Shown piece after piece: positions 1-64,000 of a DNA stretch of 64,000 nucleotides. Numbering within the stretch: position 1 is the stretch's first letter; each line of letters opens with the position of its first letter. Below the pieces are notes generated by a model. That model did no database searches. It had not been told where the DNA came from and worked only from the letters and a program-made list of their open reading frames with translations. Source of the DNA: Gammaproteobacteria bacterium (GTDB lineage Bacteria > Pseudomonadota > Gammaproteobacteria > Pseudomonadales > Pseudohongiellaceae); contig PBYU01000016.1 of the NCBI GenBank assembly GCA_002730035.1, positions 126,098 through 190,097 of the forward strand, given 5' to 3'. The translations under genes and the position numbers were made by a program.

Positions 1-215
1 CTGCTAGTAACCAGTGGCGTGCTACTTAGCGACGCCAATACGGCAGGTGCCAGCACCTTTGACGGAGTCACACTCGCCGTGCCATCGATGGATGTTGATG
101 GTATGTCTTACTGGGCCAACTTCGATCTATTAACCGCCGACCCTCCCACGTTTGTATTTGTCGATGCTGGAGCAACGGTGGTGGATCTACGGGTCTGACC
201 GATTACCGCGGCAAG

Positions 216-560
216 GTGGTGTTTATCGATTTCTGGGCATCCTGGTGCCCACCTTGTCTGGCGTCATTGCCCGCCTATGACAAGATGTATCAGGAGCTTG
301 GCAATACAGAATTTGAATTTATCGCTATCAATGTCGATGAGAACACCGAAGATGGCATCTTTTTCCTCGAGGACCACCCGGTATCCTACCCCGTGCTGGC
401 GGACCCGGAAGGAGTTATAGGCATTCCCTACCGGGTGCGATCTCTGCCTGTGTCCTACTTATTGGATAGAGAAGGTCGAATAGTTCAGTCTTTCCGCAGT
501 TACCAACCGGGTGACGAGATCGACATCAAGCAGCAGATCGAAATCCTGCTGGCGAACTGA
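216..560 (+). CDS. TlpA/ResA-like thioredoxin-fold thiol:disulfide oxidoreductase (C-terminal part; N-terminus appears to lie in another frame)
   Basis: Redox motif WCPPC occurs in FIDFWASWCPPC, and the thioredoxin-like sequence runs to the stop at 558-560. The listed GTG start would remove the first strand of the fold (see the frameshift finding). Confidence 0.75.
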   Translation: MVFIDFWASWCPPCLASLPAYDKMYQELGNTEFEFIAINVDENTEDGIFFLEDHPVSYPVLADPEGVIGIPYRVRSLPVSYLLDREGRIVQSFRSYQPGDEIDIKQQIEILLAN

Positions 561-697
561 AACCTGTAGATGAGCGACCCATTGCATCGCTCAGAACACT
601 GCTTTACTCTCTGAAGCAGGGGTTAAACCCAGTCCCTCAACCATTCGTCCTAAAATAGGCATTCTTCTCTGTCTGGTAAGGATGGAGGAGTAGTGTC

Positions 698-1765
698 ATG
701 TGTCTCAGTCAAAGAATTCTCAGCACAGTCCTCGCTCTGGCTGCATTCACCACCAGCACGGTATTGATTGCCCAATTAGAGCCGATTAATAATCGACCCA
801 ACCCTTACAGTTCGGTGGATGGTTGGGCCCAGCTACCAGATGGTCGGGAATGGGGCTCCACCGCCGGCGTGGATATCGACCCGGATGGACGGCATCTGTG
901 GGCGATCGATCGCTGTGGCAGCAACAGCTGTGCCGGGTCAAACCTGGATCCGATCGTCAAAATCGATGCCAATGGCAATGTGGTCGCCGCCATCGGTGGT
1001 GGCCTGATGCTGTTTCCCCATGGCCTGCATGTCGACCGGGATGGCAACGTCTGGGTTACCGATGCTCAAGGGCCGGATCCAGCCAATCCCGCTACCGCCG
1101 GCAAGGGTCATGTAGTTTACAAACTAAGTCCGGAAGGGGAAGTGCTGTTAACTCTTGGTCGGCCGGGTGTGGCTGGAAATGGAACCGATGCACTTCTGGA
1201 GACTCCCTGCGATGTGGTCACCGATGCCGATGGCAATATCTATGTTGGCGATGGCCATAGTGGGCAGAATGCGGCGGCGACCCCGGACACGGTGGCTCGC
1301 ATTGTGAAATTCGATCGCAACGGCAATCTCATCAAATACTGGGGCGGATGGGGTGACGGAGCCGGCCAACTGAAGACCCCCCATGCCGTCGACATCGATT
1401 CCCGTAATCGCCTGGTAGTGGGTGACCGTGGAAATAACCGCTTGCAGATTTTTGACCTGAACGGCAATTACATCGGCGAGTTCAAGTCCTTCAGCCGACC
1501 CAGCGGTATCTATATCACCGACGATGACATTATTTTTGTCGCCGATTCAGAATCGGAATTTGATAATACGCGCAATCCGGGCTGGGAGGCCGGCATCCGC
1601 GTCGGCAGCTTATTGGACGGGATAGTCGATTACTTCATCGACGGCACTGTTGCAGCCTATCCAGAGGGTTCGAATCCTGAAGGCGTTGCGGTGGACTCTG
1701 CCGGCAATGTGTTCGGGGCTGTGGTTTCTGGCGGGGGTGCCATGGTGAGGTCATCGCGGCGGTAG
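698..1765 (+). CDS. Secreted NHL-repeat six-bladed beta-propeller protein (peptidyl-alpha-hydroxyglycine lyase-like)
   Basis: It has a hydrophobic N-terminal signal. NHL-type blades repeat (GNVWVTD, GNIYVGDGH, LVVGDRGNNRLQIFD, IIFVADSES). Confidence 0.8.
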   Translation: MCLSQRILSTVLALAAFTTSTVLIAQLEPINNRPNPYSSVDGWAQLPDGREWGSTAGVDIDPDGRHLWAIDRCGSNSCAGSNLDPIVKIDANGNVVAAIGGGLMLFPHGLHVDRDGNVWVTDAQGPDPANPATAGKGHVVYKLSPEGEVLLTLGRPGVAGNGTDALLETPCDVVTDADGNIYVGDGHSGQNAAATPDTVARIVKFDRNGNLIKYWGGWGDGAGQLKTPHAVDIDSRNRLVVGDRGNNRLQIFDLNGNYIGEFKSFSRPSGIYITDDDIIFVADSESEFDNTRNPGWEAGIRVGSLLDGIVDYFIDGTVAAYPEGSNPEGVAVDSAGNVFGAVVSGGGAMVRSSRR

Positions 1766-1842
1766 TTAGTAATCCTCTGCAGTAAGCAGTTGAATACAGA
1801 CTAGTCTGAATCAAGCGGACACATCTTCGTCGGCGAATTTGG

Positions 1843-2148
1843 TCAGGATTTACTCTTCACTCCCGCATAACGCGCCAGGACCTTCGGATTGTTATGTATG
1901 TGTTTCTCAATCAGACTGACGAGATCTGTCTTAGACACCATGCCGAAGCTGGCGATGACCTCGGAGTTTAATACCAGGGAAACGAAAAGAATAACGAATA
2001 GCAATATATAGAGTGAGGGTGCCACGATGCCCAGCATCCTCAATACGGCACAAAATACCAAGCCAACCCAGAGAAACGACCGTAGTGACGCCTCCCGGTC
2101 GATCTGTCGTTTGGCGCGCATTACTAGTTTCAGGTCTCTTTCGTTCAT
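1843..2148 (-). CDS. Small hypothetical membrane protein
   Basis: 101-aa ORF with a long hydrophobic core (LWVGLVFCAVLRMLGIVAPSLYILLFVILFVSLVL). No family recognised. Confidence 0.35.
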   Translation of the reverse strand: MNERDLKLVMRAKRQIDREASLRSFLWVGLVFCAVLRMLGIVAPSLYILLFVILFVSLVLNSEVIASFGMVSKTDLVSLIEKHIHNNPKVLARYAGVKSKS

Positions 2149-2402
2149 TGTGAGTACCCCTGCTGTTTCACTTTTATCTATTGTTCACCGAATCGGTCTC
2201 GATTCTTTGCTTCATGGCCTCGGCAATCATACTGTAGCCTCCACCGGTACTGTCGACGACGTGGTAATGCTCTGTGTCGTGATTATCAATCATACAGGGC
2301 GGCAGGGGATGCTAACAACTTCACAATTATTGCGTAGATTTCAGCCATAGAACTGTTATAAATTAGTTCTGCCGTGAGCGTCCCCCTATTTGGAGCTGCA
2401 CC

Positions 2403-3416
2403 ATGAATATCAATATGAAAAAATGCAGTATTATCATAAGCTTAGCTACAACAATCGGTCTTTTGAGTGGCAAGCTGGCAGCCCAGGATTCTACCTGGGA
2501 ACTGTCCCGCACCCTCGATGGCCATCCTGATTTGCAGGGTGTGTGGGCCAATAACAGCATTACTCCGGTGGAACGCCCGGATGAATTTGCCGACAGGGAA
2601 TTTCTGACCGCTCAGGACATCGAATTTCTGCAGCGCCGGGTGGGCGAGATCGCTACTGAGGATGGAGATGCCCTGTTCGGTGATTGGGTGCTCTCTGCCG
2701 CTGTATCGGGCGAAACCGAATCCTATGACCCAACCACCGGTAACTATGATCAGGTCTGGCTGGCTAACCGCAGCGTTCATAATCGTACATCGCAAATCAC
2801 CGACCCGCCCAATGGTAAGTACCCACCTAGAACCGAACAGTCGATTGCGGCAATCAACACAGCGGTGGAACGGCGCAGAGACCATCCTGCCGATTCCTGG
2901 CTGGACCGCTCACTTGGTGAACGTTGCCTGAGTTTTGGGGCGCCTTATCTGGGTTCTGGTTACAACAGCTACTGGCAGATAGTGCAGGCACAGGAATACG
3001 TCGTCATAGTTCAGGAAATGGCGCACGATGCCCGTATTATTCCACTGACCGACAAGCCACACCTGAGTGATGACATTAAACTTTGGCATGGTGATTCCCG
3101 TGGTTATTGGGATGGCGATACGCTGGTCATAGAGACCAGCAATTATTCAGACAAGAGTGGTTATGGTCCCAATGCTTCTGACAAGATTAATGTAGAGCGA
3201 CTGACCCGTGTCAGTGCGAACGAATTGCAGTATGAGATCACCAGTCATGATCCAGGTATGTTTACTGCTGCCTATACGCGACAGATAATTTTCGATTACA
3301 GCCCGGACCTGATTTTCGAATATGCCTGTCATGAAGGAAATTATGGAATGACCAATATTCTTTCCGGTCACCGGGCACAGGAAAGAATGGCGCGTGAAAC
3401 TGGAAACGTTAACTAA
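2403..3416 (+). CDS. Secreted hypothetical protein
   Basis: It has a signal peptide (IIISLATTIGLLSGKLAAQ). It is a long ORF, and only shadow ORFs lie opposite it. No family recognised. Confidence 0.6.
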   Translation: MNINMKKCSIIISLATTIGLLSGKLAAQDSTWELSRTLDGHPDLQGVWANNSITPVERPDEFADREFLTAQDIEFLQRRVGEIATEDGDALFGDWVLSAAVSGETESYDPTTGNYDQVWLANRSVHNRTSQITDPPNGKYPPRTEQSIAAINTAVERRRDHPADSWLDRSLGERCLSFGAPYLGSGYNSYWQIVQAQEYVVIVQEMAHDARIIPLTDKPHLSDDIKLWHGDSRGYWDGDTLVIETSNYSDKSGYGPNASDKINVERLTRVSANELQYEITSHDPGMFTAAYTRQIIFDYSPDLIFEYACHEGNYGMTNILSGHRAQERMARETGNVN

Positions 3417-3444
3417 AGTGGCGCTAGCAATTAAAAAGGGATTC

Positions 3445-3822
3445 ATGTCCCTGGTGGAAGAAGCCGAGAGTCAGGTGCAGGCACTGACTCCTGCGGAAGT
3501 GGAACAACGGCTGCAACAGGAAGGGGTATTACTGGTAGACCTCAGGGATGTACGGGAATTAAAGCGGGAAGGTTCGATACCCCAGTCGTTGCATGTCCCT
3601 CGTGGCATGCTCGAATTCTGGATCGATCCAGATAGTCCTTACTACCGTGCCGAATTTCAGCAGGCCAACGAGCTTATCCTCTATTGCAACAAGGGTTGGC
3701 GCTCGGCGCTGGCGGCACTCTCTCTGCAGAATATGGGCATGGAAAAGGTAGCCCACATGCAGGGAGGCATGGAGCGCTGGCAAGTCGAGATTGGCAAGAT
3801 CAATTCTCCCAAAGAAACTTAG
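3445..3822 (+). CDS. Rhodanese-domain sulfurtransferase
   Basis: Rhodanese fold with active-site loop YCNKGWRS. I prefer the start at ATG 3445 (MSLVEE...) over the ORF-track start at 3394, which overlaps the upstream gene by 23 nt. Confidence 0.8.
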   Translation: MSLVEEAESQVQALTPAEVEQRLQQEGVLLVDLRDVRELKREGSIPQSLHVPRGMLEFWIDPDSPYYRAEFQQANELILYCNKGWRSALAALSLQNMGMEKVAHMQGGMERWQVEIGKINSPKET

Positions 3823-3836
3823 AAAGAAGATAATTT

Positions 3837-4931
3837 ATGTCACCAAAAACAAATTACTCGCTTGATCCAGCTGCTGCGGTTAATCGAACCCGGCGAACTC
3901 TGCTGCAAGCACTGCCGCTTTTAGTGGCCGCTCCTTACAGTATGGCTCAGGGCAGTTCAACGCCAATAGCAGTAAGCAAACTGCATTCCTTTCAGATTCG
4001 TGTGGCAGATGTCGCTCGTTCGGTAAAGTTTTATCAGGACCTGTTCGGCTCGCCCATCCAGTCCAGGCAGGGAGAGACGATTTGTCTGCGTATTGGCGCC
4101 GGTCCGCACTTTTTTTCAATTGCTCCACTCGGTGCGGGCGAGCAACCGAGAATCAGCCAAATTGGTCTGAGCGTAGCGAATTTTGATGTCGATGATGTTA
4201 TTGCACAGTTAAGGCAACATGGCATCAGCCGCGGCGAAGTGCCGACTACCGGGCAAGATCCGCTCAGTATGGCGATGCGTTATTGGATCAATGAAAGAGG
4301 GCAAAGCGTCGGTGGCAGCAGTGACGGATCCAGGGATCTCTACTTCGCCGATATCGAAGGAATCCACTATCAGCTTTCAGCACAGGACCATTGCGGTGGT
4401 GGTGGCGACCTGGGGAACATATGTAGTAACGTCGAAGCGGCACCGGGTGAAGGCCTGTTTCGCCTGCTGGATCTGAGTCACTTCACCACCTTCCTGGCGA
4501 ATCGTGATCGTGCCAATGAATTTATTACTTCGACCTTCGGAAAAGAGTTTCAGGCCTACCAGGGTCCGGGATCGCCGGTGATTGGTGTTGGCGATGGCGT
4601 TCAGTTCCTGATGTATGTGGGCGGTAGCCAGGCAGGGCAGCCGGCACAAGCCGGCCGCATCGATCATACCTGTTTCAGCATGCAAGGCTTCGATGTCGAT
4701 ACAGTTCTCACGCGTCTGACAGATTACGGTCTGAGCGCACGGCAAGACCCGGCAAATACCCAGCCACTGATGCACTGGGTCAGCATGAGAATGCCGAATC
4801 GAGGCGGCGCCGAGGGAGGCTCGCCGGAATTGTATTTCTCGGATCCGGACGGCATTCGAATGCAACTGCAAGATCCCGGATACTGCGGGGGTGGTGGTTA
4901 TCTGGGAGATAGTTGTCCACCGCTGGCCTAA
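3837..4931 (+). CDS. Tat-exported two-domain VOC (glyoxalase/bleomycin-resistance/dioxygenase) family protein
   Basis: It has a twin-arginine signal (NRTRRTLLQALPLLV). There are two VOC-like halves (FQIRVADVARSVKFYQDLFG and HFTTFLANRDRANEFITSTFG). Confidence 0.7.
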   Translation: MSPKTNYSLDPAAAVNRTRRTLLQALPLLVAAPYSMAQGSSTPIAVSKLHSFQIRVADVARSVKFYQDLFGSPIQSRQGETICLRIGAGPHFFSIAPLGAGEQPRISQIGLSVANFDVDDVIAQLRQHGISRGEVPTTGQDPLSMAMRYWINERGQSVGGSSDGSRDLYFADIEGIHYQLSAQDHCGGGGDLGNICSNVEAAPGEGLFRLLDLSHFTTFLANRDRANEFITSTFGKEFQAYQGPGSPVIGVGDGVQFLMYVGGSQAGQPAQAGRIDHTCFSMQGFDVDTVLTRLTDYGLSARQDPANTQPLMHWVSMRMPNRGGAEGGSPELYFSDPDGIRMQLQDPGYCGGGGYLGDSCPPLA

Positions 4932-4948
4932 AACCAGAAGGAAGTAGT

Positions 4949-5968
4949 ATGGAACATCGCTATGTTGGCAGGAGCGGATTGCGAGTCTCGCCAATCTGCA
5001 TGGGTACCATGAGTTTTGGTAGCTGGAGTGATCGAAACGAATCCTTCAAGATTCTCGAGACGGCCTTCGATCGTGGCATCAATTTTTTCGACGCCGCCGA
5101 GGTCTACCCGGTGCCACCTTCTCCTGAGACTGTGGGATTGACCGAAGAAATCTTCGGCGAATGGATTAAGACCAAGCCACGAGATGGATTGATTGTTGCA
5201 ACCAAGGTAGCTGGAGCGGCCTCAGGATGGTTTGTTCCGCCTATACGGCAAGGCCTGACGGCGATCGACCGGCATCATGTCGAGTTGGCCGTGGAGGGGA
5301 GCCTGCGGCGCTTGGGGATCGACTATATTGATCTCTACCAGGTGCACTGGCCAGATACGGTAATACCGATTGACGAATCCATGGAAGCACTGGACCGCCT
5401 GGTCCAAGCCGGCAAGGTCAGGTACCTGGGCACATCGAATGAAAATGCCTATGGTCTGACCAAGTCCAATACCATCTCCGACTATGAGGGATGGGCACGC
5501 TTCGAATCCATTCAGAACAATTTTTCACTTTTGAACAGACGTTTCTTAGATGAACTTGCTAATGTCTGCAGAAGGGAGCAGGTATCACTATTACCTTATT
5601 CTCCAATCGGTGGCGGCGTACTGAGCGGAAAGTACAACGACGGACAATTGCCAAGCAATACTCGTTTCGGCGATTACCTCAATGAGGATGATCCACGCCA
5701 GCAGGCGATCGCCAAACGATTTGTAAATGAAGGCACATTAGCGTCTACAGAAAAATATCTTGAAATAGCACAAAAGGCTGGAATGTCCCCGGTAACATTG
5801 GCAACAGCCTGGAGTATGAATTTTGATTTCGTGGCTTCTACTATCATCGGTGCGCGCACCGTGGATCAGCTGGACGAGGCACTGGCGGCGCTGGACGTGA
5901 CGCTGAGCGATGAGACTTTAAGAGAATGTGATGAAGTACATAGTCAGATCCCTTATCCAATGGGCTAG
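4949..5968 (+). CDS. NADP-dependent aldo/keto reductase (Tas-like)
   Basis: AKR motifs resemble E. coli Tas (AEVYPVPPSPETVGLTEE, DLYQVHWPD, RYLGTSNE). The start at MEHRYVG is preceded by AGGAAG. Confidence 0.85.
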   Translation: MEHRYVGRSGLRVSPICMGTMSFGSWSDRNESFKILETAFDRGINFFDAAEVYPVPPSPETVGLTEEIFGEWIKTKPRDGLIVATKVAGAASGWFVPPIRQGLTAIDRHHVELAVEGSLRRLGIDYIDLYQVHWPDTVIPIDESMEALDRLVQAGKVRYLGTSNENAYGLTKSNTISDYEGWARFESIQNNFSLLNRRFLDELANVCRREQVSLLPYSPIGGGVLSGKYNDGQLPSNTRFGDYLNEDDPRQQAIAKRFVNEGTLASTEKYLEIAQKAGMSPVTLATAWSMNFDFVASTIIGARTVDQLDEALAALDVTLSDETLRECDEVHSQIPYPMG

Positions 5969-6785
5969 TGCCACCACGCTATTGCTGGCGTCACTCCCCG
6001 GATCTGGCCAGACAATACATATCGCTCATTGTATGGCCGGATGTCCGACAGGGACTTCATCGAGCAATGAAATGATAGTCCGGCATCTGTATGCAGCATC
6101 CATCAATGTCCAATCTGGTCTTGCTGACTGGGTGGCGTACCGCGTGCTGGATGATTCGGTCGGCGTGGCCTCCCTGCTAGCAAGATGGTGGCAGCAGGAT
6201 GATTTATTGCTCGCAACAATCCGCCCCCAGGGAAGCGAGGCTGATGGAGTGGGATTTTCTCAACCCGATCTTCGTGATCAACCAGATCGGCCATACAGAA
6301 TAAATGAGATTGTATTCGATTCGGAAGATCGTGGGCGGTTAACACCATTAACGAGTTTTGCCAACACTCCTTATTGGGACGAATTGAATAACCTGAGCAA
6401 CATGACGCCCATTCCAACTGCTCTACGCACCGGCGGCTGGGCGAGGCTGGAACAGAGCATTAATGAACTTGCTGCGCGCGAGGGTAAATTGTTTGTTATC
6501 AGTGGACCGCTGTATGAAATTTCTGCCCCACTCAGCACCCGGGTGGGTGGTCGCGAAGCTAATAGCATCGCGGAAAGCCCATCTGCCTTTTTCAAAATAG
6601 TGGCTACACCGACTCGATATGCAGCGTTCCTGTTTGATCATGACCTGCCTGTGACGGCTCCCTACTGCGAACAACGCAGCACTATCCAGTCTATAGAGCA
6701 GCGCAGTGGGCTGAATTTTTTACCTGATCTGGCGCAGCAAGCTGTCGCGGATCTGGCGGTCGCGTTACGATGTCCAGCAAACTAA
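5928..6785 (+). CDS. Secreted Serratia NucA-family DNA/RNA non-specific endonuclease homologue (DRGH changed to DRGR)
   Basis: It is collinear with Serratia NucA landmarks (CMAGCPTG, ADWVAYRV, DRGRLTPL, LSNMTPI, GGWARLE, YAAFLFD). It has an N-terminal signal peptide and overlaps the upstream gene by about 40 nt. Confidence 0.8.
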   Translation: MMKYIVRSLIQWASATTLLLASLPGSGQTIHIAHCMAGCPTGTSSSNEMIVRHLYAASINVQSGLADWVAYRVLDDSVGVASLLARWWQQDDLLLATIRPQGSEADGVGFSQPDLRDQPDRPYRINEIVFDSEDRGRLTPLTSFANTPYWDELNNLSNMTPIPTALRTGGWARLEQSINELAAREGKLFVISGPLYEISAPLSTRVGGREANSIAESPSAFFKIVATPTRYAAFLFDHDLPVTAPYCEQRSTIQSIEQRSGLNFLPDLAQQAVADLAVALRCPAN

Positions 6786-6803
6786 CAACAAGGATAGAGA
6801 TTA

Positions 6804-7496
6804 ATGGCTCTGGTCTTTACACCTAATCCTGTTCCAACCGTTCCCGTGTTGGGTGCTGAGGAGCGTTTCCCTGTGCATCGTATTTACTGCGTGGGTCAGA
6901 ACTATGGTGACCACGTAAAAGAGATGGGGGGAGATCCTAAACAGAATCCACCGGTGTTTTTCAGCAAACCCGCCGACGCTATCGTGATCGATAACGCAGC
7001 CGTGCAATATCCCCCTGCTACCAACAATCTGCACCATGAAGTTGAATTGGTAGTGGCGCTGGGTCGAGGCGGAAGAAACATTGCAGTGGATGAAGCTCCG
7101 CAGTGTATCTTCGGTTATGCCGTGGGTATCGATTTTACCCGTCGTGATCTACAGGCTGAGGCCAAACAGAAAGGCAAGCCATGGGATGCCGCTAAGGGAT
7201 TCGATCAGTCGGCGCCGCTATCCGCCATCAATCCGGTGGCAGACGGTAAGCTTCCACAGCAGGGGCGCATTGCGCTGCGGGTCAATGACGAGGTGCGCCA
7301 GGAGGCAGATCTTTCCGACATGATCTGGTCAGTCCCGGAAATTATCAACGAACTATCCCGGTACTTCGAACTGCAGGCCGGTGACCTGATATTTACGGGT
7401 ACTCCCGCCGGTGTGTCCGCCGTGATTGCGGGAGATCATTTACAGGCTGAGATCGAAGCCGTGGGAGAGGTTGATTTTCAGCTGGTTAGCGAGTGA
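6804..7496 (+). CDS. Fumarylacetoacetate hydrolase (FAH) family protein
   Basis: FAH-family motifs are present: IYCVGQNYGDHVKEMG, HHEVELVVALG, DFTRRDLQ, KPWDAAKGFD, GDLIFTGTPAGV. Confidence 0.85.
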   Translation: MALVFTPNPVPTVPVLGAEERFPVHRIYCVGQNYGDHVKEMGGDPKQNPPVFFSKPADAIVIDNAAVQYPPATNNLHHEVELVVALGRGGRNIAVDEAPQCIFGYAVGIDFTRRDLQAEAKQKGKPWDAAKGFDQSAPLSAINPVADGKLPQQGRIALRVNDEVRQEADLSDMIWSVPEIINELSRYFELQAGDLIFTGTPAGVSAVIAGDHLQAEIEAVGEVDFQLVSE

Positions 7497-9286
7497 CGAT
7501 TTCTTTGAGTGTCGATCAGTCAATTCTCTTAGGCATCCTACTCGCCCTGTTGGTACTACTGGTGTGGGGCAGATGGCGTTATGACATCGTGGCGCTTGGG
7601 GCGCTATTCGCCGCCAGTGCTGCTGGTCTGATACCTCAAGAGGAATTGTTTTCAGGATTCGGGAATCCCGCCACAATCACCGTGGTGCTGGTTCTGATTG
7701 TCAGTTTTGGGCTTACTAAGTCTGGAGCGGTGGAATTCATTACAGATGTCCTTGAGCCGGTATCGTCACGACCGTTCCTGCATATCGCCTCGCTCACCTT
7801 TCTCGCCGCATTCCTGTCGATGTTCATGAATAATGTGGGTGCACTGGCGCTGTTGATGCCGATTGCCATTCAATCCACGACCAAAGCTGGCAGACCTCCG
7901 GCGACGGTTTTAATGCCACTGTCATTCGGATCGATCCTCGGTGGGCTGGTTACATTGATCGGCACACCGCCGAATATTCTCATCGCAAACTATCGCCGCG
8001 AGATGACGGGCGAATCTTTCACGATGTTTGATTTTGCGCCAGTGGGAGGCGGCATTGCTGTGTGCGGAATTCTTTTCATGTTGCTGCTTGGCTGGAAACT
8101 GGTAAAGGTGCGCAAGCAGACCGCCGGCCTGGAGTTGTTCGATGTCGAAGAATATTTATTCGAACTGAAATTTACTACAGAAACGACCCTAATGGGTAAA
8201 ACACTCGGCGAATTCAAGGATCTACTCAGGGAAGAAAAAATGGATCTACTATCCATGGAGCACAAGCACGAACAAATTCCTGATGTATGGCGGCATAGGC
8301 GCCACGTGATGGCTGCGAACGATCTAGTGATGATCCAGGGCTCCCACGAGGATGTAGACAATTTCGCTACTACCCATAAGCTGCATATGCTCTCGGCAGA
8401 AAATGCGCAGAAAGAGATTCTTCATTCAGAGAAATTCCGGATCGCCGAAGTGGTGGTCACTCCAGAATCAAATATCGTAGGTCGCACTCCAAGCGAGATT
8501 CGCTTCAATGGAAAATTCGGGGTGAATCTTCTGGCCGCTTCCCGGTCCGGCACACCCCATCGTAATCGGCTGCGGGATTTCCAGTTTAATGTCGGTGATG
8601 TGCTACTGCTGCACGGCGGTGAAGATGAAATGCAGGAGGCAATAAAGAAGTTGCATTGCTATCCACTGGCTAAGCGCGATCTCGACCTGAAGCGCTCGTC
8701 GAAGTCGTTGCCCGCTCTACTGACGTTTGTGGTGGCAATTGCCCTGACAGCCTCGGGGCTAATTTCCATCCAGTTGGCGCTAGGGGCGGCGACGGTGGTA
8801 ATGGCTCTGTTGAATATTGTACCGGTGCGTGAATTCTACGATGGCGTGGATTGGGCAGTAGTCATTCTGCTGGGTGCGATGATTCCCATTGGGGCTGCAT
8901 TGGAAACTACCGGCACAACAACCTTGTTAGTGGACGGAATTCTGTCGGTGGCCGGTGGCCTGTCACCGGTGCTGATTATCGCCATGATTTTGATTATCAC
9001 CATGACGGTATCCGATGTGTTAAATAATGCCGCGACTGCGATCCTGATGGCCCCTATTGCTTACAATATTGCGCTGTCTCTCGAGTTGAATCCTGATGCC
9101 TTTTTAATGGCAGTCGCTGTGGGTGCTTCCAGTGCGTTTCTTACGCCGATCGGCCATCAGAATAATGCGTTGATTATGGGGCCAGGAGGATACAAATTTG
9201 GGGATTATTGGCGGATGGGATTGCCGTTGGAGATAGTCATCGTTGTGGTGGCATTGCCGCTGTTGTTGTTCTTTTGGCCTATTTAG
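7493..9286 (+). CDS. SLC13/DASS-type anion permease with two central TrkA-C (RCK_C) domains
   Basis: Two multi-TM halves flank soluble repeats (LFELKFTTETTLMGKTLGEF and IAEVVVTPESNIVGRTPSEI). The GTG start overlaps the upstream stop (GTGA). Confidence 0.85.
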   Translation: MTISLSVDQSILLGILLALLVLLVWGRWRYDIVALGALFAASAAGLIPQEELFSGFGNPATITVVLVLIVSFGLTKSGAVEFITDVLEPVSSRPFLHIASLTFLAAFLSMFMNNVGALALLMPIAIQSTTKAGRPPATVLMPLSFGSILGGLVTLIGTPPNILIANYRREMTGESFTMFDFAPVGGGIAVCGILFMLLLGWKLVKVRKQTAGLELFDVEEYLFELKFTTETTLMGKTLGEFKDLLREEKMDLLSMEHKHEQIPDVWRHRRHVMAANDLVMIQGSHEDVDNFATTHKLHMLSAENAQKEILHSEKFRIAEVVVTPESNIVGRTPSEIRFNGKFGVNLLAASRSGTPHRNRLRDFQFNVGDVLLLHGGEDEMQEAIKKLHCYPLAKRDLDLKRSSKSLPALLTFVVAIALTASGLISIQLALGAATVVMALLNIVPVREFYDGVDWAVVILLGAMIPIGAALETTGTTTLLVDGILSVAGGLSPVLIIAMILIITMTVSDVLNNAATAILMAPIAYNIALSLELNPDAFLMAVAVGASSAFLTPIGHQNNALIMGPGGYKFGDYWRMGLPLEIVIVVVALPLLLFFWPI

Positions 9287-9465
9287 TTTTGCTGAGTTTA
9301 TTGTTGAGCGGATCGTGCAGGAAGCAATAGAGGCTTCTAAACAATTCACACAGCTCTTCGAAGTTTAGAAATTGAATTCCGGCGCAGCGACTGGTTCCCT
9401 TTGACGTTGCGGCTGGCATCGGAATGAATTAACTTAGTGGCACAACAAGAGTGAGTTTGTAAGCG

Positions 9466-10911
9466 ATGCGGGTCAATTGGAAGACGTACAATCCGGGCGA
9501 GTTTTTTGATGAGTTAATCAGTAGTCCTGGTTATGCGCGTAAGCCTGCCAGGCGTTTGGCCAGTTATCTGCGTTCGCTGACCCATGAAGAACTGTTAGAG
9601 AAAAAAACCGCGGCCGAGCTTGCTATCAAGACTATGGGTATTTCGTTCACGGTCTATAGCGATGCAGGTAATATCGATCGAGAATGGCCTTTCGATATCA
9701 TTCCGCGAGTCATCGCTCAGAAGGAATGGGATCAGACCAACCGTGGACTCAAGCAACGGCTCAGGGCGCTTAATTGTTTTATTCATGACATCTACAACGA
9801 TCAGAAGGTTTTTAAGGACAAGCTGATTCCCCGTGAGTTGATTCTGAATTCAGGAAACTTTCGCAAGCAGTGCGTTGGTGTTAAACCCAAATTTGATGTC
9901 TGGGCGCATATTTGTGGGACGGATCTGATAAAGGATACCGACGGCAAGTTTTACGTGCTGGAAGATAATCTTCGTGTTCCTTCGGGTGTTTCGTACATGC
10001 TGGAGAACCGCCGGGTTACCAAGCGGGTCTTTCCTGAGTTGTTTGAAAATTACTACGACATTCAACCGGTTACCGAATATCCGGCACAGCTCCTGGAAAC
10101 GCTGTCTGCTATTTCGCCGCGTAAACTCGACTCCCCTGAAGTAGTAGTCCTGACCCCGGGGATATTTAATTCAGCCTATTTCGAGCATTCTTATCTGGCA
10201 CAACGCATGGGTGCCGAACTGGTAGAGGGGGGTGATCTGGTCGTTGAGAAAGACAAGGTCTTCATGCGCACGATCGACGGTCTGTCGCAGGTGGATGTCA
10301 TTTACCGTCGCATCGATGATCTGTTTCTCGATCCGGAGGCGTTCAACAAGGATTCAGTGCTGGGTGTCAGCGGTCTCTTCAAGTCCTGGTTGAAAGGCAA
10401 CGTAGCCCTTGCTAATGCGCCGGGTGCCGGTGTTGCGGACGATAAGATTATCTACACCTACGTTCCCGAGATCATCAAGTACTATCTTGATGAGGATCCG
10501 ATTCTACCCAATGTCCCCAGCTTTCTCTGTGTGGATCGGAAACAACGTCAACATGTGCTGCAGAATCTTGACAAGCTGGTTATTAAACCGGCCAACGAAT
10601 CGGGTGGTTATGGCATGCTGATTGGTCCTCAGGCGAGCAAGAAAGAACTCGCCGAGTTTGCCCGCCGAATCAAGGCGGACCCGCGTAATTATATGGCACA
10701 ACCCCTGATAGCACTTTCGACGGTACCGGTACTTGGAGAGCGGGTCGTGGAACCGAGGCATGTGGATTTAAGGCCTTTCGTGCTGCAGGCGGACAAGTCC
10801 TATGTGACTGCCGGTGGGCTTACACGGGTAGCGATGGTGAAGGGTTCATACGTGGTAAATTCTTCCCAGGGTGGTGGCAGCAAGGACACCTGGATTATAG
10901 GAGACAACTAG
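9466..10911 (+). CDS. Circularly permuted type-2 ATP-grasp protein
   Basis: Typical length and motifs of this family (GTDLIKDTDGKFYVLEDNLRVPSGVSYMLENR, NAPGAGVADDK, VIKPANESGGYGM). It is followed by an alpha-E gene. Confidence 0.85.
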   Translation: MRVNWKTYNPGEFFDELISSPGYARKPARRLASYLRSLTHEELLEKKTAAELAIKTMGISFTVYSDAGNIDREWPFDIIPRVIAQKEWDQTNRGLKQRLRALNCFIHDIYNDQKVFKDKLIPRELILNSGNFRKQCVGVKPKFDVWAHICGTDLIKDTDGKFYVLEDNLRVPSGVSYMLENRRVTKRVFPELFENYYDIQPVTEYPAQLLETLSAISPRKLDSPEVVVLTPGIFNSAYFEHSYLAQRMGAELVEGGDLVVEKDKVFMRTIDGLSQVDVIYRRIDDLFLDPEAFNKDSVLGVSGLFKSWLKGNVALANAPGAGVADDKIIYTYVPEIIKYYLDEDPILPNVPSFLCVDRKQRQHVLQNLDKLVIKPANESGGYGMLIGPQASKKELAEFARRIKADPRNYMAQPLIALSTVPVLGERVVEPRHVDLRPFVLQADKSYVTAGGLTRVAMVKGSYVVNSSQGGGSKDTWIIGDN

Positions 10912-10933
10912 CTCACGGGAGCTTGTGGCGGAT

Positions 10934-11884
10934 ATGTTGTTATCTCGAGTTGCAGAGCGCGTTTACTGGCAGGCCCGATATCTGGAGCGGGTCGAGAACA
11001 CCGCGCGACTGCTGAATGTATTCTCCGGATTGTTGCTTGACCTGCCATCCGGGACCAAGCTGGGTTGGCATACTCTGGTACAGATTACCGGGACCGAGGC
11101 GCTGTTCGACTCCAGTCACAAGCAGGCCAGCGAACGTAGTGTAGTTCGCTTTCTCCTGTCTGAGAAAAATGGATATTCGATTCTCGATCTACTGGCATTG
11201 ACTCGGGAGAACGCACGTACGACCCGGGAGATTATGCCGACGGAGGCGTTCGAGCAGATAAATAACCTGTATTTCTTCGCCAGGGAAAATGTCAATCAGG
11301 GTGTAAGTCGGGGTTCACGTTATGAATTTCTGGAGACCGTTATTGCATCCTGTCAGCAGATTTCCGGATTAATGGCAGGAACCATGAGTCGAGACGCCGC
11401 CTATAGTTTCGTGCGTCTCGGCAGATCCCTGGAGCGAGCCGACATGACCACCCGCATTGTCGATGTTGGTTCAGGCAATCTGTTGCCTTCATTAAGCGGT
11501 AAGGCTACCGAATCGGAAGCAATTGAGCCCTATGAAAATATACTGTGGATGAATATTCTGAGGTCCCAGAGCGCCTACCAGATGTATCGACAGCATGTGC
11601 GTTACCGAATTAACGCTGAAGATGTGGTGAAGTTTCTGTTACAGAGTGAAGAATTTCCCAGGGCTACCGCACACAACCTGACTACACTCACCAAAGTACT
11701 GGATCGCCTGCCTAACAATAACAAAGTAGCCAGGCAGGTAAACAAAACCAAGCGAATGGTGCGTCAGGGAAATATCGAGGAGATGCTGAGCCAGGGATTG
11801 TTGCAATTCATCGATGAACTGCAGATTGAAATAGCTGCCATTCATCACATGATTGCAGCGACCTGGTTCCTGCCCAATAAGTAA
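10934..11884 (+). CDS. Alpha-E domain protein
   Basis: The N-terminus MLLSRVAERVYWQARYLERVEN is the hallmark alpha-E start. An alternative GTG start lies at 10925. Confidence 0.8.
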   Translation: MLLSRVAERVYWQARYLERVENTARLLNVFSGLLLDLPSGTKLGWHTLVQITGTEALFDSSHKQASERSVVRFLLSEKNGYSILDLLALTRENARTTREIMPTEAFEQINNLYFFARENVNQGVSRGSRYEFLETVIASCQQISGLMAGTMSRDAAYSFVRLGRSLERADMTTRIVDVGSGNLLPSLSGKATESEAIEPYENILWMNILRSQSAYQMYRQHVRYRINAEDVVKFLLQSEEFPRATAHNLTTLTKVLDRLPNNNKVARQVNKTKRMVRQGNIEEMLSQGLLQFIDELQIEIAAIHHMIAATWFLPNK

Positions 11885-11887
11885 GCG

Positions 11888-12865
11888 ATGAAGAATTTTA
11901 CCTGCAGTTGTGGTCAGACCCTGTTCTTTGAGAACACACGTTGTTTGCACTGTGGGTGTCAGACAGGTTTTGATCCGTCGGATTTTCAGATGCACACCAT
12001 ACCGGACCATCCCGGTAAGCGACTGTGCAAAAATTCAATAGATTTCGATGTGTGTAACTGGGTCGTTACCAGGCCAAAATCCAGTTACTGTGTTTCCTGC
12101 GAATTGAATCACACCATACCCAACCTCATTCAGGCGCATCGGCGTCGCTGGTGGAAGAGTCTCGAACATGCCAAGCGTCGACTAATCTACTCGCTGCTCT
12201 CTCTACAACTGCCCATTATTGGCAGCAAGCAAGAAGTTGGTGGGCTGGCTTTCGAATTTATCGAGGACAAACGCACCAATCCTGAAGTTTTCGAAGAACA
12301 TGTAAACACGGGACACGATAACGGCTTGATCACTATTAATATCGCTGAAGCGGATTGTGTCAGTAGAGAAATTACTCGGCAATATACTGGCGAATTGTAT
12401 CGCACATTGTTAGGGCATTTTCGCCATGAGAGTGGTCATTACTTTTTTACACGATTAGTCACCAGTGAATCAATAGTGAATGATTTCCGAATTCTATTTG
12501 GCGACGAGAGACAAGATTATTCAGTAGCACTGCGGAATTACTACGCTAACAAATCATCGATGGTAAGAGATCCCGAGCTGATCAGCCACTACGCCCAGGC
12601 GCATCCGCTGGAGGACTGGGCGGAAGTCTGGTCTCATTACCTGCACATGGTGGATACGTTGGAAACGGCGGCAGAATTCAATGTACAACACGGATCTACT
12701 CAATTGGACAACATAGATCAGATGTTATCAAAATGGTCTGGATTATCGATAATGCTGAATTCACTCAACAGGAGTATGGGGCTGGAGGATGCTTATCCGT
12801 TCGTTCTTTCGGAGCTGGCGCTCAGGAAGCTCCGCTTCGTTCACGGCCTGATTTATCCCAGTTAG
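11888..12865 (+). CDS. Zinc-ribbon plus putative zinc-binding metallopeptidase (zincin-like) protein
   Basis: It has an N-terminal CxC..CxxC ribbon (CSCGQTLFFENTRCLHCGC). An HExxH motif is present (FRHESGHYFF), followed by EDWAEVWSHYLH. Confidence 0.7.
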   Translation: MKNFTCSCGQTLFFENTRCLHCGCQTGFDPSDFQMHTIPDHPGKRLCKNSIDFDVCNWVVTRPKSSYCVSCELNHTIPNLIQAHRRRWWKSLEHAKRRLIYSLLSLQLPIIGSKQEVGGLAFEFIEDKRTNPEVFEEHVNTGHDNGLITINIAEADCVSREITRQYTGELYRTLLGHFRHESGHYFFTRLVTSESIVNDFRILFGDERQDYSVALRNYYANKSSMVRDPELISHYAQAHPLEDWAEVWSHYLHMVDTLETAAEFNVQHGSTQLDNIDQMLSKWSGLSIMLNSLNRSMGLEDAYPFVLSELALRKLRFVHGLIYPS

Positions 12866-13580
12866 CAGCCCAGGATATGGGTGGCATCTGTCGGAATGCA
12901 TCCTTCAGTCGCTGGTCCCAACTGCGTTTTAGATCACGTAGGAAATCACTGTCAGCATCAAACCGGTGCGGTGTATCAAGCACCAGGCTGTTGGTCTTGT
13001 AGATCAGAGCCTCGATTGGTGGTCCGACACTCAAGTTACTGCGTAGAGTTGAATCCATGGAAACCAGGGCGCACATGGCGCAAGTGTCCAGATTCAGATC
13101 GGGTGTCAGGATTCTGTCCAGGATAGGTTTGCCGTACTTGCTCTCACCAATCTGCAGATAGGGCGTATCGCCAGATGTGGTGATGTGATTTCCTTCGGGA
13201 TAAACAAGAATAATTTCATGCTGAGCATCCCCGATCTGTCCTCCAACGATGAAGCTGGCTTCAAATTTTTTCCCTTCGACTGTGTGTTTGTCCTGTTGCT
13301 CACGGCTGATATTGCCTATGTAGTCGGCAGCATCTTCAACACTACGCATGTTGAGCAGATTTTCCTGCGCGTGGGCTTTAATGTCATTCTTGATCTTGCC
13401 GATGGTCGCCTGGGAGGTGGCCAGATTGCCTGCAGTGAGAATGACAAACTGCTTTTCGCCGTCGAGCCCGAAGCGAAACATCTTGGAATAGGTGGAAACC
13501 TGATCAATACCTGCGTTGGTTAAAGAATCTGAGCAGAAGACCATTCCTGCATCTACAGATACCGCTACACAATAGGTCAT
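12822..13580 (-). CDS. Anbu-type proteasome-like Ntn peptidase
   Basis: It starts MTYCVAVSVDAGMVFCSDSLTNAG, so Thr follows the initiator Met as in Ntn hydrolases. It has a proteasome beta-like length and is linked to ATP-grasp and alpha-E genes. Confidence 0.8.
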   Translation of the reverse strand: MTYCVAVSVDAGMVFCSDSLTNAGIDQVSTYSKMFRFGLDGEKQFVILTAGNLATSQATIGKIKNDIKAHAQENLLNMRSVEDAADYIGNISREQQDKHTVEGKKFEASFIVGGQIGDAQHEIILVYPEGNHITTSGDTPYLQIGESKYGKPILDRILTPDLNLDTCAMCALVSMDSTLRSNLSVGPPIEALIYKTNSLVLDTPHRFDADSDFLRDLKRSWDQRLKDAFRQMPPISWAANWDKSGRERSGAS

Positions 13581-13721
13581 TTCAATACCGTATGAGGGAC
13601 AAGCGCTAAATCATACTAAGTATCGATTGGAGTGGGTAGGATTAAATCAAGCTATTTTTCGAGAAGGGCAAGGCCACGGTTCTGTTGGGTCACAGCGTAA
13701 TTTCCACCGCATATTGGCTCC

Positions 13722-13738
13722 CTTGTTCAGAGGATCCC
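13722..13738 (+). repeat. Copy 1 (17 nt, one mismatch) of the conserved motif CTTGTTCAGAGGGTCCC
   Basis: The sequence CTTGTTCAGAGGATCCC lies 6 nt from the stop of the minus-strand ORF 13744-13968. Compare the copies at 19128 and 38211. Confidence 0.5.
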
Positions 13739-13743
13739 CCGAA

Positions 13744-13968
13744 CTACTGAAAACTGTCGGGTAGCTCGTCCAGTTCGTCGAAGTCAAATAGCAGATCGAT
13801 CCGCTTGCAGTCTAAGCGTTCTTCTATGCGTCTGCGCAACTCGGTAAAATGCGATTTATCGGATGAGGAGACGACTTTCAGATCAGGCTCTTCTTCCGGC
13901 AAGATGGCAGTTGTTTCTATGAATTCTCTACTATCCTCGAAGGAGTCATCCCATTTCTGCTCTTTCAT
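13744..13968 (-). CDS. Small acidic hypothetical protein
   Basis: 74-aa ORF, strongly acidic, with an RRRIEERLD...FDFDELDEL tail. No confident family assignment. Confidence 0.45.
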   Translation of the reverse strand: MKEQKWDDSFEDSREFIETTAILPEEEPDLKVVSSSDKSHFTELRRRIEERLDCKRIDLLFDFDELDELPDSFQ

Positions 13969-14161
13969 GGCGCCTCTCTCTGGTTTCGGCCTAATGAGTT
14001 GGTCTGGGTATTTCCTGTGTCATGCAATTTTGGAAAAGGCTGCTTTTTACAGTGCCTAATAGTCTTATCGTGAGGCAGGGGATGAATCTTCAATAAAAAA
14101 TGTCACAGCAATCCAATGCTGCAGCCTGACAGGCCAGCGACCGAGACTGGAGAGTTCTCGA

Positions 14162-15925
14162 TTATTCGGAGGCTTGGGGATCCGCTGTTTGTAGCTGTTC
14201 GATAGCCTGTTGGCGGAGTTGCTTCTTGGCAATCTTACCGGCGGCAATTCGGGGCAGTTGTTCATGCTGAAAAAAGAGTCGCATGGGAATCTTGAAGCTG
14301 GCGATCCTGGTTTTCAGATATTCCTGCAGGTCTTGGCTTTGTACGCTGTGGTCTTTTTTCAGCATGACCGTGGCGCAGGGCACTTCGCCAAGGCGTTCAT
14401 CCGGGATGCCGTAAACCGACACTTCGCTCACAGCGGGGTGTTCGCTGATGGCATATTCCACTTCGGCACAGCCGATATTTTCGCCGCCGCGAATGACAAT
14501 ATCCTTGGCCCGGTCGAGAATGATCAGGAAACCGAGATTATCAAGCTTGCCGATATCTCCGCTGTAGAACCAGCCGTTCTTGAGTACTTCGGCTGTAGCT
14601 TCTGGTTGATTCCAGTAACCCTGCATTATGGTTGGTCCCCTGATGCATATCTCTCCGACATCTCCGGCTTCCAGGACATTGTCCTGCTCATCTACTATCT
14701 GCACACTGGTAACCGGCGCAGTGGGCCGACCCGTGCTATCGGGTTTGGCTGCATAAATTTTGCCAGTGATGATGGCGCCAATAGCATTGGTCTCGGTCAG
14801 TCCGTATCCGAGGCCTGGAATCGCCACCTCAGGAAATTTTTGCAGCATCAAAGCGAGATGCCCTGGCGGACGTGGGGCTCCGCCACTCTGCACAGCGCGC
14901 AGGCTGCTGACGTCGGTGCTGTCAAATTTCGAGGAATGCATGATCTCCCAGGTCATGGTGGGAACGCCATGGAAAACCGAAATACGTTCCCGTTCGATCA
15001 ACTCCAGGGCCTGTTCTGTATTCCATTTGTACATCATCACGAACTTTCTCAGATAGGAAAAACTGGCCAGGAATTGAGCATGGCTGCCGGTGACGTGAAA
15101 CAGGGGAACATTGGCGAGAATGGCCGGCTGATACTCCGGGTTTTCTTCCACCAGTTCCGGCCTGAAAATTTCGCCAATTTCCTTGACGAATTTCCAGGTG
15201 TAGAGTGCGTTGATGATGTTGCGGTGGCTGGATAGCACACCCTTCGCCATGCCCGTGGAACCGGAGGTATACATGATCGACGCACTGTCCTCAGGCATTA
15301 TATTCTGAGCAGCGACTTCGGCATTCGATAGCGGTTCCACGTTGCGAAGCAAGCTGTAAAACTCCGGCAAGTCTGTGTTGATTTGCGGTTTTATCAGCAC
15401 GATTGCGATATCGAGTGCTTGCTTACAGGTCGAGAGTTGCTGGAAGCGCGCCTCATCGACGAATACTAACTTGCTGCCACTGTCTTTAAGGCCGTACTCC
15501 AGTTCGGCACTTTGCCACCAGGAGTTCATCGGTACCACGATAGCGCCCAACAAGGTCGTGGCCATATAGGCGATGCACCACTCGGGTGAGTTGCGCGCAC
15601 ACACCGCAACGCTATCACCTTTTGTTATAGCGTAGTTGTCTTGAAGGACGCGCGCCAGGCGTCGGGCCATGTCGTGGGTTTGTTTGAAGCTGTAGCGTTC
15701 TTGCTGGTAGACCAGGAAGGTCTCATCTGCCTGTTCCAGCGACAGGTCATAGAGTTCCCCCAGGTTATGGGGCACATTGCTGAACACATCGTATTGCTGA
15801 CCGTTTATCGTCTCACAATGAGTGGCCAGCGGTGAGCCCGGTGCCTTGTGTGCAACGGCTATTTCCCCGAGCACCTCCAACTCCTGAAGGATTGCCTCAT
15901 CGCTTAACTTTCCATCGTCTGACAT
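14162..15925 (-). CDS. AMP-dependent acyl-CoA synthetase/ligase (long-chain-fatty-acid-CoA ligase-like)
   Basis: Adenylate-forming motifs are present: YTSGSTGMAKGV, YGLTET, GWFYSGDIG, RGGENI, and a terminal GKIAKK. Confidence 0.9.
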   Translation of the reverse strand: MSDDGKLSDEAILQELEVLGEIAVAHKAPGSPLATHCETINGQQYDVFSNVPHNLGELYDLSLEQADETFLVYQQERYSFKQTHDMARRLARVLQDNYAITKGDSVAVCARNSPEWCIAYMATTLLGAIVVPMNSWWQSAELEYGLKDSGSKLVFVDEARFQQLSTCKQALDIAIVLIKPQINTDLPEFYSLLRNVEPLSNAEVAAQNIMPEDSASIMYTSGSTGMAKGVLSSHRNIINALYTWKFVKEIGEIFRPELVEENPEYQPAILANVPLFHVTGSHAQFLASFSYLRKFVMMYKWNTEQALELIERERISVFHGVPTMTWEIMHSSKFDSTDVSSLRAVQSGGAPRPPGHLALMLQKFPEVAIPGLGYGLTETNAIGAIITGKIYAAKPDSTGRPTAPVTSVQIVDEQDNVLEAGDVGEICIRGPTIMQGYWNQPEATAEVLKNGWFYSGDIGKLDNLGFLIILDRAKDIVIRGGENIGCAEVEYAISEHPAVSEVSVYGIPDERLGEVPCATVMLKKDHSVQSQDLQEYLKTRIASFKIPMRLFFQHEQLPRIAAGKIAKKQLRQQAIEQLQTADPQASE

Positions 15926-15934
15926 GGTACGCCG

Positions 15935-16918
15935 CTACTCTGCCTTGATCTCCAGCGTGACCTTGCCCATCACCTTGCGCTCGGTAAAGACATTAAACGC
16001 CGCTACGAAATCTTCCATCGGGAAGGACTTGGTGACAATCGGGTTCAATTTCCCTTCATCGTACATATTCAACAGTTGCTGAAAGTTATTTTCGTACTCG
16101 AGCGGTTCCTCTTTTCGGAAGCGCCCCAGAAAAACGCCTACCATGGATGATCCCTTTAACAGTGCGAGGTTGGCCTTATACTCGGGAATTCTTCCGCTGG
16201 TGAAACCGATGACCAACAGGCGGCCGTTCCAGTTAATACAGCGGCAACACTGGTCAAACAAATCGCCGCCGACGGGGTCGTAAATCACGTCGGCACCGCG
16301 GCCTGCGGTGAGCATCTTTACTTTTTCTTTAAGTTCATCGACGCTGTAGTTGATTACTTCGTCCGGGTTGAGATGTTTTACAAAGTCGAGTTTCTCATCA
16401 GAACTGGCGGCGGCGATGACCCGCGCACCCATCAGCTTGCCAAGCTCGACCGCAGCCAGACCAACGCCTCCACTGGCGCCCAGCACCAGAAGGGTCTCGC
16501 CGGGTTGAAGTTGGGCACGTTGTTTCAGGGCGTAGTAGGAAGTGGTATAGACCATGGCGAATCCAGCCGCGGCCTTGAAATCCATGCTGTCGGGAATCTT
16601 GCGTAGACCCTCTGCCTTGACGATGACCTGCTCTGCCAGCCCGCCAAGTCCCGGTGTAGCCATAACGCGGTCGCCCACCTTGAAACCTTCCAGGCCGGAA
16701 CCAATTGCCTTGATTACACCACTGACTTCCGAGCCGGGAGTAAACGGCAGAGGGGGCTGAAATTGGTATTTACCCTGAATCTGCAATCCATCAGGGAAGT
16801 TGAGTGACGCGGCAAAGACTTCCACCAAGGCTTCGTTGTCACCGGCAATCGGGTCCGCCACCTCCTCCAGAACCAAGTCTTCTGGCGGGCCGAGCGTCTT
16901 ACAAAGAACTGCTTTCAT
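15935..16918 (-). CDS. NADPH:quinone oxidoreductase (MDR/zeta-crystallin family)
   Basis: MDR fold with the nucleotide motif LVLGASGGVGLAAVELGK. It lies 9 nt downstream of the acyl-CoA synthetase gene on the same strand. Confidence 0.85.
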   Translation of the reverse strand: MKAVLCKTLGPPEDLVLEEVADPIAGDNEALVEVFAASLNFPDGLQIQGKYQFQPPLPFTPGSEVSGVIKAIGSGLEGFKVGDRVMATPGLGGLAEQVIVKAEGLRKIPDSMDFKAAAGFAMVYTTSYYALKQRAQLQPGETLLVLGASGGVGLAAVELGKLMGARVIAAASSDEKLDFVKHLNPDEVINYSVDELKEKVKMLTAGRGADVIYDPVGGDLFDQCCRCINWNGRLLVIGFTSGRIPEYKANLALLKGSSMVGVFLGRFRKEEPLEYENNFQQLLNMYDEGKLNPIVTKSFPMEDFVAAFNVFTERKVMGKVTLEIKAE

Positions 16919-17009
16919 GGGGGTGAATACTGTCTAAAGGAAGGCGGATTCAATCATGAAAACAGACTGACTTCAATTAATCTCGAGATTCAGGAATCGA
17001 GTGATATGA

Positions 17010-17067
17010 AGTTGTTGTAGAAGCAGCATGAAGTTGTTTTAGAAGCGGAGTGCAGTTGTTGTAGAAG
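17010..17067. repeat. Three direct copies of AGTTGTTKTAGAAG at 22-bp spacing in a divergent promoter region
   Basis: The core occurs at 17010-17023, 17032-17045 and 17054-17067. It sits between the minus-strand start at 16918 and the plus-strand start at 17118. Confidence 0.7.
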
Positions 17068-17117
17068 AATCAAAGCAGTATATTGGCAGTCCGCTTTAGG
17101 ACTCACCAGATTATTCC

Positions 17118-17915
17118 ATGAACGAACTTACAAGACAGGCCTATCTCGAGGCTATGGGAATCCAGGTGGTTTACCCAAGGATTGCCTTACCGGGGGCCAG
17201 ACAATCGCCGCACTACGAGCTGTCTGCAGCATCACCGGTCGAAGTTGTTAGGGAGGCAATACGCAGGCCGATTGAAGGTGTCACGTCTGTCGCGTCTCTG
17301 CCGCCGCCCACCGTCAATGCGACTAGCACCGAGGACGATCAAGCCGCGACGGATGCGCTACCGCAATCTGCTGCAGAGACATCGGAAGTGGCGGCCGACA
17401 CACTCAAGTTCAGCCTGCGATACTATCGGATCAACGAGCAATTTGCGGTTATCGACGAATTGCCCCACGCTCAATCCGGCAATGGCAACGAAGACAAGCT
17501 AAGCTTGTTGCGCAATATTCTGCTCGCGCTGAATATCGATACCGATGCCTGTAACTTCGCCTATGAGTCTTTCGACTGGCCGCTCATCCAGGGGCTGCCT
17601 GTCGAGACCGAACCCAGCCTGGCCGCCCGACAAGCACTGGGTGGTTTCATTGCCATGCGGAAAAGACTTGATGGGTTTGACAACTTGCTGGTGTTTGCCG
17701 GGCAGATCGATGCTTTGTTGCTAAGATCCACAAAAAAAGCCGAGCAAAGAGACTACCTGGTCAAAGTTGAAGATTATCATCTCACCATAACCAGCAGCCT
17801 ACAGGCAATGCTGTCTTTTCCTATGCTTAAGAAAGAAGTATGGCAACGACTGCAGCCGCTGAGGCAGCGATTACGCATTGCGGCCGCTGAGGCCAGTCCT
17901 TCCGATTCGAGTTAA
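17118..17915 (+). CDS. Hypothetical protein, possibly a long-form DNA polymerase III psi subunit (HolD-like)
   Basis: The N-terminus RQAYLEAMGIQVVYPRIALPGA resembles E. coli HolD (WQLQQLGITQWSLRRPGALQG). It lies immediately upstream of rimI, as holD does in E. coli. The middle region is low-complexity. Confidence 0.5.
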   Translation: MNELTRQAYLEAMGIQVVYPRIALPGARQSPHYELSAASPVEVVREAIRRPIEGVTSVASLPPPTVNATSTEDDQAATDALPQSAAETSEVAADTLKFSLRYYRINEQFAVIDELPHAQSGNGNEDKLSLLRNILLALNIDTDACNFAYESFDWPLIQGLPVETEPSLAARQALGGFIAMRKRLDGFDNLLVFAGQIDALLLRSTKKAEQRDYLVKVEDYHLTITSSLQAMLSFPMLKKEVWQRLQPLRQRLRIAAAEASPSDSS

Positions 17916-17992
17916 ATTTCGCTCCTCACAAAACCCTGCCTACTTTGCCGACTCCCAGTTCATCTCCCCAAACCCAGTTCTTTGCCAGAAAC

Positions 17993-18424
17993 ATGCGCAA
18001 CAGTGACCTCGAGCTGGTGGTTCAGAATGAGAAGGCTGCCTACGAGCACCCCTGGACCAAGCGAATTTTTATCGACTGCCTGCGAGCTGGCTACCAGTGC
18101 TGGGTACTGGCGAATAAACAGCAGATTGTCGCGCACGGAGTCATGTCTGTTGCCCTCGGCGAATGTCATTTACTGACCTTGTGTGTGCGTCCCGATTACC
18201 AGCGGCAGGGATTCGGTCGCAAGCTCTTCAATTTACTGCTGGATCGTGCCTACAAGCTGGATGCTCTGGAGTGTTTTCTGGAGGTTAGATCCACTAACGA
18301 CGGGGCGATAACATTGTATCGGTCGATGGGCTTTACACAGATCGGTGAACAAAAGAATTACTACCCGGGCGGCAAGGGTAGGGAAGACGCGATTATCATG
18401 TCCCGCAGTTTGCCACCTCCCTAA
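17993..18424 (+). CDS. rimI: Ribosomal-protein-alanine N-acetyltransferase
   Basis: It aligns with E. coli RimI throughout (EHPWTKRIF, LLTLCVRPDYQRQGFGRKL, LEVRSTNDGAITLYRSMGF, KNYYP..GREDAIIM). I chose the ATG at 17993. Confidence 0.85.
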   Translation: MRNSDLELVVQNEKAAYEHPWTKRIFIDCLRAGYQCWVLANKQQIVAHGVMSVALGECHLLTLCVRPDYQRQGFGRKLFNLLLDRAYKLDALECFLEVRSTNDGAITLYRSMGFTQIGEQKNYYPGGKGREDAIIMSRSLPPP

Positions 18425-18705
18425 TTGAGTCGATCTTCATCGTCATCGAAATGTGATATTTTCTGCACTGCGGCGGCGAGCAGCTTGATGACAACGGTCA
18501 GCAACCCAGCCGCCAGAATTATGCTGCCCAACATCAGCACTGTGCTCAGCAATATGTTGAGCATTTCCTGTAGCGAAATGTCTTGCCACAGTGACAGACC
18601 CCACAGGCAAAGCGCGGCTATGCCAATTCCCGCCACAGCGGCGGCGGTCTTCTTACGAACGTTTAGCAGCGAAAAGATCAAAATCGGGCCTGTTTGCTGA
18701 GTCAC
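18421..18705 (-). CDS. Small hypothetical membrane protein
   Basis: 94-aa ORF with two or three hydrophobic helices. It overlaps the upstream gene's end, so the start is uncertain. Confidence 0.35.
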   Translation of the reverse strand: MTQQTGPILIFSLLNVRKKTAAAVAGIGIAALCLWGLSLWQDISLQEMLNILLSTVLMLGSIILAAGLLTVVIKLLAAAVQKISHFDDDEDRLN

Positions 18706-19111
18706 TTAGGCTGGTTTTACATCGCGGATAGTCACTACATCCCCAGAATAATCCATTCTTTCCCTGCCGTTTGACCAGCATGTTATTGCAGCTGGGGCAG
18801 CGATGAGCAGTTTCAGGGATTCCATTGTCATCGGCCAATGTCACTTTACAACCTTTGCTGTAGCCACTGCAAAACCAATAGCTGCCCTTGTCTGCTCTAA
18901 CCAACCGCCGGGTACAGCTTGGGCAGCGATACTGCTCATCGACATCAGTAGAGGGCTTGCCGTCGAGATCATTCAGAGTGGTCTTGCACTGGGGGAAACC
19001 AGTGCAGCCCCAGAAGGGTCCCAGCTTGCCCTTCAGAGGGCGCAGTGGTTTTCTGCAACTCGGACAATAGTGGATTTTTTTGGAACTTGTCGGTTTGTCT
19101 GCAGTGCTCAT
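18653..19111 (-). CDS. Topoisomerase-type C4 zinc-finger repeat protein (YrdD-like)
   Basis: There are three or four CPxC...GxFWGCxxxPxC repeats (CPSCRKPL..GPFWGCTGFPQC, and CPSCNNML..GLFWGCSDYPRC). ATG 19111 is preferred over TTG 19117. Confidence 0.75.
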   Translation of the reverse strand: MSTADKPTSSKKIHYCPSCRKPLRPLKGKLGPFWGCTGFPQCKTTLNDLDGKPSTDVDEQYRCPSCTRRLVRADKGSYWFCSGYSKGCKVTLADDNGIPETAHRCPSCNNMLVKRQGKNGLFWGCSDYPRCKTSLSDSANRPDFDLFAAKRS

Positions 19112-19127
19112 GGGCAATCCCCATATA

Positions 19128-19147
19128 CTTGTTCAGAGGGTCCCTAA
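19128..19147 (+). repeat. Copy 2 of the conserved 20-nt motif CTTGTTCAGAGGGTCCCTAA
   Basis: This is an exact 20-mer shared with 38211-38230. It fills most of the short spacer between the hisC stop and the zinc-finger gene start. Confidence 0.6.
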
Positions 19148-19149
19148 TT

Positions 19150-20226
19150 TCAGCTTCCTATTATCTGCTGGATAGCCTCCAGCAGAGCACCGTTTTCCGA
19201 ATCACTGCCGATAGAAATGCGCAGGGCGTCTTGTAGTCGATGCTGATCGAAATGGCGCACCAGTATATTGCGCTCCTTCAATGCAAGGTACAGTGGCTGC
19301 GCGCCGATCGATTTCGGTACCTGGCACAGCACAAAATTGGTTTGACTGGGAGAGGTGGCCAGTCCCAGCTCGTTGAGTGCTTTGCTAAGCGATGTTCGGG
19401 ATTCCCGCACTTTTGCCCAGGTATCACGTGCATAGGCGACAGATTCCAAAGCAGCTATGGCCAGGTGTTGCGAAACAGTATCGGTATTGTAGCTATCCCT
19501 GGTTTTATAGAGCATGGGATCGAGCAGCGAAGTCGCCCCGACACCGTAGCCGAATCGCAGGCCCGCCAGGGAATAGCCTTTGGAAAGCGAACGAAGGATT
19601 AATACATTATCGAACGCCTTGACCAGGGGAACCGCATCATACGCCAAGCCAGGATCGACGAAATCCACATAGGCTTCATCGATAACCAGTATGCCTGCAA
19701 AACCTGCTGCCAATTGTGCCAGGTACTCATCGGTCAGCAGCGCGCCAGTGGGCGCATGTGGATTAACCAGAATGCACATCTTGGCGTTACTTTTTAGGAG
19801 TGAATCCAGAAAGTCATCTGGCATTGCCCAATCATCACGCAGTGGAATCTCCAACAGCTTACAGCCCCGAATTTCTGCCAGTACGGGATAGAGCGAATAA
19901 GAGGGTTGGCTAATGACTATCGTCTCATCTGTATCGACATAGGTGGTTAGCAGCAGCCGCAGCAGTTCATCACCGCCGTTTGTTGGAATGATGTTTTCCG
20001 TAGCAACTCCGTGGAGCTTGGCGGCGACAGTGCGAAATGTATTGGCCAGTGGTGGAGGGTAACGGCGCAGACTTTCTATCTGTATCGCCCGCAGGGCAGC
20101 CTCCACTTGGGGACTGGCCGGATAGGGATTCTCATTGGTGTTGAGTTTGATGACCTGACTACCGTCCCTTTGCTCACCGGGTGCGTAGCCCTGCATCTTC
20201 TCGATATTGGGTCGTTCGAAACTCAT
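19150..20226 (-). CDS. hisC: Histidinol-phosphate aminotransferase
   Basis: Class-II aminotransferase motifs typical of HisC are present: NTNENPYPASP, NPHAPTG, and LRSLSKGYSLAGLRFGY with the PLP lysine. Confidence 0.85.
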   Translation of the reverse strand: MSFERPNIEKMQGYAPGEQRDGSQVIKLNTNENPYPASPQVEAALRAIQIESLRRYPPPLANTFRTVAAKLHGVATENIIPTNGGDELLRLLLTTYVDTDETIVISQPSYSLYPVLAEIRGCKLLEIPLRDDWAMPDDFLDSLLKSNAKMCILVNPHAPTGALLTDEYLAQLAAGFAGILVIDEAYVDFVDPGLAYDAVPLVKAFDNVLILRSLSKGYSLAGLRFGYGVGATSLLDPMLYKTRDSYNTDTVSQHLAIAALESVAYARDTWAKVRESRTSLSKALNELGLATSPSQTNFVLCQVPKSIGAQPLYLALKERNILVRHFDQHRLQDALRISIGSDSENGALLEAIQQIIGS

Positions 20227-20321
20227 AGGCGCGGTATCGTATCCTCACCCTCCTATTTAAGAAGCCGAAGGTTATAGCTATCTGCTCACTGCGGCAAGCT
20301 ATCTTCCCGCCACACTCTCCT

Positions 20322-21197
20322 TCAATGGTCGGAACTGCCTGACCTGAGGGAACTGAGAGAAAGGAGGGAAGGGAGTGGCAAATAAGTCTGTAAACGATTT
20401 ACCCACCCCGCCAGCCAGCGCTGCTCGTTACGCTCCACTGGAGCGTTGTCGACCCTTCGTTGCAGCACGATCTCAGCGGAGGCTACGAAATTTTCCAGGC
20501 TTACAGCAGAGGATTGCATCTGCTGAAGTACCTGCAGCAATCCCCATCCCTGGTCCCTATAGCGTTCGGACTGGTTGAGGCCAGTGCCTTTGAAATGCAC
20601 ATAGTCAATCAGCGCGTACAGGCCTAAAGGAGGATGACTGCTGGCGAGACTGTAAATCCGATTCTCCATCTCGGCGCGTTGCTGCGCTTGAAAGCGCCTC
20701 AGGATTTCTTGTAGCGATCTCTCCAGACGCCGGCTGATATAGTCACTTTGTACGTCCTTGGTGGCAGCCAGGAATGTGCGCAATTCTCGCAGTCGAGGGC
20801 TATCCTGCTGCGCCATGAACTGTTCACGACTGACCCATGGCGATTCACGCTGCTGCGGTTCTCTAAGCCACACTGGCAGCGCAACTTGCTGTTCATCGTA
20901 GAAGGCGAGAAGCCCTGGAAAAGTCTCTTCGAACGGCTCACTCTGTTCGGCCTGGTACCAGATGAAATGGCCGATGCCCAGAGATGGAAAGTTTTCTCCG
21001 GGGTTCCAACTGGTCAGGCATTCGAAACGTGCGCCACACTCATTCAGAAAGATTTGTTCTCCCAGCCATTGCGTGTGTTCTTCATTAAAACTAGGAATTT
21101 GGGCCAGAGCCCCCGAAATAAGCGATAACCAGCCCGGCAGAATCCACAAATATCGGTTGAAACTGCTTGAAATTGCTGGCATTTTGATTTGTTCCAC
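20322..21197 (-). CDS. Secreted hypothetical protein
   Basis: 291-aa ORF with a signal-like N-terminus (YLWILPGWLSLISGALAQ). No family recognised. Confidence 0.55.
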   Translation of the reverse strand: MEQIKMPAISSSFNRYLWILPGWLSLISGALAQIPSFNEEHTQWLGEQIFLNECGARFECLTSWNPGENFPSLGIGHFIWYQAEQSEPFEETFPGLLAFYDEQQVALPVWLREPQQRESPWVSREQFMAQQDSPRLRELRTFLAATKDVQSDYISRRLERSLQEILRRFQAQQRAEMENRIYSLASSHPPLGLYALIDYVHFKGTGLNQSERYRDQGWGLLQVLQQMQSSAVSLENFVASAEIVLQRRVDNAPVERNEQRWLAGWVNRLQTYLPLPSLLSLSSLRSGSSDH

Positions 21198-21342
21198 AAT
21201 TTGTCAGAAAAAATTACCATAGAGGCCGATAGTCTTATCAAGGACCCTAGACTACAAGGGATACAGAGATCCAGCGTGGTATTGAGCCTGGATTGCCTCT
21301 CACTAGATGATTAAATCGGCTGGATTGTAGAAAAAAGCACAT

Positions 21343-23593
21343 ATGGCGGAAACAGCAACCACAGATGAAGTAGAAATTGAGCCCCCGGATGACGCGCCTG
21401 CGGAAAAACAGCAGGACGAGTTCGTCGCAAAGCTCTCTAAAATCTACCAGCGTCTGAAATATAGCAAGAAGCTGAAGGTGGCGATGAAGGAGGTCGAGAA
21501 AGACCTGCTCGACCTGCTCGGTGTCAGGCTATTTACCATTTATCAATCGGTTGATAACGGCAAGGAGATTCTCTCCAGTATTCGGGGCGGCGACCCTGAT
21601 GATGATGAGAATTTCGAAATTCGGGTTCCCTTCAGCACGACTTCTCTGTCCGGCTATGTGGCACTCAGTCAACGCTCTCTGGTCGTCAAAAATGTCATGG
21701 ATAGCCAGGAGCTGACTGATATCCATCCGCGGCTGCAATTCGATAGCAGCTTCAGTGAGGCACGCGGCTGGAAGGTTAAGTCGCAGATTGTTGTGCCCAT
21801 TAAAGATGAGATCCTGTTAGGTGTCATGCAGCTGATCAACTTCGAAGGCGACCGCGATTTCACCAAGACTGATCTAAAGCACGCCATGATGGTCAGCCAG
21901 ATGCTGGCCAAGCAATTCAGATCTTCACTGCAAAGCACCCAGGGTCCATATGACTACCTGGTACAGAAGAGCAAAATTTCCGCCGTCGAACTCGAAGAAC
22001 TGCAGACCAGGACATCACTTTACGGGGGTTTCGTCTCTCGTGCCCTGATGGAGGATTTCGATATCGAGGCGGACATGATTGGTAAATCTCTGGAGTATTA
22101 CTACCGTGTTCCCTACATGAAGTACGACTCGGAACACGAATTACCAGTGGACCTGTTGGAAAACATCGGCATCAGCTATCTGAAGAGCAACCAGTGGTTA
22201 CCGGTTGCTGGCAATAAGGAAGAAGCAGTTATCCTTATTGATGATCCATCCGATTACCAGCGGATCATGGAAATCCAGGGTGTCGTCAATGCCCGCAACT
22301 ATGTGTTTCGGGTTGGGCTGCCGGAACACATCATCAAGTTTCTGCGCGGTGGAGGCGGTGAAGATTTTGAGGAAGGCTTCGACGATATCTTCACCGGAAT
22401 GGGTGATGGTGACATTGATGTTGAAGATAGTGATGATGAAGAAGACGAAGGTCTTGCCGCTACACCGACGATTATCCAACTGGTAAACCGCATCATCACT
22501 GAAGCGGATCGCTTGGGCGCATCCGATATTCATATCGAACCAGGCAAGGACGCCGCGCCAGGCGGAGTCAGAATCCGGGTTGATGGTATCTGTCGCGAGC
22601 TTCTGAAGGTTCCCAAGGAGCATTGCGCCGCAATGATTGCCCGTATCAAGGTTATCTCCAGGCTCAATATCGCCGAGAAGCGTTTGCCCCAGGATGGTAA
22701 GTGTAAATTGAAGGTGCGCGGCAAGAAGCTGGAACTGCGTGTCGCTACCGTATCGACGGTACAGGGTGAGAGTGCCGTGATGCGTCTTCTCGCCGCCGGT
22801 AGTGCGATGCCGCTCGATAAGCTGAACAGGGCCTACCGGTTCTGGTAAGACAACTACGCTGCACGCCGTTCTCGGCTATATCAACAAGCCGGAGCGCAAG
22901 ATCTGGACGGCAGAGGACCCGGTGGAGATTACCCAACCGGGCTTGCAGCAGGTACAGATGATTCCCAAGATCGATTTTACGTTTGCCACGGCTATGCGCG
23001 CCTTCCTGCGTGCCGATCCAGACGTGATTCTGATCGGTGAGATGCGTGATGAAGAAACTGCCAGTATTGGTATTGAAGCGTCTTTAACGGGACACCTTGT
23101 ATTGTCCACTTTACATACGAACTCTGCGCCGGAAACGATCACTCGTCTGTTGGACCTGGGATTAGATCCGGTGAACTTCTCCGATGCATTGCTTGGTGTA
23201 TTGGCCCAGCGGCTGATGCGTACCCTATGTCCGAAATGTAAAGCACCCTATAAACCAGATAAGAAAGAATTGGACCACCTGATCGACTCGTACGGAAACA
23301 AGGAACAATTTGACGAAGATTTCAAAGACCTGGATTTCAGCACGCACGAAATAATGGGCCCTGTCGGATGCGATGTTTGTGGTGGTACCGGATACAAGGA
23401 GCGAACCGGTATTCATGAATTGTTGGTAGGAACCCATGATTTGCAGGGAATGATTTACAAGAAAGCCGATCTGGATGACATTCGAACTCAGGCGCTCAAG
23501 GATGGTATGCGCACCATGAAACAGGATGGCATCTACAAGATATTCACCGGTTCCAGCGACTATAAGCAATTGCTGCGGATCGTTGCCGAATAA
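21343..23593 (+). pseudogene. GAF-domain GspE/PilB-family (type II secretion / type IV pilus) ATPase, split by an internal deletion plus frameshift at about 22826-22829
   Basis: ORF 21343-22848 carries a GAF-like region, a T2SSE N-terminal-like region and the start of the ATPase (ASDIHIEP, RLPQDGK). It ends ...PLDKLN then out-of-frame RAYRFW*. In the next frame, GPTGSGKTTT (22829 onward) continues through the Asp and His boxes to 23593. Confidence 0.6.
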
Positions 23594-23993
23594 GCCAGCC
23601 CTCGCATTCTTTGGGTCCGTGGCTGTCCACTCTTCTCCGAAAACCCGCTGTGTTTGTGGGAATAAGTCAGTTTTTGAACCTATCCACTTGGACAGGATCG
23701 TCAATCAGGCTCTAAATCACCCATTAATTTAGTGGGATTTAACCTCAATGTGTCGTGTCGATCACAATTCCGGCTTGAAGTGCGTCAAAGTCTGGGGTTT
23801 TGCTATTTCATTGGGTGAATTCTTCGTTCTATAGTTAGTCTCAACGCAAACCCATCCCTTATATAAGCGTTTAGAAAGTAAACCCACTTCATTGAAGGAA
23901 GCAGGCATGCAACAAATACACAAATCAATAAAACCCATTGTGTGCGGTATCGTCGTATTCATTACATAGGGCATAACAATTGCCAGCGAAACA

Positions 23994-24230
23994 TTGTCGC
24001 GATTTGGGATTCAAGATAACAATATCATCATTTTCTCCGCTGCATTTATTATCGCCGCGGTGTTAGTGAGTAAGAATTGGCTGGTAATAGTCGCGGCTTT
24101 GGTGGGGGTTGTGGCTTTCAACCAGCCTGACGCAGTGTTGCTGAGTTACGGTGTAGATCGGGATGTTCTACTCGCTCTAGTCTGTGGCATCATCCTGGTT
24201 CCTTCCGTTTATAGCTTGATAACGGACTAA
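23994..24230 (+). CDS. Small hypothetical membrane protein
   Basis: 78-aa ORF with three hydrophobic segments and a TTG start. Support is weak. Confidence 0.3.
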   Translation: MSRFGIQDNNIIIFSAAFIIAAVLVSKNWLVIVAALVGVVAFNQPDAVLLSYGVDRDVLLALVCGIILVPSVYSLITD

Positions 24231-24249
24231 CAGCTAGCCAGCCACCGAA

Positions 24250-24708
24250 TCAATTCAATAGCATGGGCGAATCCACTCGGCAGGCTGTGAACGGCCAATT
24301 TCCCTGCTCATAGACCAATTCCATTAGCGCCGTCACCCTATTCTCACCAAAAGTGAGCTGTATCTCGTAGCTGGCCGTCGGCGGGCTGAAACTGACTGGT
24401 ATCAAGGAGACATCGCTGGTGCCACTGATCGACGAGATCGATTCAAGCGAGCCCATGATTCTTGGCACCGAAGCCACGAATGCATTTAGCGATTCCGCAG
24501 GAAGCTGTGCCAACAGTACGGGGTGAGCTAGCTGCACCAGGAGATTGCCGGATGTTGAACTGAAAATTTCCTCGGTGGTGCTAATAGCTAGCTGGCGGCT
24601 GGCTTCATACATACTCGTCTTGCGAAAAATGCCCCACGCAAGGATTGCAACGATGATGGCCAGACTGGCCACGAGACTCGGTAGCAGGAAGGAACGATGT
24701 TTACTCAT
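24250..24708 (-). CDS. Hypothetical membrane-anchored protein
   Basis: 152-aa ORF with an N-terminal TM anchor (FLLPSLVASLAIIVAILAWGIF). No family recognised. Confidence 0.5.
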   Translation of the reverse strand: MSKHRSFLLPSLVASLAIIVAILAWGIFRKTSMYEASRQLAISTTEEIFSSTSGNLLVQLAHPVLLAQLPAESLNAFVASVPRIMGSLESISSISGTSDVSLIPVSFSPPTASYEIQLTFGENRVTALMELVYEQGNWPFTACRVDSPMLLN

Positions 24709-24832
24709 GTCATGAAAAGGGTGGGTAATGCAAAATGCTTTATGAACGAACGGTATTATAGATTGAAAAACTTCAATAAAAACAGTGATAAATGAAGCAC
24801 TCTATTTTGAAAAACACGTTTTACTCGGGTTT

Positions 24833-25045
24833 TTATGCACAAAAACGATCCGCCGCTCGTAAAACCCTTAAAAATAGCAGGTTTTATTTTTGTTCGATCC
24901 TTCTAAAATTCATAAGCTACTGATATCTAAAAGATATATGGTTTGATCAAAATTTGATCAGATTGTGGCATTTACACAGAGTTTCGAGGCTTGCGAGATT
25001 TTTCTACGATTTATGCACTGACTTATCCACAGAATCTGTGGACAA
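24833..25045. promoter_or_regulatory. DnaA-box cluster with clustered GATC sites in a 540-bp AT-rich divergent spacer
   Basis: TTATGCACA 24833-24841 fits TTATNCACA. TTATGCACT 25011-25019 has one mismatch. TTATCCACA 25023-25031 is perfect. TGTGGACAA 25037-25045 has one mismatch and is inverted. GATC occurs at 24847, 24896, 24945 and 24956. Confidence 0.45.
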
Positions 25046-25247
25046 AAAAGTGCCAATTCAGATGGATTTGAAATCCTTTCAAGCTCAAAGGCTTAGTAAT
25101 TATTGTTGAATACAACAGGTAACTAGGAACGCTAAGTAAATGAGTTCTCCCGACAACTGTGTTGAGCAACGACTGAGCGAGGAAGTCATTCTGCCGAGAG
25201 CCCAAATATGCTATGTTTGTCGGCACAGTTCTGTATAGCAGCAACAA

Positions 25248-25883
25248 ATGATTGAGCTAAGCGGCGAAATACCTTTCTTGTGGCGACTCAGTGCCGAGAG
25301 TAGCGAAGGCTACTGTTCAGTCTCCATGGTAGTTCCCTGTCCTCCTGAGACAGATATAAAAGACCTCACTATTGAAACTGGTGTGCTGAGTCTTTCGTCT
25401 GACAGTGCCCGTTCCGAAAAGGAAGAAACCCTGGAGTGGAATCAGGAAGACATTAGCCTGTTCCTGCGCTTGGTCAACCAGAAACAACTCCTCAATAACC
25501 AGCCCATGTCAGACACCGTTCGCGTGGACTTAACCGACCCGGACATTATCGACATTATTCACGTTGTTGCCGCTGCCGGGTTCGGAGTTGCATTCACGTC
25601 CTATGGTCTGCTCAAGCAAACCGATGGCAGCTACCCAATTCACAATTTTGAAATTGGCTCGTTTGCTTCACTTAACACAGTTAGTGGATTCAAACCCTGC
25701 GTAGTTGTCGATGTGGAAGACGACGATGTCGTGTGTGTGTTGTTGGACGATATCGATGTGCGAGAGATCGAAGAATATGATCGACTGTGTCGTCACGACT
25801 TGCTGCTGGTGAAGCGTATGGATGTACTTCATCCAGAATTTTCCGAGAGCAAAGCCAAACCCTCCAGTGCAGTGCTGCACTAG
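25248..25883 (+). CDS. Hypothetical protein
   Basis: 211-aa acidic ORF. No family recognised. Confidence 0.5.
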   Translation: MIELSGEIPFLWRLSAESSEGYCSVSMVVPCPPETDIKDLTIETGVLSLSSDSARSEKEETLEWNQEDISLFLRLVNQKQLLNNQPMSDTVRVDLTDPDIIDIIHVVAAAGFGVAFTSYGLLKQTDGSYPIHNFEIGSFASLNTVSGFKPCVVVDVEDDDVVCVLLDDIDVREIEEYDRLCRHDLLLVKRMDVLHPEFSESKAKPSSAVLH

Positions 25884-25898
25884 GGACCCTAATCCCTC

Positions 25899-27068
25899 TT
25901 AACCCGGAAGATTTTCTACAAATCCGATAATCTCATCGGCTGCCTGTTCGACGGTGAGGTCGACGGTGTTGATAAGCAGCTCCGGATGCTTTGGTGGTTC
26001 GTAGGGACTGTCGAGGCCGGTGAAGTTTTTGATCTCACCGTTGCGGGCTTTCTTGTACAGACCTTTCGGATCGCGTTGCTCGCAGACTTCCAGACTGGCG
26101 TCGATGAAAACCTCGATGAATTCACCTTCATCGAACAGGGTGCGTGCCATATCCCGTTCGGCTCTGAAGGGTGAGATGAAACTGGTGATAACGATGAGAC
26201 CGGCATCCAGCATCAGTTTGGCAGTTTCCGCAACCCGGCGAATGTTTTCGACCCGGTCGGCATCGGTAAAGCCCAGGTCTTTGTTCAGACCGTGGCGTAC
26301 ATTGTCGCCGTCCAGCAAATAGGAATGTTTGGCCTTGGCGATTAGTTTCTTCTCGACCAGATTGGCAATCGTGGATTTGCCCGCTCCAGACAGCCCCGTC
26401 AACCAGATGATCCTGGGAGTCTGCTGCTTGATGCTGGCGCGGCTCTGCCTGTCTACGTCCAGCGCCTGCCAGTGCACATTGCTGGCACGACGCAGACCGT
26501 GCCTGATCTCACCCCTGGCAACCAGCTCACCGGTAGTTCTATCCAGCAATTCGAACTGGCCTGTGGCGTTACAGATTGAGAATGAGTCGAAGACAATCGG
26601 CGTGGTCAATGCGATATTTCCAACCCCGCACTGTTGTGCGCTTAGTGTTGTCGCCGCGATCTGCTGCTGGGATTCTGCCTCGATTCGATACTTGAGCTTG
26701 CTGATGGTGGCTTCGCCGGAACCGCCCACCGCCTTGAGTGTGTAAGTTCTGCCGGGCAGCAGAGCCTGTTCATCCAGCCAGTCAATTTTTGCCTCAAATT
26801 GATCCGCAAATTCAGGACGGATATCGGCTGGTACAATGATGTCGCCGGGCTGCATCGAGACAGAGTAGGTAAGCTCCAGGCTCAGCGCGGTTTCTGGGTT
26901 GGCGGATTGCCGCTGCTGGCTCTCTTGCTGGATAGCCAGAATCGAAGTCTGCTGACCAGACGGCGCAATTGCCACACTGTCATCTTTCTTTAATTCTCCA
27001 CTGACCAGTAGTCCACTAAGCTTGTTGGCTGACTCCACTTCATTGACTAAAAAGCGCATCGGTTCCAT
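25899..27068 (-). CDS. cysC: Adenylyl-sulfate (APS) kinase fused to CysN-like beta-barrel domains II/III, without a GTPase domain
   Basis: The C-terminal half is APS kinase (IIWLTGLSGAGKSTIAN, YLLDGDNVRHGLNKDLGF, ITSFISPFR). The N-terminal ~190 aa align with CysN/EF-Tu domains II-III (LPGRTYTLK, TGQFELLDRTTGELVARGEI). No G1-G4 motifs are present. Confidence 0.8.
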   Translation of the reverse strand: MEPMRFLVNEVESANKLSGLLVSGELKKDDSVAIAPSGQQTSILAIQQESQQRQSANPETALSLELTYSVSMQPGDIIVPADIRPEFADQFEAKIDWLDEQALLPGRTYTLKAVGGSGEATISKLKYRIEAESQQQIAATTLSAQQCGVGNIALTTPIVFDSFSICNATGQFELLDRTTGELVARGEIRHGLRRASNVHWQALDVDRQSRASIKQQTPRIIWLTGLSGAGKSTIANLVEKKLIAKAKHSYLLDGDNVRHGLNKDLGFTDADRVENIRRVAETAKLMLDAGLIVITSFISPFRAERDMARTLFDEGEFIEVFIDASLEVCEQRDPKGLYKKARNGEIKNFTGLDSPYEPPKHPELLINTVDLTVEQAADEIIGFVENLPG

Positions 27069-27094
27069 GTTGTTAGTCTCCTGAATTCACCCGA

Positions 27095-28258
27095 TCAGCC
27101 GGCTCGCTGATTGAAGCGTCGCCCGACAAGCGCTGCACTGATGTTTATTTTCTGAATGTCAATTGCACCACCGGCGATTCCCCAGCCCCAGGCATCCCGA
27201 AGCTTCTGCTCCAGAGGGAACTCTTTGCTATAGCCGTAGCCTCCCATTAATTGCATTGCCTTACCAGTCACCTCTCGCGCCGTCTCGTTGGCGAAACACT
27301 TCGCCACTGAACTCTCGGCAATAGAGGGCAAATCTTGTTCGGCATTGACCACGGCCCGGTACAACAGCAGGCGGGCGGCGTCGAGTTTCATCTTCATCTC
27401 TGCAAGCTGAATCTGTACGGCCTGAAAATCCACCAATGGCTTGCCGAATTGCTGACGATCCTGGACGTAGTCCAGCACGAAATCGAAGGCCGACTGGGCT
27501 ACGGCCAGTGACATGGTTGTATTACCACAGCGTTCCAGGTCGAATGCATCCATGAGTTTGCCGAATCCACCTGCCGGAACCAGGATATTCTCTTCGGGTA
27601 CTCGAACCTCATCCAGGTACATGTCAGCGCTAGTGACGCCTCGAAAACCCATGTGGTGGTCTCGTTTGCCAAAGCTGAATCCCTCGCACTGCTTCGGAAC
27701 CATGACCGCACCGATGCCTTTGGCACCGGGTGCATCAGACATGCGGCAATAGACTATGTAGGCTTCGGAGTGACCCGCACCGGAACACCAGCGCTTGGTG
27801 CCATTGATGATGACCTGCCCCCCCTCTATGCGAGCGTGTGTGGTCAGATCCGTCAACGCCGATCCGGCATTAGGCTCGGACATGGATACAGCGACGATGA
27901 TGTCGCCGCTACACACCTGGGGTAATATCTGCCTCTGCATGGCGTCGTTGCCGAAATGGGCGATCGCCAGGCAGGGCCCAAAACAAGACTCAAATACCGG
28001 GAACGCAACCGCGATGGACACCTTGGCGATCTCTTCCAATACCAGTACGGCATCCAGATGGGACATGCCACCTCCGCCAAACTCCTCAGGCAGATTCACG
28101 CCGAGATAGCCCAGCTCAGCAAATTTCTTTCTCAGCTCGATCCCGGGTGGCTCATCATCTTCCTCGATCTGTCGTGCTATGGCGGGCAGTTCATTTTGTG
28201 CGAATTGCCTGACCGATTGCTGCAGGGCAAGCTGTTCCTCGGACAAGGTAAAGTCCAT
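27095..28258 (-). CDS. Acyl-CoA dehydrogenase
   Basis: ACAD family length and motifs are present (VSMSEPNAGSALTDL, TKRWCSGAG, GGYGYSKEFPLEQKLRDA). Confidence 0.9.
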   Translation of the reverse strand: MDFTLSEEQLALQQSVRQFAQNELPAIARQIEEDDEPPGIELRKKFAELGYLGVNLPEEFGGGGMSHLDAVLVLEEIAKVSIAVAFPVFESCFGPCLAIAHFGNDAMQRQILPQVCSGDIIVAVSMSEPNAGSALTDLTTHARIEGGQVIINGTKRWCSGAGHSEAYIVYCRMSDAPGAKGIGAVMVPKQCEGFSFGKRDHHMGFRGVTSADMYLDEVRVPEENILVPAGGFGKLMDAFDLERCGNTTMSLAVAQSAFDFVLDYVQDRQQFGKPLVDFQAVQIQLAEMKMKLDAARLLLYRAVVNAEQDLPSIAESSVAKCFANETAREVTGKAMQLMGGYGYSKEFPLEQKLRDAWGWGIAGGAIDIQKINISAALVGRRFNQRAG

Positions 28259-28398
28259 ATTTGTCTCCTATTACGTGGCTGCTCATTGTATTGCAACTGA
28301 GCTGGTAACCAAACCGGTGGCAATTTGGGCTCCCAGTCGCCGCCTAGGTTACCAAAACTGCTATAATCGCGCCTTTTTCGTAAACCGCCCCCACAACC

Positions 28399-29982
28399 AT
28401 GACCAGTTCGCTGCAACAGCACATTGCCAACCGCCGGGTATTGGCAATCATCTCCCACCCCGATGCGGGCAAGACGACGATTACTGAGAAGCTGCTGTTG
28501 TTCGGCAAGCTGATACAGATAGCCGGTACCGTCAAGGCCAGGAAATCGGATCGTCATGCCACTTCGGACTGGATGGCGATGGAACAGCAACGGGGTATCT
28601 CGGTTACTTCGTCGGTCATGCAGTTTCCCTACCGGGGTCGCACCGTAAATCTACTGGACACACCGGGGCACGAAGATTTCTCGGAAGACACTTATCGGGT
28701 ACTCACCGCGGTAGATTCAGCACTGATGGTGGTGGATGGCGCCAAGGGAGTCGAGGCGCGCACCATTAAGCTGATGGAGGTCTGTCGACTGCGTGATACG
28801 CCAATCTTTACCTTCGTCAACAAGCTCGACCGGGATATTCGCGATCCTATCGAGATTCTCGATGAAATCGAAAACGTATTGAAGATTCGGTGTGCGCCGA
28901 TCAACTGGCCGCTGGGAATGGGAAAGGAGTTCAAGGGCGTTTACAACTTCTATACCGATACTATTCACGTCTACCAGCAGGGTCAGGGGCATCGGGTTCC
29001 CGAGGATGTGCAGCTCAAGGGATTGGACGATGTCGAGGCGCAGGATTTGCTGGGAAGTTATCTGCAGGACTTTCGAGACGAAATCGAATTTGTGAAAGGC
29101 GCCAGCCATGAATTTGACAGGGAGGCTCATTTAAAGGGGCAACTGACCCCTGTGTATTTTGGAACTGCGCTCGGTAATTTCAGCGTAAGAGAGATGCTGG
29201 ACGATTTCATTCAGTGGGCACCGGCGCCCCAGGATAGAGAGACCGAATCCAGAGTTGTGAATGCCTATGGCAAAGACTTCAGTGGTTTCGTATTCAAGAT
29301 TCAGGCAAACATGGACCCGAAACATCGCGACCGCATAGCCTTCATGCGAATCTGTTCCGGTGAATATCAAAAGGGTATGAAAATGCGCCATTGCAGGATA
29401 GGCAAAGACGTTAAGGTAGCCGACGCCGTGACCTTCATTGCCGGAGACCGGGCACAGGCAGAGCAGGCCGTATCGGGAGACATCATTGGCTTGCACAATC
29501 ATGGCACGATCCAGATCGGGGATACTTTTACTACCGGTGAAGAACTAAAATTCCGGGGCATTCCACACTTCGCGCCCGAACTTTTCAAGCGCATTCGATT
29601 GCAGGAACCGCTCAAGTTGAAGCAGCTGCAGAAGGGTCTAACACAGTTATCTGAGGAAGGCTCGACACAGGTTTTCATGCCGCTCAGAAACAATGACCTG
29701 ATAGTTGGCGCGGTGGGCGTGTTGCAATTTGAAGTTGTCGCGTTTCGTCTCAAAGATGAGTACAAGGTGGACTGCATCTACGAGCCGGTCACCGTGTATG
29801 TTGCCCGCTGGGTGGATTCGGAAGACAAGGTGAAGCTGGAGGAATTTCGTAAGAAGGCTCACGACAACCTGTCTATCGATGCAGGAGGGTATCTCACCTA
29901 CCTGGCGCCAACACGAGTAAATCTTAAGCTGATGGAAGAACGCTGGCCCGATATCCAGTTCCGTGCCACCAGAGAACATTGA
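28399..29982 (+). CDS. prfC: Peptide chain release factor 3
   Basis: GTPase motifs [20 protein letters not shown] and NKLD are present. RF3-specific regions are collinear with E. coli PrfC. Confidence 0.95.
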
Positions 29983-29996
29983 GCGTCTGCGACTGA

Positions 29997-31115
<1,119 letters not shown>

Positions 31116-31259
31116 GACGCTGAATTTTATGGGAAAGCCTTGAATATCGAGCAATCACCCCAACAATGTGGGGAATGAACAAACGCACAGTCCTGAAAAA
31201 TTTAGGGCAACTATCCGACAAATCACACAGAATCGAATAAAGCATTAACGAGAGATGTC

Positions 31260-31601
31260 ATGAACCTATCAGACTTACTAATTCCTACCGCCTACGCTCA
31301 GGACGCAGGAGCAGCGTCAGGCGCTTCGCCGATGTATAACCTGCTGCTGTTCGGCGGGATGCTTCTGATGTTCTACCTGATTATTTGGCGTCCCCAGTCG
31401 AAAAGATCCAAGGAGCACCGCGAACTCGTCGGAGGCATCTCCAAGGGGGATGAGGTCATGACGTCAGGGGGTTTACTCGGTAAGGTGTCCAAGGTTAGTG
31501 ACGACTATATTGCGATTGTGGTCGCCGAAGGGGTCGAATTGAAAGTGCAGAAATCCTCAGTCTCGGCTGCCCTGCCCAAGGGTACGATAAAGCAGATTTA
31601 G
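31260..31601 (+). CDS. yajC: Preprotein translocase subunit YajC
   Basis: Typical YajC sequence (MFYLIIWRPQSKRSKEHRELV..GDEVMTSGGLLGKV). It sits in tgt-yajC-secDF synteny. Confidence 0.9.
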   Translation: MNLSDLLIPTAYAQDAGAASGASPMYNLLLFGGMLLMFYLIIWRPQSKRSKEHRELVGGISKGDEVMTSGGLLGKVSKVSDDYIAIVVAEGVELKVQKSSVSAALPKGTIKQI

Positions 31602-31653
31602 CCCCAACGATTGGGCATTATCCAGATGAGACCTGAAGTGTTGCGGACTTAAA

Positions 31654-33531
31654 ATGCTGAACAAATACCCGATGTGGAAAAACATCCTGATCCTGGTTGT
31701 GGTGATACTGGGGCTGTTGTACTCCGTGCCCAATCTGTATCCAGATGATGAGGCGATTCAGGTGACGACCGGCAGCCTGTCTCTTAATGCTTCGGACATG
31801 GAGGTCATTACCACGGCATTGGAAGCGGCTCAGGTTGATTTCTTCGGGGAGGAAGTCAGCGAGGAGAATATTCTGTTGCGCTTCGCCGACGTGGATGACC
31901 AACTGCGCGCCAAGACCGCCATCGAAGAGGCACTCAGCGATGATTACATCATCGCGTTGAACCTGGCGCCGACAACTCCGGGATGGCTGCAGGCCATTGG
32001 TGCAGGAAAGATGAACCTGGGTCTGGATTTGCAGGGTGGCGTGCACTTCCTCATGGAAGTGGACTTGGAAGCGGCGCAGCAACGACGCATGGAAGATAAC
32101 CTCAGCAATGTGCGGACCATATTACGCGAAGAACGCATTCGAACCCGCGGTATTAATCTGATCAGCAATTCCCATCTCGAAGTACGCTTTGCCGATGCCG
32201 AAGCGCGTAGCCAGGCGCGTCCGGAACTGATAGATAATTTCCCCGAGATCCAATTTCAGAATCGAGAAACGGAAGGGGTTTTCATTCTCGATATGCGCCT
32301 GACTTCTGACACCGTGTTGCAGATACAGCGCGATACATTGCAGGCCAATAGCACCACCATCAGGAATCGCGTAGATGCTCTGGGCGTAGCGGAACCCACC
32401 GTGCAGCAACAGGGAGCCGATCGAATAGTGGTTGAATTGCCAGGTATCCAGGATCCTGCGCAGGCCATCAGATTTTTGCAGCGCATTGCGACACTTGAAT
32501 TTCACCTGGAAGCCGAGATCGGTGCGCCGAGCCTCTCCTATGAAACCTACGAGAGCGAGGGTAGACTCATTAACGTCGATAACGACGTAATCCTGCAGGG
32601 CGACCGGATCAGCAATGTACGCTCTACTCTGGATCAGAATAGTCTGCCGCAAGTGCAGATAAATCTGGATGCCCAGGGTGGCAACCAGATCAATCGTGTG
32701 ACACGCGATAATGTCGGGCGCATGATGGATATACTGCTGAGCGAAACCAAGTCGCGCACCACTATTTCGCTTAACGAAGACGGCGAAGAGATCGAAGAAA
32801 CCGAATTTTACGAAGACAGACGCCTCATCAGTCATGCCACCATACGAACCGCGCTGCCGCGAACCTTTGTCATTACCGGACTAAACCCCAGTGAAGCCAA
32901 CGAATTGTCCGATTTGATTCGCTCCGGCTCCCTGGCAGCACCGATGACCATTGTCGAACAGAGTGTGATCGGACCCACCATGGGAAGAGAGAATCTGGAG
33001 GCAGGTTTCAGAGGTGTGCTGGTGGCCGCAGCATTAGTAATTGGTTTCATGCTGTTTTACTACCGCGGATTTGGTCTGGCGGCGAATGCTGCATTGATCA
33101 TGAACATCCTGCTCATTTTTGCGGTAATGTCTTCGATAATTCCAGCAACCCTGACACTGCCGGGAATTGTCGGCATCGTCCTCACGGTGGGAATGGCGGT
33201 GGATGCCAATGTGCTGATCTTCACCCGTATCCGAGAAGAACTGAGCAATGGCGTACAACCGCAACAGGCGATAGATGCAGGTTATGATCGTGCATTCACT
33301 ACCATCATCGATGCCAATCTGACGACCTTTCTGGTAGCGGCCGTGTTATTCACGATTGGAACCGGGCCGGTAAAAGGATTTTCTGTAACCCTCATGATAG
33401 GCATTATGACTTCAATGTTTACCGCTATCGTCGGTACACGTGCGCTTGTTAATCTGGTCTATGGCGGGCGCGCAGTACAGCAGTTATCCATCGGCAGATA
33501 TAGAACTAATCAGAATGCAGAATCTACCTGA
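31654..33531 (+). CDS. secD: Protein translocase subunit SecD
   Basis: The N-terminus MLNKYPMWKNIL..LLYSVPNLY matches E. coli SecD, and the C-terminal TM bundle is conserved. Confidence 0.95.
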   Translation: MLNKYPMWKNILILVVVILGLLYSVPNLYPDDEAIQVTTGSLSLNASDMEVITTALEAAQVDFFGEEVSEENILLRFADVDDQLRAKTAIEEALSDDYIIALNLAPTTPGWLQAIGAGKMNLGLDLQGGVHFLMEVDLEAAQQRRMEDNLSNVRTILREERIRTRGINLISNSHLEVRFADAEARSQARPELIDNFPEIQFQNRETEGVFILDMRLTSDTVLQIQRDTLQANSTTIRNRVDALGVAEPTVQQQGADRIVVELPGIQDPAQAIRFLQRIATLEFHLEAEIGAPSLSYETYESEGRLINVDNDVILQGDRISNVRSTLDQNSLPQVQINLDAQGGNQINRVTRDNVGRMMDILLSETKSRTTISLNEDGEEIEETEFYEDRRLISHATIRTALPRTFVITGLNPSEANELSDLIRSGSLAAPMTIVEQSVIGPTMGRENLEAGFRGVLVAAALVIGFMLFYYRGFGLAANAALIMNILLIFAVMSSIIPATLTLPGIVGIVLTVGMAVDANVLIFTRIREELSNGVQPQQAIDAGYDRAFTTIIDANLTTFLVAAVLFTIGTGPVKGFSVTLMIGIMTSMFTAIVGTRALVNLVYGGRAVQQLSIGRYRTNQNAEST

Positions 33532-33554
33532 CAAATATTTTATGGAAAACACAG

Positions 33555-34505
33555 ATGATCGGCGATAAGGAAATTGACTTTATGGGTGTCCGCAAGCCGG
33601 CGGCGATGATTTCTGCAGCGCTCGTTGTAATCTCCTTAATTTCCCTGGCGACTAATTCGTTGCAGTTTGGGCTCGATTTCACCAGTGGAACCTCGGTGCG
33701 ACTTAATTACTCTGATTCGGTAGTACTGAGCGAAGTGAATGGAATTTTGCAGGGCAATGGTTATGAGGATGCCGTGGTCGTGCAATTTGGCTCGGACCGC
33801 GAAATACGAGTAGTGCTTCCGGTCGATGAGAGCGTGGCTGTTGAAAATCAGGCGGAACAGGCTGCGTTGGTAGGTGAAGTCATCGCCGAAGTCTTAAGTA
33901 ACAACAGTGATGACGAGATTACTCTGCTGGGTTCGGACTACGTGAGTGCCAAGGTCGGTGAGGAATTAGCCGAGGACGGCGGTCTCGGGATGTTGGTAGC
34001 ACTGGGTATCATCATGGTTTACATCGCCGTGCGATTCCAGTTCAAGTTCTCGGTGGGTGCGGTGGTTGCATTGGCTCACGATCTTATCATTACGCTGGGA
34101 ATTTTTTCGCTGTCTGGGATGGAGTTCAATCTCAACACCTTGGCGGCTATGCTGGCCATCATCGGCTACTCGCTTAATGATACGATCGTGGTATCGGATC
34201 GCATTCGTGAAAATTTTCGGCGCATGCGCAAAGGGTCGTCGATTGAGCTGGTTAATGTGTCGCTAAACCAGACATTAAGTAGAACAATGATCACCTCCTT
34301 TACCACACTGCTGGTACTTTTTTCTATTTTGTTTATCGGTGGCGAAGCAACACAGGGATTTGCAATAGCACTGATAATCGGTGTGATAATCGGTACCTAC
34401 TCTTCAGTCTACATCGCCTCGAACGTCATTATCTATATGAACGTAACCCGGGAAGACCTGATGATTCCCATCAAGGAAGGCGCCGACCTCGACGGCCTTC
34501 CTTAG
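33555..34505 (+). CDS. secF: Protein translocase subunit SecF
   Basis: SecF motifs are present (FGLDFTSGT, GYSLNDTIVVSDRIREN). It lies directly downstream of secD. Confidence 0.95.
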   Translation: MIGDKEIDFMGVRKPAAMISAALVVISLISLATNSLQFGLDFTSGTSVRLNYSDSVVLSEVNGILQGNGYEDAVVVQFGSDREIRVVLPVDESVAVENQAEQAALVGEVIAEVLSNNSDDEITLLGSDYVSAKVGEELAEDGGLGMLVALGIIMVYIAVRFQFKFSVGAVVALAHDLIITLGIFSLSGMEFNLNTLAAMLAIIGYSLNDTIVVSDRIRENFRRMRKGSSIELVNVSLNQTLSRTMITSFTTLLVLFSILFIGGEATQGFAIALIIGVIIGTYSSVYIASNVIIYMNVTREDLMIPIKEGADLDGLP

Positions 34506-34713
34506 TCCTCAACTGCACAAATCGATTGCTTCCGAGAATTTACTTACGTCGATGGCAGCCGCGCAAGGATTTTATTCTCTGCCAGCGATCAAGTTGAATT
34601 ATTCCGAGGCGATACACTCCCTGAGATCTGCTAATTACCACTTGGCGAGGTTGTTCAATATTGCTATGGTTTAGCTCGTCAACAACGAGCGCGGAGAAAG
34701 AGGCCGGATTCGC

Positions 34714-37029
34714 TTGATTTATAGTGCAAAAATCCACATTCAATCAATTGCTCAGGGGCTTCATGGACTGACGCTTCGTCTCGTACTGGGTGCGCTGCTG
34801 CTGACGCCAATCCTGGCTGCTGCCCAGTCAACCGAGCTGTTTCCACGGCCTCCCGAACTGGAACCTGCAATCAATTTCTGGATCCGCGTTTACACCGAGG
34901 TCGATACCCAGAATGGCTTTCTGCATGACTCTCAGAATCTGTCGGTCATCTACACCCGCAGCTCCAACAGGCGCCGGGACAGGGAAAATACCCGTGATCG
35001 TATCCGCAACGATTTGCAGACACTGGCAACAGGCCAGCGGGACAATCTAACCCGCACTCAGCAGGAAATCCTGGCTCTCTGGCCGGACGATGTCAGTAAC
35101 CAGACCCTGCGTACCGCCGCCTCCAACGTAAGATTTCAACTCGGGCAATCCGACCGCTTTCTCGGTGGACTGCAACGCTCCGGTGCCTATCGCAGGCATA
35201 TCAATGAAGTAATCCGCGAGAAAAATCTGCCCATCGAATTGGGAGTGCTACCCCACGTCGAATCATCATTCAACCCGGGTGCGTATTCGAGTGCCTCGGC
35301 AGCCGGGATGTGGCAATTCGGTCGGGCCACCGGACAGCGCTTCATGCGCATCGATCACATTGTCGATGAGCGCATGGATCCCTATATTGCCACTAACGCG
35401 GCGATGAGTCTGCTGGAGTACAACTACTCAGTGCTGGGTACCTGGCCTCTTGCGCTTACTGCATATAACCACGGTGCGGCTGGTATCGCGCGTGCAGTGC
35501 GGCAGACTGGTACTACCGATATCGAGAAAATTGTGGCCAACTATCGCGGTCGTGCCTTTGGATTTGCATCACGCAATTTCTATGCGCAATTTCTGGCGGT
35601 GAATCACGTCGAGAATGAAGCGCGTCGCTATTTCGGGGACGTGCGCCTCAACGCTGCGCCGCAGTTTCGTGAAGTGGCGACCGATGCCTATATAGACGCA
35701 GAGGTGTTTGCCAGGTCGGTCGGCATCAGTCTGGAACAGTTGCAGGCCGACAACCCGGCACTACGGCCAGCCGTATGGGAGGGTAACAAGCGCATTCCGG
35801 TGGATTTTCCCATCAAGCTGAGAACGGAAGCCGTTGCTCCTGGAAACCTGTTGGCCATGATACCGGCCGATTTCAAGTTTCCCGTCCAAACCCCGGATAT
35901 TGCCTACGTGGTCGAGAGCGGCGATAGCCTGTCGGTTATCGCGCGCCGCTTTAGTACCAGTGTCTCCAGGATAGTGTCCTTGAATCAGCTGCCAAGCCGA
36001 CACCGAATTGCGATTGGGCAGCGTTTGCTGTTGCCACAGGATAATATCGACGACCAGTTGCTGGCGGCGAATGTGAACGCGGCGGTTTCGGGCGATGGCG
36101 GCTACACAGTGCGTCGCGGCGATACAGTCTCCCTGATCGCAGCGCGGTACGGGGTAACGGAGCAGGCGCTGTTGGATATTAATGGCATCCAGGATCGCAA
36201 TCGCATCTACCCTGGTCAGCAGCTCAGACTGCCTGGATTCGAGCCAGAAGGGCAGCTGTTGGCGTCAATCGATGCCAATCTGGTTCCCACGCCACCGACA
36301 TTGGTGCAGTTTGCCGATGATGTGGGTGACCCAGCAACTGAGGTGGGTGGTAATGGTGGAGGAATCGCCGTAGCAGCTGCCGAACCCCCGCTACCCGAAC
36401 AACCACAGCCCCAGGAGATAATCGAAGAGCCAGCGGTACAATTGGCTCTCAATGAGGAGTTATTGCCTCCGGCGGCAGTGTTACCGGATAACCAGGAGCT
36501 GGAACTGCCGGTGACTGAAGAAGAGGAGCAGGCTATCGCCCTCGATCCGCAACTGGATGTGGCTGAGAGCAACGAACAACTCACCGAAGCCTTGTCGGCC
36601 GACCCTTCCGATTACACCGTAGCCAGCAATAATACCGTTGAGATTCAGGCATCCGAAACACTGGGACACTATGCCGATTGGTTAGGCATTCGAGCCTGGG
36701 ATATTCGCCGCCTCAATAACATGGCTTTTCGCGATCCTGTCATTATCGGAAAGCGACTCACGCTGGACTTCTCGCGGGTGAATATTGCCGAGTTTGAGCT
36801 CAAGCGCCGCGGCTTTCATTCGACTCTGCAGCAACAGTTCTTCAGTAACTATCGTATTCAGGGTGTTGAGCAATACCGGGTGAAGCGGGGCGATAATGTT
36901 GGGCGCATCGCACGCAACCGCTACTCCACCCCAAACTGGCTATTGCGGCAGTACAATCCGGAGCTGGATTTCAATCGAATCCAGATCGATCAGGAGATTG
37001 TCTTTCCACTGCTGGGACAGGTTAACTGA
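34714..37029 (+). CDS. MltD-like membrane-bound lytic murein transglycosylase with multiple LysM domains
   Basis: SLT catalytic region (LPHVESSFNPGAYSSASAAGMWQF). There are about four LysM repeats (e.g. YVVESGDSLSVIARRF, YTVRRGDTVSLIAARY, YRVKRGDNVGRIA). The linkers are acidic and Pro-rich. Confidence 0.85.
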   Translation: MIYSAKIHIQSIAQGLHGLTLRLVLGALLLTPILAAAQSTELFPRPPELEPAINFWIRVYTEVDTQNGFLHDSQNLSVIYTRSSNRRRDRENTRDRIRNDLQTLATGQRDNLTRTQQEILALWPDDVSNQTLRTAASNVRFQLGQSDRFLGGLQRSGAYRRHINEVIREKNLPIELGVLPHVESSFNPGAYSSASAAGMWQFGRATGQRFMRIDHIVDERMDPYIATNAAMSLLEYNYSVLGTWPLALTAYNHGAAGIARAVRQTGTTDIEKIVANYRGRAFGFASRNFYAQFLAVNHVENEARRYFGDVRLNAAPQFREVATDAYIDAEVFARSVGISLEQLQADNPALRPAVWEGNKRIPVDFPIKLRTEAVAPGNLLAMIPADFKFPVQTPDIAYVVESGDSLSVIARRFSTSVSRIVSLNQLPSRHRIAIGQRLLLPQDNIDDQLLAANVNAAVSGDGGYTVRRGDTVSLIAARYGVTEQALLDINGIQDRNRIYPGQQLRLPGFEPEGQLLASIDANLVPTPPTLVQFADDVGDPATEVGGNGGGIAVAAAEPPLPEQPQPQEIIEEPAVQLALNEELLPPAAVLPDNQELELPVTEEEEQAIALDPQLDVAESNEQLTEALSADPSDYTVASNNTVEIQASETLGHYADWLGIRAWDIRRLNNMAFRDPVIIGKRLTLDFSRVNIAEFELKRRGFHSTLQQQFFSNYRIQGVEQYRVKRGDNVGRIARNRYSTPNWLLRQYNPELDFNRIQIDQEIVFPLLGQVN

Positions 37030-37032
37030 ATA

Positions 37033-38187
37033 CTAGTTGGCTGACATTCGGGCTGTATCAGTAAGCCCCATCCTCTCAGATAGTCCCACATATTGCTGGC
37101 CCACATAGTCCATGGTGTAGTGCTCAAGCCCGGCGCTGGGTAGATTTTCGTGGCAGGCTTTTAGTTGTTGCCACGCCAGCAGCTTGTGCAGGATGTGCCG
37201 TACCGTAGCTTGCTGCTGCGCGGCACGCCTGAACAGAAATGCCGCTTCGAGATATTCAGGATAGACCAGATCAGCCGGCGTCAGGGGAGTGCATCCGGCC
37301 GCCACCGCTTCCTGCACTGCCAGACCCTGAAAGTCATGCAGTGCAGTGGACAGTACAACATCGCAACGTTGTAATAGTGCCAGATAGTCATTCCGCTCAG
37401 GTACAAAGCCGAAACTTCCTCGTGAGATTCCTGTGCGCGCCCCATGCTCGGCCAGGGTCTGGTTGATCTCCGCAAATTGCGGCGGTTGTTGTCGGAACTG
37501 TTCCCCAACAATGTGGAAACGAAGCGGCAACTGCTGTGCCGCAACCTGCTTTACCAGCGGCAGCAGTAACTCAATTTCTTTATCGTATTCCCAGTGGTGG
37601 TTCCAGATGACTTCCAATATCGAATCGTCGTGCTTGTCCTTTTTCGGATCCTGCTTTAGTTCTCTGGTGTCTATCGGTACGGGTATTACCTGGCTGTTTT
37701 GTAATTTGCCGAGAATCGAATCAGGAAACTTCTCTGGCAATCTTTGAATGATAGACCTGGCGCTTTCTAGAAATGTCTGGCGGTTAAACTGACTGTTGAA
37801 CACAACTACATCGGCGCACAGCGCCGAGTAGAGGGGAACGAGTTGATGTTCGACATTCTCTCGATGCTGCTCGCCAGCGGGATAGGCAAACTGATTTTCA
37901 TGGAAATAAATCAGTGTTGGAATCTTGCTCAATGCCGGCACAAATCCACGCAAACTGGATAGATCGACCATGGAAGTGACTATTAACAGATCGTAGGGCT
38001 GGTTGAGTGTTTTCAGTTCGGTTGTCGCCCACTGCAGGCTATTGCCGCGTATGCGCCAGTTGAAATGTCGTGGGGGAAGTGCCAGCTGGGTCCAGTTCAA
38101 CTGTGGAAACAGCTGTAGCAGTCGCCGTCGCCACAATTTGTGGCTGCTCGCATCGTAGGCTGACAGTAGAAGAATCTTGTTGCGCAT
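37033..38187 (-). CDS. DUF3524 + GT4 glycosyltransferase, homologue of eukaryotic GTDC1 (tRNA-queuosine mannosyltransferase QTMAN)
   Basis: Blocks are shared with human GTDC1: YFHENQFAYP, ADVVVFNSQFNRQTFL, VIWNHHWEYDKE, DLVYPEYL. Confidence 0.8.
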   Translation of the reverse strand: MRNKILLLSAYDASSHKLWRRRLLQLFPQLNWTQLALPPRHFNWRIRGNSLQWATTELKTLNQPYDLLIVTSMVDLSSLRGFVPALSKIPTLIYFHENQFAYPAGEQHRENVEHQLVPLYSALCADVVVFNSQFNRQTFLESARSIIQRLPEKFPDSILGKLQNSQVIPVPIDTRELKQDPKKDKHDDSILEVIWNHHWEYDKEIELLLPLVKQVAAQQLPLRFHIVGEQFRQQPPQFAEINQTLAEHGARTGISRGSFGFVPERNDYLALLQRCDVVLSTALHDFQGLAVQEAVAAGCTPLTPADLVYPEYLEAAFLFRRAAQQQATVRHILHKLLAWQQLKACHENLPSAGLEHYTMDYVGQQYVGLSERMGLTDTARMSAN

Positions 38188-38210
38188 AGTAACAGCTATC
38201 GAATAAGCAC

Positions 38211-38230
38211 CTTGTTCAGAGGGTCCCTAA
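38211..38230 (+). repeat. Copy 3 of the conserved 20-nt motif CTTGTTCAGAGGGTCCCTAA
   Basis: Exact 20-mer identical to 19128-19147. Here it is embedded in a 7-bp inverted repeat, CCTTGTT (38210-38216) / AACAAGG (38229-38235). It lies 23 nt from the minus-strand start at 38187. Confidence 0.6.
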
Positions 38231-38314
38231 CAAGGCAACTCATTAGTTCGATGCCTCGCTTTGCAAATCTGCAGCCTACAGGGTAATTTCTGCATTCATC
38301 TACGGAGAACCCAA

Positions 38315-38935
38315 ATGAGTATCAAGTTGTACGGTATGCCATTGAGTAACTATTACAACATGGTGAAAGCCATTTTGTTAGAAAAGGGAATGCAATTCGA
38401 AGAAGTACTGGTCACTCCGAATCAGGAGGATGACTATCTGGCGAAGAGCCCTATGGGCAAAGTTCCCTGTCTGGAAACTGAGCAGGGTTTTCTGACTGAA
38501 ACCGGCGTCATGCTGGATTATCTTGACGCGCTGGGAGAGGGACCCTCTTTCTATCCGGAGGATGTTTTTGCCAAAGCCAAGGTGCAGGAACTGATGCGAT
38601 ACCTGGAACTCTATATTGAGTTACCGGGACGTCGTCTCTATGGCGATGTATTCTTCGGTCGACCGGCGAGTGATGAGGAGAAAGCGGCAGTAAAGCCCAT
38701 TCTGGAAAAGGGATTCGCGGCACTACAGAAAATTGCGCGTTTCGATCCTTATATCGCAGGCACGGAACTTACTTACGCTGACTTCTATTTCCTGTTCGCA
38801 ATGGCACCGGTAACCCTGGTGTGCAAGAAGACTTGGAAATGGGATGTGCGGGAGGAGATCCCAGCCATCCACGAGCTGAATGCACTGCTGGGCGAGAGAG
38901 AGTCCGTTAAGCGGGTTCAGGCGGATCAAAAATAG
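38315..38935 (+). CDS. Glutathione S-transferase
   Basis: GST N- and C-domain pattern (MSIKLYGMPLSNYYNMVK, GKVPCLETEQGFLTETGVMLDYL). The ATG at 38315 is preceded by GGAGAA. Confidence 0.8.
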   Translation: MSIKLYGMPLSNYYNMVKAILLEKGMQFEEVLVTPNQEDDYLAKSPMGKVPCLETEQGFLTETGVMLDYLDALGEGPSFYPEDVFAKAKVQELMRYLELYIELPGRRLYGDVFFGRPASDEEKAAVKPILEKGFAALQKIARFDPYIAGTELTYADFYFLFAMAPVTLVCKKTWKWDVREEIPAIHELNALLGERESVKRVQADQK

Positions 38936-38966
38936 GAAAATAGAGGAAAATAGAGGAAAATAGAGA
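38929..38966. repeat. Tandem 10-bp repeat AAAATAGAGG (two exact units plus two imperfect units)
   Basis: Sequence reads AAAATAGG AAAATAGAGG AAAATAGAGG AAAATAGAGA. The first TAG is the GST stop codon. The repeat lies between convergent genes. Confidence 0.8.
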
Positions 38967-38993
38967 AAAACCGAGACAGACCCCATTTTAACT

Positions 38994-39866
38994 CTATCGG
39001 TGGGCCGTTCTCTCCAGAATTCCCTTGTTCTCAGCCATTTCGAGAATGCTATCGATGTTCTCTTCGATATCTTCTACTGTGGCCTTAAGCCCCAAATCGA
39101 CCCCGCTGTTCTCTCTGACATCGGCTGAGTAATAGCGCCCGCCGGCTGCCTGGATAATGCGCCCATTCGGCGCCTGATCGCTACACAGGAATACCACCGC
39201 CGGAGTCACCAACTCCGGTGCCAGGCGTTCGGCACTGTCTTCGAAACCAGGTAGGTCCAAAGTCATTCGTGTGGCCGCGATGGGTGCGATGGAATTGGTG
39301 AAAATATTGTATTTCGCGCCTTCGAAGCGCAGCGTGTTCATGAATCCCACTAGGCCAAGTTTGGCGGCACCGTAATTGCTCTGCCCAAAATTTCCAAACA
39401 GTCCCGAAGTGGAAGTAGTCATAACAATTCGACCGTAATTCTGTTCGGTCATAATTGGCCATACGCATTTAGTCGTATTGAGGCTGCCTGTCAGGTGCAC
39501 ATCCAGCACGGCATGCCAGTTTTCCAGCTCCAGTTTGGCGAAGGTCTTGTCCCTGAGGATTCCGGCATTATTGACCAGAATATCGATGCGTCCCCATTCA
39601 GCCATGGTGCTGTCAATCATTGACTGTACCGCTTCGAGGTCGGTTACAGACGCGCTGTTGGCGATAGCCGTGCCGCCGGCTCTGGTTATTTCCTGAGCGA
39701 CCGCTTCAGCGGCGGACACTGACCCGCCGCTACCATCGACACTGCCACCCAGGTCGTTTACGACTACCTTGGCACCACGGCGGCCTAGCTCTAGAGCATG
39801 CTGTCTGCCGAGTCCACCACCGGCACCGGTAACCAGTGCTACCCGATCTTGAAAACTAATGGCCAT
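38994..39866 (-). CDS. SDR-family oxidoreductase (MFE-2-type 3-hydroxyacyl-CoA dehydrogenase-like)
   Basis: Motifs present: TGAGGGLG, NNAG, the catalytic YGAAK, and the characteristic VVVNDLGGSVDGSGGS insert of MFE-2-like dehydrogenases. Confidence 0.85.
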   Translation of the reverse strand: MAISFQDRVALVTGAGGGLGRQHALELGRRGAKVVVNDLGGSVDGSGGSVSAAEAVAQEITRAGGTAIANSASVTDLEAVQSMIDSTMAEWGRIDILVNNAGILRDKTFAKLELENWHAVLDVHLTGSLNTTKCVWPIMTEQNYGRIVMTTSTSGLFGNFGQSNYGAAKLGLVGFMNTLRFEGAKYNIFTNSIAPIAATRMTLDLPGFEDSAERLAPELVTPAVVFLCSDQAPNGRIIQAAGGRYYSADVRENSGVDLGLKATVEDIEENIDSILEMAENKGILERTAHR

Positions 39867-39973
39867 AATTATTCCTTGTTAAAACAGAGTCTGCGCCCAT
39901 TTTGCCAGAGAATTGTGCGCAGGGGTTAATTGTCGTTATCATCACAGGCATTATTGATCCTTAGTAGAAAGGC

Positions 39974-40567
39974 ATGACTGATATCGAACCTGTACCGGCA
40001 GCTACCGTCGTCTTGGTGCGCGAGCCACGGCCACAATCCGACATCGAGATTTTGTTGTTAAGACGTAACTCATCTCTGGTGTTTCATGGCGGTCATTGGG
40101 TTTTCCCCGGTGGTAGGATCGATGCCAGCGATTTCGAAGCTGGCAACGGTAATTTGGAGTATCCGGCTGCGCTGAATGCCGCAGTACGAGAAACGAAAGA
40201 AGAAGCCGGAATCGATATCGACGCAAGCCAGCTCATTCACACCGCCCACTGGACCACACCGCCACGCTTGCCGCGCCGATTCAGCACCTGGTTCTTCGTC
40301 TATCCGCTATTGAATGAAGTGTCGGTGAAAGTGGATAACGATGAAATTCTAGAGCATCGCTGGATATCGCCAACCGCTGCCCTGGCCGAAGCAGAAGCAG
40401 AGACGCTGGTGTTGCCGAGACCAACCAGGACGACTTTGCAGGACATCGCAACCCATCGGTCGCTGCAGGCGCTGATAGCCGCTGTAACTGAACGTAACAT
40501 AAGAGTCTTCCCTGCGGACTCCGAACACTATAAACCGCAAGAGATGGGATATTTGCCTGAGAGATAA
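39974..40567 (+). CDS. NUDIX hydrolase
   Basis: A Nudix box-like sequence is present: GGHWVFPGGRIDASD...AAVRETKEEAGID. Confidence 0.8.
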   Translation: MTDIEPVPAATVVLVREPRPQSDIEILLLRRNSSLVFHGGHWVFPGGRIDASDFEAGNGNLEYPAALNAAVRETKEEAGIDIDASQLIHTAHWTTPPRLPRRFSTWFFVYPLLNEVSVKVDNDEILEHRWISPTAALAEAEAETLVLPRPTRTTLQDIATHRSLQALIAAVTERNIRVFPADSEHYKPQEMGYLPER

Positions 40568-40921
40568 CAGAATTTCCCGCTCGGGACGTATACTCTTAAA
40601 GGCCGATGTGTGGCTATTTTCGGCCATTGTCGAGGCAGATTGAGGCATTACTCCGACTAACTGATTTAGCTGGGTTTTGTCCAGATTGGCGCCCTTAAAT
40701 CCTTGCTTTTCGGGGCGGGTTAATGGGATAGTTAAGGCCGTAATATTGAAATAATCTGCTGCGTCTGGCGGTCAGTAAAGACGTAACTCTGCGCGGAATC
40801 GCGCTGAGATTTGCCAGATAATTTATTCGGACTGACTACAGTAATCGAGTAGTATTCTGGTTGCAGATACGGGGCGCCGATAGCGCGGAAGCCTTCCCAC
40901 AAATCAGACACAAGAGTCTCT

Positions 40922-43900
40922 ATGTCTTCTCCCACATTCGAAAGTCTACGAGCTATCTTAAAGAGTCTTCGCCGCCGTCGCAGCAATCTATTTTTCCTCA
41001 AGCAAGGCAGCTACTTTGTAATAGGTGTTGCAACACTGGTGTTGGCAGTCAGTGGGCTTGCTGCCTGGCAGGAACTCGATAAGACAGGTATCACTGTTCT
41101 GTTTATCGTTTCGCTCGCCGGATTGGTTCTATTGCTGTGGCGCCTGGTGTGGGTATTGAATCGAAGTCATACCGATGATAGGCGTATGGCACATTATGTC
41201 GAAGATCATATTCCAGACCTGGAACAGCGCCTGCTTACCTCTCTGGAATTTACCGATGAAGATTTAGTCCACGGCAAGGCCGGAGTCTCCCAACAATTTA
41301 TTCAGCAGCTGTGGCAAGACGCACAGGCACATGTGCAGCAACAGCAGTACGAAGTGGAGACCGTCACTCCCGCGAAGGGTTCCTGGTTCTCATTCGGATC
41401 GGCTAGCGCCGTGGTAGCCATTGTAGTAGGCATCTTCCTGACCTCGGATATCCTGATGATTGCAGGTAGCCGGTTAGTCTGGCCGTTTGCTATCTCCGAG
41501 CCCACAGTGGTGGTGGAGGTTTTCGCAGACATTGAAATCAGTATCGAGCCCGGTGATCTGGAGATGCAACGTGGTGACAGCGTCACCATTATCGCCCGGG
41601 TCACCAATGCCATTCCCGGAGCGGTCAATTTACGCCTGCAGGATGACAATGTTAACTGGCGCGATGCGTCTATGAGTCGCGACGGTAGCGGCAGCGAGAG
41701 CGCTACTTATAGTTATTTCATCCCCGCCTTGCAGGAAGACACCACCTACTATGTCACCTTCAATGAACGGGGCGAGCACAATTCACCACAATACCAGATA
41801 GACCTGTTTGATCTGCCGCAGATCGAACAGATCGATCTGGCCTTCGATTATCCGGAGTACACCGAGATCGAGGATATCCTCGAGGAAGACAGCGGCGACA
41901 TGATTGTACCGGAAGGAACCCGTATTGACTTCACCGTGACGTTTAACAAGGCGATAGCCAGCGCCAACGTGGAATTCGATGAGAGTTATAGGGCGGATGA
42001 GGAAGAAGTAAATCCAAACCCGCCTTATCCAGATATCGAATTAAGTCTCGACGGCAATATCGGTACCGGTTCCTTCACCGTCAACCAGGATGGTGTGTAC
42101 CGCATCCATGCCACGGACTTCTCCGATCTCAGTAGCAAGAACCCGTTGGATTATTTTATTCGTGCCATCGAAGACACACCACCGGAATTGGCACTGCAGC
42201 GGCCCGGTCGCGACGAAGAAGTCATGCCGTTGGAAGAAGTCATATTGGAAGTGAGCGCCAGCGATGACTATGGGCTGAGCGAGTTTACACTGAACTACTC
42301 TGTGGTGGGCACTGGGGAGGTGGAAGTCGATTTTCTGCCGGAAGCTAATGTACGCAGTGTGTCTGGCAACGAGCTTATCTACCTGGAGGATCTCGAGGTA
42401 GAGCCAGGCGATTTTGTCAGCTACTTTCTAACCCTGGCTGATAACAACGGCCTGCAAGGACCGGCTGAAGTCATCTCCGACATCTATTTTCTACAGATCA
42501 TTCCTACCGATCAGGAATTCAGACGCAATCCCAGCATGAGTGGTGGGCAAGGCGCCGGCGGTGGTCAGGGTGGTGACAGCAGCGCACTGGTCAGTATTCA
42601 GAAAGATATTATTGCGGCAACTTGGAAGCTGAAGAACAGACAGAGCAAGGTGTCCCCCGAAGCGTTTTCCAACGATGCCGAAATCATCGCTGAGTCTCAA
42701 AAAGAGGCGACCGGTCGGGCGCGCATGTCCATAGATCGTCTGGTAGAGCGTTTGAATTTTTCCGACGATACCTATGATGCCGCGGTGGAGAACTTATCCC
42801 TTGCTATTGATCAGATGAACCTGGCAGCAGGCGAGCTGGACCTGGAGCAAGTTACCAGTGCCTTGCAACCGGAGCAGCTTGCGCTGCAACATCTACTCAG
42901 AGCAGAGGCGAGCATTAACCGCACCAACATCAGCATGCAGCAGGGTGGTGGTGGCGGAGGCGGCGGTGCCCAACAGGAAAGGGAAGATTTGCGGGAGCTG
43001 TTCGAGATGGAAATGGGACAGCTGGAGAATCGCTACGAAACTCCCAACAGCGCCGGTGGCGGTTCCCAAGAAAACCAGGAAGAGGTCAACAAGCTGGAAG
43101 AGCTGGCCCGACGCCAGGAAGGTCTGACCCGGGCGCAGCGCAATCTGGCACGTCGCGAAAAGCAGATGACAGAGGAACAGAAGCGCAGGGAGCTGGAGCG
43201 GTTGATGCGCCAACAGGAGCAGCTGAGCCGTGAAGTTGCGCAACTTGCACAGCAATTGTCGCGGGGTCAGCAGAGCTCGCAGTCTCAATCTCAGAGCGGT
43301 CAGCAATCCCAGTCCCAGTCCCAATCCCAATCTCAGTCTCAGGCACAGTCCTCTTCCAGTGGAGGCTCATCGGGCGGACAGCAGCAACCGCAGACTGCAT
43401 TAGAACGTGCGGCGCAACAGATGCAGGAAGCGGCCGAGAGCGAAACTGCTTCGATTGCGGCTGCGCGCAGCCAGAAAGCACTCGAGAATCTGCGCGAGCA
43501 GCAACGCGAGATGAACAAGGAAGGGGAACGCTCAGTTAATCAGCTGGCGCAAAATCTGGGACAGCGTGGCCAACAGCTGTTGCAACAACAGCGTGATCTG
43601 CAGGAATCATTGCAGGAAGCCACTCGTCAACAGGGTCTGGGCCAGACTCGCCAATCCGTACGCAGCGATGAAAGTATGCAGGAGCTGATTGAGTCACAAC
43701 AACAGCAACAGCGCGACCTGGAAGAGATCGAAGACATGTTGCGCGCCATCATCGCCCGTGGTGATAGCGACGATCAGCGCCTGATGTCACAAGCACAGGA
43801 GGCGTCGCGAGATCTGCGGCCTATAAGAGAAGAGATGCAGACCAGCAACCGTGTGCTTCGCAATGGCATGGTGAACTTATCGGTTGATATTGAACGAGAG

Positions 43901-44638
43901 CTGGAAGGCGAGATTGAAGATTTTGCCCAATCCCTGGCGGCGCTCAACCCGTCCCGTGGAGATTCTGCCTCGGATCAGATTCAACAGGCGGCACGCGATG
44001 CCGCAGACCTGCGGGAACAAATTGAAGCACTAGAACAACAGGCCCTGGCATTTAACGAGGCAGGTCAACAAGCCGGTGCTGGCACACCCAGCGTCAGAGA
44101 GCTGCGCGATCAGCTGCAGCGCTCCCAACAACTCGCGCAAAGCCTGCAGCAACAATTGCAGCAGCAGGCACAGGGTGGTGGTCAACAGCCGGGCGGTCAG
44201 CAACCAGGTGGTCAGCAACCGGGTGGTCAGCAATCCGGCGGGCAGCAGCCCGGCAGCCAACCGGGCGGGGCTAATGCCCAGGGGGGTCGACAACAGATAG
44301 GTGGCGCTCGTGGCGGAAACCAGGACCAGGCCGGCATCGGCGGCAGGGTCACTACCGACGGTAATAATTCACCATGGGGTAATGCTCGCTCGATTCGTCA
44401 GCAATTAACGCAGCAGGGTATAGAAGATTTCCTCAACCAGCCGGAGTTGTTCAGGGGGCTCTTGCAGCCGATCTTGGAACTGGAAGGCGCACTGCGCGCT
44501 CAGGCGGAACTGGATAATATCAATAACAAGCTATTTGCCACGGTAGATGAGGATGTGCCGGACGAGTATCGTGAACTCGTCGAAGAGTATTACCGTGTAT
44601 TGTCAGAGAATCCGGGGTCCGCTAACCAGGCCCAGTAA
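40922..44638 (+). CDS. DUF4175-type large membrane protein with a Gln-rich coiled-coil region
   Basis: It has two N-terminal TM helices, then a beta-rich region, then long Q/E/R-rich coiled coil with SQ and GGQQP repeats. The C-terminal EYRELVEEYYRVL motif is typical of this family. Confidence 0.75.
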   Translation: MSSPTFESLRAILKSLRRRRSNLFFLKQGSYFVIGVATLVLAVSGLAAWQELDKTGITVLFIVSLAGLVLLLWRLVWVLNRSHTDDRRMAHYVEDHIPDLEQRLLTSLEFTDEDLVHGKAGVSQQFIQQLWQDAQAHVQQQQYEVETVTPAKGSWFSFGSASAVVAIVVGIFLTSDILMIAGSRLVWPFAISEPTVVVEVFADIEISIEPGDLEMQRGDSVTIIARVTNAIPGAVNLRLQDDNVNWRDASMSRDGSGSESATYSYFIPALQEDTTYYVTFNERGEHNSPQYQIDLFDLPQIEQIDLAFDYPEYTEIEDILEEDSGDMIVPEGTRIDFTVTFNKAIASANVEFDESYRADEEEVNPNPPYPDIELSLDGNIGTGSFTVNQDGVYRIHATDFSDLSSKNPLDYFIRAIEDTPPELALQRPGRDEEVMPLEEVILEVSASDDYGLSEFTLNYSVVGTGEVEVDFLPEANVRSVSGNELIYLEDLEVEPGDFVSYFLTLADNNGLQGPAEVISDIYFLQIIPTDQEFRRNPSMSGGQGAGGGQGGDSSALVSIQKDIIAATWKLKNRQSKVSPEAFSNDAEIIAESQKEATGRARMSIDRLVERLNFSDDTYDAAVENLSLAIDQMNLAAGELDLEQVTSALQPEQLALQHLLRAEASINRTNISMQQGGGGGGGGAQQEREDLRELFEMEMGQLENRYETPNSAGGGSQENQEEVNKLEELARRQEGLTRAQRNLARREKQMTEEQKRRELERLMRQQEQLSREVAQLAQQLSRGQQSSQSQSQSGQQSQSQSQSQSQSQAQSSSSGGSSGGQQQPQTALERAAQQMQEAAESETASIAAARSQKALENLREQQREMNKEGERSVNQLAQNLGQRGQQLLQQQRDLQESLQEATRQQGLGQTRQSVRSDESMQELIESQQQQQRDLEEIEDMLRAIIARGDSDDQRLMSQAQEASRDLRPIREEMQTSNRVLRNGMVNLSVDIERELEGEIEDFAQSLAALNPSRGDSASDQIQQAARDAADLREQIEALEQQALAFNEAGQQAGAGTPSVRELRDQLQRSQQLAQSLQQQLQQQAQGGGQQPGGQQPGGQQPGGQQSGGQQPGSQPGGANAQGGRQQIGGARGGNQDQAGIGGRVTTDGNNSPWGNARSIRQQLTQQGIEDFLNQPELFRGLLQPILELEGALRAQAELDNINNKLFATVDEDVPDEYRELVEEYYRVLSENPGSANQAQ

Positions 44639-44640
44639 CA

Positions 44641-46944
44641 ATGCAATACACCATACCTAATCTTCTCACTGCACTCGAAGAAGGCACATTCAGCTTTGCC
44701 TACGGAATCAGTCCGTATTTATTCGCTGTTCTCGTTGTCCTGATCGTAGTCGGAGTGTGGCTGACCTACCTGAAAACCACTCGCCCACTGTCACCAGCCT
44801 GGAAATCCTTCTTCGTGGCTACGCGTTCCAGTGTACTGATCATCTTGCTGTTCTGTTTGCTTCGACCAGTGATTACTACACTGCAGGTGTCGCCGCAGGA
44901 GACTTATCTGGGAGTGCTCATCGATGACTCCCAGAGCATGTCCATCGCCGATTTAGATGGCGGTCAATCGCGGCAACAGCTTGTTGAGGAACAATTTTTC
45001 GATGACGGCCTGCTGGATGATTTAGGGTCGTCTTTTCAGATTCGCATCTTTCGGTTCGACAAGGATACCCAACGCTTTGCAGGTGTCGATGGCTTAACCG
45101 AAGCGGGCACAGCATCTTCCATAGACCAGGCACTGGGCTATGTCGACGATCAGCTAAATGGATTACCGCTAGGTGGCCTGGTGTTGATTAGCGATGGGGC
45201 GGATAACAGTGAGATCGATCCGGTGATCAAGGCACAGGAATTTGGCAATCGACAAATTCCGATCTTCACCGTCGGCGTTGGTCAGGAAGACATTCCCCAG
45301 GATATCGGCATCGTCGATGTCTCGGCTGCGAAAACCGTACTCGAGGGTTCGGTATTCGATGTACAGGTTGCATTGAACCATCAGGGCTACCAGGGGCAGG
45401 AAGTCGAACTCTCCATTATGGATGGAGAAACAGTAGTTGAGTCAGACGTGGTCATTCTGGGAGCGGAAGGTGTATCGCGGTACTTCGAACTGGAACTGAC
45501 TCCCGAGCGGCAGGAGTTGATTACCTACGACCTGCAAGTCGAACTGCAGAGCGGAGAGATAATCGAACAAAACAACCATTACAGTTTCCTGGTGGACAAT
45601 ACCGAAAAACAGGCACTCGATGTTTTATATATAGAAGGACACCCGCGTAACGAGTACAAGTTTATCCGGCGAGCTCTGGAAGACGATAACTCATTACGGT
45701 TGGCTACCTATTTACAAACCGGTCCCGAAAAATACTATCGGCAGGGTATAGAGTCACCGACTGAACTGAGCAGTGGCTTTCCCGAAGATCGGGAATCGCT
45801 CTACCAGTACGAGGCGATCATACTGGGGGATATCGAAAAGAATTTTTTCAATGCAGACCAACTGCAGATGCTTGAAGACTTCGTTGCCGAACGCGGCGGT
45901 GGATTTCTGATGAGCGGCATGGTGGATGAAGAGTTTGTCGGAACTCCGATTGCCGATATTTTACCTATTACTTTGGTCGAAGAGAATTTTCTGCAACCCC
46001 ACCTGCGTGGCGGAATTCGTCGTGGCGGGCATGCTACTGGCGAACTTTTCTATCCGCGGCTCACCAATAACGGTGAATTTTCCCCACTAATGAGGCTGGC
46101 CGGAGACGATTCCAGTAATCGTGCCCTATGGGGAGCACTACCTCAATTGCAGGGCGTTTATGTTAGCGGGCGCATCAAACCGGGTGCAACGGTGCTGCTG
46201 GAACACCCGCTATTAAACTATCAGGCGCAGGCACTGCCGCTAATCGCCTCCCAGCGCTATGGGAGCGGTCGTAGCATGTCTGTTACTACTGCCAGCACCT
46301 GGCGATGGCAGATGATGTTGCCCTCCGAGGATCAGTCTCACGAAACGATCTGGCGTCAATTGCTGCGTTGGTTATCGGTCTCTGCACCTGAACGGATAAG
46401 TATCGATTTCGATCGTGAGTTCTACAATGTGGGGGATGAAGTCAGTGTCACCACCACAGTACTGAATGACGAGTATGAGCCTGACAACGATGCCACGCTA
46501 TGGATGCAGACCACCGATCCACTCGATCAGATCACTGACACGCCGATGGAATGGGACATCGAAGAAGATGGCGTGTATCGGGCGAGTTTTACGGTGCAGG
46601 AAGAGGGGGTTTTCAGCCTGCTGGTGGACGTGGCCAGTGCAGCAGGAAATGCCAGTGCAGACAGCTCCGAGAAACGTGCGGCGTTTGTGGTTACTCCATC
46701 ATTGCGAGAATATACCAATGCGGAAATGGACTCTGGACTGTTGGCTCGTATCGCCGATGCCAGTGGCGGCGGCTACTTTAATCTGTCCGATTCAGCCGGG
46801 CTGACAGACGCTATAGAATTTACACCCAACACCTATTCACGCGAAGTGCAATTCGATCTCTGGGACCAGCCCTGGTTGCTGGCGCTGTTGATATTGATAA
46901 TGTGTATAGACTGGATTGCCAGACGTATGCGAGGACTGTCCTGA
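44641..46944 (+). CDS. Membrane protein with a vWA-like (MIDAS DDSQS) domain and a GATase1-like domain
   Basis: It has N-terminal TM helices and LGVLIDDSQSMS. A later block, LDVLYIEGHPRNEYKFIRRAL...YEAIILGDI, is followed by a C-terminal TM anchor. Confidence 0.75.
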   Translation: MQYTIPNLLTALEEGTFSFAYGISPYLFAVLVVLIVVGVWLTYLKTTRPLSPAWKSFFVATRSSVLIILLFCLLRPVITTLQVSPQETYLGVLIDDSQSMSIADLDGGQSRQQLVEEQFFDDGLLDDLGSSFQIRIFRFDKDTQRFAGVDGLTEAGTASSIDQALGYVDDQLNGLPLGGLVLISDGADNSEIDPVIKAQEFGNRQIPIFTVGVGQEDIPQDIGIVDVSAAKTVLEGSVFDVQVALNHQGYQGQEVELSIMDGETVVESDVVILGAEGVSRYFELELTPERQELITYDLQVELQSGEIIEQNNHYSFLVDNTEKQALDVLYIEGHPRNEYKFIRRALEDDNSLRLATYLQTGPEKYYRQGIESPTELSSGFPEDRESLYQYEAIILGDIEKNFFNADQLQMLEDFVAERGGGFLMSGMVDEEFVGTPIADILPITLVEENFLQPHLRGGIRRGGHATGELFYPRLTNNGEFSPLMRLAGDDSSNRALWGALPQLQGVYVSGRIKPGATVLLEHPLLNYQAQALPLIASQRYGSGRSMSVTTASTWRWQMMLPSEDQSHETIWRQLLRWLSVSAPERISIDFDREFYNVGDEVSVTTTVLNDEYEPDNDATLWMQTTDPLDQITDTPMEWDIEEDGVYRASFTVQEEGVFSLLVDVASAAGNASADSSEKRAAFVVTPSLREYTNAEMDSGLLARIADASGGGYFNLSDSAGLTDAIEFTPNTYSREVQFDLWDQPWLLALLILIMCIDWIARRMRGLS

Positions 46945-46945
46945 G

Positions 46946-48025
46946 ATGTGGTGGGTAGATAACGTGAATAACCGACTGAAACAGGCACTGCAATTAAGTT
47001 GCTGCTGCTGGTCGTTGCTTGGCATACAAAGCAATACCCAGGCGCAACTGTCCATCGAAAACAACACCAATTTCTTTCTCGACAGCCCCGAATCCACCAA
47101 GTACGCCGTAATCATGGCGGGCCCGTCGGCCGGCGAACAAAACCAGACGCGGTTTCGACAGTGGGCCTTCTCGTTGCACGACATCCTGGCACGGGACTAC
47201 GGCTACAGCTCCGACACGATTACCCTGCTGCTTGATCGGGGTGAGCAGGATTCCCCTGGTGGAGAACGCATCGACGGTGCCTGCGATCGAAACGGTATCG
47301 AACAGGGCCTGGCGACACTCAAAGCACGCGTCGAGACTGGTGATCAGATCACCCTGTACCTGATCGGTCACGGCTCCGGCGCAGAAGAAGAGGCCAAGTT
47401 CAATATCGTCGGTCCGGACATCACCGGCATTGAATTCGCAGGGATGCTCGACCAGTTCGATGAACAGGACATTGCAATAATTAATACCACCAGCGCCAGC
47501 TATGGTTTCTCCACCTCGCTGTCGGGCGAAGGGCGGGTGATTATCTCATCGACCCGCTCACCATCGGAACGCTATGACCCTATCTTCTCGCAGTACTTTA
47601 TCGAGGCGCTGGACAGTCGTAATGGCGATCGGGATAAAAACAATCGTGTTTCCATGCTGGAGGCCTTCGAATATGCCAAGAGTAATGTGCAAGCCTGGTA
47701 CGAAGAACAGGGCCGGCTAGCTCCAGAGCACGCCGGTCTGGACGACAACGGCGATGCGCTGTTTGCCCTGGAACCCACCCTGGATGCAGCGGACGGCAGA
47801 TTAGCGGAGATTGCCTATATCGACACTCTGCTGCTTAGTAATGAAGGACTGTCACCGGCGGCCCTTTCTCTGAAGGCAAAGATGCAGGAGTTGGAGCGCT
47901 CAGTATTTATTCTGCGTGGCCGCAAGGCCGATTATCTGGAAGCCGATTATTGGCAGCAGATGGAAGTGTTGCTGGTTGAGCTGGCACGCACAACAGGACA
48001 ATTCAATGAACAGACTACACAGTAA
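46946..48025 (+). CDS. Secreted legumain/peptidase C13-like (caspase-fold) protein with Ser at the expected catalytic Cys position
   Basis: It has a signal peptide (LQLSCCCWSLLGIQSNTQAQ). A His-Gly dyad lies in LYLIGHGSG. The downstream block IAIINTTSASYGF occupies the place where C13 enzymes carry ..SACxSG. Confidence 0.6.
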   Translation: MWWVDNVNNRLKQALQLSCCCWSLLGIQSNTQAQLSIENNTNFFLDSPESTKYAVIMAGPSAGEQNQTRFRQWAFSLHDILARDYGYSSDTITLLLDRGEQDSPGGERIDGACDRNGIEQGLATLKARVETGDQITLYLIGHGSGAEEEAKFNIVGPDITGIEFAGMLDQFDEQDIAIINTTSASYGFSTSLSGEGRVIISSTRSPSERYDPIFSQYFIEALDSRNGDRDKNNRVSMLEAFEYAKSNVQAWYEEQGRLAPEHAGLDDNGDALFALEPTLDAADGRLAEIAYIDTLLLSNEGLSPAALSLKAKMQELERSVFILRGRKADYLEADYWQQMEVLLVELARTTGQFNEQTTQ

Positions 48026-50705
48026 ATCGGTAGCACGACAATTCATCCTCGGGCTTGTCCTTCTCCCATGGTCATTACTGGTGTATGGGCAGGACAATTT
48101 GACCAATACGGGTGAGTCGCCTCTGCTGCGTGGCGAACAGTTAATGATGACGGGTTCCTATGCTGCCGCGAGTGACATCTTTCAGATGGCAGATGGCCTG
48201 GACCGCAACGATGGACTGGTAGGCGCCAGCAGAGCCTTCGCCATGATGGGCAACTACCAGCAAGCCATGGCAGTGGTGGAAGATGCCATAGAAGATGCTG
48301 AATATGCGCGCTTCCCCCTGTTAAGCACGCAGCTGGCGGAGGTTAAGAGAGGCATCGGGCAATCGTCGCAGGCACTGGCAATCCTGGAAGCTGTGGTGAG
48401 TGGACTGGTGGACCCCCCGGTGCGAGCACTGGTGCAGTACGGCAGTCTGCTGAAGCTGGTCGGCGAGAAGCAGGCCGCGAATGAGATACTCGATCAGGCC
48501 GTGCAGCGTTACAACGATGGGCTGGTATTCAGTTCTGAAGACGTGGCCATGGTGGCCCTGGCCAGCTGGCTAATGGATAGCTTTCATGATGCCAACAGCC
48601 TGTTTAACGAGGCGACCCGCGCCAACCCGAATAATCTCGAAGCCCATGTCCTGTGGGCTGACCTGTTCCTGGAGAAGTACAACGCCAGTGACGCCGAGCG
48701 TTCCTATCAGGAAGCTCTCGACATCAATAGTCGCTACACCCCGGCTCTGGTGGGTATCGCCAGGGTAGTTGGCGACGAGCGTGCACTGCAGCGGGCATTA
48801 GCGATCAATCCAAATTCCGTAGCGGCGCTGGAGACTTACGGTCAATTGCTGTTGATGAATAGCAGGGATGACGAGGCCCAGGACTACTTCAGCCGCGTGT
48901 TGGCACTCAATCCCGAATCGATCAAGACCCTCAGCGTGCTGGCTGCCCAGGCAGCCCTCAATGAGCGGACTGATGAGTACCAGCAATACCTGGCCCAGGT
49001 CGAGGCTTTCAGCCCCAATAATCCCCAGTTCCTCGGCGATGTGGCGGATGCCCACGGCAATAAATACCTCTTCGAGGAAGCTGTAGAGTACGCTAGGGCA
49101 GCCATCGAGGCCGACCCGCAATACTGGCAGGGCTACACCCTGCTGGGGAGCAACCTGATTCGACTGGGTGAAGAAGAAGAGGGCAAGGCCAATCTGGAGA
49201 TCGGCTTTGAGAATGACCCGTTTAACGTCATGACATCGAACATGCTGAAGGTGTTTGACACCTTGGATACCTACACCACTCAGGAAAGCGAGCACTTCAA
49301 AGTGCATATGAGCGAGAACGACGCCGATATCCTGTGGCCCTACCTCGAACCACTATTAGAAGAAGGCTGGGAAACATTGACAGCCAAGTACGACTTCGAA
49401 CCTGAAGGACCGATCCTGATAGAGGTGTTTGAGAAGACGGAGGATTTTGCCGTCCGTTCCGTAGGCTTGCCTGACATCGGGCCGCTGGTGGGCATCTGCT
49501 TCGGTAAGGTAATCACCCTCATTTCACCCGATACCCTGTCCGCCAACTGGCAGGAAATTGTATGGCACGAGTTCATGCACATCATTACCCTGCAGATGAC
49601 CGACAATCGCATGCCACGCTGGTTGTCCGAAGGCATCTCGGTGTGGGAAGAACGGGAAGGCCGACCCTACTGGGGTAGAAGCCAGGGTCTGGACCTGGTG
49701 CGTGCTGCCCGTGATGACAAGTTGTTACCGGTTGCCGAGCTCAACTCCGGCTTCTCCGGTGCCCGTAATAATGCCGATCTGGGATTCGCCTATTTTCAGT
49801 CCTACCTGGTGGTCGATTACATCACCGAGGCATACGGTTTCGACAAGCTGGTGGAACTGGTCAAGCAATACGCCTTTATAAAGGAAGACACTGACCGGTT
49901 TTCTGAAGTATTTGATCAGTCCTTGGGCGCATTCGATGCCGGTTTCAATGCCTGGATCGAGCAGCAGGTTGCAGAGATCAATGTGTATGTGCATACCGAG
50001 GATGTGCCGGATGAAGGCGAGGGGCACGGGCACGGAGTCCGTGAGAATTCCAGCGCAATTCTTGCGGAACTGTATAACAACGCTTCACTGAAACAACATA
50101 TGCGCGCACGCATCGAAGAAAACGAGCGTGACTTCCAGGCCTATCTGCAATTAGGCATCGTGCTGTTTAAGGAAGAGGGCTTCGAAGAGGCCAAGTTCTA
50201 TCTGCAAGCTGCCTACGAGATGCTACCCAGCTATACCGGTTACCCGAGCCCAGCGCTGGTGCTCTCACAAATCTATGAGAAGGAGCAGAACCGCGAAGCG
50301 CAGCTTGAATGGCTGGAGACGCTGCTGGAGAACCTGCAGCATGACTACGACTCGGCGATGGTGCTCGCCGATGCTGCCCTCGACCAGAGCAATCATGAGC
50401 GAGCCGCCTACTATATCGACCGTGCCATCCAGGTAGATCCCTATCGCAGCGGAGTGCACGAGTTAAAGGCACGCTATGCCGAGAGTATCGATGATAGCGC
50501 TCTGGCGGTTACCGAGTATGAAGTGCTGGTCAAGCTGGAAATCAATGATCCTGTTGAGGCCCGCACCAACTTAGCCGAAGCCTATCTGCGCAATGGTCAG
50601 ATCTCTGAAGCCAAGCAGAATGTGCTGTATGCGCTGGAGATCGCACCGAGTTTCCAACGCGCACAACAGGTCCTGCTGCAATCCGTCGACAGGGAAGAGA
50701 ATTAG
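48007..50705 (+). CDS. Secreted TPR-repeat protein with a peptidase MA (gluzincin)-like domain
   Basis: The start MNRLHSKSVARQFILGLVLLPWSLLVYGQ is a signal peptide. TPR-like repeats lie on both sides of the motif WHEFMHIITLQ...WLSEGISVWEE (HExxH plus a downstream Glu). Confidence 0.75.
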
Positions 50706-51544
50706 TGCAGCGATCTGTTTTCCTAAGCCATCTGTTCTGCGCCAGTCTGTTACTGATTGTCGCGCCCGGGGCGACCTCCCAGGTGATGCCGTTAGGGAAT
50801 AATGAAGATATGTCTATCTACGGGACTGATATTACGGAATTCACCTGGATTCGCGGTCAGTACAGCAATCACGGCGGCGGCCGCGGAGGATATGGATACA
50901 GGCGGCGTGGCGGCTGGTGGGATACGGATTATCCGGATTCCGATGAAAATTTCTTGAGAGGTGTACAGCGTTACACCAATGTAGATACCAATCCACGCAA
51001 TCACACTAATATTGAGCTAACAGATCCGGTTCTGTACGAACATATCTTTTTGTATATGAACTGGAAAAGAGTGCCAATTGGCTCCTCTTATTCCGGGCCG
51101 AATTTTCAACCCGAAGAGATCGAAGCCCTTCGCGAATTCATGTTTCGCGGTGGCTTTGTCATGGTCGATGATTTCTGGGGGCAGCCACATCTGAATGATA
51201 TGTTCGTGGAGATAGCCAAGATCTTTCCCGACCGTGAGATCGTGAAGCTGGACACCAGCCACGAGATTTTTCACATTTTTTTCGACATTGATGAACTCGC
51301 CCAGGTACCAGGTCGCATGGTGACATGGGACTTCGGTGGTTTCATGCGACTCGACGACCCGGAATATCCGCCGGAAGTTTACGCAATACTCGATGACGAT
51401 GGGCGGGTGATGATGGTCGCCAATTACAACACTGACCTCGGCGACGGCTGGGAACATACCTTCTATGAGGGCTATCCTACCAAGTACACGAACGAAGCCT
51501 ACAAGATCGGCATCAATTTTTTAATCTATGCATTTAGTCACTGA
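50705..51544 (+). CDS. DUF4159-family protein
   Basis: It has a signal peptide and the WWDTDYPDSDENFLRGVQRYTNV block characteristic of DUF4159. It lies directly upstream of moxR. The GTG start overlaps the upstream stop (TAGTG). Confidence 0.7.
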   Translation: MQRSVFLSHLFCASLLLIVAPGATSQVMPLGNNEDMSIYGTDITEFTWIRGQYSNHGGGRGGYGYRRRGGWWDTDYPDSDENFLRGVQRYTNVDTNPRNHTNIELTDPVLYEHIFLYMNWKRVPIGSSYSGPNFQPEEIEALREFMFRGGFVMVDDFWGQPHLNDMFVEIAKIFPDREIVKLDTSHEIFHIFFDIDELAQVPGRMVTWDFGGFMRLDDPEYPPEVYAILDDDGRVMMVANYNTDLGDGWEHTFYEGYPTKYTNEAYKIGINFLIYAFSH

Positions 51545-51560
51545 ACGACAGGAATAACAA

Positions 51561-52595
51561 ATGTCAGAAGCAGAATCAGAAGAAGTATTGGAAATTGAGA
51601 ATCAGGATGATCTCGCGTTAGTTAAGCGGATGCAGGAAGGCAGGGAAAAAATTGTTGCCGAGATCAAGAAGATAATTATCGGACAGGAAGAGATTATCGA
51701 TGAGCTACTGATTGCCCTGTTTGGTGGTGGCCATGTTCTCGTTACTGGTGTTCCTGGATTGGCTAAGACGCTGTTGATTAAAACTGTCGCAGACATCCTG
51801 CAGGTGGATTTCAGTCGCATCCAGTTTACTCCCGACCTGATGCCAGCGGATGTGGTTGGGTCTGAAGTGATTGATGAAAGTGACGGCACGCGCAAGTTAA
51901 AGTTCGTCAAGGGTCCCATCTTTACCAATATCCTACTGGCCGATGAGATTAACCGTACACCCCCCAAGACCCAGTCATCCCTGTTAGAGGCCATGGAAGA
52001 ACGGCAAGTGACAGCGGCAGGCGTGACCCATGTTATGGCCGAGCCCTTCTTCGTGTTAGCGACCCAAAATCCCATCGAACTGGAAGGTACCTATCCCTTG
52101 CCGGAAGCGCAGTTGGATAGATTCATGTTCAAGATCGAACTGGGCTATCTGTCCGAGGCCGATGAAATAACCGTAGTAAGGCAAACCACCCAGACCCATG
52201 ATACGGCACTGGCTCACCCCCTGGGCGGCGAGGATATCCTGGAATTTCAACGCATCGCCCGCCTGGTGCCGGCCGCGGAAGCGGTGATTCAGTATGCAGT
52301 GAGGCTGGTCCATGCATCGCGTCCGCAGAGCGATAAGGCACCTGATTTTATTCGAGACTGGGTCAGCTGGGGTGGTGGCATACGTGCGTCGCAGAACCTC
52401 ATCCTCGCCGGCAAAGTCAGGGCACTGCTGCTCGGTCGTTACAACGTCTCCTACGGCGATGTGAGGGCTTTGGCTCCTCCGATATTGCGTCACAGAATCC
52501 TGCTGAACTTCCATGCGGAGGCAGAAAGAGTGACTACCAACGATGTGATTCAACGCCTGCTGGAGGCGGTACCTGAGCCATCTTCCGAACTATAG
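51561..52595 (+). CDS. MoxR-family AAA+ ATPase
   Basis: Walker A is GVPGLAKT and Walker B is ILLADEINR. The MoxR-type blocks RIQFTPDLMPADVVG and FFVLATQNPIELEGTYPLPEAQLDRF are present. Confidence 0.9.
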   Translation: MSEAESEEVLEIENQDDLALVKRMQEGREKIVAEIKKIIIGQEEIIDELLIALFGGGHVLVTGVPGLAKTLLIKTVADILQVDFSRIQFTPDLMPADVVGSEVIDESDGTRKLKFVKGPIFTNILLADEINRTPPKTQSSLLEAMEERQVTAAGVTHVMAEPFFVLATQNPIELEGTYPLPEAQLDRFMFKIELGYLSEADEITVVRQTTQTHDTALAHPLGGEDILEFQRIARLVPAAEAVIQYAVRLVHASRPQSDKAPDFIRDWVSWGGGIRASQNLILAGKVRALLLGRYNVSYGDVRALAPPILRHRILLNFHAEAERVTTNDVIQRLLEAVPEPSSEL

Positions 52596-52613
52596 CAGCT
52601 CGAGCGATTCCTT

Positions 52614-53507
52614 ATGTCTGAATCACTGAATTTTCTGGACCCCAGCGTGCTGGCTGGTCTCGACAATCTCGAGCTGCGGGCCCGTGTCGTCGTGGAAGGT
52701 TTTCTCGCCGGACTGCACAAGAGTCCCCACAAAGGCTTCAGCCCGGAGTTTAATGATTATCGCCACTATCAGCGTGGCGATGACATGCGCCATGTGGACT
52801 GGAAGCTGTATGCCCGCAGCGACAAGTTCTACATCAAGCAGTATGAAGATGAGACGAACGTGCGATGTGTGATCCTGCTGGACACCAGTGCGTCAATGGA
52901 CTACAGCTCAGGGGGTATGAGCAAGTTAAATTATGGTATAACCCTGGCCTCAGCCCTGGCGTATTTTGTTATGCGGCAGCGCGATGCGGTGGGTTTAATT
53001 ACCTTCGATGATCAGGTTCGAGATTATATTCCGACCAAATGCCGGCAACCGCACCTGATGCACATCTTGAGGACGCTCTCACAGGTAGAGTCCGGATTAA
53101 AGACGGACGTGGTGAAACCACTGTCTGATCTGGCAGCATCGCTGACAAAGAAAAGCATGGTGGTGCTGATCACCGACATGCTGGACGACGAGGAACGCAT
53201 CATTAATACTCTGCAAAATATCCGTGGTATGGGCAACGATGTGATTACCTTTCAGATCATGGATGATGCGGAGCTGAATTTTCCCTTTAACGAGGCCTCG
53301 GAATTTATCGACATGGAAAACAACGAGTCCTATATCACGTCGCCAGCCGCGATCCGTAAGGCCTATCTGGAGAATATCAACGAATTTCTGTCCTATTGCC
53401 GCAAAAAATGTCAGAGTAGCGGCGTGGATTACTGCCTGATGAATACCGCAGAGCCTCTCGATGGGGCCTTGTCCTCCTATATGGCAAAACGGGCGAAGAG
53501 TTTCTAA
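52614..53507 (+). CDS. DUF58 protein (vWA-like, MIDAS DTSAS)
   Basis: The GFSPEFNDYRHYQRGDDMRHVDWKLYARSDKFYIKQYEDE block is typical of DUF58. It follows moxR. Confidence 0.9.
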   Translation: MSESLNFLDPSVLAGLDNLELRARVVVEGFLAGLHKSPHKGFSPEFNDYRHYQRGDDMRHVDWKLYARSDKFYIKQYEDETNVRCVILLDTSASMDYSSGGMSKLNYGITLASALAYFVMRQRDAVGLITFDDQVRDYIPTKCRQPHLMHILRTLSQVESGLKTDVVKPLSDLAASLTKKSMVVLITDMLDDEERIINTLQNIRGMGNDVITFQIMDDAELNFPFNEASEFIDMENNESYITSPAAIRKAYLENINEFLSYCRKKCQSSGVDYCLMNTAEPLDGALSSYMAKRAKSF

Positions 53508-55531
53508 TGGTATTTCTGACACCCCTGTTCCTGCTGGGTTTATTGGCCGCGTTGATTCCCATCGCGATTCATCTCATTCGTCGGGAGAAGCCACCCAAGC
53601 TGATGTTCAGTACCATCCGCTTCCTCAAGAAGACGTCGAAGAAACTGATTCTGTTTCAACAACTGCAACAGATCTTACTGTTACTGTTGCGTTCTGCCGT
53701 TATCGCCTTGCTGGTGATTGCGTTTGCCCGACCCCTGTTCAACCAGTCAATTGCCAGGCTGCTGGATACCGATCCTCAGTCCGCCGTCATCCTTCTCGAT
53801 ATTTCGATGAGTATGCAATACGGAGAGACTTTCACGCGGGCGAAGGAAGAGGCGCTGGATCTTCTCGACAGTCTGACGTCGGGGGATGAAGTCGCTCTGA
53901 TTGCTTTCTCGGATTCTGCCGAGATTGTCAGGGAACTGAATACCGATAGTGACAGCGTTCGCAGCGTCATCAACGGACTAGAGCAAGCCGGTTTCGGTGC
54001 CACTCGTTATATGCCCAACCTGCGGCTTGCAGATCAACTGCTGGAGACGTCTCGCTATGAGAATCGGGCGGTGTACCTGATCTCTGATTTTCAGGAGGCT
54101 GGCATGCAAGAGGCCGAAGAAGGCTGGAAGCTGGCGCCTGGCGTCGCCTTTACCGGCATCGATGTCGGTGAACTCGAGAGCAGTAACCTGGTATTAACTG
54201 ATGTGCGTTCACCGGAACAATTGCTCGAGGATGCCAGCGAACAGCAGATTCTCGCCAGAGTCCGCACAACCGGCACGCTGTATCTGGATCAGGGCGAAGT
54301 CTCCCTGAGTATCGATGGGAAAATGGTGGATCGCGTCCCGGTAGACCTTGGCGATCGCTCGGAAGAAGTTATCGCCTTTACTACCGTGTTCGATACCGAA
54401 GGCACCCACGTCGGAGAGGTCAGAGTGACTGGCGACGAGTTTGATGTCGATAATGCCTATTTCTTCACGGTCGATGTGCTGCCGAAGATCCGCGTCTTGC
54501 TGGTTAACGGTGAAGCTTCCGATAACTGGTTCGATGATGAAGGGCACTGGTTTGGATTGGCGGTCAGCAGCACGGAGGAATCTCCTTTTCAGCTCGAAAC
54601 TATTGAGCCCGCAGCATTGACGGCGGCGGCACTGCGTCAGAATGATGTGGCGGTCCTGCTTAATGTCGGTGACCTTAGCGGCAACCAGGCAGACGCTATT
54701 ACTGCCTATGTAGAGACCGGTGGTGCGATACTGATTGCACCGGGCGACCGGGTAAATCCAGATTTATTCAATCGCCAGTTCGACGACATTGCACCGGCTA
54801 CGCTGCAAAGCCAGGATGTACTCGGTCGCGATGACTATCTGGTTATTGCCGATTGGGATCGGCGTCATCCCATACTACGGCCGCTGGACAGCGATTGGTC
54901 AGCCCGCTTTCAGGGGCTCTGGTCGCTGCTTCCCAACGCAGATGCCGATGTGTTGATGCAGTTCGACAACACCGAGCCGGCATTGGTGGAACGCGAAATA
55001 GGCGAGGGCAAGGTTATCCTGTTTGCCTCATCCCTGGACCTGGAATGGAATAATCTGCCGCTACAGGGACTGTTCCTACCCTTCGTCCATCAAACCCTGC
55101 GCCACCTCGTGCAGCCGCCGGTTAAACAGCGGGCCTATCAGATTGGGGACAGCTTCAGTCTCGACCAATCCGGGGAAGCAGAGACTGTCAGCGCCGTCGA
55201 TTCCAACGGCGATAGCATTGACTTCAGCAATGATGGCTACGTCATTACCGCCGCCACTCCAGGCATGATTAACGCCAGTGTGGATGGTGAGAATGCTCGC
55301 TTCGCGATTAATATTCTTCCAGCGGAATCGAATTTCACGAGAACAGCGGTCGCTACCCTGTATGATTCGATCATTAACCCCGATACCAATCCTATACAGT
55401 CACGGGAAGTTCAAACTGCGCAACTGATCGAAGAACTGGAGAGACCCCAACGAATCTGGTGGTGGATCCTGACCCTGGTGATGTTGCTGGTAATAACAGA
55501 AGCTGTAATCGCCAATCGTACCTATCGCTGA
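53507..55531 (+). CDS. BatA-N-terminal-domain plus vWA (MIDAS DISMS) membrane protein
   Basis: The N-terminus MVFLTPLFLLGLLAALIPIAIHLI is the aerotolerance-regulator N-terminal motif. It is followed by a vWA domain and a C-terminal TM anchor. The start overlaps the DUF58 stop (TAATG). Confidence 0.85.
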   Translation: MVFLTPLFLLGLLAALIPIAIHLIRREKPPKLMFSTIRFLKKTSKKLILFQQLQQILLLLLRSAVIALLVIAFARPLFNQSIARLLDTDPQSAVILLDISMSMQYGETFTRAKEEALDLLDSLTSGDEVALIAFSDSAEIVRELNTDSDSVRSVINGLEQAGFGATRYMPNLRLADQLLETSRYENRAVYLISDFQEAGMQEAEEGWKLAPGVAFTGIDVGELESSNLVLTDVRSPEQLLEDASEQQILARVRTTGTLYLDQGEVSLSIDGKMVDRVPVDLGDRSEEVIAFTTVFDTEGTHVGEVRVTGDEFDVDNAYFFTVDVLPKIRVLLVNGEASDNWFDDEGHWFGLAVSSTEESPFQLETIEPAALTAAALRQNDVAVLLNVGDLSGNQADAITAYVETGGAILIAPGDRVNPDLFNRQFDDIAPATLQSQDVLGRDDYLVIADWDRRHPILRPLDSDWSARFQGLWSLLPNADADVLMQFDNTEPALVEREIGEGKVILFASSLDLEWNNLPLQGLFLPFVHQTLRHLVQPPVKQRAYQIGDSFSLDQSGEAETVSAVDSNGDSIDFSNDGYVITAATPGMINASVDGENARFAINILPAESNFTRTAVATLYDSIINPDTNPIQSREVQTAQLIEELERPQRIWWWILTLVMLLVITEAVIANRTYR

Positions 55532-55695
55532 ATTCCTCAAAATCTACGTTTGACGCGTCGTTTCTGTGCTTGCATAGCACATTGCGAGACAGCCTGAGAG
55601 TTGAACTCCCGCAATATTGAAGACAATTCGAATTTATCGTGTTTGCACCAAGATGGCGCGCAGAAAAGTAAGCTATTGAATTCTAATAATTTTAA

Positions 55696-55722
55696 GTCAC
55701 AAATTGTCACAAAATTGTAACA
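55696..55722 (+). promoter_or_regulatory. Three phased GTnACA hexamers (GTCACAaattGTCACAaaattGTAACA) upstream of ORF 55801
   Basis: Direct hexamers lie at 55696, 55706 and 55717 (10- and 11-bp spacing). Related sites are GTTACAatttGTCACA at 56847-56862 and GTCACAAAT at 57133. Confidence 0.45.
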
Positions 55723-55800
55723 GGCCGTAAAATATTTTATTTTTTTATTGAATATTAGGAGGTTATGAGCAATAGTAATTCGTAATAAGAGCGCACAGAT

Positions 55801-56562
55801 ATGAAAATTATCGAAGTATTATTGCCGCCAATAGAAAGATTTTTACCCTTCGACGCTGCGAGATTTTTCGTACTAGCCATTTCTTTTGCCCTCGTAACAC
55901 TCGCAACTTTCTCCAATTCCAGTCTTGCTCAGCAGAATAACTTCAGTTCCATCGATTCAGGATTGGCTAGCCAGTTCCCCTTGCCGCTGGAGGTCCTGCA
56001 GCTCGAGTTCAGCCCCTATGACTATCGATTGGAAGAGCCGTTGAACGATATGGCTTTGAGAATGCAGGAGGCAAACGATCATGAAGCGGCGCTCAAGGTA
56101 TTCAAGAAGGTCTGGCAGGTAAACAGGGTGAATAATGGGCTGCTTCACAAGTCTCAATTGGCACTGTTGGAGAACATGATTAGCAGCGAGAGGGAATTGG
56201 GTGATTGGGAGGCGGTAAGCAAGCACTATGCTCATCTGGAACATTTGTACCGGCGGCTCTATGACATGGATGATCCACAGCTCGAGTCGGGCTTACAGAA
56301 AATTTCGGCCTGGTACGTTAGTGCTATAAATATGAATCGCGATGGCAAACGCATGGAGCACCTGCGCAAGGCGCACCAGATCTTCAAGCTTAGATTGCAA
56401 ATTGCAGAATTAACCCTGGCCGCAGATGATCCCAAGTTCGCATTTCTTCATGAGAGCATTGCCGTGAGCGAACATCAGCTCTATATGGCCAACATCCCTA
56501 AAGAAGTTAAACGAACTCGACGGCGAACCCAGCGCGACCGTTTGCTTGCTGGACTCGACTAG
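55801..56562 (+). CDS. Hypothetical membrane-anchored helical (TPR-like) protein
   Basis: 253-aa ORF with an N-terminal hydrophobic anchor and helical repeats. It is flanked by long AT-rich non-coding DNA. Confidence 0.55.
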   Translation: MKIIEVLLPPIERFLPFDAARFFVLAISFALVTLATFSNSSLAQQNNFSSIDSGLASQFPLPLEVLQLEFSPYDYRLEEPLNDMALRMQEANDHEAALKVFKKVWQVNRVNNGLLHKSQLALLENMISSERELGDWEAVSKHYAHLEHLYRRLYDMDDPQLESGLQKISAWYVSAINMNRDGKRMEHLRKAHQIFKLRLQIAELTLAADDPKFAFLHESIAVSEHQLYMANIPKEVKRTRRRTQRDRLLAGLD

Positions 56563-57335
56563 CCTCAAAGCGGCGTAATGTCAGCCGACTCTCTGCCTAT
56601 TTCATCAATTGAGAAAGCATCGCGGCAAAAGCGGTTAAACGGCGCAAGGTCAAATTGAGTTTCTAACAGAATTGTTGCAACGGTGGGAGCGCTAAAGAGG
56701 AAACCTGAAAGTCACTCAATGCTTTAGAAAAGGGGGGAACAAAGAAAAACTCCCAAGCTCCTTATGCTTAGCGAGACATATCCTTTATGCCGCCAAATCA
56801 TAAAGTGCAAAAATCTTAACATAGTAGTTTGTGCTTTTTTAAGGTGGTTACAATTTGTCACAAAACCCTATCCATGCGGGGTTCAGCAACGATTCAAAAA
56901 CTGGATTTCTTTCATCCGAATGCTGATTACGGCACTGTTTTCTCAAAATAAAATCGAGCGAGCGCTCTATATTTTCAAGTTCCGGGAGAATTCTCTGTTA
57001 TTGGAAATCTCAGCAAAGCCAGGTCGACTGTTGAATTGCCTGGCAAAGTGGGTTGCCTTAGCTGCAAGTGGATTGATCGGTAACTCCTTGTGTTTCAAAT
57101 CCTCAGTATTCAAGTTTTAGCTAATACAGCTGGTCACAAATATGCTGAATGTTTAGTAAAGCGCCATGTGTTCTTTTTATGGATTAATGTCGAGCATTGA
57201 AACCGGGACTAGCTTTGTTATTCGTAACTCACTCATTACGCCTGAAGACGGCTGTGGCCTGCGCGATTACTTTCGCTAATTCAATTGTTACTTAGTATGC
57301 TTTAGCTCCACTGTCAGGAGTCGATTACCACAGAG

Positions 57336-58470
57336 ATGAGAAGTTCGAATTTTGGTTACATACCCGCTCTCGATCACCTGCGAGGGTTCGCTGCGTTGCT
57401 GGTGCTGTTCTTTCATGGCTGTCACTTAATCTCTCACAAACTGCAAAGTAATGTTCCCTACGATCTGAGTTTCTGGCCGCGTGCCGAGAATCCATTTTCC
57501 TCATTAATCCTGGAAGGTCACACGGCCGTCTCTCTGTTCTTCGTGCTGAGTGCATTTGTGTTTACTGTAGGCTCGACTAATCGGGATCTGAATTTTACAG
57601 GATTCTATCGAAATCGATTGCTCCGTACTTATCTGCTTTTTCTGTTTTTTTCTCGCTCTTGGCATCCTCTTTAACACTGAAAACTTCAGCTGGGCTGGCC
57701 TGCTGCATTCAATTTTCTTCATGGCCAACAACGCCCAGGCGATCGATGGAGGTCCTCCTTTTACCTTCGTATTCTGGTCTATTGCCGTTGAGTGGCATTT
57801 CTACCTGTTATTCCCATTGCTGATTCTATTGGTGAAGAAGTTTGACTGGCATCTGTTGCCAATACTGATACTGGTATTTTTCACACTGCGCTACTACCTG
57901 ATGTTGCAGGGAGTTGACATGCTGGTTGTCAGTTACTGGACGATTCTCGGCCGGATAGACCAATTCCTGATTGGCATGCTCACGGGACTGTTTTATGTGA
58001 AGCATTTTGAACAGGGCAGGAAATTTGATGCTCTCGCATTTGTGGGTTTGATTCTGGTACTGACAGCCCTGTTTGTGTTCAATCAGTATGGCGGCAATGG
58101 CAGTAACAATGTCAAGTGGGCTATCTGGCTCACGATCGAAGCGAGTTGCTGGGCAATCTTCATAATCGGCTACCTGTCCTTAGGCAGACATTTTCCCGCC
58201 GCCCTCGGCAAGGGATTGGTGGCTCTGGGAACAGTGAGCTACTCGATATACCTTGTACATTACGTAGTGCTGGATTTTCTGATGGGCAGGGACTGGGATG
58301 TCTGGCTGCGAGTTGCCGATCCATTCGGTACTGCCTTGCTGAACACCACATTGATTCTGATGCCCCTGGTTGTGTTGATCTCTGCTGGCACCTACTGGCT
58401 GATCGAGCGGCCATTCCTGGTGCGCCGCAAGACTTACATGGTCAGGGCCGAGGCTATTGAATCGGCATAA
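57336..58470 (+). pseudogene. Acyltransferase-3 (OafA/YrhL-type) family gene interrupted by a +1 frameshift in a T7 run
   Basis: ORF 57336-57674 starts with the family N-terminus (IPALDHLRGFAALLVLFFHG). ORF 57721-58470 continues the family (FWSIAVEWHFYLLFP). Removing one T from T7 at 57645-57651 joins them in frame. Confidence 0.7.
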
Positions 58471-58493
58471 TATTTTATGTAGTATGCGCGACC

Positions 58494-58515
58494 TGTGCCG
58501 CTATAGCTCAGCCGT
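58494..58515 (+). repeat. 22-nt exact duplicate of the 5' end region of tRNA-Thr (TGTGCCGCTATAGCTCAGCCGT)
   Basis: It is identical to 58591-58612, which spans 3 nt of leader plus the acceptor 5' strand and D-arm of the intact tRNA 97 bp downstream. The first copy has no matching anticodon or T arms. Confidence 0.8.
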
Positions 58516-58593
58516 AGATAATGAGAGTAGCAGCTGGCCTTGTCAGCGAGGCACGGCAGGCGAAGAGGTTGCCTGATATAGAAAGCCCTATGT

Positions 58594-58671
58594 GCCGCTA
58601 TAGCTCAGCCGTGGTAGAGCAGCTGATTTGTAATCAGCAGGTCCCGAGTTCGACTCTTGGTGGCGGCACCA
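58594..58671 (+). tRNA. tRNA-Thr (anticodon UGU) with encoded CCA
   Basis: I folded the cloverleaf by hand. The acceptor pairs GCCGCTA/TGGCGGC, the D stem GCTC/GAGC, and the anticodon stem GCTGA/TCAGC with loop TTTGTAA. The T arm is CCGAG-TTCGACT-CTTGG, followed by discriminator A and CCA. Confidence 0.9.
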
Positions 58672-58763
58672 TTTTCCCTTCCGACTACATCCACTGTGAT
58701 CCAATACGGTCTACCTATTCTCCTAAAACCCCATAGTAATGGGATATTCTTGTCCAGTACGGT

Positions 58764-59120
58764 CTAAAGGTGTATTGCAGCTATCAACGCAAGTCGTTCC
58801 CTCTCTTGTTCTCTCAGGGTAGCAAGAGGTACTCGTGCAGCTCCGTGCACCCATTCACCAGTGAAGGTAACGACGCCGTCGGGATTAGTGTGCGTACTCA
58901 TACCGTGTTGTAGCCCATACTCCCAATTGCCTTCATATATATTTCCATCAGCGGTTGTCAAAATTCCCAGCCCATGGGGTCGTCTAGTCAGACCTCCTCC
59001 CTCAACTTCACCAACGTAAACACCCCCATTGGGATAATTTACAGTCTCAACTTGACCATAAGAAACACTTGCTAGGGAAATAAGCAGAAGAAAGAGGGCT
59101 GTAGAGGTAAGGAGCTTCAT
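58764..59120 (-). CDS. Secreted MORN-repeat protein
   Basis: It has a signal peptide (MKLLTSTALFLLLISLASVSYGQ). MORN-like repeats are present (YPNGGVYVGEVEGG, GNIYEGNWEYGLQHG, FTGEWVHG). ATG 59120 is preferred over TTG 59132. Confidence 0.7.
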   Translation of the reverse strand: MKLLTSTALFLLLISLASVSYGQVETVNYPNGGVYVGEVEGGGLTRRPHGLGILTTADGNIYEGNWEYGLQHGMSTHTNPDGVVTFTGEWVHGAARVPLATLREQERERLALIAAIHL

Positions 59121-59136
59121 AGTAACTCTCAAATAT

Positions 59137-59230
59137 ACCTAACCGTTCGTCCAGAATATTATGTAATAGCCCTAGATGGAACCAAATAGAACAAATGGGG
59201 GGTGCCCCGGGGGTGGAGCAGACGTTTAAT
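59137..59230 (-). repeat. Copy A of a 93-103 bp attC-/MITE-like repeat family
   Basis: The plus strand starts ACCTAACCGTTCGTCCAG and ends GTTTAAT. It aligns over its full length with copies at 61006-61108 (inverted) and 63565-63657. The GTTAGGT end lies 16 nt upstream of the MORN gene ATG. Confidence 0.7.
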
Positions 59231-59554
59231 GAGGCTCTGACGCGCAATAGCTGAATGACAGCTATCGACCCATAGCGGACAGTGGGAGTTTCCCAGAAAT
59301 CACCCAAATCTGCCTCTCCAAAACGGCCATTTAGGCCGCCAACTCTATTGTGCTAGACCTTTCCGTCAAATAACTAATAAGAAGCAGGACCTATCTATGG
59401 GTAAGCTGCTAGATGTGGTAATGCCGTGGAGCTTTGATGAGATTTGCGGACTTTCGAAGGCTTTCAATACTAGCAGGGAGAATTTTCTGCCAATTGACAT
59501 AGCTTTTGTTCTACTTATACTCGAAAGTTCACTCAAAACCCGTCGAGGTGCTCC

Positions 59555-60625
59555 ATGTCTTATCGCAATCCAATCGTATCCGTAGCCGCTCTGCTCGCAC
59601 TCGCTTCTATGTTTGTGCCGCAACAATCCGCTGCGCAGAACTCCACGAATCCGTATGCGATCGTCGAAGGGTGGGCGAAGCTGCCGGGTGGAAGGGTGAT
59701 GGGAGCAGTCGGCAAAGCGAAGGTCGACCCCGACGGGCGCCATATCTGGGCCGTTATACGTTGCGATGCCGGGCCTGATCGTTTCGGTTCGGAGTGCGTT
59801 GATTCAGACTTGGACCCCGTCTTGAAGTTTGATCCCGATGGCAACGTGGTCGAGTCCTTCGGCAGCGGAATGTTTATCTGGCCGCATGGAATTGACGTTG
59901 ACTCCAACGGCAACGTCTGGGTGACGGACGCTGTGAGTGATAACAACATTCCCGCGGGCGACGACCGAGGCCATCACGTCATCAAGTTTAGTTCTACTGG
60001 CGAAGTGCTCATGACACTTGGCACTCCTGGAGAACAGGGAGACGGCCCGAACCACTACACTTCCCCGAGTGATGTGGCAGTCGCGTCTAACGGCGACGTG
60101 TTCATAGCGGACGGCCACAACGCGAACGGAAACAACCGAGTGGTGAAGTACAACAGCCGTGGCGAATTCCTCATGTCTTGGGGAGAGACTGGCTACGCCC
60201 CGGGACAGTTCCGCGCCCTACACGCCATCGCCATTGATCCAGATGGTCGAGTGTTCGTGGGAGATCGCAGCAACAGCCGAATTCAAATCTTCGACCAAGA
60301 GGGCAACCACTCTGCCACCTGGACCCAATTCGGGCGCCCGAGCGGAATCGCCTTTGACGACGAAGGGCGGATCTACGTCGCGGACTCCGAGTCGGACAAC
60401 GTACAGAATCCAGGGTATGAAATGGGAATTCGTATCGGCGAAGTTGAGACGGGATGGGTGAAGGAGTTCATTCGCTTCCCATGGGCGAATCCCAACATCC
60501 TACCGGGGAACGGAGCGGAGTTCGTCACCGTCGATAGCGAAGGCAACATTTACGGAGGAGAGCCCGTCCCCAACCCTCATCTTAATGACCGAACGCTCAG
60601 GAAGTACGTGCGAGTGCGACCCTGA
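59555..60625 (+). CDS. Secreted NHL-repeat six-bladed beta-propeller protein (diverged paralogue of 698-1765)
   Basis: It has the same length class and blade motifs as the first copy (GNVWVTDAV, GDVFIADGH, VFVGDRSNSRIQIFD, RIYVADSES) and a signal peptide. Confidence 0.8.
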   Translation: MSYRNPIVSVAALLALASMFVPQQSAAQNSTNPYAIVEGWAKLPGGRVMGAVGKAKVDPDGRHIWAVIRCDAGPDRFGSECVDSDLDPVLKFDPDGNVVESFGSGMFIWPHGIDVDSNGNVWVTDAVSDNNIPAGDDRGHHVIKFSSTGEVLMTLGTPGEQGDGPNHYTSPSDVAVASNGDVFIADGHNANGNNRVVKYNSRGEFLMSWGETGYAPGQFRALHAIAIDPDGRVFVGDRSNSRIQIFDQEGNHSATWTQFGRPSGIAFDDEGRIYVADSESDNVQNPGYEMGIRIGEVETGWVKEFIRFPWANPNILPGNGAEFVTVDSEGNIYGGEPVPNPHLNDRTLRKYVRVRP

Positions 60626-61005
60626 GCGATGGTCCACCTCGATCTGGTGTGCTGCAATGCCGTAAGGAGAAGGGCGCCCGGGCTGCTTCATAGTCGCCTC
60701 CTTGGCACCACCCCCGGCCCATACGAAGTCGTCGCAAGGTTGGCGAAAGCGGCATGGGAGAGGTGTATGGCACAGTACGACCAAGACATCCAAGTTTGAA
60801 GGAGTCCCAATGCGTCTGATATATGCGGTCGTGGTGCAGAGCGCAGCGATGGTGTCCAGTTCTCCGTATAGTGCAGAAATGGTGTCAGGGGCGGAATAGA
60901 ATGTATATTAAAATCAATAACTTAGAGGAAATAATAGTATTTACCTGCCATCTTACCTACCATAAAATGATTTCAGATTTACTTTTACCACACCCCCCTG
61001 TTTTC

Positions 61006-61108
61006 TAGTAACCGCCCAGTCAGCACACCCACCCCCTGGGCACCACCCACTTGTCCAAGCAGGTTCCATCTCGGACTATTACATATTATATTGGACGAAC
61101 GGTTAATT
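61006..61108 (+). repeat. Copy B (inverted relative to A and C) of the attC-/MITE-like repeat family
   Basis: It runs TAGTAACCG...GGGCACCACCCACTTGTCC...GGTTCCATC...TATTACATATTAT..TGGACGAACGGTTAATT. The GTTAATT end lies 154 nt upstream of the esterase ATG. Confidence 0.7.
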
Positions 61109-61262
61109 AATTCTGAGGTGTTTCCTGACACTAAACAGAGTATCTTCTGGGTATGAATATAAACAAACTAACCAAATTCCTCAGCCCTATCTGTAGCTTT
61201 CGTCGCGATGAAAGCTTTATAAAAAAACTACTAACAACATTCAAGTAGCCAGGAAGCTAATA

Positions 61263-62030
61263 ATGAAGAAAACCCGATTCTTGCCATTCATACTGTTGCT
61301 GTTAAGCACTGGAACGCTCAATGCACAGTCAGCGGAAACTGGATTTCTCAACAGAAGCATCTCTCTGGATGGTGTGGAATATCGATATCAAGTGTATGTT
61401 CCATACAATTACACTGCAGCTGAAGAGTGGCCCGTTACACTTTTTCTGCATGGTGCGGGAGAGCGGGGTTCAGATGGTCTGAAACAGACTCAAGTTGGGC
61501 TGGGTAGGGCGATTCGGCTTAACCCGGAACGGTGGCAGACTCTCGCGGTTTTCCCGCAAGTGCCTGCGGGTGAATCCTGGCAGGGAGTGGCTGGAGATGT
61601 TGCTATGGCAGCGCTGGATGTCACCATTGCAGAGTTTTCGGTAGATGCCGAACGGCTGTACCTAACCGGCCTCTCACTTGGTGGTAATGGGACCTGGTAC
61701 CTAGGCTACCATCACACAGAGCGATTTGCGGCTATGGTTGCAGTTTGTGGATTCGTGGATCTTGGGGACCGATTTCCTGGATTCTTGCCAGAGGCTGAAA
61801 ACAGTTTTGCTGCCCTGGCAGAAGACCTGTCCGATACCCCTGTGTGGATTGTGCATGGCGATGCGGATGTTGTCGTTCCTGTGGAGCAATCTCGTAAAAT
61901 GGCTGCCGCACTAGAAGCGGTTGGTACGGACATTCACTACACCGAACTGCCAGGGGTCAATCACAATTCATGGGACGCTACTTACGCAAACTCTGATCTC
62001 ATAAGCTGGCTATTTGACCAGAAGCTCTAG
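61263..62030 (+). CDS. Secreted alpha/beta-hydrolase (predicted esterase/peptidase)
   Basis: It has a signal peptide. FLHGAGERGSDG, the nucleophile elbow GLSLGG and HGDADVVVP are typical of carboxylesterase/predicted-peptidase alpha/beta hydrolases. Confidence 0.8.
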   Translation: MKKTRFLPFILLLLSTGTLNAQSAETGFLNRSISLDGVEYRYQVYVPYNYTAAEEWPVTLFLHGAGERGSDGLKQTQVGLGRAIRLNPERWQTLAVFPQVPAGESWQGVAGDVAMAALDVTIAEFSVDAERLYLTGLSLGGNGTWYLGYHHTERFAAMVAVCGFVDLGDRFPGFLPEAENSFAALAEDLSDTPVWIVHGDADVVVPVEQSRKMAAALEAVGTDIHYTELPGVNHNSWDATYANSDLISWLFDQKL

Positions 62031-62171
62031 TGAGAATTTAAAAATTGAATATAAAGGCCTGAGACACCTCCGACAGAGTATCTCTTCGCTCTAGGCTCAA
62101 CCAGATGTAAGCCATGATTTTGAACCGCGACACCGTCTAAAACTGAGTCGGGGATAATCTGACTGAAGATG

Positions 62172-62206
62172 TGCCCACCCCTTTTTGGTGAATAGAAGGG
62201 TGGGCA
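62172..62206. other. 9-bp perfect inverted repeat (TGCCCACCC / GGGTGGGCA) between convergent genes
   Basis: The arms are at 62172-62180 and 62198-62206, with a 17-nt loop. It could be a bidirectional terminator or a recombination scar, but no clean U-tract is present. Confidence 0.3.
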
Positions 62207-62226
62207 TGGCAGCTTCCATCTGAAGT

Positions 62227-62598
62227 CTAATCTGCTGGACGCACTTCCCAAAATTTGAGATCAACTTTCTTAGTCAGGATGTCTACATCCAAAATCACGA
62301 AGTTTACAGCACCGTTACTGCAAGCGTCTGCAAAGTAGACATGCGTGTTCGATTGATCCCTTCTGAAGGTTCCCATATGTGGAGTACTGATCCGTGTACC
62401 GTCCTCTAGAAAGGTGCGACCTTCCCCTACAAGTTTACCTCGAGTGCGATCTTGCGCGTTGGGAAAGCATTCATGAGTGAGGAATGGAGAACCGTACCCT
62501 TCAACCTTTCCTTCGAAATCAAAAGAGGTAGACTCTTCATTGATTGTCATCCTAGTAATTTTGAGTTTTCCGCGACCGTCTGGGTTTGAAAGATCCAT
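62227..62598 (-). CDS. Hypothetical small protein (paralogue of the 63726-64000 ORF)
   Basis: 123-aa ORF. It shares YG.., G..FLEDGT and later blocks with the ORF at the right window edge. Confidence 0.55.
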   Translation of the reverse strand: MDLSNPDGRGKLKITRMTINEESTSFDFEGKVEGYGSPFLTHECFPNAQDRTRGKLVGEGRTFLEDGTRISTPHMGTFRRDQSNTHVYFADACSNGAVNFVILDVDILTKKVDLKFWEVRPAD

Positions 62599-62719
62599 TA
62601 ATTAACTCCTAATAAGAAATGTGATTAAAACAACTACACTTGAAGATGCCGAAACACCCTCTCAAAAACTGAATACTTAATTTATCTTCGACGAAGTGTT
62701 TAAAAACCTTATCGATACT

Positions 62720-63454
62720 CTAAATGCCCCAATGAATTACATGACTTTTCCACAAGGAGAGATTTCCGCAAGTTGCAGGATCAGAAGAATTAGGTGTATT
62801 CCATGACATGGCATCCAGTCTCCTTCCCAAACCTTCCGAATTCTCGCCGATTACCCTAATGGCAAATGTAGAGTTCATATCACCTTCTTCCCCACTCGCT
62901 AAAATCTGCAGAAAACCGTAACCAGATCTATCATTACTAGCTCTGTTTTCTCCGTCAAATTCTGCAAGCGTCTGTTGAACATCTTCCATAGTTTTGCCTG
63001 GATTTAGTTGGCATTGCCGTATGGCTACGTAACTTTCCTCAATTTCGCCTCCTTCATAAGGGCTTGCTTGGTCAGGTTCATTAACTGGCCAGTTACGTCC
63101 GACTTGCCTCGTCCCACCACAGTCAACCATTGCAAAAAAATGACGGCTGGGTCCTGATTGAGATTGTGACTCTAATCCCTTTATCATATGTTCAAAATTG
63201 TCCCAGTATCTGACTACATTTATGCTTCCCGCCCTAGAAGAAGCCGCAACAATAGGTTCTCTGTAGAATACTAGGTTAGGTCCATTGTCGGTTCGCGGGA
63301 TAGCTCTTCCTACGCCAACGACTTCCTCAACTGTAAAACCTGGTTTTAAGGTACATTGCATAAACTCATTGATGTTGCCGACTTGCGCTGACGAAGAGCT
63401 CATCCAAATCATGAGGATAAAAAACGAGAGAGTTGAAGATACATAATTTTTCAT
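62720..63454 (-). CDS. Secreted hypothetical protein
   Basis: 244-aa ORF with a signal peptide (LSFFILMIWMSSSSAQ). It is AT-rich. No family recognised. Confidence 0.6.
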   Translation of the reverse strand: MKNYVSSTLSFFILMIWMSSSSAQVGNINEFMQCTLKPGFTVEEVVGVGRAIPRTDNGPNLVFYREPIVAASSRAGSINVVRYWDNFEHMIKGLESQSQSGPSRHFFAMVDCGGTRQVGRNWPVNEPDQASPYEGGEIEESYVAIRQCQLNPGKTMEDVQQTLAEFDGENRASNDRSGYGFLQILASGEEGDMNSTFAIRVIGENSEGLGRRLDAMSWNTPNSSDPATCGNLSLWKSHVIHWGI

Positions 63455-63564
63455 TATTACTTCCTTATCTTATATAAATTAATGTTTTTAAAGGGGTATC
63501 TTGAATAGTCCTCAAAAGGGATATAGCAGCCTCAGCGAGGAATTTAATCATAACGACCAGAAAT

Positions 63565-63657
63565 ACCTAACCGTTCGTCCACTATAATATGTAATAATCC
63601 GGGATGGAACCAAATAGAGCAAGTGGGGGGTGCCCCGGGGGCTGGGGTCTGCTAGGT
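63565..63657 (-). repeat. Copy C of the attC-/MITE-like repeat family
   Basis: The plus strand starts ACCTAACCGTTCGTCCAC and ends GCTAGGT. The GTTAGGT end lies 110 nt upstream of the minus-strand ATG at 63454. Confidence 0.7.
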
Positions 63658-63685
63658 AGCGAAAGATGCAGAAGGAAAAACCTAC

Positions 63686-63712
63686 AAAAAAAAGGGCCAT
63701 AAGACCCTTTTC
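63686..63712 (-). terminator. Rho-independent terminator of the 63726-64000 minus-strand ORF
   Basis: The minus-strand transcript reads AAAGGGUC-UUAU-GGCCCUUU followed by a U8 run. It starts 14 nt after the stop codon. Confidence 0.75.
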
Positions 63713-63725
63713 TGTCTTTAAAGAA

Positions 63726-64000
63726 CTACTCGTCCACAGAGTAATTTGTACCGGAAAAAATCAGGGTATCTAAATGGAGTTCTCCGACACTTCTAACTTT
63801 TGTTCCATCACTGATCTGAATTACGTAGTCAGTTTCCCAAATATGCTCTCCGGGCTTTTTGCTCCATTGTCCGGATCCAGATCCAGCAAGACCAGTGCCG
63901 TCTTCCAGGAACGCTTGCCCAATCCATTTGACGGGTCCGCCTTCAAGACTATCGTTCATTTCCATCAGTGGTGTAGGCCCAAAGATCAGAGTGCCATAGA
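63726..64000 (-). CDS. Hypothetical small protein, 5' end outside the window (paralogue of 62227-62598)
   Basis: The frame stays open upstream of Met 63965 to the window edge (..YGTLIFGPTPLMEMND..). It shares the GQAFLEDGT block with the 123-aa ORF. Confidence 0.5.
   Translation of the reverse strand, partial: YGTLIFGPTPLMEMNDSLEGGPVKWIGQAFLEDGTGLAGSGSGQWSKKPGEHIWETDYVIQISDGTKVRSVGELHLDTLIFSGTNYSVDE

Follow-up and report, generated by a model that had tools for sequence, protein, structure and literature searches.

The eight genes between positions 40922 and 55531 of the window, a 64,000-nt stretch of gammaproteobacterial DNA, form a cluster that, judged by its domain content, is an extended and undescribed variant of the MoxR(AAA_3)-DUF58-BatA envelope systems exemplified by Bacteroides Bat and Rhizobium Cmd; the cluster is conserved in at least three bacterial phyla. 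The ORF table and reading of the sequence give eight ORFs (g1 to g8, Table 1), all on the plus strand, with each junction being either a gap of at most 18 nt or an overlap. The packing and coordinates of the original prediction were borne out by the ORF calls, and the TAGTG and TAATG junctions can both be read in the sequence, while the overlap of g3 and g4 is 20 nt and not 19 nt. All eight predicted family assignments were recovered, that of g3 through its relatives and fold, and the motifs DDSQS, DTSAS, DISMS and HEFMH...E were each found on checking. Gene order is identical in 80/80 species-level loci, as far as the contigs reach (record titles label these as Pseudohongiella, Pseudohongiellaceae, Pseudomonadales or unclassified gammaproteobacterial); this collinearity, with recurrence in other phyla, places the eight-gene arrangement far beyond chance.

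Table 1. Genes, junctions and putative promoter of the cluster, in window positions.
Feature	Position	Strand	Description
Putative sigma-70-type promoter	40703..40732	+	TTGCTT, 18-nt spacer, TGnGATAGT (extended -10)
g1	40922..44638	+	1238 aa, DUF4175-type, predicted inner-membrane protein
g1/g2 junction			2-nt gap
g2	44641..46944	+	767 aa, predicted double-anchored membrane protein
g2/g3 junction			1-nt gap; TGA 46942-44, ATG 46946
g3	46946..48025	+	359 aa, C13 (legumain/GPI8)-fold protein, predicted exported
g3/g4 junction	48006-48025		20-nt overlap
g4	48006..50705	+	899 aa, TPR arrays and Peptidase_MA_2, predicted exported
g4/g5 junction	50703-50707		TAGTG
g5	50705..51544	+	279 aa, DUF4159 protein, predicted exported
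g5/g6 junction			16-nt gap
g6	51561..52595	+	344 aa, MoxR-type AAA+ ATPase, predicted cytoplasmic
g6/g7 junction			18-nt gap
g7	52614..53507	+	297 aa, DUF58, vWA-like fold, predicted cytoplasmic
g7/g8 junction	53505-53509		TAATG
g8	53507..55531	+	674 aa, predicted BatA-type double-anchored protein

The 354-nt intergenic region between the NUDIX gene and g1 contains a single strongly conserved block, which holds the putative promoter some 190 nt ahead of the ATG of g1. Across 52 aligned related loci, with the window counted among them, at least 80% keep the pattern CTTGC.TTT..GG....G.TA.TGGGATAGTTA, and we infer a promoter role for this block. The element was not among the output of a generic promoter consensus scan, and terminator and promoter scans gave no signal above background in support of a single transcript.

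The g6 protein matches the Pfam families AAA_3 (212 bits) and AAA_lid_2, and its Walker A (GxPGLAKT) and Walker B (LADEINR) motifs are invariant across distant orthologues (36/36 sequences); the uncharacterised structural-genomics entry 2r44 is matched at 6.2e-79. The g7 protein matches DUF58 (163 bits) and VWA_2 (41 bits) and is presumed to be the MoxR adaptor; D90, S92 and S94 of its MIDAS (D90-T-S-A-S) are invariant across distant orthologues (28/28 sequences). No signal or transmembrane (TM) segment was found in g6 or g7. The g8 protein matches BatA (60 bits) and VWA_2 (56 bits) in Pfam and TIGR02226 in NCBIfam (66 bits), with weak matches to ThuA, GATase1_like and CARDB. Its predicted architecture comprises a BatA_N two-TM hairpin, a vWA domain, a CARDB-like beta-sandwich, a GATase1/ThuA-like domain and a C-terminal TM helix; the MIDAS (D98-I-S-M-S), in the predicted periplasmic vWA domain, is invariant across distant orthologues (25/25 sequences). 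A similar layout is predicted for g2, with two N-terminal TM helices, a vWA-like domain, a GATase1-like domain, an MG2-like beta-sandwich and a C-terminal TM helix (Pfam GATase1_like, 29 bits; VWA and MG2 weak). Its MIDAS (D95-D-S-Q-S), in the vWA-like domain predicted to be periplasmic, is retained in 50/50 non-gapped distant orthologues. Alignment of the g2 and g8 family profiles with hhalign (probability 98.8%, E 8.6e-17, 532 columns) identifies the two proteins as paralogues.

Topology was predicted by locating hydrophobic segments and applying the positive-inside rule, which together put g6 and g7 in the cytoplasm, g1, g2 and g8 in the inner membrane with their large domains in the periplasm, and g3, g4 and g5 among exported proteins. 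On the cytoplasmic side g1, g2 and g8 would expose only short conserved loops, of which the basic hairpin loop of g8 is predicted to be one (conserved H22, R26 and F34-P/S-S-L-M-F39). This predicted arrangement is compatible with the envelope or periplasmic complex suggested originally, and the periplasmic location of the vWA domain has been established by experiment for the BatA-type protein BB0173 (PMC5700661).

The match of g1 to Pfam DUF4175 (29.9-33.5 bits, cut-off 27.3) extends over profile positions of about 22-324 of 825 only. Three TM-like segments (23-41, 57-75 and 163-181), and not the two helices claimed originally, follow a K/R-rich N-terminus and precede a beta-rich region at about 190-540. 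The C-terminal half is low-complexity, helical and rich in Q, E, G and A, with in-frame tandem repeats in its gene ((SQ)n at 43304-43351; (GGQQP)5 at 44177-44254), and alignment with distant orthologues is limited to about residues 30-780. The g5 protein matches DUF4159 at 127 bits, carries an N-terminal hydrophobic signal-like segment at 5-23 and has the uncharacterised Hoch_4089 (4i66) as its nearest solved structure (E 5.5e-4). We take DUF4159 to belong, by Pfam clan, to the class I glutamine-amidotransferase-like/ThuA-like superfamily. An HEIFH sequence in g5 was considered as a zincin motif and rejected, as it is not conserved and Pro usually follows the His in orthologues.

Two exported protease-like genes had been predicted, a claim that the catalytic motifs bear out in full for g4 and in part for g3. 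The start of g4 was set at ATG 48006, after a hydrophobic segment at the N-terminus. Its Peptidase_MA_2 gluzincin domain (66.8 bits, cut-off 32.4) lies between two TPR arrays, one N-terminal and one C-terminal, and many TPR families are matched in Pfam. The motif H521-E-F-M-H525 is followed by E542 and E548, and H521, E522, H525, E542 and E548 are invariant in 28/28 sequences (the window and 27 distant orthologues). By its motif, g4 is the sole protease-like component with a complete invariant active site. For g3 itself no Pfam or NCBIfam match was found, including to the Pfam C13 family. The legumain-like fold proposed for it is nevertheless supported by transitive homology and by structure: 24/44 diverse family members match Peptidase_C13 (best E 5.7e-9), some orthologues carry the NCBI name 'C13 family peptidase', and the AF2 model (pLDDT 88.2) has VyPAL2 (2.8e-8), jack bean AEP, human legumain and PIGK as its top Foldseek matches in the PDB (2.8e-8 to 7e-7). 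The C-terminal end is a helical hairpin. As in legumain, GPI8 (PIGK) and the peptide asparaginyl ligases (MEROPS C13, clan CD), the His-Gly dyad is conserved, with G141-H142-G143 invariant across a very large family. The catalytic Cys, however, is absent: g3 has S183-A184-S185 at the nucleophile position, and the Cys is also missing in 243/247 relatives. The protein further differs from legumain and GPI8 in being bacterial and predicted periplasmic, with its gene inside a MoxR operon.

These features raise the possibility, which we consider very unlikely, of a periplasmic transpeptidase or ligase machine in which Ser183 and His142 of g3 would replace Cys and His, and g3, the membrane subunits and g4 would cleave and re-attach a protein, for example the Gln-rich DUF4175 tail. 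The conservation of G141-H142-G143 and of S183 and S185, both Ser being invariant or nearly so across the family, suggests that the active-site region is under selection, and in the comparison of the family profile with the PDB (metacaspase-4, 2.3e-8) the nucleophile Cys139 aligns with S183. The closest folds include those of PIGK and peptide asparaginyl ligases, and GPI transamidase, with PIGK, a metallopeptidase-like subunit and membrane subunits, offers a loose parallel. We are not aware of any clan CD enzyme whose nucleophile is Ser, which counts against such a machine, and no substrate motif was identified. A few g3 orthologues from the same operon type have Cys at position 184, adjoining S183, where g3 and most members have Ala; this fits an active enzyme, but fits loss of the nucleophile, with g3 as a pseudoenzyme, equally well.

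Loci of Gemmatimonadota and Acidobacteriota, among them that of the cultured Gemmatirosa kalamazoonensis, carry this same set of genes, in the order DUF4159-g2-g3-g4-DUF4159-MoxR-DUF58-BatA-DUF4175 and with 4-nt start/stop overlaps. The C13-like and TPR-zincin genes accompany the core in other phyla, which answers the neighbourhood check proposed originally, and the original statement that DUF4159/DUF4175 variants are widespread agrees with these distant loci. In 29/29 of them g2 lies directly before g3. The g4 gene is found in about 60% and missing from about 40%, and an inserted sbcCD separates g3 from g4 in one Acidobacteria locus; the protease module thus appears dispensable or separable. 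That break, the position of the DUF4175 gene at the opposite cluster end from that in Gammaproteobacteria, and a Planctomyces plasmid on which the four-gene core MoxR-DUF58-BatA-g2-like stands alone would all fit two separate adjacent units, an exported protease/scaffold unit (g1-g5) and a standard MoxR-DUF58-BatA module (g6-g8), as would the largest internal gaps, which flank moxR. We regard this division as decidedly unlikely. In three phyla the parts stay in one cluster even though they are rearranged, the gaps of 16-18 nt are too short for a promoter, and g2 is part of the core in Planctomyces but lies in the other half in the window, so the halves are interleaved and not independent. An anti-phage or anti-toxin conflict system of the MoxR-vWA type is highly improbable. 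It is brought to mind by a secondary match of g6 to the bpMoxR model of MoxR-vWA-beta-propeller ternary systems (40 bits) and by Arc2 of Pseudomonas aeruginosa (PA4317-23), an uncharacterised multi-gene cluster that also has a MoxR-like ATPase and a vWA protein and defends against an incoming toxin. Arc2 differs in its accessory genes and range (Pseudomonadaceae, Xanthomonadaceae), and the likeness is one of functional analogy only. PADLOC models match none of nine proteins, no beta-propeller or effector gene is present and base composition resembles that of the flanks; the strict synteny and the NUDIX housekeeping gene, a constant neighbour in related gammaproteobacterial loci that reach that far, are unlike mobile defence islands.

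The reading we favour, tentatively and as somewhat short of probable, is that MoxR and DUF58 drive a periplasmic scaffold of MIDAS proteins that is anchored in the inner membrane, has a protease module attached to it and serves envelope homeostasis. DUF58 would recruit a MoxR hexamer, which would spend ATP on assembling the membrane proteins, or on switching their conformation, through their cytoplasmic loops, and so build or gate the scaffold. Its parts would be g2 and g8, the two vWA/GATase1-like proteins with a MIDAS, together with DUF4159 modules and the long DUF4175 protein. Acidic protein ligands might be captured at the MIDAS sites on the periplasmic side, with the TPR-flanked gluzincin g4 as the processing or degrading enzyme. 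The Cys-less g3, encoded right behind g2, might serve g2 as an atypical partner or as one that does not cleave proteins; physiologically, the system would support the envelope and the tolerance of stress. The location of the ATPase in the cytoplasm, and of the domains to be acted on in the periplasm, was counted against this scaffold, as were the distant loci that lack g4 and the differing phenotypes of Bat-type operons.

In RavA-ViaA, NorQ-NorD, CbbQ-CbbO and CoxD-CoxE an AAA+ MoxR hexamer and a MIDAS vWA adaptor remodel a client, a pairing shared by the window cluster, although its MoxR belongs to a different subfamily (15.5 bits against the RavA model, cut-off 681). In these characterised pairs client and adaptor lie on the same cytoplasmic side of the membrane, whereas most partners in the window cluster are predicted to be periplasmic. 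An alternative that we consider unlikely takes as its models MoxR of methanol dehydrogenase, NorQ/NorD, CoxD/CoxE and CbbQ/CbbO, which act in metal-cofactor insertion or metalloprotein maturation. Here MoxR and DUF58 would bring a metal-dependent client to maturity, with the membrane proteins as a delivery platform. The client could come from within the cluster, as the zincin g4 together with the MIDAS proteins, or be an envelope enzyme encoded elsewhere. A chaperone role in releasing inhibition or stimulating the insertion of metal has been described for MoxR-vWA pairs (PMC8926400), and three invariant MIDAS sites and one invariant zinc site in the cluster are in keeping with it, but the candidate clients are predicted to be exported and MoxR and DUF58 cytoplasmic, the system persists without g4 in the distant loci that lack it, and no gene for a metal transporter or metallochaperone is linked.

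Comparison with the Bat operon of Bacteroides fragilis and its homologues in Spirochaetes, Francisella, Porphyromonas and Riemerella upheld the term "Bat-like" for the three-gene core of MoxR, DUF58 and BatA_N plus vWA. Elsewhere it does not apply, as there is no equivalent of BatB, BatC, BatD or BatE; in Pfam searches no BatD family match came up at E<=0.01, nor did an SH3/TPR protein equivalent to BatE. Both have TPR-containing partners, but here, unlike in Bat, the TPR arrays share one protein with a gluzincin, the second vWA protein (g2) is a full-length BatA-type paralogue with a GATase1-like domain, and DUF4159, DUF4175 and C13-fold genes are added. In agreement with the original prediction that no function has been established, the searchable literature gives phenotypes, and no substrate or biochemistry, for any version. 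Those on record for Bat operons include aerotolerance, stress and virulence. The Leptospira study of Bat proteins reportedly found no role in oxidative stress. Such a role was examined in PMC3557215, and related operons, Riemerella bat/moxR (PMC11834572) and Rhizobium cmd among them, give envelope, morphology or stress phenotypes. Phenotypes of Bat-type operons vary by species, and 'envelope homeostasis' is accordingly a loose description. The broadly conserved MoxR-DUF58-vWA-membrane-protein operon cmdA-D of Rhizobium leguminosarum (RL3499-RL3502) resembles the window core, and its mutation leads to cell-envelope and morphology defects, according to the summary in PMC5700661. Relative to cmd, the window cluster has four extra genes (g1, g3, g4 and g5), and g2 has moved upstream. 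This comparison presumes gene-by-gene equivalence and a cmd domain order of MoxR-DUF58-BatA-g2-like, which we take to be the same as that of the Planctomyces plasmid core.

The cluster comprises eight closely packed plus-strand genes, here g1 to g8 in order, an arrangement confirmed by both the ORF table and the reading of the junctions, with the single correction that the g3/g4 overlap, originally put at 19 nt, is 20 nt long. Its base composition is like that of the flanks, whose genes are unrelated to it. Upstream lie NUDIX, SDR and GST genes, one for a QTMAN-like glycosyltransferase and one for an SLT-LysM protein; downstream are the gene of a 253-aa protein without annotation, a split acyltransferase gene and tRNA-Thr. 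No further paralogues of g1-g8 were found outside the cluster within the 64-kb window. Profile searches of Pfam and NCBIfam recovered nearly all of the families named in the original prediction, the exception being g3. The DUF4175 match of g1 is limited to profile positions ~22-324 of 825, the N-terminal third of the model, and the protein has three TM-like segments where two helices had been predicted. Its Gln-rich half contains two short in-frame tandem repeats; in this C-terminal half the alignment with distant orthologues breaks down, suggesting low-complexity sequence that evolves rapidly.

Positions and annotation of the cluster genes, their junctions and neighbouring features (window coordinates)
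Feature	Position	Observation	Basis
SLT-LysM gene	34714-37029 (+)	771 aa; SLT lytic transglycosylase with three LysM repeats	Pfam
Conserved non-coding block 5' of g1	40690-40736	~45 nt	upstream alignment
Putative extended -10 sigma-70 promoter	40703-40732	TTGCTT-18 nt-TGnGATAGT	upstream alignment
Cluster g1-g8	40922-55531 (+)	eight same-strand ORFs	ORF calling
g1		DUF4175 (PF13779), 29.9 bits whole protein, 33.5 bits residues 185-560; cut-off 27.3	
g1 tandem repeat	43304-43351	encodes (SQ)n	
g1 tandem repeat	44177-44254	encodes (GGQQP)5	
g1/g2 junction		2-nt gap	read from sequence
g2		GATase1_like 29 bits; VWA and MG2 weak	Pfam
g2/g3 junction	TGA 46942-46944, ATG 46946	1-nt gap	read from sequence
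g3/g4 junction	48006-48025	20-nt overlap	read from sequence
g4		Peptidase_MA_2 66.8 bits, cut-off 32.4; TPR arrays on both sides	Pfam
g4/g5 junction	50703-50707	TAGTG	read from sequence
g5		DUF4159 127 bits	Pfam
g5/g6 junction		16-nt gap	read from sequence
g6 (moxR)		AAA_3 212 bits	Pfam
g6/g7 junction		18-nt gap	read from sequence
g7		DUF58 163 bits; starts 18 nt after moxR	Pfam
g7/g8 junction	53505-53509	TAATG	read from sequence
g8		BatA 60 bits; TIGR02226 66 bits; VWA_2 56 bits; ThuA, GATase1_like and CARDB weak	
Promoter-like site before the gene adjoining g8 downstream	55704-55733		generic scan
253-aa ORF	55801-56562 (+)	one N-terminal TM-like segment	
Acyl_transf_3, N-terminal part	57336-57674 (+)	profile 2-87	Pfam
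Acyl_transf_3, C-terminal part	57721-58470 (+)	profile 116-325	Pfam
tRNA-Thr(TGT)	58594-58671	bounds the 56-58 kb stretch of lower GC (0.458)	

Three features of Bat-type operons are present: a MoxR ATPase of the AAA_3 family with intact Walker A and B motifs (g6), a DUF58 gene directly 3' of moxR (g7), and a two-TM BatA_N region joined to a vWA domain with a MIDAS motif (g8). The description of the cluster as Bat-like stands for this MoxR-DUF58-BatA core but not beyond it, as neither BatD nor an SH3 family (BatE being TPR plus SH3) was matched in Pfam at E<=0.01 by any of the eight proteins, and the core alone is held in common with the Bat operon of B. fragilis. Judged by domain order, as seen in a Planctomyces example, Rhizobium cmdA-D-type clusters appear to share the architecture of a four-gene core, MoxR-DUF58-BatA plus a g2-like gene. 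The MoxR-vWA-beta-propeller systems differ in having a beta-propeller gene, which the cluster lacks, and the bpMoxR score of g6 (40 bits) is well below its AAA_3 score; nor is g6 of the RavA subfamily found in RavA-ViaA (NCBIfam RavA, 15.5 bits against a cut-off of 681). By analogy with NorQD and CoxDE the cluster might serve metal-cofactor maturation, a role that we regard as unlikely.

The B. fragilis operon is associated with aerotolerance and Rhizobium cmdA-D with envelope and morphology defects (PMC5700661); the Borrelia operon shows oxygen-dependent expression (PMC5700661), and that of Riemerella contributes to heat and oxidative stress tolerance and to virulence (PMC11834572). Phenotypes alone are reported for Bat-type operons in the literature searched, and within that scope the earlier statement that a biochemical function is established for no version stands. 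The same literature contained no functional paper on DUF4159 and mentioned DUF4175 solely in connection with the Acinetobacter division protein AdvA, which contains this domain; it tied neither C13-like proteins nor TIGR02226 to a function or to MoxR clusters. Relative to it, the extended partner set (the placement of a vWA paralogue, a C13-fold protein, a TPR-gluzincin, DUF4159 and DUF4175) appears to be new.

All of the predicted motifs were located: the MIDAS motifs DDSQS, DTSAS and DISMS in g2, g7 and g8, respectively, and HEFMH...E in g4. Among distant orthologues neither Walker A/B nor any of the three MIDAS motifs varies, Walker A/B being unchanged in 36/36 orthologues of g6. In g4, residues H521, E522, H525, E542 and E548 are invariant in 28/28 sequences, and the protein has the HExxH, the downstream Glu and the above-cut-off family model score of a clan MA gluzincin; judged on these motifs, it is the sole component of the cluster that looks catalytically competent. 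An HEIFH sequence in g5 was considered as a second zincin site and rejected as a chance match, the motif not being conserved. Profile-profile comparison identifies g2 and g8 as paralogues (hhalign 98.8%, E 8.6e-17, 532 columns), a relationship seen with profiles only, pairwise BLAST giving no significant similarity; between g5 and the GATase1-like region of either g2 or g8 there was no significant similarity even at the profile level. The nearest solved structures to g6 and to the DUF4159 protein g5 (2r44 and 4i66, respectively) are uncharacterised structural-genomics entries.

Direct annotation of g3 returned nothing from Pfam (E<=0.1), including no Peptidase_C13 match above threshold, and nothing from NCBIfam, while a single-sequence search of the PDB gave E ~0.4 at best. 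The protein belongs to a very large and unannotated family of at least 2039 clusters at 50% identity (E<=1e-3), or 1267 at the stricter E<=1e-10. Pfam Peptidase_C13 is matched by 24 of 44 diverse relatives (best E 5.7e-9), some orthologues carry the NCBI name 'C13 family peptidase', and the family profile matches metacaspase-4 in the PDB (2.3e-8). An initial AF2 model, built from a shallow alignment of close relatives only, was poor (pLDDT 56), and its metacaspase matches were not trusted alone. With distant homologues added, the model reached a pLDDT of 88.2 and a pTM of 0.81, and its top Foldseek match in the PDB was the asparaginyl ligase VyPAL2 (2.8e-8), with jack bean AEP, human legumain and the GPI transamidase subunit PIGK as further C13 matches; metacaspases, CHAT and caspases came below these in the list. 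As its best matches are C13 members, the model bears out the C13 fold call, and g3 is predicted to have a caspase-hemoglobinase fold closest to C13 structures.

The active site departs from that of family C13, which is defined by a catalytic His-Gly ... Ala-Cys dyad. The His-Gly is kept and invariant in the family (G141-H142-G143), but in place of the nucleophile Cys stands the segment N-T-T-S183-A184-S185, with S183 aligned to Cys139 of metacaspase-4. This S-A-S segment (positions 183-185) lacks Cys in 243/247 family members, most of which read S-A-S-G; the other four read x-C-S-G, with Cys at position 184. One of the four falls in a 90%-identity cluster with P0275, which an Acidobacteria MAG encodes in an operon of the same type. 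The 'legumain-like' description thus holds for the fold, as modelled and as matched by relatives, but not for the nucleophile or for a C13 match of g3 itself; likewise, of the two protease-like genes claimed, g4 has the full catalytic motif and g3 is without its Cys. Since the His-Gly is kept and the nucleophile lost, g3 would be either a pseudo-peptidase in which Ala has replaced the Cys, or an enzyme of unusual type that uses Ser and His. A legumain-fold transpeptidase machine using Ser and His is a long shot, as is its fuller form, in which members of the g3 family would be the first enzymes of clan CD (legumain/caspase fold) to use a Ser-His dyad, acting as a periplasmic transpeptidase or ligase in a MoxR-powered membrane complex. 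If this were true, g3 would work beside a metallopeptidase subunit and process envelope proteins covalently, making it a bacterial counterpart, in function, of the machinery for GPI transamidation or asparaginyl ligation.

The gene complement, its conservation and the intactness of the motifs are shown here, while compartments, contacts and function are inferred. GTDB species, each represented by one genome, were scanned with the close-relative alignment; this found 138 loci with g3 relatives, of which 80 were kept, labelled Pseudohongiella, Pseudohongiellaceae, Pseudomonadales or unclassified gammaproteobacterial apart from a few other binning labels; the closest is from an Arabian Sea MAG (93-96% identical). 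In 80/80 loci all eight genes keep the same order on a single strand as far as the contig extends, with NUDIX mostly 5' and the 253-aa gene often 3' of the cluster. A conflict system is very improbable given this stable synteny and the absence of PADLOC matches to defence families among the cluster proteins. As the scan yielded gammaproteobacterial relatives at >=65% identity only, placing wider co-occurrence beyond its reach, metagenome contigs were searched with distant g3 homologues (31-39% identity). In the distant loci the order is rotated, DUF4159' - g2 - g3 - (g4) - DUF4159 - MoxR - DUF58 - BatA - DUF4175, as Pfam annotation confirmed for Gemmatimonadota CP070792 and a Vicinamibacteria MAG, both with 4-nt stop/start overlaps. 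The expected co-occurrence of the C13-like and TPR-zincin genes with the core was borne out: g2 lies directly 5' of g3 in 29/29 distant loci covering that side, and g4 was found in 17/28. In the cultured soil organism Gemmatirosa kalamazoonensis KBS708 the order is g2-g3-g4-g5-g6-g7-g8-g1, and the genes lie on plasmid 1 (1.1 Mb), while a Planctomyces plasmid has only MoxR-DUF58-BatA-g2-like, with g3, g4 and DUF4159 absent. That the cluster consists of two independent modules lying side by side is, in our estimate, quite unlikely.

The distant loci (comparison loci L087-L159 and L163/L164) hold two to four DUF4159 genes each, against one in the window: a copy precedes g2, another precedes moxR, and one or two more often follow DUF4175. 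Isolated plasmid copies of DUF4159 were set aside as uninformative on the system; Gemmatirosa has one, and another, without a MoxR partner, lies at 11917-12534 of the Corynebacterium crudilactis plasmid pCRULAC1 (NZ_CP015623.1; locus L081), in a multi-resistance region with IS26/IS6 elements, aph, sul2 and dfr. In an Acidobacteria MAG (QHZQ01000068.1, 11357-16272; locus L167), an oppositely oriented gene pair, an SMC_N/AAA_27 ATPase and a Metallophos nuclease read as sbcC/sbcD-like, interrupts the cluster between the orthologues of g3 and g4, so the cluster can be split there yet retained; the g3 orthologue of this locus is of the rare Cys type, with P-C-S-G in the active-site segment.

Compartments were inferred from hydrophobic segments and charge. 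MoxR (g6) and DUF58 (g7), in which hydrophobic segments are absent, are presumed to be cytoplasmic. At its N-terminus g8 has a two-TM hairpin, and the loop joining the two helices should be cytoplasmic, being conserved (H22, R26, F34-x-S-L-M-F39) and strongly basic; at the other end, a TM helix is followed by a basic tail. Between these anchors, the vWA domain, the beta-sandwich and the GATase1-like region should be periplasmic. The same layout is predicted for g2, and both agree with the experimentally established periplasmic vWA domain of the Borrelia BatA-type protein BB0173 (PMC5700661). For g1 we predict a basic N-terminus, a TM hairpin, ~85 cytoplasmic residues, a third TM segment and ~1050 periplasmic residues; a signal-like hydrophobic segment stands at the N-terminus of each of g3, g4 and g5. 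With this topology the ATPase and its adaptor would be able to touch only short cytoplasmic loops of g1, g2 and g8.

The reading that we favour, tentatively and with somewhat less than even confidence, is that MoxR and DUF58 drive a periplasmic scaffold, anchored in the inner membrane and made up of g8, g2, g1 and DUF4159 modules, to assemble or to switch conformation. The DUF4159 modules would be non-catalytic interaction modules, the MIDAS sites of the scaffold would bind protein ligands, g4 would be the active processing enzyme, and g3 would act as a non-canonical partner of g2, the output being envelope homeostasis.

MoxR-DUF58-BatA operons are among the most widespread clusters with recurrent phenotypes (aerotolerance, envelope integrity, stress tolerance, virulence) whose biochemistry is not established, and that uncharacterised MoxR clusters exist will not surprise a specialist. 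What exceeds the routine is the phylum-spanning extended set and the very large Cys-less legumain-fold family tied to it. The fixed extra partners (a paralogous vWA anchor, a Cys-less legumain-fold protein, a TPR-gluzincin, DUF4159 and DUF4175) narrow the question and point to a protein-handling machine at the periplasmic face of the inner membrane. The predicted-competent enzyme g4 and the conserved atypical active site of g3 offer experimental handles. As the extended system is carried by the cultured G. kalamazoonensis and is abundant in marine and soil metagenomes, these handles make the function of Bat-type operons experimentally approachable; the genus Pseudohongiella also includes cultured species.

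In the 354-nt region before g1, an alignment of 52 related loci, the window included, contains a sole conserved block, kept in >=80% of the loci. Its sequence plausibly represents an extended -10 sigma-70 promoter, although it could alternatively be a regulator binding site. A generic consensus scan showed no enrichment of promoters or terminators, its counts being no different from those in shuffled sequence; no hairpin terminator was found 3' of g8, and Rfam gave no RNA elements in or around the cluster. The promoter-like site before the next gene suggests that the transcription unit probably ends after g8.

The flanks contain several features of their own. The SLT-LysM protein, which we read as MltD-like, is an envelope-related neighbour 4 kb 5' of the cluster. 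The 253-aa ORF, which had no Pfam or PADLOC match, occurs 3' of the cluster in many related gammaproteobacterial loci (32-87% identity); a 269-nt AT-rich gap with the promoter-like site separates it from g8, and it is probably a separate unit. The two Acyl_transf_3 ORFs look like parts of a single acyltransferase gene that a frameshift or a stop has interrupted, and the low-GC stretch in which they lie may be a small island beside tRNA-Thr.

Follow-up and report, generated by a model that had tools for sequence, protein, structure and literature searches.

A repeat that occurs three times in the window, the whole stretch of 64,000 nucleotides of gammaproteobacterial DNA that was analysed, is probably a shared gene-start module, combining a probable promoter with a 5' leader and, in some cases, a signal peptide, which is portable and has been spread by recombination. 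The repeat belongs to a family with an orientation bias toward the gene behind it, an anatomy of conserved blocks, reuse of one leader and signal peptide before different genes, and breakpoints inside the element. As the breakpoints between strains fall inside the element, homologous recombination appears to reshuffle the module within flexible islands linked to tRNA genes.

The repeat search found three copies in the 64-kb window, copy A on the minus strand, copy B on the plus strand and copy C on the minus strand, with identities of 82% over 104 nt for A and C (59110-59213 and 63538-63641), 81% over 91 nt for B and C and 80% over 89 nt for A and B. The core of the three copies aligns without indels in a three-way alignment, and the pattern GGTTCCATC-N6-TATTACATA-N-TAT has three exact matches in 64 kb, compared to 0.00 expected from 100 shuffles. 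The initial annotation had placed three repeats at essentially these positions, with one orientation relative to the following gene, and both statements hold for A, B and C, as do its distances to the next gene: 16 nt from A to the ATG of a MORN gene (59120), 154 nt from B to the ATG of an esterase gene (61263) and 110 nt from C to the ATG of a 244-aa gene (63454). The copy limits used here were set by the family HMM and are slightly wider. Regarding the setting, it was also correctly described as AT-richer, the GC content dropping from about 52% in the remainder to 43% at 62-64 kb, and as adjoining a tRNA-Thr gene. The tRNA gene, copy A and the gene behind it comprise the following features:

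58594-58671, plus strand: tRNA-Thr(TGT), which marks the start of the variable region containing all three copies
58764-59120, minus strand: MORN-repeat secreted protein, 118 aa, served by copy A
59052-59120, minus strand: signal-peptide coding part of the MORN gene (MKLLTSTALFLLLISLASVSYGQ), belonging to the shared module
59105-59225, minus strand: copy A, limits from the family HMM
59118-59120, minus strand: ATG
59126-59130, minus strand: Shine-Dalgarno site GAGAG of copy A
59136-59155, minus strand: 5'-UTR block of copy A, TCTGGACGAACGGTTAGGTA
59156-59161, minus strand: TAATAT of copy A, -10-like
59178-59183, minus strand: GGTTCC of copy A, -35-like
59197-59216, minus strand: C-rich box of copy A, CCACCCCCGGGGCACCCCCC
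59226-59307, minus strand: subfamily-specific 5' extension of copy A

The anatomy of these blocks is that of a promoter and, judged from the sequence, the element probably has promoter activity and a transcription start. The -35-like TGGTTC/TTGGTT agrees with the consensus at 3 of 6 positions and the -10-like TAYTAT at 4-5 of 6, and a consensus promoter scan did not call the -35/-10 pair of the element, its -35 match being weak. GGTTCCAT and TACATACTAT are still conserved in 53 divergent copies that match neither search pattern, while the spacer between them exists in three unrelated sequence versions whose length differs by 1 nt only; these divergent copies retain GGTTCC, TAYTAT, the upstream C-rich box and the 5'-UTR block. 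In addition, a copy with a 10-nt deletion regains TTGTTC-17-TACTAT, and two loci (L026 and L027) have kept only the 35-nt stretch from -35 to -10. An ATG with a Shine-Dalgarno site lies 35-38 nt 3' of TAYTAT in many contexts, and the element often ends 12-16 nt ahead of such an ATG. A riboswitch found downstream of the element does not prove a transcription start inside it, as a plausible promoter of its own lies in between. The conservation of spacer and UTR goes beyond the need of a plain promoter, which implies an additional function or a recent spread.

In the subfamily of copy A, the homology covers the whole signal peptide and halts at the cleavage site: identity to the copy in locus L131 is 95-100% across the signal-peptide coding part, then 20-42% past the SYGQ codons. 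Of seven genes with the module that were set against copy A, six differ in their mature protein and one (L147) encodes another MORN-type protein. The same leader and signal peptide are placed before MORN, Sel1, LRR, LRR+FG-GAP, PQQ dehydrogenase, beta-lactamase-family and unknown proteins. The 5' extension of copy A, which holds a hairpin of 8-9 bp, recurs in at least 12 other loci at 84-94% identity.

Copies B and C have the same blocks, with the following surroundings:

60880-60897, minus strand: 18-nt fragment like a tRNA 3' end (ATTCCGCCCCTGACACCA), about 100 nt upstream of copy B
60986-61027, plus strand: unit of about 38 nt upstream of copy B, ending in ACACCCACCCCC
61006-61141, plus strand: copy B, limits from the family HMM
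61028-61050, plus strand: C-rich box of copy B
61062-61067, plus strand: GGTTCC of copy B
61084-61089, plus strand: TATTAT of copy B
61090-61109, plus strand: UTR block of copy B, ATTGGACGAACGGTTAATTA
to about 61141, plus strand: subfamily 3' extension of copy B, GAGGTGTTTCCTGACACTAAAC
61153-61248, plus strand: 31-codon ORF directly 3' of copy B
61263-62030, plus strand: secreted alpha/beta-hydrolase of 255 aa, esterase/peptidase S9-like; nearest long gene 3' of copy B
62227-62598, minus strand: 123-aa gene, after the 244-aa gene
62720-63454, minus strand: 244-aa secreted protein, no Pfam family, served by copy C
63537-63662, minus strand: copy C, limits from the family HMM
63564-63583, minus strand: UTR block of copy C, AGTGGACGAACGGTTAGGTA
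63584-63589, minus strand: TATTAT of copy C
63606-63611, minus strand: GGTTCC of copy C
63625-63647, minus strand: C-rich box of copy C
63690-63711, minus strand: terminator-like hairpin, then a T run, between an upstream 131-aa gene and copy C

The order at copy C is gene, terminator, element and gene. The 5'-UTR extension at 61110-61149 is common to copy B and locus L033, where a full 155-aa gene is present, and the 31-codon ORF is possibly the remnant of the gene that copy B first served. As for the tRNA-like fragment at 60880-60897, the homologous site in L046 has a longer tRNA-like remnant, and both L046 and L158 part from the window sequence at this point, a possible old attachment-site scar.

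Beyond the window, about 28 copies were found in MAGs of marine Gammaproteobacteria, Pseudomonadales and Pseudohongiella and in one single-cell genome, a metagenome scan gave at least 120 loci with the element, and the family HMM reached at least 248 matches, with at least 203 distinct sequences and at least about 110 distinct downstream contexts. Among the matches listed, all family members come from marine Pseudohongiellaceae-like genomes and metagenomes. The dominant downstream ORF lies on the strand of the element in 69 of 84 contexts (82%) and on the opposite strand in the other 15, while the strands of upstream ORFs are split 49 to 49. Two or more copies are clustered in 53 of 160 loci, and a signal-peptide-like N-terminus is present in 44 of 66 downstream proteins, compared to 14 of 45 window genes.

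Strain comparisons place many breakpoints within the element of about 150 nt, 12 of 20 on the right and 44 of 57 on the left when segments at least 94% identical are counted, and these are spread over many positions. Loci L047 and L143 have different 5' halves joined to the same 3' half, and in L158 the same NHL locus carries a different gene behind the element, so that the variability between strains envisaged for this region by the initial annotation is indeed seen. A clean filled/empty pair of sites did not emerge from these comparisons. The breakpoints presumably reflect recombination in vivo. The sequences compared are all metagenome, MAG or SAG assemblies, where about 45 of 229 copies are no more than 200 nt away from a locus end, mostly a contig end; as assemblers break or mis-join at repeats, some of the breakpoints could be artefacts, and the window's own join of NHL gene, copy B and esterase gene is possibly one of them.

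Considering these results, the module would start at its 5' end with the C-rich box CCCACCCCCGGGG(C/T)ACCCCCC, whose palindrome CCCCGGGG, centred about 60 nt ahead of the predicted transcription start, may be an activator site. This would be followed by a sigma-70-type core of (T)TGGTTC, 16-18 nt and TA(C/T)TAT, then by about 30 nt of conserved leader, TCTGGACGAACGGTTAGGTA, up to the GAGAG Shine-Dalgarno site, to which the copy A subfamily would add the start codon and the entire Sec signal peptide. The module, probably common by descent to many non-homologous genes, would then drive and initiate the expression of any gene behind it, mostly those of exported proteins. Given the long identical stretches that they contain, the copies would act as homology arms, and recombination between them would exchange downstream genes or upstream flanks. 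In uncultured marine Pseudohongiellaceae-like gammaproteobacteria, this would gather element-plus-gene units into clusters within flexible islands, often next to a tRNA gene.

A promoter or operator of a regulon, in which one regulator or sigma factor keeps all 90 nt constrained by selection with no mobility, would also have its C-rich palindromic box and promoter-like blocks conserved even in divergent copies, and would agree with the enrichment of exported proteins among the cargo and with a family confined to one bacterial lineage. Such a regulon on its own is unlikely, since unrelated genes are 80-100% identical even in the neutral parts (spacer, UTR and synonymous signal-peptide positions), identity falls off abruptly at the edges of the module and the same locus has different cargo in different strains, a combination that indicates shared descent and exchange and not convergence. 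It nevertheless overlaps with the portable gene-start module and does not exclude it. The initial annotation had named a conserved promoter or 5'-UTR element without strain variability as the outcome opposed to cassettes; the promoter or 5'-UTR element is the best reading, while the expected absence of variability is not what the strains display. Control at the RNA level, through a 5'-UTR leader or a small RNA acting on the stability or translation of exported-protein mRNAs, seems improbable to us. The block TCTGGACGAACGGTTAGGTA is well conserved, 3' of the -10-like box, and extends to the Shine-Dalgarno site, but an Rfam scan gave no match on the repeats, RNAalifold found only 3 pairs in 26 copies, thus no conserved secondary structure or covariation, and the folding is weaker than that of shuffled sequence. 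Moreover, conservation peaks ahead of every plausible transcription start, and some copies have no UTR block yet keep the -35 to -10 stretch.

The initial annotation had favoured integron attC sites separating mobile gene cassettes, or else a MITE. Like integron arrays, the region has a repeat between small single-gene, repeat-bounded units, is variable between strains, and carries heptamers as it had described them, GTTAGGT in A and C, which fits GTTRRRY, and GTTAATT in B. Unlike in such arrays, each gene has its probable promoter and the repeat belongs with the 5' part of the gene behind it; the element contains the Shine-Dalgarno site, ATG and signal peptide of that gene instead of following a cassette ORF. 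Folded as ssDNA, A, B and C reach minimum free energies of -5.4 to -10.8 kcal/mol over the two strands, and shuffles fold more stably (z +0.67 to +2.09), hence the bottom-strand folding proposed as a check reveals no hairpin-forming palindrome; the absence of ssDNA or RNA structure fits a function as duplex DNA. The pairing of unit ends attributed to attC logic comes down to 6 bp (TACCTA/TAGGTA), present in 73% of cells compared to 75% in shuffles, with no covariation. The 5' region of the supposed inverse core is among the least conserved parts, the window copies have mixed orientation, and the breakpoints are scattered over many positions instead of coinciding with G|TT. A weak motif test on 1.03 Mb of family loci that include the window detected neither an intI-like motif nor a tyrosine-recombinase box II, in line with the earlier statement that no integrase is visible there. 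Taken together, attC sites are extremely improbable. A MITE or transposon-end remnant with an outward-facing promoter, like Correia elements, would account for the many copies, their clustering, contig-break positions and diverse contexts, and the upstream units start with GGGG on the opposite strand, with a faint likeness, by eye only, to Tn3-family inverted repeats. This origin is very doubtful, as repeat search and folding found no terminal inverted repeats or hairpin within the copies, 82% of copies point toward a gene, the Pfam annotation of 13 loci lists no transposase, and the limits of homology differ from copy to copy at both the 5' and 3' sides. Among 141 full-context copies the HMM start and end positions vary widely, and the homology, which enters the coding sequence, ends anywhere from just past TAYTAT to the signal-peptide cleavage site. 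Nor is it supported that A and B act as inverted repeats around the NHL gene, as had been suggested, since the same-strain loci L045, L046 and L158 have A and the NHL gene without B. Finally, the element and its upstream units could be recombinase arm sites by the attachment site, at the conserved end of tRNA-targeting integrative islands. Five distinct contexts have a tRNA gene (Asp, Ser, SeC, Met or Arg) 50-200 nt upstream in the same orientation, tRNA 3'-end fragments precede copy B and the L131 copy, and the upstream tandem units of about 38 nt have a GACCCCACCCCC box in common. An island end is still highly unlikely: a tRNA is nearby in only 21 of 159 loci, box II is absent as noted, the 13 loci with a Pfam annotation (L045-L057) show no integrase, copies occur in both orientations within islands, and the orientation bias toward genes is left unexplained.

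The portable gene-start module has closer relatives among systems in which upstream regions are shared. The upstream homology box (UHB) of Borrelia burgdorferi, with the OspE/OspF-like leader peptides and the erp/elp genes, was reportedly described by Marconi et al. in 1996 and Akins et al. in 1999. The UHB is a promoter region which, together with a leader peptide, is common to genes with unrelated mature proteins, and recombination produces new combinations. Similarly, in the copy A subfamily the upstream region and leader stand before unrelated proteins, with the homology ending at the leader boundary. The Borrelia genes encode lipoproteins and are carried by the cp32 prophage plasmids of a spirochaete, whereas the element is found in chromosomal islands of marine gammaproteobacteria, with Sec-type signal peptides and no prophage link seen at its loci.

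As described by Matus-Garcia, Nijveen and van Passel (2012), putative mobile promoters (PMPs) have at least 80% identity over at least 50 nt before non-homologous genes, are found inside single genomes as well as across genera, and correspond to no known mobile element or Rfam family (PMC3575422). Copies A, B and C share 80-82% over 89-104 nt before unrelated proteins (MORN, alpha/beta-hydrolase and a protein of no family), and the same relation extends across at least about 110 contexts of the family. Compared to PMPs as presented there, the family is far larger than a typical pair, has clear promoter-like blocks and a C-rich upstream box, is enriched before exported proteins and clusters in flexible islands, and one subfamily spans the signal peptide, a case that the PMP screen left out by design. 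Correia elements of Neisseria and ERIC/REPIN-type repeats have terminal inverted repeats or palindromes, target-site duplications and fixed ends, none of which is found in the element. Like the element, they are short (about 100-150 nt) and intergenic, and the same source mentions that they can give promoters to their neighbours (PMC3575422). The family thus looks like a member of the known class of mobile-promoter-like, Borrelia UHB-like modules.

A further step, which we regard as rather unlikely, would be that the modules are working parts of a gene-shuffling system that uses no integrase or an unrecognised recombinase. Each "cassette" would then consist of a promoter-leader module and one exported-protein gene, and the module with its tandem GACCCCACCCCC units would be the recombination substrate by which cassettes are added, swapped and stacked by tRNA genes, forming a functional analogue of the integron with its own promoter and secretion signal per cassette. 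Copy B has one upstream unit of about 38 nt, while L049 has two and L068 as many as three.

The repeats in the window and the tRNA gene next to them are as follows.

58594-58671, tRNA-Thr gene
59105-59225, minus strand, copy A, ahead of the gene for a MORN-repeat protein
61006-61141, plus strand, copy B, ahead of the gene for an alpha/beta-hydrolase (the esterase)
63537-63662, minus strand, copy C, ahead of the gene for a 244-aa protein without a Pfam family

In a repeat search of the window, A was paired with C (59110-59213 and 63538-63641, 82% identity), B with C (61025-61115 and 63558-63648, 81%, inverted) and A with B (59128-59216 and 61029-61117, 80%, inverted), and a core of about 90 nt aligns in all three without indels, bearing out the three copies reported in the initial annotation. 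The orientations and the distances to the following genes given there were correct, and so were the tRNA-Thr neighbourhood and the AT-rich surroundings, GC at the right-hand end of the window being down to 43%. Across the 64 kb, there are exactly three matches to the invariant core GGTTCCATC-N6-TATTACATA-N-TAT, versus none in 100 shuffles, and the window has no fourth copy. Copy C stands in the order gene, intrinsic terminator, element, gene.

The search for further copies that had been proposed led to a large multi-genome family. An exact-pattern scan, with one genome per species, gave about 28 true copies, other matches being chance; their hosts are all marine Gammaproteobacteria (Pseudomonadales, Pseudohongiella) known as MAGs, plus one single-cell genome, each genome having 3-5 copies. 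A different sub-pattern found at least 120 loci in metagenomes, and a profile (HMM) built from the copies reached at least 248 matches, the listed ones comprising 203 different sequences in about 110 distinct downstream contexts. Two or more copies are present in 53 of the 160 loci among these listed matches, where 57 pairs of neighbouring copies point the same way and 12 point in opposite directions. No Rfam family matches the repeats at gathering or permissive thresholds, and the lone match on a viral contig, being without the features of the family, was discarded as chance. Three element-bearing contigs, L003, L006 and L018, were deposited in bins labelled Dehalococcoidia; they are short and probably represent mis-binned gammaproteobacterial DNA. 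L006 matches window 62171-64000 at 99.5% identity, and a run of N (2357-2702, masked sequence or a scaffold gap) just ahead of its second copy limits statements on where it leaves the window at 62171.

Regarding the anatomy of the element, the ORF that dominates the stretch 200-500 nt downstream shares the element's strand in 69 of 84 distinct contexts, and the upstream side is split 49:49. Many contexts have, 35-38 nt past the -10-like TAYTAT, an ATG with its Shine-Dalgarno sequence GAGAG. The 53 copies matching neither search pattern, which form the set least biased by the manner of discovery, conserve four blocks: CCCACCCCCGGGG(C/T)AC-CCCC, GGTTCCAT, TACATACTAT and TCTGGACGAACGGTTAGGTA. The spacer between the -35-like GGTTCC and TAYTAT exists in three unrelated sequence versions differing in length by at most 1 nt; in one variant copy, a deletion of 10 nt creates TTGTTC-17-TACTAT anew, and two other variants retain only the 35-nt stretch from -35 to -10. 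Conserved hexamers at a fixed spacing, a free spacer and then a short leader with a ribosome-binding site suggest the anatomy of a promoter. The centre of the palindrome CCCCGGGG lies about 60 nt ahead of the predicted transcription start, a position that would suit a candidate activator site.

The element was not called in a scan for consensus promoters and terminators, and its -35 match is weak. Contig ends, used as a stand-in for transcription starts, are scattered over the whole element; as they reflect assembly breaks, they are uninformative for this purpose. A SAM-I/IV riboswitch is located 80-83 nt past the element on the same strand in two contigs (L047 129-227 and L143 2068-2166; 46 bits, gathering score 41.1), with a separate sigma-70-like promoter candidate, TTGATT-17-TAGTAT, in between, so that the riboswitch is not counted as proof of a transcription start inside the element. 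Other promoter classes were compared by eye and rejected: sigma-54 (GG/GC spacing off by 2), sigma-32 (spacer too short), an ECF-type GGAAC (no suitably spaced CGT, and found on the opposite strand, which does not suit the genes), a T7-like single-subunit polymerase promoter (resembled only vaguely, in ACTAT) and an invertible promoter (a flanking inverted repeat of just 6 bp).

In the subfamily of copy A, the homology extends past the start codon through the whole signal peptide, MKLLTSTALFLLLISLASVSYGQ, and this leader precedes MORN, Sel1, LRR, LRR plus FG-GAP, PQQ-dehydrogenase, beta-lactamase-family and unknown proteins. The L131 copy stands before an unrelated mature protein of 213 aa; its nucleotide identity to copy A is 82-90% in the promoter and UTR and 95-100% in the part coding for the signal peptide, versus 20-42% right after the SYGQ codons and 30-35% upstream of the C-rich box. 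By a crude predictor, 44 of 66 proteins downstream of the element look exported, versus 14 of 45 encoded in the window.

The comparison of strains suggested by the initial annotation did reveal variability, as contigs encoding identical MORN or esterase proteins form a mosaic. L045, L046 and L047 follow the window at 99.5-99.96% identity and then diverge at 60795, 60901 and 61101, respectively; L047 departs inside copy B, and its sequence goes on as the 3' part of a further copy, with the riboswitch after it. L143 shares this 3' half and riboswitch but differs in the 5' half. The NHL locus of L158 is 99% identical to 59193-60901 but has a 441-aa protein, not MORN, behind the element. In NP1044 (L049), exactly the segment from B through C (60986-63661, 98.5%) is flanked by tRNA-Val and tRNA-Asp at one end and by a TonB receptor gene at the other. 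The 2 kb of window 60613-62641 (tRNA-like scar, copy B, esterase and a 123-aa gene) recur at 99.85% identity in 10 or more independent assemblies, in an altogether different setting, with an AMP-binding enzyme gene on one side and a cytochrome c gene and an MFS transporter on the other; this discrepancy reflects either a recent transfer or rearrangement, or a chimeric window contig within the 489-nt overlap 60613-61101.

Breakpoints were collected from all pairs sharing a segment of at least 94% identity that touches the element. Twelve of the 20 distinct right breakpoints fall 0-55 nt past TAYTAT, and 44 of 57 left breakpoints 10-120 nt before it, on both sides at many positions, a pattern that fits homologous exchange between copies and not a single site-specific crossover. 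The comparison sequences all come from assemblies. Less than 200 nt separates about 45 of the 229 copies from a locus end, mostly a contig end, and some junctions, possibly including the NHL-B-esterase join of the window itself, could therefore be chimeras.

The main reading of the initial annotation was that the repeats are integron attC sites, with cores at both ends that pair in the R''-L''...L'-R' manner; MITEs, and terminal inverted repeats formed by A and B around the NHL-propeller gene, were its alternatives. The end complementarity exists, as TACCTA/TAGGTA, but is only 6 bp long and pairs in 73% of cells over 31 distinct copies versus 75% in shuffles, with no excess covariation among these copies. 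Since the B-type subfamily pairs by a different, non-homologous 5' hexamer, TAACCG, this complementarity is coincidental. The proposed folding of the copies also spoke against attC: single-stranded folds of both strands of A, B and C are less stable than those of dinucleotide shuffles (z +0.67 to +2.09), and the consensus fold of 26 distinct copies by RNAalifold has three base pairs. Conservation is among the lowest in the 5' 'inverse core' region, and the copies run minus, plus, minus. As for MITEs, the limits of homology vary between copies, besides the unsupported end pairing. Neither integrase nor transposase was found in the 13 Pfam-annotated loci, and the tyrosine-recombinase box II motif, which matches XerD, IntI1 and lambda Int control segments, is absent from 1.03 Mb of family loci. 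Structurally, the element has neither the folding palindrome that defines an attC site nor the terminal inverted repeats of MITEs such as Correia elements. The pairing of A and B around the NHL gene was rejected because contigs of the same strain carry A and NHL without B. If the element is a promoter module, short repeat-bounded gene units adjoining tRNA genes need not be integron cassettes.

That the element is an island end or recombination site has a small probability, kept alive by tRNA links and by tandem upstream units. tRNA genes in the family loci are about twice as frequent as expected for a typical genome, the expectation being our own estimate, and in five distinct contexts ARAGORN places a tRNA (Asp, Ser, SeC, Met, Arg) 50-200 nt upstream in the element's orientation. 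Fragments of tRNA 3' ends lie upstream of the L131 copy and of copy B, the latter an 18-nt minus-strand sequence (60880-60897) exactly where both L046 and L158 leave the window. At the matching site, L046 holds a longer sequence (1-140) with a Phe-like anticodon loop; as it gets no tRNA call from ARAGORN or Rfam, it is regarded as a tRNA-like remnant, and insertion into an intact tRNA at 60901 was downgraded. Many copies have ahead of them a unit of about 38 nt with the end sequence GACCCCACCCCC, present once or in tandem up to three times; such units, with the end (CAG)ACCCCACCCCC, occur upstream of copies in L068, L116, L049, L020 and L044 and at window 60986-61027. Their number varies between otherwise homologous loci, as in L016 and L040. 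By eye, they do not match the Tn3-family 38-bp inverted repeat, being tandem and not inverted, and a dif/Xer site was discarded for want of inverted arms.

A putative mobile promoter has been described as a stretch of 50 nt or more, shared at 80% identity or above by the upstream regions of non-homologous genes and belonging to no known mobile element or Rfam family (PMC3575422). By this operational definition, the element is one. The repeat family is real and of a known general kind, though apparently undescribed. Judging from sequence comparison, it is rather probable that its main function is that of a portable module of promoter and 5' UTR, sometimes with a signal peptide, which recombination in flexible islands would reshuffle among genes. 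In the upstream-homology-box and OspE-OspF leader families of Borrelia, a promoter and leader peptide are reused before unrelated mature proteins, and the element appears analogous in this respect. Work on these Borrelia families is cited in PMC10016077. If the module reading is right, the repeat family would represent sequence-defined, large-scale reuse of promoters and signal peptides in abundant, uncultured deep-ocean bacteria, whose flexible islands would supply incoming or reshuffled genes with expression and export signals already in place. The 35-nt core with the C-rich box would then mark the variable secretome of the lineage in metagenomes.

Some other features were observed around the copies. 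Also repeated is the flank upstream of copy A (59226-59307), with 84-94% identity in 12 or more loci, L112 and L155 having it twice; this second modular piece holds an 8-9 bp hairpin (fold z = -2.0). The 22 nt of the tRNA-Thr 5' end, TGTGCCGCTATAGCTCAGCCGT, are exactly duplicated (58494-58515 and 58591-58612) 97 nt upstream of the gene, the duplicate being possibly a truncated copy of the tRNA or the scar of a rearrangement. Two ORFs, 57336-57674 (112 aa) and 57721-58470 (249 aa), make up a split Acyl_transf_3 acyltransferase; as the independent contigs L045 and L046 share this split, it is a real frameshift or a two-part gene. The proteins encoded at 62227-62598 (123 aa) and 63726-64000 (131 aa; full length at L006 176-571) have no Pfam family and are distant paralogues of each other (26% identity, E 2e-4, with a common FLEDGT motif), and a homologue in L109 likewise has the element upstream.
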